A stretch of 61,558 nt of DNA, filler included, from Hausera hauseri (lineage: Eukaryota): assembly GCA_046269625.1 (NCBI GenBank). It is 12 parts of 12 records of this genome, joined end to end, with 100 filler letters (N's around TTAATTAATTAA, not from the genome) between each part and the next. Parts side by side here need not be neighbours in the genome. Positions count along the whole stretch, not along the records: positions 40,052 to 44,635 come from JBJURY010517904.1; positions 44,736 to 50,185 come from JBJURY010253069.1; 10 more parts are not named here. One strand, given 5' to 3'. Below, piece after piece: positions 1 to 61,558 of this stretch; within the stretch, counting starts at the first letter, position 1, and the number at the start of each line of letters is the position of its first letter. Made by a program: the position numbers and the translations under genes. The notes beneath the pieces are model-generated. The model worked only from the letters and a program-made list of their open reading frames with translations, had not been told where the DNA came from and did not search any database.

Positions 1-10314: not shown

Positions 10315-13300
10315 ACTGACAATTAAATATGATGACATGACATCATAAACTTTAACTTGATTTGATGATATGGCAAATGTTGATCATATTGATAATAGTG
10401 TACAATAAACTATATCACTATCTTTCGTCTTATTCGTCTTATTTCGTGTAAACCCATTGATGGGTACATCTTTTCATCCCTTGTTTTGTATATATGTTGT
10501 TAACCACATTGAATCAGCTTGAATCAGTGACTAAACGAGTGTATTGGCTCACGAGTGCATTGGTTCATTTTATAAATTTAGAACCTTTAATTAAAATTGA
10601 ACCAAGGTTAAAGTATTGCAAAATGTTGAAATTAGAGTTTTAAAGTTCAGTAGATTTAGACTAGCAACCGAATTAGGAAAACGGGATTTGCATTTTCTTT
10701 ATGTAAATTGAAATCGGAAAATGAATTAGAATGGTTGCTGACTCACGCCAAAATTGTCCAGTTATGAAAATTGAACTCGCAAAATAGCTAGCAACACAAG
10801 CTAGCAACACAATTCATTAACTGACAGAATTGAAAAATCGAATTTGCAAAACAGCTAACAACACAATCCATTACTTGACTGAATTGAAAAAATCAAATTT
10901 GTAATTTCTGGTGCATAAACAAATGGATATATAAGCAGATAGGAATGACCTAACAACACAATAAAAAACTGCAAAGAAAATTTTAACTTGAACATATTCA
11001 GTAGAAACTAGATCTAACTAAGGACTTGCCTATCGGTAAGTAGTTAGAGATCATTATTTACTATTTGGTGTCTGAAATATTTAGAAATCATTGGAGAAGC
11101 CATTGTCAGTAATCAGAATCGAATTCAGATAAATCGTTATCTAGTAAATTACGAGGTTTATTAAAGACTTTAGTTGTTACAGAATCAAAGTCACAATATC
11201 TAATTATATCGCCCTCCAAACGAAAGTTGATAAAAGTTTCATTAGATTCATAGAAATGGAAAATAACACCGAGATGAATGTTAATATAGGAACGGAGCAG
11301 GGTAAATATTCATTGTTATTATATGAACTATATTTATGAGTTAGAAGTGGGTCATGTTTAGTCAATGATTTATATTATGAATCTGTAATTAATTTGTTTA
11401 ATAAATGTTTTAAAAGATAATTGGAAATCATATGGTAAGCTTATCACATATTGTTCTACAAAATTTTGATGTGGTTTTTAATGTGTTCACCGATGTGATT
11501 CTGTGAACGGGAAGATAAATTTTTACAAGGAGGATACCTGAAGCATAGATAAACCGAGATGATCCGAAGAATATCTTATGAGCCAAACATCGATGAATTG
11601 AGATGGCCTGATGATGTTTTATAAATCGAGATGGTCAAACGATGACTTAATAATCGAATGCCGGATAATTGAGAAAATCCGATGATGAATAGCGAACCAA
11701 CGATAACTGAAAATACCTTCTCCTCCGCCATGTACTTAAAGGAATTCGTGAAAACAAGAGCCGACCTAGTAACGATAATTAAACTCCAATGATGAACATA
11801 TACTTTGTCTTAAATTATATTTATGTACGGAGTGTACATCAGTATACGAATAGACTTGATATGAATAATTCTTTTGGCCTAATTAATTTGTTGTGGTGAA
11901 TTGAGTATTGCTTTATAATCTCTAAGTGATATTGTTTATAAATCCGAGTTCGGTTTTATACTAATTATATCTTTTACATTGGAATAGGCCATATTACGAC
12001 ATTTATACATGAAAGTAATTTTACATGAATGAAATTTTTGCTACTGTTATCTGAAGAAAAGAAATATCATTGATTAAATGTAAAGGCCATACATAAATCT
12101 CGTTCAAATAGAAGAAGTTAGTATTAAAGTCGTCCGTGAGGAGATGAATACCAGTAGAGTGAATGATTGAAGTATTGCAATTTTCTAGACGTTTTGATTA
12201 TATATCCTGAATAAAGCATTTATATATTTCAATGCTTATTTATGTATGGGTAGATTAGTATACATACATAAATTATTAACGATGAAAATTCAGATAGTTA
12301 GATAAAAATCATATTAACCCACCACGGGAAGGCAAGATTATAGTAAACGCGGATGACGTAATTGTGAGAGTGGAGAAAAATTACTGTAAGAAATTAATGA
12401 TAGAAACTTACGTTCTTACCAAAATATGTGGATAACCCATGAACGATGAAATAATTTATTAAGAGATTTATTAACAGAATGGGCATAGCACGTGTAAAGG
12501 ATACTAATTGTGTATATGCATATATGTATATATGTATGCATATAGATAAATGGATAGATAGATAGATGAGAAGATATTGCTCTTAGTTTCATACGACTCA
12601 AAGTTATCCATTATGTGTTTATTGTCTAAGAGAATAATAGAATATGAATAAATCATGGTTAAAGTTATGAACATTAGTAAGGTCATTGATGAATATGAGT
12701 AAAATAGTGGGGTTGAAAGATGAAAATAAAATAAATAAGGAATAATGAGGATGAAAGAGGGAAGTAAATATAAATACTGATTGTAGGCATATATGTGAAT
12801 ATATAAAATAAAGAAGTTAATGAACGTATTCTTTATTGTTGAAACCATTAATCACCGGGTTATTGATAATGTATGCCATCAATCGATGATAATTTTATAG
12901 TAGATTGGAATATTAGTACATCAAGAAGTTTGACAGAACTGAAAGGATGATTTTTAGTAATTAACAAAATGACGGAGACTTTCACCAGAATGGGTGGTGT
13001 TTTCAAGTTAAAGAAGGAGATAGTATCACTTTATGATATGTTTGCTTGTCATTAGTGTGTTTTGTTTTCTTGTTACTTGGAGTTGGATTGCTCGTTGCTT
13101 TGTCGTATTTATAGCCCCAATATAATCACCATTCAACGTGAATATAATCTTATTTCTTGTACGCTCATGGACTGATGATTTCAGGAAATATGCAAGATAT
13201 TTGATGTATGACTACTTTATTCAACTAGGACTCACGCAGTAGAATTTATATGTTGATACGCCTTAAAGGTCATAATATTTAGGACCCCTGTACCAACATA

Positions 13301-13383
13301 TAAACTGATGCCCCGATTGAGGAGCACTTGCTGAATAAATGTTTTGATATATGCACTCTAATATTGCATTTAGTAAATAATTA

Positions 13384-13695
13384 TTGATCATGTTTTTATT
13401 AGACATTGGAGTTAAAATTACCAGATGCAAAATATGTTACAATGTACTCGGACTACGCTATGCCTTATTCAGGTGTACACATATCATGTGCGCCAAGTGT
13501 GCTGACCAATGGTTATCAAGGAAACAGCACTGTCCCTTTTGCAGGAGAACAACAAGCAGTTACAATTGTTTAGGAGTCACCACAGTAGTAATCCTTGATG
13601 AAAAGGAAGAAGAAGAAGAAACTGTTATGACTAATGATTACCCAGCTGATCTGTACATAGTTTGCCCAAATGGACTCGTATATATGGAAATTTGA
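13384..13695 (+). CDS. Small RING-HC finger protein (putative E3 ligase)
   Basis: CKIC-x12-CTHIMCAKC-x9-CPFCR (C3HC4 pattern). AATAAA shortly after the stop. Confidence 0.7.
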   Translation: MIMFLLDIGVKITRCKICYNVLGLRYALFRCTHIMCAKCADQWLSRKQHCPFCRRTTSSYNCLGVTTVVILDEKEEEEETVMTNDYPADLYIVCPNGLVYMEI

Positions 13696-13910
13696 AATAT
13701 CAATAAATGTTTGTTTTGGATTATTCTGGCAAAGGTATCTGTAGAGTGCGAGGGAATGACTAGTTTATAACTTGATTATTATTAGACATGAATATTTAAC
13801 TAGAAAAGAATAATTCAGTAAATTGAATTGTAATAGTTTTAGGTTGTGCTGTATGCGAAAAACTTACATAACCTGCAACGAGGAGGAAAACCCCTGTCCA
13901 TTGTGTAACC

Positions 13911-14497
13911 TCATTGAAAAATTAAAACAGGAATTTGATATCCCGATATCAATTGATACCTACAAAAGCTCCGTAGCTGAAGCTGCACTTCAGGCAGGTG
14001 CAGACTTGGTGAATGATATCTGGGGATTAAAGTATGATGAACATATGGCATCTCTGATCGTAAAGTATGATGCAGCCTGCTGCCTGATGCATAACCGTAA
14101 TGAGGCGGTTTATCAGAATTTTCTTGCAGATTTCATGGATGATATGCGTGAATGTATCCGCATTGCCACTGAAGCCGGCATCAAAGGCGAGAAGATCATC
14201 CTTGATCCAGGCGTAGGATTCGGCAAGAATTATGAGATGAATCTGGAGATTATCCGTGAAGTCGGCAGGATGCAGGAACTAGGATACCCGATTCTCCTTG
14301 GAACCTCCCGCAAGTCTGTCATTGGTCTGACTCTTGATCTTCCTTCAGACCAGCGTGAAGAAGGGACGCTTGCAACTACAGTCTACGGTATACTGAACGG
14401 ATGCTCCTTTGTCAGAGTTCATGATGTCAAGGCAAACCGTCGGGCTATTGATATGATGGAAGCAATCCTGAGAGAGCATGGAATCAAATCTATATAA
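13911..14497 (+). CDS. folP: Bacterial dihydropteroate synthase, 5' truncated
   Basis: ISIDTYKS, LVNDIWG, LMHN, IILDPGVGFGK, LGTSRKS, VRVHDV. The first ~30 aa of the predicted ORF are not FolP-like. Confidence 0.93.
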
Positions 14498-14533
14498 GAG
14501 CATTCTTATAACTTTATAGTATTTTCAAATACA

Positions 14534-14538
14534 AAGGA
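14534..14538 (+). promoter_or_regulatory. Shine-Dalgarno site for folBK
   Basis: AAGGA 8 nt upstream of ATG 14547. Confidence 0.7.
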
Positions 14539-14546
14539 AAGATATT

Positions 14547-15359
14547 ATGGATAAGATTAAGATACAGAATTTAGAAGTCTTCGCAAATCACGGCGTTTTT
14601 CCTGAAGAGAATGTACTGGGGCAGAAATTCATCGTCTCAGCAGCCCTCTATACCGACACAAGAGCAGCCGGGAAGACGGATAATCTGACCGCATCCATCC
14701 ACTACGGAGAAGTCAGTCAGTTTATTGATCATTTCTTAAAAGAGCATACATACAAACTGCTTGAACGCATCGCAGAAAGTCTGGCAGAAGCATTGCTTTT
14801 GCAGACTTCAGGGCTTGAAAAGATCCAGTTAGAGATTAAAAAGCCATGGGCGCCTGTTGGTCTTCCCTTGGAAACCGTTTCTGTTGAGATCGAACGCGGC
14901 TGGCACACAGCCTATATCGCACTTGGCTCTAACATGGGTGACAAAGAGCAATATCTGAATCAGGCTGTAAAGTCTCTGAATGAGGCTTCCTGCTGTAAAG
15001 TGGCCAAAGTCTCCTCATTCCTTGTGACACCGCCTTATGGCGTCACTGATCAGGATGATTTTCTGAACGCCTGCCTGGAACTTCGCACATTACTGACACC
15101 GCGGGAACTGCTTGACGAACTCCATCGAATCGAAAAAGAAGCCGGAAGGGAACGCATCATCCACTGGGGTCCGAGAACTCTGGATCTGGATATAATCTTC
15201 TATGATGATCTGATTCTACATGAGGAAGACTTCTGTATTCCTCATGTAGAAGTGCAGAAACGTGACTTTGTACTGAAGCCGCTTCATGAGATCGCACCTT
15301 ATAAACACCATCCCTGCAGCCATAAAACGGTTCGTGAGATGCTTGAGGAGCTTGTGTAA
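14547..15359 (+). CDS. folK: Bifunctional dihydroneopterin aldolase / HPPK (FolB-FolK fusion), Clostridia/Lachnospiraceae-like
   Basis: FolB: FANHGVFPEE..GQKF, IHYGEV, LLERIAE, KKPWAP. FolK: AYIALGSNMGD, QDDFLN, RERIIHWGPRTLDLDI, IPH, RDFVLKPL. Confidence 0.95.
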   Translation: MDKIKIQNLEVFANHGVFPEENVLGQKFIVSAALYTDTRAAGKTDNLTASIHYGEVSQFIDHFLKEHTYKLLERIAESLAEALLLQTSGLEKIQLEIKKPWAPVGLPLETVSVEIERGWHTAYIALGSNMGDKEQYLNQAVKSLNEASCCKVAKVSSFLVTPPYGVTDQDDFLNACLELRTLLTPRELLDELHRIEKEAGRERIIHWGPRTLDLDIIFYDDLILHEEDFCIPHVEVQKRDFVLKPLHEIAPYKHHPCSHKTVREMLEELV

Positions 15360-15610
15360 ATACCCCTTCGTCCACGCAGATGAAGTTGTCTTCGTTCTTA
15401 TACCAGATCCTCTTCTTNNNNNNNNNNNNNNNNNNNNNNNNNNNNNNNNNNNNNNNNNNNNTTAATTAATTAANNNNNNNNNNNNNNNNNNNNNNNNNNN
15501 NNNNNNNNNNNNNNNNNATATTTAAATTTTTATTTTTCTTGGAACTATATGACGGCACTACGTCTACAGTTCAATGAATATATTTATGGTTTTCACTGTA
15601 TCAAAAAATC

Positions 15611-15756
15611 GGATATTCATTTGCTTAATTTATCTATCTTGACCTTGTTGCTATGGATCTGAACTACATGGTTTCATTGTATTATTATTTATCAACAATG
15701 TAGTTCAGATCCATGGCAACAAGGTCAAGATATATAATTTAAACAAACGAATATCC
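15611..15756. repeat. ~59-bp-arm inverted repeat (MITE or hairpin-like)
   Basis: Arms 15611-15669 and 15698-15756 are near reverse complements (core TCTTGACCTTGTTGCYATGGATCTGAACTACAT) around a 28-nt loop. Confidence 0.85.
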
Positions 15757-16395
15757 AATTTTCCAGATCACCTTATATATTCTCTTAAAATAATTATATC
15801 CGTATGTATGACATTTTTAAAATATTTCTATTTTCTAAACAGTGGATCAATGGTTCATTGATGATATTTTCGATCACTAGCGTATTGATACTATTTTCAA
15901 CTATGAAATATTAAAACATTGAGCTCTGCAGAATTAAAAACATTTTTAAAATTATGCCCAGTTTGATAATAAATATTTCAACTTCGGTGCTTATATTTTG
16001 GAATTTACTACCAGACGTCATGTGCATCTGCACATTAACATAATTTTGAGTTGTATTTAGGATAAGTTAAATGGAATGTCTTTCAAAAATTTTTATAAAT
16101 AATAACACTAAGGTTTAGTCTTTTTAAATTTAATGTCACTGATGCATATCATTTAATTTTCAAGTTAAACTTTGCTTTATGTACGTTACATTTCGGATAC
16201 CATATAAATCCCGCTATCAATGTATGACATTTTTCCACCGTTGTTTGTTTAAAAGAATTGTTTGAATATTCCTAGTTTGCCGAGGTCTTTTTAAAACGTG
16301 TTATTTTCCATCAACTTTTTTACTAGATTTGCATTAAATTTCGGCTTCTATTATTTTATAATACAATTTCGTTACTTTATAAATTACCTTTTCAA

Positions 16396-16869
16396 ATGTC
16401 TAATTTAAACGAGAAACCATTTGGATTGTTTGATCTGCACGATGTATATTGTTATTTCTGTGGACACAAGACAACGAAATCCGATACCACACAAGAGTTA
16501 TTTTGTCAAATGTGCATAAAAGTAACTCCAAAGGCATGGATAAATGATTTTAATGAAGAATACGAAATTACCGACGGTACAGTTGCATCAGAATTTTGTC
16601 ACAATCATCCGTATTTACATGACGGTTATTACTGCAATTTTGTCAATAATCATCAGACAGATGTTCTCAACTGTCTAACAGATATACATAATATTGAGAA
16701 AAGGAGCAAAATTATTGAACCTGAAGTAGTTAAAAGGAGATGTGCCAATTGCCAATCGAAGAAAATGTTTGTACGGAAAATGCCAGTTGGATATAATACG
16801 GATGTAGAATTAGATTTGTTTACTTGTCGTCGATGTCAATCGTCGGTTGTTGCGGATGTCAATAAATGA
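16396..16869 (+). CDS. Double zinc-ribbon protein, RPA12/RPB9/RPC11-like layout
   Basis: N-terminal CYFC..CQMC and C-terminal VKRRCANC..FTCRRC. ATG start and AATAAA at the stop. Confidence 0.5.
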   Translation: MSNLNEKPFGLFDLHDVYCYFCGHKTTKSDTTQELFCQMCIKVTPKAWINDFNEEYEITDGTVASEFCHNHPYLHDGYYCNFVNNHQTDVLNCLTDIHNIEKRSKIIEPEVVKRRCANCQSKKMFVRKMPVGYNTDVELDLFTCRRCQSSVVADVNK

Positions 16870-19800
16870 TTGATTGGGTTATTTGAGTGAGGTCCATTTG
16901 AGTTCGTTTTATGGATGCGTTTCTTTATAAGAATGCATCCGGATAATCAACAAGTATGTGTTCAATGTAAAAGAAAAAACTAACCAAAAATTAATAGAAA
17001 ATGAAATATAACAATCAAAATAATGAAAGCCCGGATAAAGTTGAGAAAAATTCAGAAGTTAAATTGAAATTCTTTTTTTGGATTATTTTAATTTAATTAT
17101 TTTAGACGGAATTAGTGTTTTCTAACGAAACAATGAAGGTATTTTATTTTAATCTGGGATGGATTTAGTAATATTTAGTTGTACACTCTCATTTTTGCAT
17201 TTCTCGACGAGTTGTCCTTGTTGAATGACGATGATATTCGTTTGGTGTTTTGTTTATTCTGAAATTTAGTTTTAAATTCGAAATTTATTGGAATGTTCAA
17301 AGTGCTCGTAATACACTCAAATATCTACAAATATACGAAGCCTAATAAATTGCATGATTTATTTTCGTCTCATAAATATAAATTAATTATATATACCCAT
17401 GTCATTTTCATTGTACAACAGAAATGTAAAACTATGTTTGTTAAAACTAAAAATCACAAACCATAACTTTAAAAACGTAATTTTGGAGGTAATAATTTTT
17501 AAATATCTCAGTTTCATTGATGTAGTTGTACTTGTTAAATTCTATATACCTATCCATATAAATATGTTATGAATACCATATTATTGGAAATAGTTGCATA
17601 GTTTGTATAAAATCCGTTGATAATTAAAATTTTTTATGTTTCACAAACGTAAATAACTTTTTGAAAATAACTTTTGTTCATGACAGAAAAATCCAATTAG
17701 TTTATAATTGTTGTACGAATATTTTCAGGGAATGTTGCATTAAATTACATTTAAGTTAGACTAAACTTACAAGCAATTAAAATCATATTTGATTTAAATA
17801 ATAAGTTATAATTGATACTGTCACGTAGGTAGAATTATATTACATTTAGAAAGTCGGGGAGGAGATCTATATCCCTAATTCTTCTTTACATACAAAATTA
17901 TTAACTACATGTTTGATGTGTAGTAGTTTAAATCACCGTAATTTTAGGTATATATACAATTCTGCAGTGAACAGATATTATAATAATTTTATATTGAGAA
18001 ATCACTTATGTGGGGAGTATCTATATTAGAACATTTTCATGTTGAGGAGCAATTTATTGACGAAGTACCAATGTGACAAACGTTTCGTATTAGGAAACTA
18101 CATTCCAAAAGTATGAATTATTTTTATTGGAAAATAATTGATGTAATTATTATGCAAATTGCTTTTAGAAAAATCCTGGGCTGGTCATATTAAAGGATGG
18201 TATTGACATATATTACATGAGCTAAGTGAAAAAATATTTTTATCCTCACTTTCACTCCATTCTAAAAAAACGCCCACATTTTCTCTCTTCAAGTTTTGAG
18301 GTGTTGGTAGATATGTGCATTACAATTTACACTGCTTTCCTTAAAGGAGCTTTAGAATGTTTGAATTGTTTAAATATTCTTCATTAAACGGGTCATTTTC
18401 AAAGTGTCAATTTAAAACTTAAAATTTTTTACGGTGCTTTTCATTTTTCTTTAGCTGAATTTAGTTCTTTTAACATATTTTTTTATTGATTTTTTTATAG
18501 AAGAGTAATCAGTAATTCAACTACAATGATGAATTAAAAAGTGGAATAAATGGAAGCTATAACACAGTCTTCCTTAATGGTTATATTTAAACCCAAAGCA
18601 TCTAGCGAGGTTCCCACATACACAGACTTGGTTGGAAGATCTCCAAGCTCAGTATTTAAGCTGCTTTACACTTCAAGATCTCGACCATTTTGACTAACCG
18701 ATTGCAAACTGAATTGCCGTAGGATGGCTAGGTGTAGATTAAGCAGTAATTGTGAGACACGTGGAGGCGACACATGGTGTATTTATCGTACTATTAAAAT
18801 CTACTGAGTTAGGACGAGCTGTACTTACCATGCAGAAGGAACTTGAACTACGATCTTGGATCCTTCGAGAGTAATCTGAGGTGCGTACGCTTCCTTATTC
18901 TCGACCTGTGCGGTGTCCACCACCACCTGTACACACACCAACACACCTACAGTCACACCAACATCAGAGCCGCCCGACTGCCCAGCCGACGGTCGAACAG
19001 TTCATCGCCGTGATTGATGTACTAATATTTTTAGATGATATATTGTTGACACTTATGACTTGGGAAACGTTTGCAAACCGACATTTATGAAAAACTTTCT
19101 GTAGCCCTGCATGAAGAAACAAGAGCTCCGCCACGAAACATTTACCTGCGTGCATTAAAATGAGGCGTTCAGTCACTTTTCAGACTTTGCTCCACACACA
19201 AGTTCCTGCTTAGCCTCCTAATCCAAACAGAGGCAATGCCTTCTGACACCATAATCCACAATAACAAAACATTTCAGAGAAATCTGAAAACGTTAAGAAA
19301 AATTGCAAAGACCGAAGCGTCAGTGCCCATTTTTAACGATTTTACTCCCATTACCTGGAAAGAAAGTGAGTGAATAAAACGACACCTGACTGCAGCACAA
19401 GTCATCTCATCGTCCATCCTAGATGCACCAAACAAACATAAACAATCATAAATAAATAAATTACCCCATTAAAAGACTCAACCACATCAGCAAATCACAA
19501 GACCTCACATCTGAAACAAGAAACCCTGAACGGCAAACAGATGTTTTCAGTCCAGCCAGATGTCTGATCAGGTTGTTTGCACAAACTGCGATCGGAACCA
19601 AACAACCACGTCTGCTGCTGAGTTTCCTTCAGAACGATCAGTAATCCACAAGAAGAGCTTCCAGAGTCGGCATCACAAGTTCAGGCTGCCGTCCAAGTGG
19701 GAGTGCAGAGATGGAAAGCCGTGGAGGGGAAGTGCTTAACAGTGTCCACCAGGGAAGTCCTGAGAAACTGAGAGATGCAGTGAGGATAAACCCTCCTCCT

Positions 19801-20061
19801 CCTCCTCTTCCTCTCTCTCTCTTTGCAGCTTCCTGAATGTATCTGTTGCTGCTTCCAGGTTCAACTTCTCACTCGACTCTTTCAGTCAGCGTCCTGCCTG
19901 TCTGGGAACTTCACCCTGTTTGTCCCGTTGTCTCTCTTTACTCCACGGCTCTTGTCCTTCCNNNNNNNNNNNNNNNNNNNNNNNNNNNNNNNNNNNNNNN
20001 NNNNNTTAATTAATTAANNNNNNNNNNNNNNNNNNNNNNNNNNNNNNNNNNNNNNNNNNNN

Positions 20062-22240
20062 TCATTTCATGAAACGACTTGAAGATATGGCTCATAGGAT
20101 TGGAGATATGCAGCAGCAGCATAAGGATACAATGAGCACGTCGAAGCAGCAAGAACGAGAATGGCAAAGAAAACAGCATGTTAATTGTGGTCCATATCAT
20201 TTACTAAGGATAATTATAAAGTCAGGGATCATTGCCATTTTACAGGCACATATCGAGGTGCGGCATGCAACAACTGCAATCTACGTTGCAAAACATGTAC
20301 ATGTGTGCCTGTAGTGTTCCATAATCTAAATGGTTATAATTCCCATTTCATTGTTTGTCAACGGGGCAGCACTGAAGGAAATATAGAGGTGATCTGTAAT
20401 ACTAAGGAGAAGTACATCATCTTTACTTAGCATGTTGGGAAAATCAGGCTTCGCTTCGTAGACAGTTTCTGCTTCATGTCATCTCCACTTGACAGTTTAG
20501 TGAAGAACATCCCTGCAGAAGAGCTCAAGAAGACCAAGTGGTTCCTTTCCAATACATTTGACCTCGTCAAGAGGAATGATGTTTCCCTATGATTACATAA
20601 CATCATGGGAAACACTGAATGAGACACCACTGCCTACAAGAAGGAATTTTACAATATGTTCTGATTATGATATCAATTATACTGACTACCAGCATGCTCA
20701 AAATGTCTGGGATGCATTTCAATGCCGAACATTAGGGGAATACAGCGACATATACCTTAATACGGACGTGCTGCTGACGTATGTCTTTGAGAGTTTCAGG
20801 AATGTTACAATAAATAGCCATGCATTGGATCCGGCTGATTTCTGTACGGCTCCAGACATGAACTGGGTAGCTATGCTGTGCTCTACCGGTATTAGTCTGC
20901 AGATCATAAAGGATTACGACATGATCCTCATGATCAAGAGAAGCATTAGTTGCGGAATATTCCAGGCTATTCGCCGGTATAGCGAGGCCAGTAATAAGTA
21001 TATGGCGCAGTATAATCCATCCAAGGAATCCTTATGCATGTAATACGTGGATGCCAACAACTTATATGGATGGGCAATGAGTGTCTGATTGCCATATGTT
21101 GATTTCAAGTGGGTCGAAAATAATGAAAATATCGCTATACTGCACATGGATCCTACTGGAAATACGCGATACATACTGGAGGTGGATATTGAATATCCGG
21201 CTTCTATCCACGCAAGGCATTAACAGCTGCCTTTCCTTCCTGAGATCAAGCCTTTGACCCATGAAAAACATAGAAAGCTGCTCTGCCATCTGGATAGTAG
21301 TGGGAGGTATGTAGTCCACTACATAAATCTGCAGCAAGCGGTCAGGAATGGACTCCGCATTACTAAGATCCATTGGACCCTGCAGTTCAGCCAGTCCAAC
21401 TGGCTGCAGCCATAAATAGACCTCAATAAAAAGTTGTGGACAAATACCAAAAACGACTTTGAGAAGAACCAATTTAAGCTTTACAACAACAGGGTTTTTG
21501 GCAAGACCATGGAGAATATCCGCAACAGGATCAACATCGAACTGGTCTCTGAGTAGAAGCGGGTAAAGAAGCTCATTGCTAAGCCCAATTTCCACAGCAG
21601 CACCATATATTCGGAGAACGTGGTCAGCATCCATATGTTGAAAACATCCTTGCAATTCAACAAGCCCATATATGTGGGTATGGTAATATTGGACCTCTCA
21701 AAGACCTTGATGTACAAATTCCACTATGACATCATTGTCCACACATTCAAATATATAAAGCTTATGTATATTGATACTGATAGTTTCATCTATCAGATCT
21801 ATACTGAGGACACTTATGAAGACTTTGCTAAGTTGGCACAGCATATGGATACATCTAACTATCCGAAGGAGCATCCAAACTATTGAATATGCAACAAAAA
21901 GGTGCTTAGGAAATTCAGAGACGAAGTGAATGGGGCAATAATCTCGAGATTTGTAGCTCTTATTTCCAAAATGTATGCCATTGATATATATGGCCAAGTA
22001 AAGAAGCGGGCTAAAGGGGTTCAAAGGGCTACCTTAGCCAAGAAGATCACTTTTGCGAATTATGTGAAAGTTCTGCATGAGCAGACTTACATCATATCAG
22101 ATATGCAAAGGATACAGTCTAGGGATCATAACATTGATACAGTAACACTACAGAAGAAGAGCCTACATCGGATGGACGACAAAAGGCAGTTCTTAGATGA
22201 TGGAATCCATACACTACCTGACGGACATGTGCCATTGTAT
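20062..22240 (+). pseudogene. Decayed Polinton/adintovirus-type protein-primed DNA polymerase B with N-terminal endonuclease VII-like motif
   Basis: [86 protein letters not shown]. Many stops and frameshifts. Confidence 0.9.
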
Positions 22241-22241
22241 A

Positions 22242-24584
22242 TATGTACACATTGTTATTCTTTGTTCAATAAATCTTGTATAGAAATATTGTGTTGTCTT
22301 CTTGATCAAATAACGTGGGTTATAGTATAAGGCCAAGTAACACTATGTAACTAGTATGTAGGATAAAGTCAACTAATTTCATAACACATTTATTTCATAA
22401 AAATATTACTTTGGCATAACACTAAACAATTTTATAGTGTGTGTGTTTTTATGTGTAAAATAAAGTAAGTTGGGAAATGAATTGGCTCAAATATATGTCT
22501 CGTGTGTTCATGTTTCTGTGTGTGTAGGTAAAATGCAAGTAACTTGAGAAATGAATGACTAAGATATATGGTGTGCATGTGCATGTATGTGCTTGTAAAA
22601 TGTAAGTAACCTGAGAAAAGGTATAGCTCAGATATGTCTGTATGCTTGTCTATGCATGCAAAATGCAACTAACCTGAGAAAAAATATAGCTCAGATATAT
22701 GTCTGTGTGTTTGCCTGTGTGGGTGTATGTAAAATGTAACTAACTTGGGAAAATGTATAGCTCAGATATGTCTGTGTGGATGTGTGTAAAATACAAGTAC
22801 CATTTAGCTAATATGAATAATATGCAGGTAATACAGGGGTGTGTGTGTATGTGATCTAGGAGTTATATAGAAAGAATGTATTGGGTAAAAAATACAGGCA
22901 GAATATATGGGTAATCTGCAGATACTATATATGTAATATGCTAATAATATAGCCAATTAAGATGAATTATAGGTAACATATGTCCTATCAAGGTAATGAA
23001 TATGAAACTAATCACTACATAAATCAATCCATTAATGAATACGGTCATCAATACAACGCATTAATACACTCATGAATAAATCAAAACTTGTACTGCTCTG
23101 TCCAAATAAATTATCGCTGGCAACACCAATGCGATATATCACTTTCCCATTGTCATCTTGAACAACGACAAAATTACATTCTTTCCTACAAATTGGACAA
23201 GTATTGTTGTATTGCATCCCAGTTTTAAGACATACAGTGCAGAATATGTGATCTTTACATGTTGCTAATCTTGCATTGAAATGATTCCTCTCCTCTAGAC
23301 AAATTGCACACGTACTGTTCATTTTTGAAAATAATGACAGAGCAATACAAGTTTTGATTTATTTTTAAGTGTATTGATGAATTGTATTGATGAGTGTATA
23401 CATTAATTTATTGGTTTATTGATTAGTTTCACAAGCACTGCTTTGATAGGACATATATTACCTATATATTATCTTCATTAGCTATATTACCAGCATATTA
23501 CATATATAGTACCCGCAGATTACCCATATTACCAGTATATTTCCTAAGGTATGGATTAGTGCATTGAAGAAAATACCATATATTACTGTATCCCGTATAT
23601 ATTACCCATATAATAATCTATAAAATAATTATTTTAAAACCAATTGATGCCAATATTATACATATCGCCTATATATTATACATATCACTTATATATTACC
23701 TATGTGCTATCTGTATTTCATACTCATATTATCTACATTTTACCTATATAATTCTTATATCAGATACATACTCCTCATGTATTACTTGCATATTACTCAT
23801 TAGCTAAAATATTACCCATATTACTTGTATTTTTACACATACACACAAAGACAGACAAGCACAGACAAAAACACGCACACACGACATATATTATAGCCAA
23901 TTCATTTCCCAAGTTATTTGAATTTTATCCACACAAACACACGCACACAATCACACGCAAGACATATTTAGCCAATTCATTTCCTAAGTTACTTCATTTT
24001 ATCCACATAAACACATAAACACACTCACAAGACATTATAGCCAATTCATTTCTCATGTTACTTCATTTTCCCACAAACAAACACATGCACACAAACACAC
24101 GACATATATTTTAGCGCATTCATTTCCCAAGTTACTTGCATTTATCCACTCACACACCCACCCACAAACTACCTAGATTTTAGCTATATATTTCTCATGT
24201 TACCCATATATTCCTTCCATATTCTTCATATATTACCAATATATTTTCCTACAATCCCATATATTCCCTACTTATTCCCTATTATCTTCATATATTCCCT
24301 CCTTATTCACTATAATCCTGCTATATTCCTTTATATATACACTTCCAATATTGTATTTTACTCACGCACATACAAACATACATGCACACTATAAAAGTGT
24401 TTAGCGTTATGCCAAAGTTATATTGTTATGAAATAAATGTGCTATGAAAAGAGTTGGCCTTATTCTACACAGTAGTTACTTACTTTTACTTGCCCTTATC
24501 CTATATCCCATATTACTTGATCAAGAATATAACACAATATTTCTATACAAGATTTATTAAACAAAGAATAACAATATGTACATA
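22242..24584. repeat. Large diverged inverted repeat (arms ~22242-23037 and ~23401-24584) containing a ~55-60 bp minisatellite
   Basis: 22242-22445 matches the reverse complement of 24380-24584; 22905-23037 matches that of 23401-23530. Minisatellite units (..GTAAAATGTAACTAACTTGGGAAAATGTATAGCTCAGATATG..) at ~22440-22800, inverted at ~23820-24190. Confidence 0.88.
23032..23322 (-). CDS. Small RING finger protein in the loop of the inverted repeat
   Basis: CAIC..CKDHIFCTVC..CPICR. Intact 96 aa with ATG. Confidence 0.75.
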   Translation of the reverse strand: MNSTCAICLEERNHFNARLATCKDHIFCTVCLKTGMQYNNTCPICRKECNFVVVQDDNGKVIYRIGVASDNLFGQSSTSFDLFMSVLMRCIDDRIH

Positions 24585-24684
24585 NNNNNNNNNNNNNNNN
24601 NNNNNNNNNNNNNNNNNNNNNNNNNNNNTTAATTAATTAANNNNNNNNNNNNNNNNNNNNNNNNNNNNNNNNNNNNNNNNNNNN

Positions 24685-27560
24685 ATTAAATGGAAATGGA
24701 CGGAAGTTGAGCAAAAAGCCTTGGACGAAATGTAGGAGACATTAACAAGTGAACTTGTTTCACAATACCCAGACTTCAACTTACTTTTTATAATCAAAAC
24801 AGACGCCAGTAAAGAAGGCATTGGATACGAATTAGCCCAGAAAATAGAAGGTGAAGAACTAGAACACCCAATTGCTTATAGAGGACGTTCCTTGAAAAAT
24901 GCAGAGAAGAACTATTCTGTTACAGAAATAGAAACTCTAGCCGTAAAAGAGGCACTTCGACACTTCAACGTTTATGCATATGGACAGAAAATTATAATTG
25001 TCACTGATTATAAGGCCGTTACGACCTTAAAGGGCAGAGCAAATAACCCGACCTGTAGACTTAACAGATGGATCGAAGAAATGTCGAGATACAATATTGA
25101 ATTTCAATATAAGCCAGGGAATAAACATGTAGACGCGGATGCACTATCTAGATTAGAGACGAAAACAAGCGCAATCACTATAATGAAAAAGAGTCGATTT
25201 GAGGAAATAATAGACCGCCAACGCGCTTTAAAGATGGATAAGGCCATTAAAATTTCAACAGAACAGAAAAACGATAAGGTCATCCAGCAGATTACAAAAT
25301 TTGCTAAGAAGGATGTCATACCGAGAGGACGACAGTTGAAGAAACTTTTTCACAGACATGGACATAAATATTGCGTCTTAGACGACAAGAGCAATGAGGA
25401 TATTTTATATTACGAACGGAAAGGAAAAAAATTGATAGTTTTTCCAAAAATTTACGAACCGAAGTACTGATGTCAGAAGACAATTCATATTTAGCCGGAC
25501 ACATGTCCTGGATAGAAAACATTAGAAAGAATAATGAACAAATATTTTTGGCCTAGCATCTATATTGATGTGAAAAATTGGGTAAATGCTTGTGAAGTAT
25601 GTGAAACTAAGCAAAAGAAAACGAAAAATTACATGGCCGAATTAAAACCAATTGATGTACCCGATAGGCCCATGCAAGCCATGTCGATGGATATCGTAGG
25701 ACCTCTCTCTACGACTCAAAAACAATAAGTATATCTTAACGTGTATTGATCGATTAACTGATTTTGTCGAGTTGATAGCATTAATCGATCAGAAGGCCGA
25801 AACCTTAGCAGGAGCCGTAGTAAGAATTATTTGCCGATACGGGCATCCAGACCAGATACTCACAGATCGAGGAAGAAATTTTACCAGTGAACCTTTTGAG
25901 ATTTCCAAAATATTTGAAATCGAACGGTTAACGACTACTGCATATTATCCTCAGTGCAATGGAATGGTCGAGCTAATGAACGCTACCGTCATACGTATAT
26001 TATCTACGGTAGTAGCCAAGGATCAGAAAGATTAGGATGAATTTTTAGAAGGAACTCAATTTGCAAGTAATACTACACCACACCTGGCAACAGGGTTTAC
26101 ACCATTTTTTATTATATATGGACGCGAAGCCGTGTTACCCACGAACTTAGGAATGACGCCATACACGGTCAATCCCGAAGATTTAGAACAAAATTTCGCA
26201 GAAGTGTTACAGACACGATTACGAAAATGCTGGGAGATCGCTAAGGAGTTATCTCAAGAATATCAAGAGCAGTTTAAAAGACAATATGATAGGAAAGCAA
26301 AACTGCATAATTTAGAACAGGGAAATTGGGTTTATGTACACTACCCAGTAGCCAGAAAAAGCACTTCATTAAAATTGACTCGTACAGCAGAGGACCGTAC
26401 GAAATTACCAGGGTTACACCGACTACAGTATATATTAACAAGAATGGAAGGGAAGAAGTCGTATCAGTGCTGAGAGTTGTCAAGACGGAGATACGACCCA
26501 ATAAACGTTACAACTTACGCCAACGTTGGATAAAAGCTTCTTCAATAATTGCGAGACCAATTTCATACGTTCAGATAGTTTTAGCATTATCGCTAATCGC
26601 TTCGTATATTCCGAGAACGCAAACGAAAAGTTGGCACGACGAATCTATACTAAGAAATATATACGGAATTCGGGAAGGTGGATCAAGATTAGAGGCGATT
26701 AAAGCGGGAAAGGAACCAACAGTCAAAGAAATTCAAAGAAAGATATAAAATTATTACAATCAATGTCAATTCACTATTACTCACCCAACTCCACATGCGT
26801 TAGATTTAAGTCGCGGAAACCACATCACGATTTTGGAAGATTTCAAATCGTCTTAGATGATGTAAAAACGAAAAAAGTAAGGAATTGTGATTTTGACTTC
26901 GGAGATCATACACAATGTTGTGACATAGATTTCGGACGCATATATAACTTTACCTATCGTCTGTACCTACCGAACTTAGCCAAGATCTATGAAACAAAGC
27001 CACCATTTAAGTTAGTTATTCCTGCACGGAATGAACATCACGGAATAAAACCGAAAATGTTACGATCTACCGACCCAGACATAAAACTATTAGACGAAAA
27101 TATCCAGAGAATTTCGGTTAATAAAGCAAGACAATGTATCTAGGTGGACGCCTGGTCAGAGCTAACAGTTAATCGAGAAATTAGTATCGTATTTGAAGCA
27201 ACCATGGGACCGACCCCGGAAATAGAATATTGTTCTATTCGCACAGGTGTACAACACCCTTGTTGCAATTTGCTTGTGAATCGAGTTCAAAATAAAATTT
27301 GACTTATACGAAGTTCGACCAAATAAACGAAGCATATAATTGCGAACTTACTATCCGGAAAATAGAATCTGGAAAATTTCAGCAGAAAGCACGACCAAAA
27401 AGTAAACCACTAAAGTTAATCCCAGTATACGAACTGTTACGACAAGTAATATACCTAAAACACAATTGGAAAGCATACCTATCAAATTTTCGGCGCACCA
27501 ATATAAGATCGTGTTCTTTGTGGAGAAGAAACAAAATTACGATATACATATAAGTTGCCG
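24685..27560 (+). mobile_element. Decayed Gypsy copy: RNase H, integrase, signal peptide and FN3-like ectodomain (truncated)
   Basis: KTDASKEGIG, NYSVTEIETLAV, DADALSR, MDIVGPL, LTDRGRNF, YYPQCNGMVE, then ISYVQIVLALSLIAS and CVRF..CDFDFGDHTQCCDIDFG. Same family as 44736-50185 and 56350-61558. Confidence 0.9.
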
Positions 27561-27577
27561 GACAACATATAATAATC

Positions 27578-28312
27578 TGTTATATATTGGGGTGGCCCTT
27601 AACGATCTCCCACTATATAACAGTAGTTTACTCTTTAATTTAGATAGCTTATGCAGATTCGATTTAACGTTCTCGTTAAATGAATGTGCCAATATGTGAT
27701 GATTTTAATATAATGCGTGTACTGCTTGCCGTATCCTGTGCACGGGTTAATTAATATTCTCGTACCTATGTAAGTTTAAGTAAGATTTTAGCCTTAATGT
27801 TGTCAAACCAGCCTTAAGGGCCGGTGAAAAACTATATGGGAATTTTAAAAGAAGAAATTAACACTCACAATATAATAGACCAATATAAGCAGCAACACGA
27901 ACGAATAATCGTCAATACAATTATGGATACTGAATTTGCCAACAGACTTCGGTGCTCAATAAGACCTTCGATTTCGTCACACTCTTTAATTTCACAATAA
28001 AGAATTTTCTCTAATTTGCTTCCACAACCGACTCCTAAGTCGATAAAAATATGTTCACTCTACTGTCAGAAACACTGACTTATATAGTATCGGTTCAATG
28101 TGGGCGTCGTATAGCTTACATTTTTCTAATGATTAAAATCTACCACCACACATTTATTTCAGATTAATTTCCACCATATGGCATTTATTTTCTAATATAT
28201 CTCTACGTGAATATACAGAAACCTAAAACTATTTATTTACAATTAACAGCTGCTTCTTTCTCATTTGGGGCTCGGCTACAGTCAATAACGATCGACAGTT
28301 GTTTCTACAACA
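27578..28312 (-). mobile_element. LTR-like segment truncating the Gypsy copy
   Basis: Homology to sister copies stops at ~27575. Segment is bounded by TGTT..AACA with a minus-strand TATATAA at ~28080. No matching TSD. Confidence 0.35.
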
Positions 28313-28903
28313 CTTAAAACAAATAGTAAGAGACATGAAAAATATAATGCTAATTAATGCTACGTATGAAAAAACGTTTTGCCATCGAAGTCTAGATAAC
28401 GCAATTGGAGCTTTTAAATGTCACTCAGTTTTGCATTTTTCAAGACCCTCCCTGTTTCGTATAAGAACCTTGAATTATGATAACATTTTAATATTCAAAT
28501 AATAGTGTTTCCTCGATACTCTGCCAAAATAAAAAATATCCGTCTAAAATGTAATGTGTAGTCTGTGATTACTCAAATGCATTGTTAAAATTTATAAATG
28601 AAAAAATACGCGATTGTTAATTAAATTAATACACGAACGTTCAAGAAATAATTATTACTTGAGGGTTAAAATAACATTAGATTAAGAGATGGAATGGGTA
28701 TTTTATTATGGACCAAAATCCCTAAAAGTAGTATTATCCATCGTATAGATTATAAGACTTTTAAATAAAAATATTGTACTTGCTCAAAAAATTACTTTGT
28801 TTTTTTTAATTGGCAATTTATCAAAACACTAAAATTTCATTGCATTTTACACGAATTTCAAGCGAATTTGGTACAAAGATAAAAATGTGGAATTTAAAGC
28901 AAC

Positions 28904-29940
28904 GATAGTAGGAAGATTGTAGCGCATCAGGCTACCCCCCTCCAGGGAAGGAAAGAAACGAAGTGGTTCAGAGATGGGTCATGGAGTGGAAAAACTGATA
29001 CACAGATACACGTTTAATATGGGAGAGAGAGGAGACAGTCACAAAATGGATACGCACAAGTAGACGTACTGTATGAATTCGTGCGGTATAAAAAATTTAA
29101 ATTTGGCTTGAAAAAATTTGTTTAAATTTTGGTTGTGAACAAAGCATTTTCTGGCCTGATCGTGGTTTCACTATTCCCACCCCACTTGGTGTAATTTGAT
29201 TGGTCGGTTTGTGCCAAAAGTTTTTGTTTTAATTTTTGGTGGTTGGGTATAAATATTGACATGCAAATCGCATGCTGTTGTTTCAAGGAATAGTACGACA
29301 AATGCTATGATTTTAAACCTGTTATCCGAAATAATTTGTATAGTTAGAATTACAAAATAGATTTACAAAAACGGTATAAAAGTTCACAAAACCAAAACGT
29401 AATTACAATGATTAAAAAAACCTTATTAATAAAACAAACACGGTAAACAATGAAATATTTATTGACATGAAATATATACAATAATCATATACAATAATGT
29501 CCATAAGCAACTGATCGGTTTTTCTCAATCCACTGGCGTTTGTCGTCAAATGGATCCAATGCTTTCTTTTTTGAGCAGATTGACATAAGTTGATGGTTTT
29601 TACTGCCGATTCGTTCCTGGTCCACCATGGTCCCGCAACCGCATTCATAAGCCTGTAGATAGCTGTCGAATTGTAAATCTGTTTGTTTTAGATTTATGCC
29701 CTTGCATTTAAGAACTGGTTTGCATTGAGTTTTGAGGGCATAGGATTTTGGTCGTAGAAAAATCCCTTCTTGATACTGAACACAGCCCTTGCTTTCGTCT
29801 TTAAATTTCCCAATTACTGATGCGAAGCGAGTAGAGTACAGCGGATCACTCTTGTCATAGTTCGAAGTGTCCAACTGTTCATTGGCTATCATTGCTGGCA
29901 GGAGCTGTGTTCGCAAATCAACACCACGGCATTCGATGAA
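28904..29940 (-). mobile_element. Polinton-like end: pPolB C-terminus (29485-29940) plus terminal region
   Basis: DTSNY, IGKFKDE, FLRPKSY, KCKGI, FDDKR, closely related to 30987-32603. Subterminal GGTTTCACTATTCCCACCCC at ~29164. (T)AGTAGG..C-run at ~28906-28940. Confidence 0.8.
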
Positions 29941-30678
29941 NNNNNNNNNNNNNNNNNNNNNNNNNNNNNNNNNNNNNNNNNNNNTTAATTAATTAANNNN
30001 NNNNNNNNNNNNNNNNNNNNNNNNNNNNNNNNNNNNNNNNTCATTACCTAGTACCACGGTGTGCAGGTTTAACTGTACGATGTAATAACGATATTCAAAC
30101 CGTAAGTTCTGAAACAATTGTATTTTATGCACGTGAAACATGTACAACAAACGAATAACATCACATCTGTTCCTTTAAACAAACAACACACATTTTCAAA
30201 ACATACAAGCAACAACCATTAGCTTTCGTCAACTGAAAATACACCGAATGCGTTTCAAAGACTACAAGTTAACAGCGCCGAAATGCCACACAAACAGCAA
30301 CCGGAGAACCGATATTTCACGAAGATAATTCAAAGGTTGGAAGTTATCTAATAATAAACTTATACTCCAGTTTTACCACGCCCATCAAACGACATGATGT
30401 CGACATTTCTTGTGTCATTTTTTACTTCCGTAATCCAGAATACACAAACATTCTGGTTTGCTGTGTATATTGACCTAAGAGAAGCTGTGATTCTACTAAA
30501 GTTTATCGACTATAACCTTCTGATGAAAGTATAAAAATGACATCTTGGAGGCACGAAATTATTGACTGAGTTTCACGCTCACTGGATGGAATTTAAATGT
30601 GATTTATAGCAGAATAATGCAAGAAGAAACAAAAGAATTATCATGTTACTAATGGATTCTGACCAGTCTTATTAACTC

Positions 30679-32603
30679 ATGTCAGGCAAAATTATCATTG
30701 CCGTTCATCATAAACAGTTAACTAGCATCCCACTATGCTGTGACTGTTGGAGTCTAGTTGGCGAACAGCATTTGCATGGGAGTTTCCAACATGTCTTGAA
30801 ACATGCAGGAAGTAAATTCAGAAGTTGGGACTTGAGTGTCATTCCGCAAACGACAGAGAAATTTTTAACCATGCGGACAAATATACAATGTTCTGGTAAA
30901 AAGTCTGTGTATATTAGATTTCTCGACTCGACATTATTAAGGGAAAAGGGATTTTTCCATATACTGCAGCCAAATCTTTCACCGACTTGCAATCAATTAA
31001 GGACTTACCAGTAAAATGGGATGGTGTTAGTGACAGTTATTATGAGGAAGCACAATTGGTTTGGTCAAAATACAGTTGCAACTGCCTGTTAGATTATATG
31101 TTGGTGTATATGAAGCTCGACGTCTACTTGTTAGGTGATGTCTTTGAGCGGTTTAGAAAGGAGGTTAAGTTGCAAGATGGATTAGAAGCCGCTAACTTTG
31201 TCTCAATTCCAGGTTTAAGTTGGGCAACAGCATTAAAAACCAGTCCTTGTAAGATTGAGCTTATCCAAGATCCTGAGATTTATCAGTTCTTTCAGTCAGG
31301 TATTCGCGGTGGCATTACTTTTGTAAATAAGCAGAGGATTGTCTCTGATGAAAGCACCATTCTTTTGTATATAGATGTAAATAATTTATATGGCTGGGCT
31401 TTATCACAACCTCTGCCATTTGCGAATCTGACTTGGATATACGATGAGGACGTCTTGACCAGTCTGATCCAACAATTACCTTACATTGACTGTGTTAAAG
31501 AAAAACGAGGCTTAGTCTTTGAAGTTGACTTGAGTATTCCAGCAGACAAACATGATAAGTTGGACCAGTTGCCACTAGCCCCAATCAACCATTGTCCACC
31601 CGGTTCAAAAGTTAAGAAATTGTTACTGACACATAAGCGTAAATCTAACTATGTTGTTCACTATCGGCTCTTACAATTGTACATAGAATTAGGCGCTGTA
31701 GTTGAAAAGGTTCATCGGGATGTTGAGTTTGACCAAGGTTATGTCTTTAAAGATTACATCGATCTAAACACTGCTAAGAGGGCTGCAGCAAAACATCCTT
31801 TTGAGAAAGACTTCTTTAAGCTTAAGAACAATAGCTTATATGGTAAGACAGTCGAAAACTTCTTAAAAAGATCCAACAGGAGACTATGTAACAATGCTAA
31901 AAAGCTTGTGACATATGCTAGTAAGGCCCAATTTAAAGAGATTATTATAATAGGCGATGATCTTGTTGCTGTTCTCCTTGATAAAGATATGGTCACATTA
32001 GATAGACCCTCTTACATTGGACAGGCTGTACTTGATCTTTCCAAGTTGAGAATGTATGAATTGAATTATATAGAATTAGAGTCATATAGACATAAGTTCA
32101 ATTGTGAACTTAATATTTTTGCTGGTGACACTGACAGTTTCTTTCTTGAATGTCGTGGAGTTGATCTGAGGTCTCAACTTTTACAGGCAATGACAGCAAA
32201 CGAGCAGTTGGACACTTCTAACTATGATGCTACAGACCCTCTTTATTCTACCCGTTTCGCATCTGTAATTGGAAAATTTAAGGATGAAAGTAAGGGTAGT
32301 GCAGAATACGAAGAAGCCATTTTCCTAAGACCGAAATCGTATGCCCTCAAAACCCAAACGAAACCAGTGCTGAAATGTAAGGGCATCAATCTAAAACAAA
32401 CCGACTTGCATTTTGACAACTACTTGCAAGCATATGAAAATGGATGTGGGACAATTGTCGATCAAGAACGGATTGGGACAAAGAACCATCAACTGATGAC
32501 GATCAGTACCAAAAAGAAAGCACTAGATCCATTTGACGACAAACGACACTGGATATCAAAAAACAAAAGTGTCGCATATGGACATTATTGTGTAAATATT
32601 TGA
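30679..32603 (+). CDS. Protein-primed DNA polymerase B (Polinton/Maverick type); polymerase core intact, 5' part frameshifted or deleted
   Basis: YIDVNNLYGWALSQPLP, KLKNNSLYGKT, GDTDSF, KFKDE, DDKR. Exonuclease remnants IRFLDS and KGFF in an upstream frame. Confidence 0.92.
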
Positions 32604-32756
32604 TTGCTTGTATATGTTATATTAATAAATATTTGTACATACTTCTTTGTCTTATGTTTTGTCTTATGTTTTATCATAGTGTACATTTAAATGTTCACAA
32701 TATTTTTCACAAGTGACTTACACAGGCATATTTATATATGCAAAATTTAAACAAAT

Positions 32757-33002
32757 TGGTGGTGGGAATAGTGAAACCACGACTGCGCCAATTAATTTTT
32801 GGGGGTGGGAATAGTGATACCATGACCAGACCAATCGATAGCAAAAAATATTGGGGGTGGGAATAGTGAAACCACGACTGCGCCAATCGATAGCATAAAA
32901 ATGTTTATTTCCAAAATTTCCCCACATAAATACATTGATTATTGAATATTGATTTCCAATCCAGGGGGGGGGGTTGACGCCATGTCCCCACATCCTACTA
33001 CT
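32757..33002 (-). mobile_element. Polinton-like terminus
   Basis: Three copies of GGTGGGAATAGTGA(AACCACGAC). Minus strand begins AGTAGTAGGATG at 33002, followed by a C-run. Confidence 0.7.
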
Positions 33003-33676
33003 CGTGAAATAGTGATTTTGCCAATATATCTAATAGGCTGATGCCAAGTGGTGTCGGTTCACTTATCAGAAGTTAATATATCTGTCCAATGACGCGTAGA
33101 GAATTGACAGTGACCAATTTTGTACTAGTCAATTTATTTATTTAACTGCAGTGTAATATATTGTAAATGAATTGTTTAATTGATGTACAATTAATGTGAA
33201 CGTTTCGTTGTTGAGTACCTGCTTTCACATGAGTCAATATCGAAGCTGTTAAAATAGAGTTTGAATACTTCCAATCAAATCGCCACGTATTACAAAGATT
33301 TTGTTACAAATATTTATTGCTACTTGAACATTAGAAGAGCTGATGCTTATGAACCTTAGAACCGTGACTGCTACACCCCTATAGATTTTCAATATGTTTC
33401 AGTAAAGTAAAGAAGGTTAATAAACGTTATAAATTCATCTTTCTTTAGACATACGTTTTGTATTAAAGCGAAGGCGTAACACGTTATTAAGTATAATGTT
33501 AAGTATGAATTAATTCGTTTTTCGTATTATTTACTGACTTACCTGTGTTGTGAAAAACAGTGAACTGTTAATAAACATAAGTTCCAGTGAATTAAGTTAG
33601 TATAACTCCAATTACCAAAATGCCGAATATTGATAGATTATTATTATCCCAAATTATTTTCGAAAGTATTAATGCA

Positions 33677-33987
33677 AGTAGTTGGAAGGGAGGACTTCGC
33701 ACCAAACCCCCCCTCCCGAGAAGGAAGGAGGCCAATAGGAGGAGAACACGTCATCGAGGGGAAGGAAAACTGGCGAATGGGAAGAGAACACGTCATCGGG
33801 GGGGAGTAAGCCAATAAGAGTAGAGGACCAATCAGAGAGCAGTGGTGCCAATTGGGTTTCACTATTCCCACCCCGGAACAAAGCAGTTTTCCCACCATGG
33901 AATAAAGCGGTTTTCCCTGGAACAAAGCGGTATTCCCTTTAATGAGAAAAGGCATAAGAAATAAAAATATATTTACATAACATTTAC
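33677..33987 (+). mobile_element. Another Polinton-like terminus in opposite orientation
   Basis: AGTAGTTGGAAG..CCCCCCCTCCCGAGAAGGAAG (compare CCCCCCTCCAGGGAAGGAAAG at ~28935) and GGTTTCACTATTCCCACCCC at ~33855. Confidence 0.65.
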
Positions 33988-34811
33988 NNNNNNNNNNNNN
34001 NNNNNNNNNNNNNNNNNNNNNNNNNNNNNNNTTAATTAATTAANNNNNNNNNNNNNNNNNNNNNNNNNNNNNNNNNNNNNNNNNNNNCTTATTTAAATGA
34101 ATAGTTGTTTTTCCATTCACAACTTCTCTCATTGTTTGCTACTTGTGTCCGTGAAAGAAACAAATTGAGCATGTGAGACTTCTCCCAGATGAGGTTAAAT
34201 AGCTAGTAGCAGTAGCTGGAAGAGTTGACAGCATTAGAACAAAACCAAGTGGGAAAACTGCCTGAAAATGTAAACACCTACTTCTTAAAGAGCTAGGAGG
34301 TCTGCGGTGGTGGAGATAAACAATTTAATTTGAATCTCCAATCATTTTATTCGAGATAATGAATCAGATAGGGAAACAGCAGCAAACTTACCACTCAGAA
34401 TTCTTTACAAATACCCAACACCAGTACCACAGATGACAAGACATAGTGCTCTATTTCTCAGTTTCCTACCAGAATAATTTAGTTCATGGATCATTATCAT
34501 TACATGGTGGTTCAATTCTATAAGTATTCTAATTTTCTCTCTAGCAATCAAAAGAATATCAGTGCAGTGCATGAACTCATAGCACTGTAAATTTTGGTGG
34601 GAGTTATATTGCATACATATGTATTCCCACGAAAAGCCTCATGTTGACAACACAGTTTTGTCAATGTTTCAAATCCCCATCACAGTTTAGAGGCCAAACA
34701 TAAAGCCTATCTCTGCCAACACATGTCCAAGACAGATGCCACTTAAAAATATTATTGTTTTATTAATAAACACACAATTTAATGCTTGGCGGAACTATTT
34801 TCTTCATCACC

Positions 34812-35290
34812 TTTACAGACAGGAAGGCAGTCTATGGACTAAATCTCCAAGGATCGAAAACTTTTCCTAAATTCATTAGATTTGCAGATAGACACTATAT
34901 AAACAACATTTCAACGTGGAAAACATAGGCATCTCAGTCTTACACAAACGGAGACAACATACATATAAATCAAGGGCCGAAAACATTTCTTAAAATCATT
35001 AGTTTTACGGACAAGGAAACGGTCTACACACACACAAATCTGTAAGGGTCGAACAATTATTAGCCTTACAAACATAGTGGAATCTATTGATGAATCTTCA
35101 AGGGTCGAAGAAGTTTCTTGAAAAACATCAGCCTTACGGACACAATCTATAGACCAATTTTCGAGGATCGAAAGATTGTACATTTTACAGACGGGGTGGC
35201 AGTCTATAGACAAATCTACAAGGGTTATTAAAAACAACAAGTCTGACAGACAAGGAGACAGATATTCTAAAGACAAATCTACAGAATTGT
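34812..35290. repeat. Diverged ~55-65 bp tandem repeat (~7-8 units)
   Basis: Recurring TTACRGAC..GTCTATAGACAAATCT..AAGGRTCGAA. Confidence 0.6.
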
Positions 35291-35605
35291 AAAAATCATC
35301 AACCATAAACTTTTCCTGTCGCTTCGGGTCTTATCTAGGAGCATGGACCAATATCCCCCATTCACTTGGTCTTCTAGACGCGATCCACCAATAAGCTGTC
35401 GACCATTTCGACACTCTCCCCGTTGACCGGTAGGCTTTCTTACCATTGTCCGTTTGTCAGGGCGTGTACGTGGCCAGGCTTATTTGCTGATTATGTCATT
35501 ATCCCTGGTGGAAGATAAGAGCGTCGACTAATAATAGTGCCACAAATCAGCTGGGTGCCATCTAGCATGCATAGTTGCCAGTGTCTGCAGGGTGAGATTA
35601 CTGGA

Positions 35606-38471
35606 CTATGTGTCTAAGGACCCTCTTGGCAGATAAAGATGTCTAATTTGCTGAAAAATTGTTAAGACTGTCTGTGGTTTGAAAACTAGATTGTCGTGTA
35701 CTGCTTTGTTTCTGCATGTCCAAATGAGTGTTCTGTACTGGGAGAGCAGTGAGATTAAGAGTGTCTCTGTGTCTTTGGATGTTTTGGGTATCTTGTTTAA
35801 CATTATAGCTAGGTAGATGTCTATTGTTTGTTTGCTTTGTTTTTCTAGTATGTTTTGTAATGCCATTCTAGTTGGTTTTATTATTTCGCAGTCTATGAAT
35901 AAGTGAAATTCACATTCTTGTATACGTCTGTGACATAACTGGCAGGGGATGTAACTGTTTTTTTCAGCTTGGCTAGTTTCTCTGTTGTGGGAGTTATTCC
36001 AAAAAATGACCCTGAAAGTGATTTTCTTCCCTTTAGCTGTAATGACCGGATTATGTAGGTGTGTAAAGGTGTCGGTGTAGTCTGTAATCAAATACTGATA
36101 CCCTCGTTCGATCCTTAAATGTAATGGAGGCGCTTGTACCTTAACTAGATGTTTGTATATAGTATTTGCTTTTTTATAAATAGTGTTTCGTGTCCCGTAA
36201 TTGCCTGTATGTAGAATGGTGTCAGTGTTCCAAAGTAGTGTGGGATTGCATTGTTTAGTTTCGTCAGTCTTGTTAATTCCAGTCCGATGTGATAGTTTGC
36301 CAGTGTAAGCTGTTCTGGCTGTTTTATTATGCTACTTACGTGATTTAAATAAGTCAAAATGAGTTTAAAAAAAAAACAAAAAATGAGTTAAAAAGAGTCT
36401 TACCAGTAGACAATAAACAGACACTACATTACGACCACGAGGTTTTCATCGGGTTCAAAAACATACAGGACGCGGCGAACAGCAACTAGCACAACTACAT
36501 CGAATAAGAAATGAAAGATAGAGAATTACATGGTGTAAGAAGAAGTGAGTAAGAAGTAAGTCCTAGTATCCATGGAGCAGGCACGATTGGCCGTAATGAG
36601 GATGTCATTGACCCCAGAGTGGTTGGGGCCATTGAAGTGATCCGCGACAGCACCTGATCCACGCCGGTTGATGTTCAGCCATTACTTATTTTGCGTGCTT
36701 GGATTTTTGTTTTTATGTCTTGAAGAGCTATCCATCCTTGTCTCTTGTCTTGTATTAGGGTTTTATGTTGAATGCCGTGTATGGTGTGTCTAAAGATGAA
36801 GTGTCTAATGAGTTTGGTTATTTCCTTCATCGTCTGTTGCGGGGGTTCCCTAACTGTGGCTACGTAGATTAGTTTCGGGATTATATATGTGTTTACCACT
36901 AAGCTTCTACCAAATATAGTTGTTGTTTTGTATTTGTATCTATCTAGCATGCATGCGATTCTCTCAACTAGATTTTGCCATGTAGATTTGTGTATTCGGT
37001 TTGGGTGGGCCGGGAAAGTTATTCCATATATTTTTATGCTGTTGGTCGGTGTTAACCCGAAAGGGAAATCGGCTTTATTTTTCCATTTCCCGATTCCCAT
37101 TATGAAGGATTTTTGCACGTTTAATTTGGAACCGCTACCTTCCCCAAATTCCGAGAAAGTATTCAGAATTTGTTTAATGGACTGTTCATTTGGCGGGAAG
37201 AAAGTGGTGTCGTCTGCATATGCACGCAGTTTTTGTTCACCTTTCCCTTGTATGAACAGGCCTTTGATACTTTCGTCCTGTCTAATTTTCTCTAGAAGTG
37301 GTTCAAGGGCTAGGACGTAGAGTAGAGGGGATAGGGGACAGCCCTGCCTGACAGATCTGGTTAACCTGAAAGTCTCTGTAAATGAATGATTTACCAAGAC
37401 CTTGCTCTCGGGTTTAGTGTAGAGAATCTTTATCCAGTCTCTGAAATAATCTCCCATGTTACAGTGTAACAATGTTTTATGGAGATATGAGTGTGAGATT
37501 CTGTCAAAGGCTTTCTCCTGATCTAAAGAAAGGATCGATGACTGACAGTTTTTATGGTGTGCGTAGTGTATGATATCTCGTATGAAATGTGTGTGGCTGT
37601 GAATGCTCCTGTTTGTCACACTACATTGTTGGTCTTCGTGTATGAGTTTGGACATGAAAGGTTTGAGCTTGTTTGTTAATGTTTTGGTTAAGATTTTGTA
37701 GTCCGTGTTTAGTAATGATATTGGCCTGTAGTTTTTGAGTTGTGTCCTGTCTGATTTGTCTTTAGGTATAAGTGTGATGTACGACAGATTAAAGCTAGAT
37801 GGGAGTTCTTTTCTTTGAAAGGATTCAGAAAATACCTTCAAAAGGAAGGGTCCCAACATTGGAAAGAAATGTTTGTAGAATTCTGCCGTAAGTCCGTCTG
37901 GTCCTGGTGATTTGTTGTTTTGCATTTCATTTGCTGCTAGTGTTATGTCTTTTAATGTCATATCTGTATTAAGAGCCTGTTTGTCTTCATCTTTTAGTCG
38001 TTTCGTGTATTTCATGAAACTGTCTTGTATGTGAGTCTGGATTCTTTCTTCGGTGTACAGTTGTCTATAATAGTTTTCAAAAGCCTGTGTTATATTGTGT
38101 GGTTCTGTCTGTATATTCCCCTGGGTGTCTACTATTTGTACTATCTGTTTGTTGCGTTGTACGTTTTGTTCTATTGCCATGTATTGCTTACTGGGTATTT
38201 CTTGTGTGATTGTGTTTAACCTAGTGCGTAAGAGTGCCCCTTGGAATCTGTGTTGTTTATGTTGTTCGAGTTCATCTTGTAATGTGAGCAACTGTGGTGC
38301 GTTCTTGTCTGTTTGTTTCGTCAGTTTAATTGCTTCTTCTATTATACTTTCTTCCTCTAGTCTCTCCCTATGAATTATGGCTGCTATGAGTTTGGTTCTC
38401 TCGCGTATTGTATTTTTCAGCATTTCCCAGTGTTTGTCTATGTGTTCATAGGGTATACCTAATGCAAGCAA
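35606..38471 (-). mobile_element. 5'-truncated non-LTR retrotransposon (L1/Tx1-like) ORF2: RT plus C-terminal zinc finger, interrupted at ~36355-36685
   Basis: KSPGPDGLTAEFY, NYRPISLLNTDYKIL, LDQEKAFDR, VRQGCPLSPLLY, YADD, and CQLC..HLFIDC. Confidence 0.93.
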
Positions 38472-40051
38472 TGGAGACGACGAATGAATTCAGCCAGAAT
38501 TATTGTTTTATATATCAATAAGTATGAAGGACCGAAATAAATCTTGTTATATTCTTAATAATAATTGCGAGTTAAATGATTAAAAAGTGCATTAAATTTT
38601 CCTCATTCTCTATAAGATTATAATGTCTTTTTAGGTTACGAAGAGGAAACATTATAATCATACTTAGAAAATTAAAAAGCTGAATAAATAGTAATATTTA
38701 TATTAAGACTCATTTTTTTCAAAACATATAAGCTATTTCCCTTGAATGGTTTTGACACCGTTAACTCCCTTAAAACGTATTGAATTTAAAGCAAGGGGAC
38801 GTGACAAGAATGCCCAAAGTGAATACAGCTGGATCTAACAGAACATAATGACTGGTCTATTTTGTAACAAACAATGACTGACGTACAGCGTAAATCCTTA
38901 TTTTTTAAAAATATAATCTTTATTTATCATCCAATTTTACACCATAAGAGATACATTTTTTTCCCAAACATATATTGACACTTTTTGTCTGCTTATCAGT
39001 TGCATGCAGCCTTAGAGAAGGACTATTGAAAGGGGTTTTTACATTTATGTGGATATTTTGGGATTTTGACCTTCGTTTGGTCATTTTGACATGGGTAAAG
39101 ACTTGACAATATAAAATGAGGGATATAAACAGGGTAGAACCTGTTTGAGACTTGCAGAAAAGTAAGAAATTTTTACATAAACCTGGTCCGTGAAGAGAAA
39201 GGAGATAATTATGTTGCATCGTATGGGGAGGATTACAGCCAGTTACATGGCACATACAAATTATTAGCGTCAGTCGAGGGGGGTAATTGAAATAGACTAA
39301 CATATGGGGAGGAACATAAGACCATGTAAAGGAGAGTATTATCATAAAAAATGAAATCCATTTACGACGTCCATACAAAACAGAAAAAAAAATTGTGTAC
39401 TGTAGATAAATAGAAAAATTACAAATAGTGTATATTATGTAGTAGTTATATAAAAACATTTCAAGCAATTTATATTGTACAGTTTGTAATATATTGTTGT
39501 TGTTTGATCTCCTCATCGCCGAGTGTCAGCTCTTCTCGATGAGCCCTGATAAGGGCTGTAGTCCTAAGAAGGACTCACGAGTAGTTGAGTTGAGCATTCT
39601 TTCTGTCCCAGTGGAGTCTAGTAGGGTGGACCAAGATCCCCCAGGCTTTAGTGCTTAGCCTCCTAGAAGTGATCCACCTCTCAACTGGGTACCGTGGCGA
39701 TCCTTCCAACGTTGGCCAGAACTGCTTCTGTTTTCATGACTCATTACGAGCAAACGTTGAAAGGTCTTGGCCATTATGTTCGTTCCTGGCCCTGACGAGC
39801 TTGCTAAGCGATCTCAAATCTCAGCATTACTGGAATATATTAAAGCACCGATAATGTGTGTTACAGAGTATGATCATACACTTTGCTTTGTATTATGTAA
39901 TTACAAAAGGAACTTTGTGGCAAATGATAGACCAAGAACACTCACTCCAATNNNNNNNNNNNNNNNNNNNNNNNNNNNNNNNNNNNNNNNNNNNNTTAAT
40001 TAATTAANNNNNNNNNNNNNNNNNNNNNNNNNNNNNNNNNNNNNNNNNNNN

Positions 40052-42016
40052 GTTAGAATTTTCTTCATTTCATCAAAGGCCTTTTGTTCGACATTGGTCC
40101 ATTTCCATTTGATCCCTTTTTTAGTAAACGATACAAAGGTGCATTTATCTTTGCATTGTCCGGTACGTAAGTAGCATAATACCCACACAACCCCAACCAG
40201 TGTTTTAATTCCTTCCGATTCTGAGGTTCCATGCAATCTGATATCTTACTTACTAATGATTGATCCGGTTTCGACCCTCCTTCTCCAACTATATGTCCAA
40301 GGTACGATACAGCATTTTGGGCCCATTTACATTTCTTGCGATTCAGCTTCAATCCAGCTTGATCCAATCTCATGAGTGTACCTTCAATGTCTTTTAAATG
40401 ATCCTCTTCCGTTTTCAACGCAATCATGACGTCGTCTAAATAGGCAAATGCCTGCTGCAGTTTCATTAGCATTTTATTCATCATGCGGGTAAAGATGGCT
40501 GGTCCGGTAGTTATACAAATGGCATAATATTAAATTCGTATATACCATCGTGTGTATTGAACGCCGTTTTATAACGATCTTCCTCCTCTATTTATATTTT
40601 CCAATATCCAGATTGTAAATCGATGGTGGTAAACCATGTAGCTCCCGAAAGTCTATCCAAAGCTTCCTTTACCGATGGTAACGGGAAGAAGTCCTTCATA
40701 ATAAGTGTGTTTAATGCTCGATAGTCGATGCAAAATCGATGCTTGCTAGTACCTTTCTTCTTAACCATGAGTATAGGTGAATACCAAAATCTATAGCTTG
40801 GTCTAATTATGTCGGCCTTTCACATTCGTTCAACCTCCTTAGTTATTTCTGGCCTTAAGGGGTGTGGAGGAGGGTACCATTTGGGCATCTTTTGATCCTT
40901 TTAATCTATTTCGTCGTTGGAATTAGGCTTCTTCTTAAGTGGAATCGTGAGTCTTAGAGTTTTGGCTCGACCAATATTTTATTCATCTCTCGTGATAATC
41001 GAGCTATAGCGACAAAGTAATTCGTAGAATCGACAATATGATTCTGATAAAAATTTAGTCTCAACGTGCGGTAGAAAATCGGCACCCTTATATGGTTTCT
41101 CTTCGATGGTAATTAATGATACTCTATACGTATGTCTTAAAGTGGTATTGGCGTACAGTTTGGTTGGAGTGGGCGCATTATTCGCTATTCTGATTGGCAC
41201 GCGGCCTGTTGATACTCTTGTCAAAACATTTCTGAGCACGAGGTTTGGATCGAGCGATTCCCTCGGCTCGAAATAGATTGGCTGATCGTCATTTTGACGT
41301 ATCTGAGCATATATTAGGATTTCGGTTCTAGATGGTATGATTTCATCCACCGGAATCCACACTTCTCCGAATTTTCTGTCTTTAGTGGTTTTAAATCCTT
41401 TTATTGGGCCAAGTTCTACCAACTTGCCTGCATTAAAATCAATTGCTATATTAGGTAGTTGCCTCAATAAATCACACCCTAACACTACATCATCCTTTAG
41501 TTGCTCCATTACTGAGAATTCATGATGAAAAATTTGTCCCATTATGTGAATTTCTGGTTTCCAACGGAATTTACTTTTCGACGATTGTCCGAATGCTCCG
41601 ATGCTTCCTGGGTATGTCGTAGGAGGTGGATGTAATTGTTTTCGTAAGAATTGGGGTATCGAATCATATTTTATCAACGATATTTTGGATCCTGTATCTA
41701 TTAGTGCATAAACCTCCCAATCGTCAAATTGAATCTTAGCGAAGGGCCTGCATTCAATTACCATACCGTAATAGTTTAATGCTATCTTGGGTTGTCGTAT
41801 GGTAGACACTTTATAACCATTGATGGTTAATTCAGTGGTTCCAACTGGCTGTTCGACTAATTGTCTTAATTCTCCCGTTGGGTATAGTTCGTTATTTGTA
41901 CCGTTCGCATTTTCTACTCCTTGGCTTCTAACTGGCGGCTGTACATCTTGATTTAGGAAATTTCGTGTCTCATAATTTCTGGTAAATATTAACTGCATTT
42001 CATTTGGTTTTGGCAC
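40052..42016 (-). mobile_element. Gypsy aspartic protease and reverse transcriptase (decayed)
   Basis: ALIDTGSKISLI, VVLGCDLL, RFCIDYRALN, DLQSGYW, YLDDVMI, YLGHIV. Nearly collinear with 44736-45780. Confidence 0.93.
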
Positions 42017-42030
42017 TCTAGGCGAGTAAA

Positions 42031-44500
42031 TTATACCATGGCCGTCTCCTGCTGGTCGACGATGTGGAGCAGACGTCTTTCCGTTTCATGGATCTTACGC
42101 AATATCCCGGAGCGTTTGGTTCCTTCGTAAGGATCTTCTAGATTGAATGGCTTCTGATAGAGGTCTGTCTGGCACGAACTCATAGATTGTTTCTCACAAT
42201 TTTCATATATAGGTGCCGTTTGCGGCAGTACCGGTAATGGTAGTTTCATAACAGAGTAATTTTTGTGCCTATTTGGCCTGAAAATGACATCTCCCTTAGG
42301 CTCGTCATCATCAGAATTATTTCTTCGCGTCTTATTTTCTACGAATTTTTGCCTGTAATCAAATATGCGTCTTTTACGTTTTCGATTATGGTAGCCAACA
42401 TGTCGTTTTACCTCTGTTTTCCATTTACTCTGTTTATAAGCCTTTAAGAATTTGCCAAAAGGAGTAATAATGGTCGTTAAAATTTTGCACAAAAATCTTG
42501 TCAAGGTAAATATCTCGTATCCATTTATAACGGCTTGAATTATTGCTTTTATCAGTTGCATTAAGAAATATATCTCTAGAAATCCTGACACTGTTTGTCT
42601 GAATATCAGAAAACTTCCCCAAATTTTGTACAATATTGATGTAGTTACCTTCTTGTAGTAGACAACACCAAGTAATGACTCCCATTTTGCGTGGTAACGT
42701 GAGTCCTCTAGTACTTTATGCATCGCTCTATTCAATTCATGTGTGCGCTGTCGAGGAAAAGCGAGAAATTGTCTAAACGCCTCTACTTCTTTTGGTCGGT
42801 AAATACCCTTCGCAGCTGTATCTTGAAACTTATCATTGGTTATTCCTTTTATCAGATTTGTACCTGTTAGCTTGGTAGGTGGTGCAATAATACCACCATT
42901 GGGTAAACTTACCCAGTCGGTTCCGCTGCGTCTAAACATCGGTTCTCCTAAACTAGTTTTACAGTCTCTCAAAATGGTTGGTTGAGTGGCGTTCGTCAAC
43001 AATACTCTGGTAATTGGTGTTGCTAACCTCGGTATGTCTTGATATATTACCGGAAGCTCTTGTATACACCTCTTCTCTTCCACATTAATCGGTACATCTT
43101 TCTTCTCGCACTCATACGTCAATAACACTTCTCCGGTTACTCGTCCAAAAACACCTTCCTTCATCGGAATTATTGGTGATGCCAACTCGGGGTTTGCGTA
43201 TATTAGAGCTAATTTAGTTCTCATGATTTCCAAATCCAATTTATAATCGTTTGTTATCATTTTACGATATAATTCGGCTATTCCGGCTTGTCCCTTATAG
43301 TGGAAATAGTCGTCTCTGTTCTTCAGATAGTCTTCAATCCGGATGACCTGAGTCTCGAGTTTGAACGTTCTGGCGTTTATTTCTGTCTCGGCTATAAAAA
43401 AATGCTTTGTAGTTGGTGGCATACATTACCACGTCGCATCTAGAGAGCATATCTTTCTTTATAAATTTTAATCCGTGATCATCAGAAATCAGTAATGTAG
43501 GTGTGGATTGTTCGGCCACATCCTCTCGCGTTTTAGTGTTAGTTTCCGGGCTACTTATGTATCGTTTTCCCGTTGTAACGTTGAATTTCAGTTCTTTAAT
43601 TCTAATAAAATTACAATCAGTCTTGGCTGGAGGTTCCCAGATTACTACAGAATTCAGGAATGGGCATGTGCCATCCTGAATATGGCATTTGTGGTTCTCG
43701 GTGTAAAGCTTAGTAACACTATGGAACATCACTTTCTGCATACGCATTTCAGTTTCGTAAAAATCAACCACTAGGACTTTCGGCTCTAATCCTTTTCCGG
43801 TATCGTATTCCACACCTTGGCAATGTCCGGTATGCATGTCTAGCCTTCCAGCCGCTATTTTGTATACTCTGATTATTTTCCCCTTCTGTATCTCTAGTTC
43901 CATGCCATCCCACTTTATTCGTCCCGTCTTTCTTGCTTGCTTACAATGTTGTCGTTCTAAATTCATCGGAATTGGTGGAGTCGTCGATTTGATTATTGAT
44001 GAGTGTCCATGTATCAGCCCACAATGGAAGATGCTGCGAGATCGTCGCAAAATACATTCTACCCCATATTATGCAATTAGTTCACGTTGTTGGTATAGTA
44101 CGTAACTTTTTTCTTTTGTTTCTAATTTGTGTGGTCTTGCGTCTTCACACATTTCCAAGTCCATTAGTGAGTAATTTTGTCCGAGTCTAAATTTGTCACA
44201 ATCGTATACCGTGACTGCACCCATTTGTTTTATCAACATCATCATGGTCAGAAAGTTTATTAGCCAATTCGATTCATTTCCCCTGCGATTTCCAGTTACA
44301 TTTCGTAACAATTCCCCGAACCTATTGTTATCGAAGAAGAATCCACACTGATGTTCTTTTTCTTTTTCGAATAACTTAGACCAGTTCACTTCTCGGAGTA
44401 GCTTTCTGGCAGCCTTCCTTGCTAAGCTAGTAGCCTTGATGAACTCATTTTCTCGATTTGGATTGGTTTTAATGGCCAGGTAGAGCAGCACTTTTCTCAA
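42031..44500 (-). pseudogene. Chuvirus-like envelope glycoprotein (frameshifted over three ORFs) upstream of Gypsy pro-pol
   Basis: Signal WLINFLTMMMLIKQMGA then VYDC..YSLMDLEMC. FHCGLIHGHSS, C..ARKTG, AGRLD..GHCQG, GEVLLTYEC..CIQELPV..PITRVL, PMF, GIY..FPRQR, W-x2-F..LIKAII..INGY, then a basic tail. Order matches my recollection of Chuviridae-type G proteins. Confidence 0.8.
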
Positions 44501-44735
44501 TTTCTCTATAGTATTCTCTATATAATTTTCTCGATTATCATTTCATCACTCAAGGTGCTCTTGGCTAGTTTGCACCGGAGGCCTTTCATGGCCTTGGCGG
44601 CATTAAATATGGCCTTCTCTTTCTCATCTAACATANNNNNNNNNNNNNNNNNNNNNNNNNNNNNNNNNNNNNNNNNNNNTTAATTAATTAANNNNNNNNN
44701 NNNNNNNNNNNNNNNNNNNNNNNNNNNNNNNNNNN

Positions 44736-47557
44736 CGAATACCCCCCCCCACGTCGAAACAAAATTTTCACCGGAATCCTACTGCCGATTCTACAAATTA
44801 CTTTGTCGTTGTAGTTTGATTGTCGCGAAAGATGAAGGAGATATTGGCCGAGCGAAAACCTTAAGGCTTACAATTCCGCTTAAGAAGAAGCCTGGCTCAA
44901 ACGACGAAATAGACTTGGAAGATCAAAAGATGCCAAAATGGTACCCTCCACCACACTCGTTAAAGCCAGAGATAGCCAAAGAAGTTAAACGAATGTTAAA
45001 AGCTGACATAATAAGGCCGAGCTATAGATCTTGGTATTCACCTATACATATGGTTAAAAAGAAAGGTACCAGTAAGCACCGATTTTGTATCGACTATCGA
45101 GCATTAAATACACTCATGAATAAGGATTCTTTTCCGTTACCATCAGTAAAAAAAGCTTTGGACAGACTTTCGGGAGCTAAATGGTTTACTACACTCGATT
45201 TACAATCTGGATATTGGCAGGTAGAGATAGAAAAGGAAGATCGTTACAAAACAGCATTTAAGACACACGACGGTATATATGAATTCAATGTCATGCCTTT
45301 TGGAATTACTACTTGATCAGCTATCTTTACCCGCATGATGAACAAGATGCTAATGGGACTGGAACATGCGTTCACCTATTTAGATGACGTCATGGTTGCC
45401 TCGAAAACGGAAGACGAACATTTAAAAGATATTGAAGGTACACTCATGAGGCTAAAACAAGCTGGATTAAAACTGAATCCAAAGAAATGCAAATGGGCTC
45501 AAAATGCTTTATCTTACCTTGGACATATAGTCGGAGAAGGAGGATCGAAGCCGGATAAATCATTACTAAGTAAGATATCGGGTTGTATGGAACCTCAGAA
45601 TCAGAAGGAATTAAGACACTGGTTAGGTCTGTGTGGGTATTATGCTACTTACATACCGCACAACGTGAAGATAAACGCACCCTTGTATAGTTTATTGAAA
45701 AAGGAAATCAAATGGAAGCGGACCGATATCGAACAAAAGTCTTTCGATGAGATGAAGAAAATTTTGACTATTGAACCTGTTTTAAGATATCCTGATTTCA
45801 ACCTACCATTCATAATCAAAACGAATGCCAGTAAGGAAGGTAGCGGATATGAACTGGCTCAGAAACGAGAAGACGAGGAGTTAGAACACCCAATCGCATA
45901 TGGAGGGCGTTCTCTAAAGAAAGCTGAGAAGAACTATTCCGTAAAAGCACTGCTACATTTTAATTTATACGTCTATGGACAAAAGATCGTAATCGTTACT
46001 GATCATAAGGCAGTTACAACCTTAAAGGGTAGAGCAAATAATCCGACGTGTAGACTGAACAGATGGATAGACGAAATTTCACGTTATAATATTGAATTCC
46101 AATACAAGCCAGGAAATAAACACATCGATGCCGATGCATTATCGAGACTTAAAACTAAAACAAGCGCAGTTACTGTAATGAGGAAAGCACACCTCGAAGA
46201 CTTAGTAGAAAGACAGCGGACTCTCGTGCTAGATAAAGCACTAAAGATTGTTGACGAACAGAGAAAAGACAGGGTTATACAACAAATTATCAAGTTCGTT
46301 GATACCAACGTAACACCCAAGGATCACCAGTTACGGAAACACCTACGACGATATGGTCACAAATACTGCGTTGCTGGAGATTCGAACCACGAAAATATGT
46401 TATACTACGAACGAAAAGGACGAAAATTAGTCGTCATACCAAAGGGACTACGAGCAGAAGTACTCATAGCCGAGCATGATTCATACTTAGCCGGACACGT
46501 CGTGGAAAAAGACATTGGAAATAACATTAAATAAGTACTATTGGCCGATCATTTACATTGACGTGAGAAACTGGATAAATGCTTGTGAAGTGTGTGTGAC
46601 CAAGCAAAGAAAAGTGAAAACCTATGTCGCCGAGCTTAAACCTATCAACGTGCCTGATAGACCAACGCAAGCAATGTCTATGGATATTGTAGGACCACTG
46701 CCTACAACACACAAGAATAACAAATACATTTTGACCTGCGTAAACCGACTGACTCACTTCGTCGAACTTGTAGCGTTATTAGACCAAAAAGCCGAAATCT
46801 TGGCAGAAGCGGTAGTCCGGAAGATAATTTGCAGATATGGGCCACCCGAACAAAGTTTGACAGACAGAGGAAGAAACTTTACGAGCGAATTATTTGATAA
46901 AATTACCAAGATTTTCGAAATTGAACGACTAACTACTACAGCTTATTACCCTCAATGTAACGGAATGGTCGAGCGGATAAACGCGACCGTTATACGAATC
47001 TTATCGACAGTAGTCGCAAAGGACCAGAATCATTGGGATGAGTTCTTAGAAGGTACACAGTTTGCTATTAATACTACACCACATCCTGCGACAGGATTCA
47101 CTCCATTTTTTATGATGTACGGAAGAGAAGCTGTGCTTCCTACAGATTTAGGACTGATTCCATATACAACCCAAACGGAGGATTTAGAACCAAATTTTGT
47201 CGAAGTATTACAATCAAGAATGCAGAAGTGCTGGGAGATAGCCAAGGAATTATCTAGAGAATACCAGGAACAGTTCAAGAAGAAATACGGTAAGAAAGCT
47301 AAACCTCACGATTTAGAACCGGAAATTGGGTTTATGTACACCACCCAGTGGCAAAGAAAGGCACATCTCTTAAACTTACCAGAACAGGCAGAGGACCTTA
47401 TGAAGTTACTAAAATTACGCCGACCACAGTTTATATAAATAAAAACGGCAAGGAAGAGGTCGTATCAATTCAGAGAGTAATTAAAACGGAAATAAGACCA
47501 GGTAAACGCTATAATTTGCGTTCGAATAAAGTTAATAAGGAAAGGAAAACATCGTAA
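44736..47557 (+). mobile_element. Gypsy pol (RT, RNase H, integrase) with stops and frameshifts
   Basis: RFCIDYRALN, MPFG, YLDD, ADALSR, H-x4-GH..CEVC, MDIVGPLP, LTDRGRNF, PQCNGMVER, GPY. Confidence 0.95.
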
Positions 47558-48844
47558 ATCGTAACCAGACCGATATCATATGTACAAATAATTCTTGCCC
47601 CATCGTTAATCGCTTCTTATGTACCCAAGGTGACATCAATAACTAGAGCCGAAAAACTACGATAAGCAATGAAACGCAGGGATATCCAGAACATTCAATC
47701 ACTTAGAGTACACGATATGGATTGGAGCAAACCATGTGCGTGGTTCGAAGCAAGCGAACCCTTTCGGAGTTATGTGAAATTTCAAATAATATTTGTAACC
47801 GGAAACACGATGAGACCATGTGATTTTCCGTACGGACATCACAAAAGATGTTGTGATCTAAATTTTGGAAAAGCCTACGCATATCGATTTCAAATGTTTT
47901 ATTCTAATCAGTTTGGAGCTCAGGCATATATACTTTTAGAACTTGTAATAAGAATGCCCCAACAAAAGGAGGCAAATCAGGCCAAGACGGACGCAATAAT
48001 CCAAAATACTGACTCGTTTAAAAGACTCTTAGATTATAACATTATGGGAATTTACAAGGACTTAAAAAATCAGTGTATACAAATTGAGACCAAAATAGAG
48101 CTGCCTGGAGACCGACAAATTTCTGTCCGATTTATACCATTGAGGTCTTCCGTCCCTACTCCGGAATATTGTTATCTGGCCAGACGCCGACCTACTACGT
48201 GCTGTGTAATACAACTAGGACAGGATTATCAGTTACAATTGGACTTGTACAACACGTATCCCGGAGAATAAAGCACTTATTTAAGAAGATACCGTCCGAA
48301 AAACGGAATATGGAAACTTCCATTCCCAACCACTACGAGAATACCATCCATTGCTCCAAGAACGACTCTCGCTACTACGATCATTACTTCGGACGAAATG
48401 CCAGGAAGCATACCAGTTAAGATTTTGGCAAAAAGCGATAGAATTCTATTTTACGCTGAAGAGACGTTTGATCAAGACGTCAAAATTGAATGTCACACTT
48501 TGCACACCTACCAAGTTGTGATCCTGAAAAGGAACAGTCAGGAAATTGAATGCAGGTCATTACGACCGCAACATGACTATATAGTCAGAATTACCGCAAA
48601 TGGTAAGAACCCTAAAACTTATACAGTGCGGACTCTAGACAACAAGGTAGAAGTAATGCAGTATAGAGATCTTAGTACGCAAAATGTGTTTCCCACGAAA
48701 AGTTCTACTGAACCGAATAACTTACCGATAATAGCTATATTTAGTTTGTTAATTTTCGTTCTTATCATATTAACAGCGATGATTTTTCTAGTTTCCAAAA
48801 ATTATAAGAAACGCTGTAAAATCGAATGGGAGATAAATGGGTAA
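47558..48844 (+). pseudogene. Post-integrase type I membrane protein with three FN3-like Cys-rich domains
   Basis: ISYVQIILAPSLIAS signal. PCAW..CDF..RCCDLNFG..Y, QCIQ..YC..TCC..Y, IECRSLRPQHDYIVRI. TM IIAIFSLLIFVLIILTAMIFLV followed by KNYKKR. Confidence 0.75.
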
Positions 48845-48865
48845 AAAGGCACCGAGAAGGACCTT

Positions 48866-48990
48866 ATGATAGCATAACCTGACAACTACAGATCGGGTTA
48901 TCCTATCATCAGACAGAGAAAATGTTTTGTTTCTAAACGATGATCTGTCTTAGGATTGGCCTTTATTTTTATTTCAGCAGAGTAAGTATG
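48866..48990 (+). promoter_or_regulatory. Conserved RNA hairpin, 3' splice-acceptor-like site and ATG
   Basis: ATGATAGCATAACCTGA-10nt-TCGGGTTATCCTATCAT (48866-48909), then CTTTATTTTTATTTCAG|CAGA GTAAGT ATG. Homolog at 58010-58134. Confidence 0.65.
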
Positions 48991-50090
48991 GCCGAGAAGG
49001 CGAAGGATCCAACAGTCAGTTCCAATCACGATATGGACGATTTCTTGCAGCAGCACGTCACTGTTCTCAAACCATTATCCAAGAGTTTATATTGACAAAT
49101 CGAAGAAAATTGGAAAACCCAAACCTATGTAGAATTCAATCAAGAGAGTAAAATACCAATCGGACTAAAATGGGGCTTAGAAGAATATCGATTGGTCCGA
49201 TTATACGCCATGAGAAGTCTCAAGGATGCGCTAGCATATCTTTTGAGAGAGCTGATCCCATATAAGCCGACACATCAGCAATTGTACATACATGTCGCGG
49301 ATGGAGAAATTCAGTACAGGATCGTAGGACAATCCTGGAGTACACAAAAAGAACAACAATGGAAGTTTAGTACTTATGATCTATGTTGCTATAGCCTCAT
49401 GAATTATGCTCTGAAATTTACAATTGCAGACCTTCAGACCAAAATCATGATCGAGATGACGTGGCGAACAGAGGTAATGAAGCCGCTACCACCGTTATTA
49501 TATATACAGAAACCATCGGAAGATGAAATAGAGCAAAACGGGGAATCTTACAGATTAATCCAGGATGGCCAAAATACTCGGATATTGGCCGTAAACTTTG
49601 GAGAAAAGGATGACGGATGGTATGTTTCGATCGAGGTCTCTATAAGAAATACTAATGGAGAAGAAATCGTAAATAAAATAATCGCCCCTCGAGCTAGAGT
49701 AAAGGATGCTTTATCTGACGTTACAGGAATTACGAAAGTGCAGCTCGAAAAAGAAAAGGATTTCTTAGAGATCCAAGAAGACATAAGCCATTGCTTATAT
49801 AGGTATATTGTTACCGGATTCCGAGTGTACGAAGCCTTGGAACGATTAGGAATTAGACAAGAATACATAGTCGGAATTCGAGAATTGAGCCGCAACCCAG
49901 CGGTGGTGAGCAAGTAGAAAATACGCTAATGCAAAAAAGAGGTTGTCTACTTCCCTCCTCAGCCTCCCGCGAATCACAATTCAAAATGATGTTAGAGGCC
50001 ATGAATGGCGAACGGCTTAAATTTCCCAAACTAATGACAGCAAGCCAACGAACTAGATTTATAAAGGACACCTATGACCCTTTACGATGA
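48988..50090 (+). pseudogene. Gypsy accessory ORF with degenerate DEDDh (REX4/ISG20-like) exonuclease domain
   Basis: EVSIRNTNGEEIVNKIIAPRARVKDALSDVTGIT..DFLEIQEDI..IVTG..GIREL, homologous to the C-terminal domain of the 5844-9722 ORF. ATG 48988 is in frame with 49192; internal stops present. Confidence 0.65.
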
Positions 50091-50285
50091 GATCACAAAT
50101 GGAAACCTAGAAGTCCCTTACAGAATGCGATATCTGACAACAACCCCAAGGCACTGATGCAAAAATTCCGAAAAGGGTTTAGTGANNNNNNNNNNNNNNN
50201 NNNNNNNNNNNNNNNNNNNNNNNNNNNNNTTAATTAATTAANNNNNNNNNNNNNNNNNNNNNNNNNNNNNNNNNNNNNNNNNNNN

Positions 50286-52480
50286 TGCAATCTGTGGAAA
50301 ATAATTCTAAGATGCTCATGATGTTGTTTTATGGAGCTGGAAGCGACTAATATGTCATCTATATATGGGTGAGCAAAATCAAGTCCAGAAAGAACGGTGT
50401 CAGTGTGGCACTGAAAAATCTGAGATGCACTACGTAGGCCGAAAGGCATGAAGATGTATTCATAATGACCAAACGGTGTGATGACAGCAGTTTTTGGAAT
50501 GTCATCAGGCACAACTGGGATTTGATGGTAGGCCTTTTTCAGATCAATAGTAGAATAAGTATTAATGTTGCTGAGGCTATGAATAATATCCTTAATGAGT
50601 AGTAGTGGATAGGCATCTGTAATAGTTAAATTATTTAATTGTCGATAGTCGCCACATGGCCTATAGGTCCCATCTTTCTTTACTGCAACATGAAGAGAGG
50701 AGACTCATGGAGAATTTGATCTCGGAACGATGCCAGACCTTTCCAGTTTATTAAACTCCTGCTCCACAGCTTTACGTCTGCGTGGAGGTAAAGGTCTGAC
50801 CTTCTTTTTGATAGGCCTCTGATGCTCCGTTAGTATGTGATGATAAGTTGAGGATGAGAGCTTGAAGTTGATGTCTCTTTTAACTATTCGAAAGCATGAG
50901 GTGGTGAGTCTAAAAATAAGAATGATTGAGGCGTATCATTAGAAAGAACAGCTGCAGTGACTGAAGAGAGGCAACTGGCATAGCTGCTGTCGACACCTAA
51001 TTTGGATTTCTGTTTTAGAATGGATATAGGATTTTCGTTCATAATTGAAGGTGTACCGACTTTATCGGAAGTTTTTTTAATAGATGACGAAACGTTCAGC
51101 ACGTTTTCAGATGAGTGCAATGATTTGCTTGCTAGATTATCTGCGAGACACATGTTTAAAGTTGAAATCGAGTTTCTGCTGAGAACACAGCTATATTTGC
51201 AATTTACCAATAAATCATGTGCGGCAAGAAAATCTGAGCCTATTATGGGAGATTTAATGTTGGCCACGTGGAACTTCCAGACAAACTTATCTGTCAAGTT
51301 TGGAAATGTAAAAGTCAATTCCGTGTTTCCTGCAACGTGCAACGGTTGTCCATTGGCAGTGAAAAGTAGAGGACAGGAAGTTATAATGGATGTAGGGGTG
51401 AAAGACAACGAAAGGAGTGAAAAGGCAGCTCCTGAGTCTACAACGAAGTCAATATGTGAAGTATCGCTGCACAAAAGTGCAGCTTTCAACAGAAAGACTG
51501 AAGAGGCGGTGTTGAAACGGCCAGAAGATTGAGCGATATTGCCTGCGCCAGAATGTGCCGTAACATCTGGCGGCATTATTAGTTTTTTGGAGGATTTGGA
51601 GGAAAGGAAGAAGAGGAAGAAAAGCTAGGAGATTTTGTGTTATAATATCTACAACAAGGCACACATGATCTGGCCTGTGACTGATATTTGTTGTGGTATA
51701 TACAAATAGGGTTATTTACAGTGTATCGCTAACTAAAGAATCGACAGACCAAGAAACATTTCCTTGCTTCCTTTTGAAAACGCATGTGGTAGAAACAAGT
51801 CATGCGTCCGCCAGGTGAAATGGACCGAGAAAAGTGCATTGAAGTGCTTCGCTCCCGTGAACGTCTGGTTTCACTTCGTCGAGGCCCATTAAGATTACTT
51901 AGTTGGCTAGTAATGCCCAAGATCGAATGTTGTAGCATGTCAAACTGTTGCTGCATCATTTGCAATTGTTGAGTAAAGAGTGTTGTATCTGTAGTTGGAG
52001 CACATGTGGTTGCAGCCGCAACAGGGAGAAAACTATTAGTATGAAGAATCTCAAAATATTTGTCAGCCATTATTGCCAGTTTTTCAATTGCAGTGGATTT
52101 GTCAACAACGGTTAACAAGGCTCTGATTGAGGTGGACAAAGACGATAAGAAAAAACGGCGAATTAAATCCGCGTTATTCGTAGAGGTCACTCCTAGCGCA
52201 CTGAGCTGCGAAATGGCTGTTTGGAGAAAGTCAGATGGCTTTTGGTTCCCTATCGTGTGGTCATTAAAATACTTTTGTATTATGTGGTCAATCGAAGAAT
52301 CCGTGATATGCAGTACAGCTTCACAGAGTGTCTCGTAAGGCGTTGATGATTGTAGCAACTCGGAGGTATTGTTAATCTGCTGCTTGACGTTGGCATGCAG
52401 AAGAATTAAAAGGCTATTGGCTCGCATAAAAGGAATCTGTAATAATGTTCGATTTTAGCCACTGTTGGTGGAATTGGAGC
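50286..52480 (-). mobile_element. Second, conventional Gypsy family: gag, protease, RT (decayed)
   Basis: gag GNQKPSDFL and CFYHMRF..ARKC. Protease FVVDSGAAFS..IIGSDFL. RT RPCGDYRQLN, KAYHQIPV, KTAVITPFG..MPFGL, YIDDILVAS. Confidence 0.9.
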
Positions 52481-53283
52481 CATGGTTAACTGGAGTTGTT
52501 TTTATTGAGGAAGAATTCAACACAAAGTACGTTTAATGAACCTCGTGACTGTTGGGAGTGTGGCAAACGATAGATATTGCCCGTATTCGTGGATTTGTCA
52601 ACCGTGCAGGATGGATTTGGATCCGATACACCCCGGAGGCGAAAATGGAGCATAAGGTGGATGACTTGATGTTCGTGGCATACGAACAACAAGAGTGAGT
52701 CGACGGGATGTACCGTGATACCTCGATGTGTGAAATAGAAATTGGCAGTGTCGAGTGAGGAGGATAGAAAGGTGTATAGTAGCTGCGCCGTGGAATTTGG
52801 TGGAGCCTTAATGGTCGTCATATGTTTATTGTTAATGAAGATAAGGAAGGAGTTGCAGCGAAGCAATTCCAGGAGAATGGTAAAATGCAAAAGTAGCTTG
52901 TATGGTTTGTTTCCGTGTTAATAAAAGATATGGGCGTGCAGTCGGGCTAGAGGTGTCAAGTGATGAATGGAGTAAGGAAGTGTGCAAAGATAATAAGCTA
53001 AAGAACCTTTTAAAATGAAATAGAATGGGAGATATGTAGGGTTTGCAAATGCAAAGGACGCGGCCGCACCGGTGGGCATGAATCAGTAAAAAGAACTTCA
53101 CCCACTGTGTTTCAATATCGGAATACTGGGTGTCGAATTTGGCCACATTTGCAGTGTTTTCCCCAGTGGATCATCCTTGTTGATTAAATAAATGCCAGTC
53201 TCGTCGACACCTCTCGAATGTTTGTTACCGACAGACTTAAAGAGGATTTTGTGAAGAATCGTGACGAATTTTGATCCCGTTGA

Positions 53284-53660
53284 CTAATCCTTGCTACTCC
53301 AGACATTGAGAATATTGACAGTGAAGCAATCGCCTGATGCTGCCAAACTTAACGGAGTGTAATCGGATAAATTGCGGTGTTCGATCATGGCGTGCCTGTG
53401 GACGAGTTCTTCAACTTGAACTTCCTTTACACTGAAATATATTTTAGGATAGCTCTGCGATTTGGATTTGTCAAAAATGTGTTGTCGCTTCAAAATTTTT
53501 AATATTGCACTGGTTTTCCGTTCAAACAGCCTCGAATTCAGCACAAATAACTAACAAGAATTTCACATCTTTTAAATATCCGTTCAGGATTGACACATGC
53601 AACGGAGTATAGGGATTTTTGTCCCGATGTTCAAAATTGGCACCACTATGATATGGAATG
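53284..53660 (-). pseudogene. Ankyrin-repeat fragment resembling MASK/ANKHD1/ANKRD17
   Basis: GANFEHRDKNPYTPL..AEFEA and EHRNLSDYTPLSLAASG, the latter nearly identical to the MASK-family repeat EHRNVSDYTPLSLAASGG. Confidence 0.65.
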
Positions 53661-53699
53661 AAACGAAGTTTGTTCATGTAGGTTGTTTGGCTTATTTCA

Positions 53700-55870
53700 A
53701 ATAGATAATCAGCTTCACCCTCTGCAATCTCCTCAATAATTTGTAAGCTCTGGTTTTCATTACTTGGTGCATCACCGAGATATACCAATTTCGATTGCAA
53801 TTTCTTAATGCGTTCACTTTCGAATTTGTCAATGCTTGCTTGAACATCTTCAAATGTGTTATAAATTTTGCATTTTGATCTCAGACTTATGATCAGGTCA
53901 AAATCCTGGCCTTCGATAAGAACAGAAAATAGACCTTTAGATTTTTTAGCATTTACTTCATCTTCTGACTGTGACACAACAAATGTCTCCAAAGATTTTT
54001 TAAACAGACAGTATTGTTGGAAATACAAAAGGTAGATGTAAAGCTTTTTTCCGATACCACCGGTTTTAAAATACTGACTGCAGCTTTCACGTAACGTATA
54101 GATGAGGTTAATTCGAAAATAATTATCTTGAAAATCGAGTTGTAATTCAACAGAATTATCAAGAGAAACTCCAAAAGAAATTAGAGAATAAAGGACATTG
54201 AAAACTACTGCAGCACTGATTAATTTATACACATAGAAGTTCCCAAGACAACGAATAACACTAATTTTGTCTTGACAGATACAACCAATTGCTCGTGGTA
54301 AGATGTCAATATAGCCAGGACACTGGCCAAGTACGAACATTGTTGTATTTAAGTCGCCACACCTCAGTGAATGTACGAATGGCAAATTTCATGAACTGTC
54401 TGTTATCCCATTGGAATTTCCGAACTATCTTGAATATTTTGTCGTTGTTATGCTTGTTCAGATCGACGTTCAATAATTTCCTTAGGAGTTGTTCTTCAGT
54501 TGTCAATTCCTCGACATCGTAAAATTTTCCAGTGCTATCCGGTAGATTGCAGTAGTAATACGCATTCTCGATCATCGTTGGATACTTTGCTTCCAGAACG
54601 CTTTTAGATGCTTTGCGCATCATTATTTTCAGATAGGCACTCATCCGCAAACGACGAGGCTGTGATCGATACAGATCACGACCGGATGTCTCCAACAAGG
54701 TAAAGAGCATGTAGATATTGTGATGTTTGAATTGTTGGAGTAGCAGTTTTATACACCCCATGGCGTCGGTTTTCTTGAACACGTTGGATTTTACGAGTTT
54801 GCCGATAAATCGGACTTTTTTGATTTTCGACTTAAGATTCGGTTGAATTTTCTTGTGAATATGCCACTTCAATTCGCCGAGCAACAGCGACGATACCTCC
54901 GTACCGATGTCATTCGTCATGTGACTGATATTCGCTACGAGACGTGCGTAGAACGGCAGTAGGTCGTATCGATTACGGGACACTGAAAACAGTTCCTTTT
55001 CCAATTTCTGTTGATTGGATTTAGTGTTGTACTGTTCACAGAAGTCCTGTGATGCCTTGTCGATCAAATCCCGATTGATGCAATTCGTCAAGGAATTCAT
55101 GAAATTGTCAAATGGCATTTTAACGTTCTTCTGACCAGTCTTGTCGTCTTTAACTTCTTCTTCGACGATCGGCTTCTCCGGCTCCTCGAATGTTGCCGTG
55201 TCGCTTAACTCTTGATCAGGCTCCGCTTCCAGTTCTTTTTCCACACTATCAATGTCCAATTCTTTTTACAAATATAAAATAGTCTGGCTATTTCACAACA
55301 TACCACTTTCGATTTCCTGTTCTTCTTCCTCATTGTCTACTTGCTGTTCGATATCTTTGTAGCAGATCTGAATGAAGTTTACTCAGTGTTAAAATTCCTC
55401 AGCACAAACCCCCGGTAAAATGGCCTTCAGGTCACACAGATCCTGATAGAACGAACGTGTGTCGTCATCTTCAAATAGTGCATTTGGATCGTCTTCTTCC
55501 GTCTACACATCGTTAGAGATGCATTAACAAGTATTGTCAACAAACTTCATCACAACCGATACCACCCGGATGTTCACCGTCTATTTAAATTTATTGATAA
55601 ACCATTAAACCATTGAATGGTATTTACCTTTGCTCTCCAAATCTTTGAAGTCAGGAAACGGCTTGTTCAATAAATCTGACAATTGTAAACAGTGTTGATT
55701 TAGTTTTTCAAATTTTTCCTTAAAGTCAGCCAATCGATCTTCTCGATCTTTAGAAACTTCGCCTTTTGATGCAAGAATCCGATTGTTTGTATCTCTCGTA
55801 TGTATCATGGATTTATGATATTCTTTTTTATTTGCATATTCAGCAAAATTGACACTTTTTTCATACAGAT
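53700..55870 (-). pseudogene. UPF2: Decayed partial UPF2 (NMD factor, MIF4G domains 2-3) with a 47-nt GT-AG intron at 55581-55627
   Basis: RILASKGEVSKDR, FEDDDTRSFY, NCINRDLID, RYDLLPFYARLVA, VRFIGKLVK, FKHHNI, IENAYYYCN, VFNVLYSLISFG, YFQQY..KK. Frameshifts and stops present. Confidence 0.85.
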
Positions 55871-56671
55871 CAATGTCTTCAAATTGTTCTACAGCTATTT
55901 CATCTACAAGAGGTTCATCGGCTATTTTGTCAGTAGTATCAATAAATTGTTCATCCGCAACATCAACTATTTTGCCACTGTTAAGTTGTTCAGCAACTGT
56001 GTCATTTGGGTCAACAATTACTACTTTGCCATTGTTGTCAACATCTATTCGAATACAGCACGATTTGTATTCCATTGTAAAAATAAACTGTTTCCAACTA
56101 TCCAGTGTATTTATACTAAATTTTACTCTAACAAATCAGTCTGATTGGTTGGAAGTTTATATAAATAGTGAATATGACTGAAATTTTAAAATGTTAGTAA
56201 TAATTATAAATCACACAGATGCAAAATATGTTCAATATATTGATTTTAANNNNNNNNNNNNNNNNNNNNNNNNNNNNNNNNNNNNNNNNNNNNTTAATTA
56301 ATTAANNNNNNNNNNNNNNNNNNNNNNNNNNNNNNNNNNNNNNNNNNNNCATAATTTGTACGTTGTAATGCGTCTAGTCTTTCTCGCAAATCAGTTTTTG
56401 AATCATTTATGGGATTTGTCCGTGTATTGGTTTGGAAATTCTGTTCCAAGTAATAAGCAGCGGGTGGTTTCATTTCAACTACTCGATTATTTTTACCACG
56501 TGAAAAGTATTTTAACTGCGATTCCTCTGCTCGGTATACTGAGCATGTCGTTTTTCCATTAATTAACGTCCATTGTTCCAAACAATATCGACTATTTGCT
56601 AAGATCACATAACCTTGCCACAAATTGGCTTCACATACGGGGCAAATATTATCGGTATCATTATCTAAATC

Positions 56672-59600
56672 TCAGTCTGTCACACAAGTTATGTCTTGAA
56701 ACAGTAATCCCTTCGGGTTCTTGTATATGTATCCATGTAGTTGTTTTTGATTGGGATCTATTGAACTTTTTCGTGGGTCTCCATTAACAGCTATTAAAGT
56801 CCACTTAATCACGGGTTGAGCATCTAAGTCTGGAATTTTCATTCTCTTATATTGTTTTTTCATTTCTATTTTGGTTTGGTTGTCGGCTGGCACGGTTATT
56901 TTTTTAGTTCCTGTTTTTGACTTGAATACCGGTGTCAAATATCTTCCTAGCTTTGGGTCGATCCGCGCATAGGCATTTTCATGCATTTCCAATACTGGCA
57001 CTGTGTAGATATAAAATACCGCTTCTTTGTTTTTTCCATGACTTACATATTCTGCCATTATTAGGATGCTAGGTTGTTCTTCTGTGTCCTTGTGGTCTTA
57101 TGTGGTTATTATATCCTTGTCTTGTCTCCTTTTCAAAACATTCACTTCCGTAAGGATTTGTTCAACATGGGTTGATCCTTTTTCTTTCTTCTTAAGAAAT
57201 CCGAATATTGGTTTCTTTTTCTTTTCTGGAGATGGGTCTCTCAATTTAGGCTTTTGGTTGATGTTCCTTGACAGCTTTCTATTTCCTTTGTTTTTGTAGG
57301 CACCTGGAATCCATAAGTAGGGTTACTGGATTTGTGTTTGGTAGTATCTTCTTGATTTGAAACTGAAACCGTAATCTGCATGTTATTGTCCCTTTCGGAT
57401 TCAATCATTCGCATCGGCGAATACGGATAAAATTGCTTCCGGTGGAGGGAATTCAATTCTGTCGGGTTTGTACTGCTTTGAAGGTTATTTTTGGGGTTTA
57501 GGGCTAACCATTCCTGTTCCCATTTGATCGTGGCGTAAATATTGCGCAAGTATTGCGTTCTTTTGGTAGCAAATAGCTGTCGATTGATTCTGTATTGGGT
57601 TCCGATCATGATTTCTATTATCGCCTTGAAGTGCGTTTCCATGGTCATGGGAACGAACCGGTTTACATTATCCATCTTCTCTCTAATCTTAGGATGAGCC
57701 CAGAATTCTCGTATTCCCGCTATATTTTTGAGCTTTATTTAATTTACATTTTAGTAGATTCCGTAATTTGTACGGCCGAGCATCTTCATTGTTTCGCATG
57801 GCATACAACAGTATTATTCGATTTTCTTCTATGATTCCCTTTAAACTGTTTCGTATCTCATCTACTTTATTGTATTCCGTTGATAATTTGTTCTGTAATT
57901 TTAAGTGTATTTGCCTGTCGATGGCCTTAGAATGTGGAGTTATAACTGTCGCGTTTGTTTGCAAAAATCCATCGATGTCCAAGTAGGTGTTGTTACTGGC
58001 TTCCATAATACTCACCGTTCTGAAATAAAATAAAATAAGGTTAGTCCTAAGACAGATCTTTGTTTAATTAAAAAACAATTTCACTGTCTGATGACAGAAT
58101 AACCTGATCTGTAATTGTCAGGTTATTTTGTCATACAAATCACTTTGGTAAACCACCCTTATTCCTCTATTACGATTTCTGCGCTGCTTTTTGCAATTTT
58201 TGGCAACTATATAAAGGGACGCAATTAATATTAACAAGACAAACGCTGATACTCCGATGGTCGATATAATAGATAGGGTTGTTAATTCAAATGTTTTCTG
58301 TGTTGTCAGATCTGTAGTAATTGTTTTCTATGTCTTGACCTTTTTGTGAATCTGGGTAAATTCTTTCTGCTAAAGTACGTAAAGTGATTGTCTGATTTTG
58401 CTTTCCTGCTGCATTAATTTGTATTATGTATTCTGTCTGAGGTTTTAATGCGTTACATTCTACTTGTCGTGTATTCTGTATAAGTTTTACTTTTTGCCCG
58501 TTATATAAGGTTTGACAGTTTATTTCTACATCGTAGTTTAGTACTACCTCAACAAAGAACACTTCTATCCTGATGGACCGAATATCTGATAGGTATGTCT
58601 TCAATTTTTATTTTAGATATATTATTTATCGTGATAATTCGAGCGGTCGACTTTTTAGTCGAGGTTTTCATTGAAATTTTCCAAATTCTATATTCTGGGT
58701 AGTAGATTCGTAATTGTATGCTTGGTTGATTAGGCCGTATTTCGTATAAGTCAAACGTTATTTTAAATTCTTGGTTTACGGGTATTTTACAACACTGATG
58801 TTGTACACCAGCACGAATGGAACAATATTCTATTTTTGGAGATGGTCCTATTACTGCCTCGAACACGATACTGATTTCCCGATTGACGGTTAGTTCGTCC
58901 GATTATTTACTTGAATACATTGTCTTATTCACAGAGATTTTCTGGATATTTTCTTTTAGCAGTCTTATATCTGGATCAGTGGATCTCAACATTTCGTTCA
59001 GTTTTGCTCCATAATGCCTATTCCAAAGAGGAATAACTAGTTGAATTTGTGGTTTTATTTCATAAATTTTAGATAATTTTGGTAGGTACATTCGATAGGT
59101 CAGATTGTAAGTATGTCCGAAATCTATGTCACAACATTGCGTACGTTCTCGGAACTCAAAGTCACAATTCTTCGTTTCTTTTGTTATTACATCATCTAAA
59201 ACAATTTCGATCCCTCCAGAATTTCGGTGTGGTTTTCGCGTTTTAAATACGACGCATGTGCAGTTAGGTGAGTAATAGTGTATCCTTATTTCTTGTAATT
59301 TTCTTATATCCTCTTGTCCTTCATTTCCTTTGACTGTTCCATTCTTTTCCGTTTTAACAACCTCCAATCTCGTTTTATTGTTGTACCAGTACCACCATTT
59401 AGCTTGTGTTCTCGAAATATAGGAGGTAATTAGCGATAGTGCTAGAACTATTTGGACGTACGATATTGGTCTATTAATTATGGAAGACGTTTTTGTTTTC
59501 TTTTTATCTTGATGCGAGTTAGATCGCAAATTGTAACATCTTTCAAGCTTTATTTTTGTTTTAACAACTCTCTGAATTGATACTACTTCTTCTCTGCCAT

Positions 59601-61558
59601 TTTTGTTAATGTATACCGTAGTTGGTGTGATTCGGATAACTTCATAATGTCCTCCTCCGGTACGAGTAAGCTTTAATGACGTACCTTTCTTTGCGACTGG
59701 GTAGTGTACATAGACCCAGTTTCCTTTTTCTAAATCATGAAGTTTGGCCTTTCTATCGTATTGTTTCTTAAACTGCTCTTGATACTCAAGAGTGAGCGTC
59801 TTAGCTATATCCCAACATTTTGTAATCTGATTTGTAAAACCCGCGAAATTCGGTTCTAAATCTTCTGGACTTGCGTGATATGGAGTCATCCCTAAGTCCG
59901 TAGGTAAAATTGCTTCGCGTCCATACATCATAAAAATGGTGTAAATCCTGTGGCGGGGTGCGGGGTAGTATTGATAACTAATTGTGTTCCTTCTAAAAAT
60001 TCATCCCATTCTTTTTGATCTTTCGCTATTACGGTTGATAAGACACGTATAACTGTGGCATTCATACGTTCGACCATCCCATTGCACTGAGGGTGATATG
60101 CAGTGGTAGTCAATCGTTTGATTTCGAAAATTTTAGAAATTTTGTCACATAATTCGCTTGTAAAGTTTCTTTCTCTATCGGTTAGTATTTGATCGGGCGA
60201 TCCATATCTGCAAATGATTTTCATTACTACTGCGTCAGCTAGAGTTTCCGCCTTCTGATCAATTAATGCGATTAATTCCACAAAATGTATTAAACGATCT
60301 GCACATGTCAAAATATATTTGTTATTTTTATGAGTTGTAGGTAAGTGTCCTACTATATCCATAGACATAGCGTGCATGGGTCTATCTGGTACGTAAATTG
60401 GTTTTAATTCTGCCATACAGTTTTTCACTTTCTTTGTTTTATTGCGCAGACTTCACAAGCGTCCACCCAATTCTTCACATCGATATAAACGCTTGGCCAG
60501 TAATACTTGTTCAAAATCCTTTCTAATGTTTTTTCCACAATATATGTCCGGCCAAATGTGAATCGTGTTCGGCCATTAGTACTTCTGTCCGTAATCCTTT
60601 TGGGATAACTACCAATTTTCGTCCCTTTCGTTCGTAATATCGAATATTATCTGGATTCGATGCATAATTTTTTTTGTCCGCGTCTCTGTAAGTGTTTCTT
60701 TAGTTGACGTCCTTTTGGCATCTCATCTTGCTTGGCAAATTTGATTATTTGTTGGATAACCTTATCCTTAGCTTATTCTGAAAAAATTTTGATTGTTTTA
60801 TTTGGTGTTAAGGTCTGCTGTCGCTCGACTAATTCTTTGAGCTAAGCCTTCTTCATGGTCGTAATCGTACTTGTTTTTTGTTTTGAGTCTTGATAAAGCG
60901 TCTGCATCTACATGTTTACTTCCGGGTTTATATTGAAATTCGATAGTGTACCGTGAAATTTCCTCAATCCATCGATTCAGTCTACACGTGGGTTATTATC
61001 CCATCCCTTTAACGTGGTAACAGCTTTATGATCGCTAACTATAATAATTGTCTGTCCGTAGGCATAGACATTAAAATGTCTCAAGGCTTCTTTCACGGCT
61101 AATGTCTCTAATTCAGTGACTGAATAGTTTTTCTCAGCTTTCTTAAGCGATCGTCCTCCGTAGGCAATTGAATGTTCTAATTTTTCGTCTTCTAGTTTTT
61201 GAGCTAATTCGTAACCAATTCCTTCCTTACTTGCGCCTGTTTTAATTATAAATGGTAAATTGAAATCCGGGTATCTTAACACTGGTTCACGCCTTAAAAT
61301 TTTCTTCATTTCGTCGAATGCTTTCTGTTTAACATCGGTCCATTTCCATTTGATGCCTTTTTTCAATAGCCGATATAACGGCGCGTTTATTTTCGAATTT
61401 TCTGGTACGTAGGTGGCGTAATATCCGCATAAGCCTAACCAATGTCTTAATTCTTTCTGATTCTGTGGCTCCATACAATCCGATATTTTATTTAATAAAG
61501 ATTTGTCTGGCTTTGATCCTCCTTCTCCAACTATATGTCCAAGATAAGATACGGCATT
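56672..61558 (-). mobile_element. Decayed Gypsy copy: RT end, RNase H, integrase, FN3-like/TM protein and downstream ORF(s) without recognisable exonuclease
   Basis: Same pol family as 44736-47557. ISYVQIVLALSLITS, CDFEFRERTQCCDIDFG, VECNALKPQTEYIIQI, TM at ~58200-58280. Downstream ORFs 57689-58015, 57241-57675 and 56672-57058. Confidence 0.9.
58010..58134 (-). promoter_or_regulatory. Conserved RNA hairpin, branch point and 3' splice-acceptor-like site
   Basis: ATGACAAAATAACCTGA-10nt-TCAGGTTATTCTGTCAT (58134-58091), then GACTAAC CTTATTTTATTTTATTTCAG|AACG GTGAGT ATT ATG. Confidence 0.7.

Follow-up and report, generated by a model that had tools for sequence, protein, structure and literature searches.

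Can a single retroelement encode a fusion glycoprotein upstream of pol, a second membrane protein downstream of it and then an accessory gene? Two contigs raise this question. They lie in a window of 61,558 nucleotides, made of 12 contigs of Hausera hauseri (GCA_046269625.1) with N spacers between them. Contig A (JBJURY010517904.1; 40052-44635) carries the element on the (-) strand and contig B (JBJURY010253069.1; 44736-50185) carries it on the (+) strand. A sequence-only reading had tiled the two into one candidate undescribed system. We conclude that A and B are probably decayed sister-subfamily pieces of a likely Burro-like giant Ty3/gypsy element. In such an element, a single polyprotein would comprise G, PR-RT-RH-IN and a second membrane protein, and a spliced RNA would supply the downstream accessory ORF. 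Few LTR retroelements are as complex as the Burro-type ones, which have been suggested to be proviruses.

Results

Contigs A and B are pieces of sister subfamilies

A stretch of 1017 bp, 83.5% identical, occurs in both contigs (window 40057-41071 in A, 44747-45763 in B). This confirms the ~1 kb of common sequence described previously, and the motifs quoted for it are found in both A and B. Tiling yields about 9.0 kb (4584 + 5450 - 1017), in agreement with the ~9 kb first proposed. For the 313 codons of the overlap, dN/dS is 0.093 and dS is 0.80. Hence, A and B diverged as working lineages and are sister subfamilies. The description of the contigs as different copies of the same family was therefore correct as to the common sequence, but they are not two decayed copies of one master. 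It follows that the A plus B tiling is a chimera. Contigs C, D and E are other element-bearing contigs that were compared with A and B. By pS, A is nearer to B (0.35) than to D (0.84).

Both A and B stop inside coding sequence. Among the pieces listed for sequencing run X1, no contig spans either A or B; they are too short to connect G with FN3. One sequencing run carrying the element was found, and there was no RNA run among those listed. The features of the two contigs are as follows.

44302..44635 (-): helical region upstream of G; truncated by the contig end, Gag not reached
42031..44301 (-): G, Class III-type fusion glycoprotein (PF24664, E 4.9e-10 and 2.1e-34); hydrophobic leader near 44280-44210, ectodomain, TM about 42582-42526, cytoplasmic tail; internal stop 44069-44071, frame change about 43334-43425
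40979..42085 (-): aspartic protease (DTG at 41698; PF00077, E 2.2e-5) and beta-rich spacer
40052..41071 (-): RT of copy A (PF00078); stops and a frame change; overlaps B
44736..46534 (+): RT (YLDD at 45377) and RNase H of copy B (PF00078, PF17917, PF17919); one internal stop 45314-45316
46491..47557 (+): integrase with H2C2 finger, core and GPY motif (PF17921, PF00665, PF18697 weak); two frame changes
47558..48844 (+): second membrane cassette, continuing the reading frame of the IN C-terminus; hydrophobic leader first, two Cys-Cys beta repeats, FN3-like repeat 48389-48643, TM 48728-48793, short tail; three internal stops in frame 47303-48844
48866..48987 (+): conserved non-coding element with two hairpins, pyrimidine tract, acceptor (TTTCAG, 48972-48977), 4 nt and donor-like site (GTAAGT, 48982-48987); ATG at 48988
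48988..50185 (+): accessory ORF, with a DSBH (AlkB/cupin-fold) domain and an ISG20/REX4-type pseudo-exonuclease; internal stop 49093-49095, frame change near 49910, truncated by the contig end

A fusion glycoprotein precedes pol

Pfam matches on A and B bear out the modules G, PR, RT, RH and IN that had been named from the sequence. For G, the Monjiviricetes_fusion profile (PF24664) matches in two pieces, which cover profile positions 74-612 of 653. By this match, G is an HSV/gB-type, chuvirus-like ENV placed before POL, as in GAG-ENV-POL errantiviruses. G of contig A is 27-33% identical to G of intact polyproteins. It lies upstream of PR. The G tail and PR are out of frame with each other in the decayed copy A, and in frame in the metagenome loci L001 and L003 and in 9/12 relatives. 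The pol order is PR-RT-RH-IN, with PR-RT on A and RT-RH-IN on B; it is complete in L001 and L003. The YLDD sequence in RT, and GPY in the ORF at 47303-47557, we take to be the YxDD motif of RT and the GPY/F motif that follows the integrase core of Ty3/gypsy elements. The spacer after the protease sits where Burro has a dUTPase-like domain; it has no Pfam match, and such a label would come from its position only.

No Gag or ubiquitin-like domain was seen in A, and ankyrin or BIR domains gave no Pfam match in A or B, where the element is incomplete. A Bcl-2-like profile from relatives had no match at E<=1 in contig A, including about 330 bp before the G leader. Longer proteins containing the window G numbered 0 of 2805 candidates, and those with the B RT-RH 0 of 5088 at the strict threshold of E<=1e-60. 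Scans of viral contigs with G, IN, the L001 RT and an RT alignment as queries returned no match.

A second membrane cassette follows integrase

To our knowledge, the published Burro annotation stops at the integrase. On contig B, a signal, three beta-rich repeats and a TM (hydropathy 3.18) follow in one frame. This part of the proposed FN3/TM protein stood; the FN3 label would apply to one repeat only, and no Pfam match to FN3 was found in the cassette. A profile of the relatives' repeats matches the B cassette ORF with E 3.2e-10 among 1314 window pieces. When an 8-sequence profile of the membrane-proximal repeat was compared with the PDB, 12/12 matches at E<=10 were FN3-containing proteins, although the best E was only 0.011. 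The named matches from an Atlas search fell in one clan (10/10), with scores below 0.9 (<=0.85). Neither of the two distal Cys-Cys repeats had a significant PDB match, and no significant profile match was found between them and the FN3-like repeat. A single-sequence fold of the contig E ectodomain had a pLDDT of 33 and gave no usable model. The FN3-like identity thus likely covers one of the three repeats.

The 3' ectodomain is present in B, C, D and the distant E; in B, D, E and relatives the cassette continues the frame of IN. These in-frame relatives already largely refute a host origin for the 3' part of B, either as plain host DNA or as a captured host-gene fragment that has no role in the element. 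FN3/TM does resemble host receptors, and intron-less host-gene pieces adjoin another gypsy element in the window. Conversely, the ectodomains of C and D have a dN/dS of 0.33, and every one of the 30 bins of B is covered by run X1 contigs (14307 placed), in many variants. A host origin of this kind is very improbable.

Intact relatives combine both membrane modules

Two of the three metagenome loci retrieved, L001 and L003, encode G-PR-RT-RH-IN-signal-FN3-like-TM in one frame of more than 3000 aa, followed by an exonuclease ORF. The open frames (3012 aa in L001, 3207 aa in L003) contain PF24664, protease(s), RT, RH, IN and the leader-repeats-TM series; the ORF after each matches PF00929. One natural element can carry G before pol, signal-FN3-TM after IN and an exonuclease ORF downstream. 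The single element with both G and FN3/TM that the reconstruction implied is therefore present in relatives, not in the A/B subfamily itself. G and FN3 had been proposed as separate proteins; the best reading is that both are cassettes lying in frame within a single polyprotein. No long direct repeats (LTRs) were found within L001 or L003 as retrieved.

Among 12 long proteins with a G region, 9 have RT-RH-IN, always downstream of G. Two hydrophobic stretches follow IN in 7 of these, one in 1 and none in 1. Gag, ubiquitin-like, Bcl-2-like and ankyrin domains are likewise found in intact relatives. In the 12 proteins we found zf-CCHC (6/12), Ty3_capsid (1), ubiquitin-like (2) and ankyrin (2) domains; hence, ankyrin cargo is variable. 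Across the group, cargo is very variable, including ankyrin, C2H2 and extra proteases. With a 5-sequence profile of the pre-G region, the 60 matches listed of 99 were all to Bcl-2-family chains (best E 4.7e-5).

Does the tiling join different elements? The A subfamily might have G only and the B subfamily FN3/TM only, with the cassette an alternative envelope or cargo replacing G. A and B are distinct lineages at a dS of 0.80, the group's cargo varies as described, P0058 has G but no post-IN cassette, and there is no spanning contig. Conversely, both modules occur together in L001, L003 and 7/9 G-plus-pol proteins, and the cassette is found in B, C, D and E, which bracket A. The RT tree places A with B at 100/100. 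Given this grouping and the distribution of the cassette, the lineage of A most simply had the cassette too. A union of different elements is thus distinctly unlikely. Gene order, decay and the homology of every module to intact single-frame relatives are shown by the sequence.

Phylogenetic position of the element

RT trees were made from the relatives and one partial gypsy RT; the D row (67 aa) was left out of the tree that places A with B. Contigs B, C and D form their own long branch, and E groups with metagenome polyproteins at 100/100. A/B and the intact relatives are 33-47% identical in RT-RH and 38-41% identical in IN, again a long branch. The A/B element is likely a giant Ty3/gypsy of the Burro-like kind.

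The architecture could be right and the A/B lineage nonetheless independent of Burro. A separate GAG-ENV-POL gypsy lineage would then have acquired its 3' cassette and accessory ORF through recombination with Burro-like elements resident in the same genome, for example E. The branching pattern is consistent with this, as is the lack of Bcl-2-like or ankyrin cargo seen in A, and the available text of PMC13524379 describes GAG-ENV-POL elements as non-monophyletic. However, G, PR, RT, IN, the FN3-like repeat and both accessory domains match the same relatives in the same order, and long branches are expected without outgroups. We regard an independent origin as unlikely.

A conserved hairpin element precedes the accessory ORF

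The non-coding element is 79% identical between B and D, where synonymous sites are saturated. Hairpin folding has a z of -3.7 in B and -4.8 in the homologous element of contig D. Both B and D keep 22/23 pairs, with 1 compensatory; for these two sequences, 259/500 shuffles reach that covariation. The hairpin and splice acceptor noted in the sequence-only reading were recovered as a double hairpin and an acceptor before the exonuclease ORF. In B, D, L001 and L003, the accessory ATG is preceded at a distance of 0-13 nt by an AG acceptor-like site. The acceptor-4 nt-donor pattern was defined on two related copies, so its count of 2 versus 0.03 is not independent evidence; the pattern is absent from L001-L003. 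The accessory gene is likely spliced. Splicing is not obligatory, since the accessory ORF of contig E shares the frame of the TM.

The element was also considered as the start of an LTR. This was rejected since it terminates at an ATG and lacks a purine run of at least 13 upstream. Rfam returned a sub-threshold miRNA match only (E 0.71).

The accessory ORF joins a DSBH domain to a pseudo-exonuclease

Profiles from relatives match the two domains of the accessory ORF with E 3.7e-6 and 5.7e-22. For the C-terminal domain, the best sequence-profile match is of ISG20/REX4 type (E 1e-27). An AlphaFold model of the contig E homologue has a pLDDT of 88.6. Model residues 1-141 align with ALKBH6 (Z 11.7, rmsd 3.4, 138 aligned) and residues 176-312 with ISG20 (Z 11.4, rmsd 3.0, 130 aligned). 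The DSBH part also matches many cupins at Z 8-9, consistent with a broad fold. In the DSBH alignment, a His (25/28) and a Glu/Asp (30/31) are conserved; the HxD/E string is present in only 8/31 rows. The D-E-D-H-D catalytic set is intact in 14/26 relatives, and is kept at 0/3 assessable positions in B and 0/5 in E. The earlier call of a pseudo-exonuclease was correct: the fold is matched and the catalytic set is absent in B. About 25 members of the DSBH-ISG20 family were found. They are small and predicted to fold well, and are open to direct testing of nuclease and RNA-binding activity.

Discussion

How might such an element work? The ectodomain of G and the FN3-like ectodomain would each enter the ER lumen behind an internal hydrophobic leader. 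Transfer would halt at each TM, which would leave Gag and PR-RT-IN on the cytosolic side, and the parts would then be freed by signal peptidase together with the protease of the element. G would serve as fusogen. The most likely role of the FN3/TM protein is that of a second surface protein, used in attachment or in mimicking a receptor; the 'attachment/decoy' role first given to it is an inference. From the acceptor before the last ATG, a subgenomic mRNA would arise, through cis-splicing or through trans-splicing of a spliced leader, and the hairpins and adjacent donor-like site may tune that splicing. The DSBH plus ISG20-like product most likely binds RNA ends, and could thereby shield or process the RNA of the element, or weaken silencing by the host. 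In the A/B lineage it would act by binding only.

If the second in-frame membrane protein is real, a single polyprotein has a lumenal cassette on either side of pol, and FN3/TM would be the first candidate attachment protein for a gypsy-type element. A broader proposal is tentative, and rather doubtful as a whole: a widespread clade of Burro-like endogenous viruses with two-glycoprotein entry, in which one Gag-G-Pol-FN3 polyprotein yields both a fusogen of class III and a distinct FN3 protein for attachment. Through a conserved acceptor-4 nt-donor switch, these viruses would express an undescribed DSBH-ISG20 RNA-defence protein, repeatedly turned pseudo-nuclease.

Comparison with known systems

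The claim of an undescribed system did not hold for the 5' half, which is already known. In the text available for Burro/GYPSM1, planarian giant gypsy-like LTR elements, a mononegavirus-like env lies between gag and pol in one huge polyprotein, with ubiquitin/SUMO-like, BCL2-like and ankyrin/BIR cargo, a dUTPase-like domain and an internal region of up to 25 kb (PMC6431247). Accessory ORFs are possibly also fused into that polyprotein, as in contig E, and the intact relatives have the same env-before-pol order and ubiquitin/Bcl-2/ankyrin cargo set. None of the Burro cargo domains is seen in the window piece; its likeness is to the published layout. Conversely, that text, its figure being outside our scope, names no post-IN signal-FN3-TM cassette, exonuclease/DSBH ORF or splice element (PMC6431247). 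GAG-ENV-POL gypsy elements with HSV/gB-type (chuvirus-like) ENV are reported, in the part of the paper available, from Nematoda, Bryozoa and Platyhelminthes; like the element here, they place a chuvirus-like glycoprotein upstream of PR-RT in a Ty3/gypsy pol (Chary and Hayashi 2026, PMC13524379).

In the literature searched, we found no description of the post-IN FN3/TM module or of an AlkB/cupin-fold plus ISG20/REX4 fusion ORF; figures or supplements may show either (Grohme et al. 2018 and Repbase/GyDB/Dfam were outside the scope). According to the accessible text, ORF3 of the bdelloid rotifer Juno/Vesta LTR elements is a DEDDy exonuclease, other families having small TM-containing ORF3s (PMC5408684). 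This is likewise a DnaQ-like 3'-5' exonuclease as a downstream accessory ORF, but it is RNase D-like rather than of ISG20/REX4 type, and no DSBH fusion or env upstream of pol is described there. Large orchid Ty3/gypsy elements are described, in the text available, with an extra ORF of AlkB/2-ODD fold, an active m6A demethylase close to plant ALKB proteins (PMC9289625). Here, the identity is 4-10%, there is no conserved HxD/E motif and the domain is fused to an exonuclease. The DEDDh exonucleases ISG20/ISG20L2/REX4 (PDB 1wlj, 7yw5) are the best profile and structural match for the C-terminal domain, although their catalytic residues are absent from copies B and E and a DSBH domain precedes. From these comparisons, the A/B element is probably a variant of the known Burro-type layout plus a post-IN FN3-like/TM cassette and a DSBH-ISG20 ORF.

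Two decayed copies from sister subfamilies

The window joins 12 unrelated contigs with N spacers between them. Those bearing the studied element or its relatives are as follows.

Contigs carrying the element or its relatives
40052-44635, minus strand: contig A, one half of the proposed element
44736-50185, plus strand: contig B, the other half
24685-29940, plus strand: contig C, a relative of A and B
56350-61558, minus strand: contig D, a relative of A and B
4129-9722, coding on the minus strand: contig E, a relative of A and B

Pfam domains on A are G, a Monjiviricetes-type fusion protein (PF24664, two pieces), protease and RT; those on B are RT, RNase H (RH) and integrase (IN). The metagenome loci L001 and L003 have the same order. 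Hence, the modules claimed by the sequence-only reading, and their arrangement, are real. Both copies are dead, with a stop or frame change in every gene.

A and B overlap by 1017 bp (83.5% identity) and are mutual nearest relatives in the tree (support 100/100). Over 67 codons common to A, B and D, pS was 0.35 for A-B, 0.84 for A-D and 0.71 for B-D. Across 313 codons shared by A and B, 100 of 156 differences fall on third positions, dN/dS is 0.093 and dS is 0.80. The split thus happened while both lineages were active. Consequently, A and B belong to one family, as had been proposed, but their tiling into one element is a chimera, the union of sister subfamilies. In sequencing run X1, 14307 contigs matched B and 14471 matched A at 80% or above; every bin was covered and, among the pieces listed, none spans A or B. 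A and B are a repeat family whose halves are not linked by the listed X1 contigs.

G and the post-integrase cassette share a frame in relatives

Querying with the post-IN part of E returned 40 proteins, every match lying in the last third of the query. Most are unnamed, 350-680 aa long, and share an N-domain and an RNase_T-like domain. A 6-sequence alignment of these proteins recovered three metagenome loci, one too short to show its architecture. L001 and L003 each have a single open frame (3012 and 3207 aa) that runs from G through two or three protease domains to RT, RH and IN, then leader, repeats and TM, with the exonuclease ORF downstream. The G region of L003 retrieved 12 proteins of 2099-4057 aa; P0049 is the full-length version of the L001 frame. 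G is present in 12/12, with RT-RH-IN 3' of it in nine. Seven of these nine have two hydrophobic stretches after IN, another has a single stretch and the last lacks any. A profile built from 12 repeats of relatives alone, tested on 1314 window pieces, matched B (E 3.2e-10), D (E 5.6e-9) and E (E 2e-4), with no other match at E <0.2. Taken together, L001 and L003, the 12 long proteins and the profile matches indicate that the G-to-FN3-like/TM architecture is natural. The claim that one element carries both therefore holds for L001 and L003; for the A subfamily, bracketing by B, C, D and E suggests that it too would carry the 3' cassette in addition to its G.

L003 has a third leader-FN3-like-TM cassette (4141-4800), mid-polyprotein between protease domains. 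The long proteins P0051-P0055 and P0058 have an additional protease-like domain between integrase and the second membrane cassette.

In contig B, a single frame with three internal stops is kept 3' of integrase (47303-48844), encoding three beta-rich repeats between a hydrophobic leader and a TM. Hydropathy predicts a lumenal ectodomain and short cytosolic tail, a topology like that of G. For the membrane-proximal repeat, 12/12 PDB profile matches were fibronectin, tenascin, FNDC5, NCAM2 or designed FN3 (best E 0.011), and 10/10 named Atlas matches came from one clan (scores <0.9). By profile, this repeat is probably FN3-like. The two distal Cys-Cys repeats, common to B, C, D and E, matched nothing in the PDB profile search and had no significant profile match to the FN3-like repeat; a single-sequence fold of the E ectodomain gave no usable model. 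Contigs C and D are two further subfamilies (71-72% nt to B) and also have the post-IN cassette.

The accessory ORF and its upstream element

The accessory family profile matches ISG20L2 (E 1e-27), ISG20 and SDN1. The exonuclease catalytic set is complete in 14/26 relatives and missing from B and E. An AlphaFold model of the E protein (31-sequence input, pLDDT 88.6) has two domains. Residues 1-141 resemble AlkB-family and other double-stranded beta-helix (DSBH) proteins (ALKBH6, Z 11.7; many cupins, Z 8-9) and residues 176-312 resemble ISG20 (Z 11.4). No HxD/E motif is conserved in the family, so we do not claim demethylase activity.

Contig E (5844-9722, minus strand) has a 1292-aa open frame comprising IN, leader, three repeats, TM and DSBH-pseudo-exonuclease, with a T-rich AG acceptor-like tract inside it near 7350. 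Its IN is 52-55% identical to that of the metagenome polyproteins and clusters with them rather than with B. Contig D retains the conserved hairpin element and accessory ORF remnants (E 2e-4), and near 56600 what we take to be a RING-like tail.

Across the non-coding element (48866-48987), B and D have 79% identity, even though their synonymous sites are near saturation. Two hairpins are common to both folds (z -3.7 and -4.8); 22 of 23 pairs are kept in both, one via a double change, though covariation from two sequences cannot reach significance. Both contigs then have a pyrimidine tract, TTTCAG, 4 nt, a donor-like GT(A/G)AGT and ATG. In L001 and L003, a putative acceptor, a T-rich AG, lies 0-2 nt 5' of the accessory ATGs; the hairpins' sequence and donor-like site are absent from both. 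Directly after the polyprotein stop, L001 (9059-9090) and L003 (9642-9672) share the motif TGTAAATAAA...CAGTAGTA, which contains an AATAAA resembling a poly(A) signal, 140-310 nt upstream of an acceptor. This site may mark the start of an LTR or reflect an operon-like organisation.

Other content of the window

A separate gypsy element (Gag-like, PR, RT) occupies 50286-56249, with broken, intron-less MIF4G-domain pieces (PF02854) upstream that presumably resemble UPF2. At 13814-15359 (plus strand; contig 9823-15417) lie what we take to be folate genes, folP and folB-folK; being bacterial-looking, they suggest symbiont or contaminant sequence within the assembly. The stretches 20504-22330, 29485-32603, 35606-38489 and 1-4028 presumably hold fragments of Polinton-like DNA polymerase B, along with a non-LTR RT and a simple tandem repeat.

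Comparison with known elements

Cargo domains among the 12 relatives are zf-CCHC (6/12), ubiquitin-like (2/12), ankyrin (2/12) and C2H2 (2/12). A profile of five pre-G segments gave 99 PDB matches; all 60 listed are Bcl-xL/Bcl-2 (best E 4.7e-5). This domain set matches planarian Burro/GYPSM1, which the consulted portion of PMC6431247 gives as Gag, ubiquitin-like, BCL2, mononegavirus-like env (in frame), PR, dUTPase-like, RT, RH and IN, with ankyrin cargo. The Burro label is not firm for A and B: the short stretch preceding G in A has no Bcl-2-like match, A and B form a long branch (33-47% identity to relatives in RT-RH, 38-41% in IN), and in trees lacking named outgroups E, not B, clusters with relatives. 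GAG-ENV-POL gypsy elements with chuvirus-like ENV, not monophyletic, are described in Nematoda, Bryozoa and Platyhelminthes (PMC13524379, in part). The 5' half is thus already known from both reports, and the core cannot be called an undescribed system. Thus, the parts and order are real, the A+B tiling is chimeric and the core is known. The literature searched on such elements yielded no post-IN FN3/TM cassette or DSBH-ISG20 ORF; these 3' additions are apparently undescribed. Each accessory domain has a separate precedent in the extracts of two reports: the DEDDy ORF3 of rotifer LTR elements for the exonuclease (PMC5408684), and the active AlkB ORF of orchid gypsy elements for the AlkB-type domain (PMC9289625).

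Follow-up and report, generated by a model that had tools for sequence, protein, structure and literature searches.

We describe a conserved motif which, on our reading, sits in a Burro-like Ty3/gypsy element of Hausera hauseri (assembly GCA_046269625.1), at the junction between a membrane-protein ORF fused to pol and the accessory ORF that follows. The UGA at the top of its first hairpin ends the membrane-protein ORF, a point missed by a sequence-only reading of this DNA, and the motif carries both splice signals and a stop context of the readthrough type. Because neither set of signals explains the other, our best reading, which we hold tentatively and at a little under even chances, is that the motif is a dual cassette, a spliced mRNA and a leaky stop providing two routes to the accessory protein. 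By the first route, translation of the spliced mRNA would start at the ATG behind the acceptor and give a soluble accessory protein. By the second, low-level readthrough of the UGA would extend the membrane protein at its cytoplasmic tail by the accessory domain. We infer that splicing and readthrough would both occur.

The motif belongs to an abundant family of Ty3/gypsy elements

The window, i.e. the whole stretch of 61,558 nucleotides that was analysed, consists of 12 short scaffolds chained by N linkers, and the two copies of the element, A and B, are on different scaffolds (Table 1). They are 72% alike over pol and about 72% overall, and the motif occupies homologous positions within this one family. 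Reverse transcriptase (RT), RNase H and integrase all scored above the Pfam cut-offs. A sister copy shares 83% identity with copy A over 1017 nt; its Monjiviricetes-type fusion glycoprotein matched PF24664 above cut-off, with PF00077 (protease) directly after it, so that env precedes protease and pol, the same order as in Burro and in the flatworm errantiviruses. In both the giant gypsy elements Burro/GYPSM1 of planarians (PMC6431247) and the GAG-ENV-POL errantiviruses of Platyhelminthes (PMC13524379), a mononegavirus-like fusion glycoprotein likewise stands directly before protease and RT, and both share accessory ORFs and high copy number with the present family. Burro-like elements exceed 25 kb and encode an ORF1 of about 5000 aa with BIR, MATH, ankyrin and BCL2-like domains (PMC6431247); the likeness is judged here from scaffolds of 4-6 kb, too short to show full size, gag or the BIR, MATH and ankyrin domains. 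The region between protease and RT, dUTPase-like in Burro-like elements, gave no Pfam or PDB sequence match.

The abundance of the family was apparent from one sequencing run of unknown kind (X1), containing 0.38 of the words searched, in which 14,307 contigs map to copy A at 80% likeness, X1 depth not being copy number. The search of sequencing runs listed none of RNA. Scans for related loci found none among viral contigs, and in the metagenome 80 loci were kept of 223; these are distant gypsies (30-41% identity over integrase) that lack the motif and gave no tblastn match to membrane protein, accessory ORF or env. Word-indexed protein searches gave no match.

Table 1. Coordinates of the element copies, the ORFs around the motif and the components of the motif
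Feature	Position in window	Strand	Remarks
Copy A, decayed Ty3/gypsy	44736-50185	+	5.4 kb
Copy B, decayed Ty3/gypsy	56350-61558	-	
Third copy	24685-27553		73% alike to B; breaks off before transmembrane segment and motif
Sister copy, 5' part	40052-44635	-	Monjiviricetes-type fusion glycoprotein, protease and RT, in this order
Copy A membrane protein, pol-fused	47666-48844	+	Three predicted FN3-like domains, transmembrane helix; internal stop
Copy B transmembrane and cytoplasmic-tail ORF	58118-58327	-	Ends at hairpin UGA, 58120-58118
Copy A hairpin 1	48866-48909	+	44 nt, 16 of 17 pairs, 10-nt loop
Copy B hairpin 1	58134-58091	-	44 nt, 16 of 17 pairs; contains UGA and CAR-YYA
Copy A UGA and CAR-YYA	48880-48888	+	In loop
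Copy B UGA and CAR-YYA	58120-58112	-	
Copy A hairpin 2	48911-48950	+	Second in-frame stop, 48934-36
Copy B hairpin 2	58089-58050	-	Second in-frame stop, 58066-58064
Copy A branch-point segment	48951-48962	+	Predicted to pair alternatively with 48895-48905 (11 bp, one bulge)
Copy B consensus branch point	58038-58049	-	Predicted partner of hairpin-1 3' arm, 6 bp
Copy A pyrimidine tract and 3' splice acceptor	48962-48977	+	
Copy A donor hexamer	48982-48987	+	Sole one on sense strand of copy A
Copy B tract to ATG	58004-58037	-	Acceptor 58020, 4 nt, donor 58015-58010, ATG 58006
Copy A accessory ORF	48988-49917	+	In frame with hairpin stop; one internal stop
Copy B accessory ORF, start	57689-58006	-	39.5% identical to A over 86 aa

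Several other features of the window are recorded here as separate observations. Two intact bacterial-looking folate genes, identified by eye as dihydropteroate synthase and an aldolase-pyrophosphokinase fusion, lie at 13814-15359; amid animal DNA, their scaffold is probably a contaminant. An ORF resembling a type B DNA polymerase (30918-32603) looks Polinton-like by eye and had no Pfam match, and a fragment 75% identical to it is found on the neighbouring scaffold (29453-29934). Broken, intron-free pieces of a MIF4G domain at 53522-55265 (-), UPF2-like by eye and with a weak ankyrin match, are possibly a retrocopy. Positions 1-4028 form a 4-kb array built from units of 8 and 12 nt, in which strand skew is extreme (AT skew about -0.83), and a non-LTR reverse transcriptase ORF of 604 aa is present at 36675-38489 (-).

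The motif is conserved between otherwise divergent regions

Conservation of the motif between divergent regions had been claimed from the sequence, and it was borne out. The copies at 48866-48990 (+) and 58134-58010 (-), where 0 chance matches are expected, are 79% identical over 128 nt (E 1e-24), against flanks that align near 50%. Identity in 60-nt windows is 0.75-0.82 in the motif and 0.30-0.63 elsewhere, and the proteins flanking it are 35-40% identical between A and B. Among X1 contigs the motif is also far better conserved than its flanks, with depths of 36,616 and 39,134 in its two bins, compared with 763-5,004 in the seven preceding bins and 3,178 in the following one. No indel reached 5% of X1 depth from 48155 to 49017, and none of the 10 indels listed falls inside the motif; readings of X1 variants rest on the 40 listed of 1576.

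Scans for the motif gave 0 matches in viral contigs in one scan and a single chance match in another, none in metagenome contigs, and one, judged to be chance, in prokaryote genomes. The viral and prokaryote matches are without the predicted fold (z -0.3 and +0.8) and were rejected. A search of 44736-61558 with Rfam returned 4 matches up to E 5, none of them on the motif.

Two hairpins, with pairing but no significant covariation

Hairpin 1 is much more stable than its 200 shuffles (z -6.0 in A and -5.2 in B). The 44-nt length and 10-nt loop described earlier are correct, while the 17-bp stem is not fully paired, each copy having one mismatch, at position 8 in A and position 7 in B. The compensatory change at stem position 5 and the U-G/U-A pair at position 15 were also found as claimed. 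The further claim that the latter change is tolerated only on the sense strand did not hold: the argument from strand cancels because the antisense fold of copy B is the more stable one (-37.4 vs -30.7 kcal/mol) and its mismatch turns into a G-U pair on the opposite strand. Nor can the hairpin be called covarying, as one two-sided change in two sequences was matched by 251 of 500 shuffles; that change sits at a silent third codon position of the 5' arm. Downstream, the second stem and then the pyrimidine tract, acceptor, 4 nt, donor hexamer and ATG are all present in the order reported.

The stop in hairpin 1 terminates a pol-fused membrane protein

The 5' arm of hairpin 1 codes for the last residues of the membrane protein. 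The terminus, Tyr-x-x-Ile-Thr, is common to copy B and to both of the two family relatives, and fits a tyrosine-based sorting motif. Copy A encodes this terminus as well, in a frame other than that of its membrane protein, which is one base off the hairpin stop and terminates at 48842-44. No indel of 5% X1 depth is listed at this place, so the offset may be shared across the subfamily of A; inspection by eye showed no canonical slippery heptamer here.

A profile search with the membrane protein among 1.84 billion representatives returned 4 proteins, two of which, P0002 (479 aa, uninterrupted) and P0003, are members of the family; a host fibronectin-like protein and a bacterial histidine kinase were set aside. 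In the model of P0002 (mean pLDDT 62.8), three domains rich in beta strands are accompanied by a transmembrane helix. Foldseek matched this model best to tandem fragments of fibronectin type III (E 7e-8), domain orientation keeping the TM-scores low. In copy B (58903-60000, -), integrase continues without a stop through a basic linker and a signal-peptide-like segment into an FN3-like ectodomain; the segment is hydrophobic and a cysteine-rich region follows it. A surface protein is fused to the end of pol in this copy, though the element also has env before pol.

The context of the UGA is that of a readthrough stop. CAR-YYA, the TMV-type readthrough consensus (PMC3159437), fits both copies, and the sole difference between their loops is one that the consensus tolerates. 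By composition, CAR-YYA after a stop has a chance of 0.003, the motif having been chosen post hoc. Only 3 of the 701 sense-strand stop triplets in the three copies are followed by CAR-YYA, and two of the three are these UGAs. In the window as a whole the bare stop-plus-hexamer string occurs 7 times against 5.8 expected, so that it counts only because it is the ORF's own stop. The ATG follows this stop after 108 nt in copy A and after 114 nt in copy B. Despite two indels each distance is divisible by 3, and such in-frame spacing in both copies has a chance of 1 in 9.

The downstream accessory ORF had no Pfam, PDB-sequence or homologue match. Matches to DEDDh exonucleases in the Atlas scored 0.79, below 0.8, and are a weak lead; the fold model (pLDDT 35.7) is unusable. 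Within this ORF lies a second island of X1 depth (49286-49467; 26,398 vs 3,178 and 3,789 in adjoining bins), which spans a D-x-E motif behind a beta strand, an arrangement that we take to be that of exonuclease motif I. The last ORF of copy B (56350-56671, -) ends in a cysteine pattern that by eye is degenerate RING-like, with no RING match in Pfam.

The motif carries the top-ranking splice signals of the sense strand

The pyrimidine tract of the motif has 16 pyrimidines in 20. Among the 395 sense-strand YAG sites of the three copies, 5 have at least 15 of 20 upstream pyrimidines, and the two motif acceptors tie for the top; nowhere else on the sense strand do these elements have splice signals as strong as those of the motif. 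The acceptor-4 nt-donor pattern was found twice in the window, with 0.00 expected, and the donor hexamer of copy B is one of two. The branch point lies 18 and 21 nt from the AG. It had been called perfect in one copy, which is true of B; in A the branch position itself deviates, and 99.96% of X1 depth has another state here, one that fits the consensus. In both copies the ATG context is strong (A at -3, G at +4). Flatworm acceptors follow UUNYAG (PMC12582326). None of the 15 X1 joints listed, of 106, is at the splice sites. The earlier interpretation thus holds in part: a cis element for subgenomic splicing or translation is supported by the strength of these splice signals and of the ATG context.

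Just past the accessory ORF of copy A, at 49945-50185, a strong acceptor (49961-62) precedes an ORF that opens with ATG and is in a different frame. A splice from 48982 to 49961-62 would excise the accessory ORF of A entirely. No counterpart of this acceptor was found in B at the same threshold.

A predicted exchange of partners between stop and branch point

In the whole element, the 3' arm of hairpin 1 is predicted to pair upstream, with probabilities of 0.87-1.0 at paired positions. When the sequence is removed through 11 nt past the first base of the stop, the arm is predicted to pair instead with the segment behind hairpin 2. The refolded helix of arm and branch point has six pairs common to A and B, with probabilities of 0.82-1.0 (0.88-1.0 in B), and is predicted to begin 12 nt after the stop in both copies. 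The gain upon refolding was reached in 7 and 20 of 1000 shuffles of the tail and in 57 and 53 of 1000 shuffles of the arm, so these controls are modest. Moreover, the alternative helix was found post hoc in two non-independent copies with only 6 bp common to both, and could be a by-product of the branch consensus resembling Ile-Thr codons. The stem of Sindbis virus has 11 bp, a 1-nt 3' bulge and a 12-nt spacer (PMC3159437), as does the helix predicted for copy A.

These folding predictions suggest a ribosome-triggered strand-swap, in which one strand would pair either over the stop or over the branch point, a possibility that we consider rather unlikely. In ribosome-free RNA, hairpin 1 would hold its own 3' arm and leave the branch point open. 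With a ribosome at the stop, the 5' arm would be unwound, freeing the 3' arm to bind the branch-point segment and to enclose hairpin 2 in a longer stem which, 12 nt past the stop, may stimulate readthrough. The stop-paired state would then leave the branch point free for nuclear splicing, and the branch-paired state would serve as a readthrough stimulator upon arrival of the ribosome.

Alternative explanations

The main competitor of the dual cassette is splicing alone, possible although in our judgement on the unlikely side. Under this explanation a regulated 3' splice site, used in cis or in trans with a spliced leader, makes the accessory mRNA; the hairpins would tune the acceptor, the donor hexamer would bind U1 or skip to an ORF further on, and the context of the stop would be incidental. 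All the splice signals and the strong start context, present in both copies, agree with it. Gypsy elements offer known or predicted cases of spliced env-like mRNAs (PMC2829016), and spliced leaders on flatworm retrotransposon transcripts have been suggested (PMC12582326). The stretch between the stop and the ATG speaks for it too. A second in-frame stop, UAA, follows 18 codons past the UGA in both A and B, and between them the linker from UGA to ATG has about 3 silent vs 14 replacement codon differences. From these counts the linker would seem to be without amino-acid constraint, which argues against readthrough. If the second UAA is ancestral, readthrough would add a short tail only, which again counts against it. 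However, at the first base of the second stop, 49,907 of 49,960 X1 depth units (51 contigs; 99.9%) have another letter, so that the bulk of the family appears to be open at this codon and the window copies A and B closed. Splicing alone does not explain this sense codon, and it also leaves unexplained the unpaired loop with CAR-YYA directly behind the ORF's stop and the in-frame spacing of both copies.

To an RNA element of stability, export or packaging, beside the main stop and guarding against decay of a genomic RNA whose 3' region is long, we give a small chance. Analogues are the Rous sarcoma virus stability element and the constitutive transport element. The position at the end of a long ORF, with at least 1.3-1.8 kb of element behind, the strong predicted structure and the nucleotide conservation far above that of the flanks would all fit. 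Against it, Rfam gave no match, and neither the frame relation nor the splice consensus is predicted. It can be compatible with the dual cassette.

Readthrough alone, as in SIRE1 or alphaviruses, is a poor prospect. It accounts for the stop, its context, the frame and the predicted 3' stem, but it must treat the splice-like motifs as arising incidentally from coding frame and stem, whereas branch point, tract, acceptor, donor and strong ATG come in the right order and spacing, a combination with practically no chance expectation.

A true 4-nt micro-exon or recursive site, with both splice sites used on one molecule so as to reach the later ORF, is slightly poorer still. The spacing is exactly 4 nt in both copies and A has the second strong acceptor; however, B is without it at the same threshold, and direct splicing to the later acceptor would need no 4 nt. 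In recursive splice sites, AG and GT are adjacent. A micro-exon is not needed to explain the data.

Finally, a small-RNA precursor, as had been suggested, or a SECIS-like selenocysteine signal deserves scarcely any weight: the hairpin is stable and an in-frame UGA is followed by a stem with tandem G-A pairs, but Dicer needs about 22 bp and this stem has 17, Rfam gave no microRNA or SECIS match on the motif up to E 5, and with respect to the helix length and internal loop that SECIS elements require, the helix above the G-A pairs has 5-6 bp and the internal loop below them is absent.

An H/ACA snoRNA (hinge of 1 nt), a kink-turn (bulge misfit) and an SL RNA (donor after the U-rich tract, the wrong order) were ruled out by eye, against the features that define these RNAs.

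Discussion

With the type I (TMV-like) and type II (alphavirus) viral signals (PMC3159437), the motif shares CAR-YYA, UGA-C and a stem, here predicted, after a 12-nt spacer; benyviruses also pair the hexamer with a predicted stem (PMC3159437). It differs from them in three respects. The stop before the hexamer is UGA, not UAG; the stop lies inside an upstream hairpin that sequesters the 5' strand of the predicted stem; and the 3' strand of that stem is the branch point, the RNA viruses of PMC3159437 having no splice site there.

Among retroelements, splicing or stop suppression is known in SIRE1, BAGY2 and Athila (PMC2829016). SIRE1 is, like the present element, an LTR retrotransposon in which an in-frame stop separates an ORF behind pol (PMC2829016, PMC2194720). 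It is, however, a Ty1/copia element and reads into env, whereas in the present Ty3/gypsy element a membrane tail would be extended into an accessory ORF; and this ORF, unlike that of SIRE1, is 35-37 codons past the stop and has its own acceptor and ATG. In Tca2 of Candida, the gag-UGA-pol junction has a UGA followed by a conserved predicted structure, as here; it resembled a readthrough site, and readthrough was not obtained in yeast (PMC2194720), which calls for caution in the present case. Neither readthrough nor fibronectin is mentioned in the available main texts of PMC6431247 and PMC13524379, and the term 'retrotransposon' is absent from the available text of PMC13517186. In the main texts of the open-access literature searched, we found no combination of splicing and stop suppression in one compact element with a predicted mutually exclusive fold. 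As regards the hexamer itself, the pol-env stop of SIRE1 reportedly has this context.

If the strand-swap is true, one 125-nt cassette would give both a soluble and a membrane-tethered accessory protein. The dual cassette, if true, would explain how genes behind a very long polyprotein are expressed in giant env-before-pol elements. It would also add to the known recoding sites one from an invertebrate retroelement family whose numerous natural variants lend themselves to covariation analysis, and it points to an FN3-like surface protein whose tail could be extended on demand.
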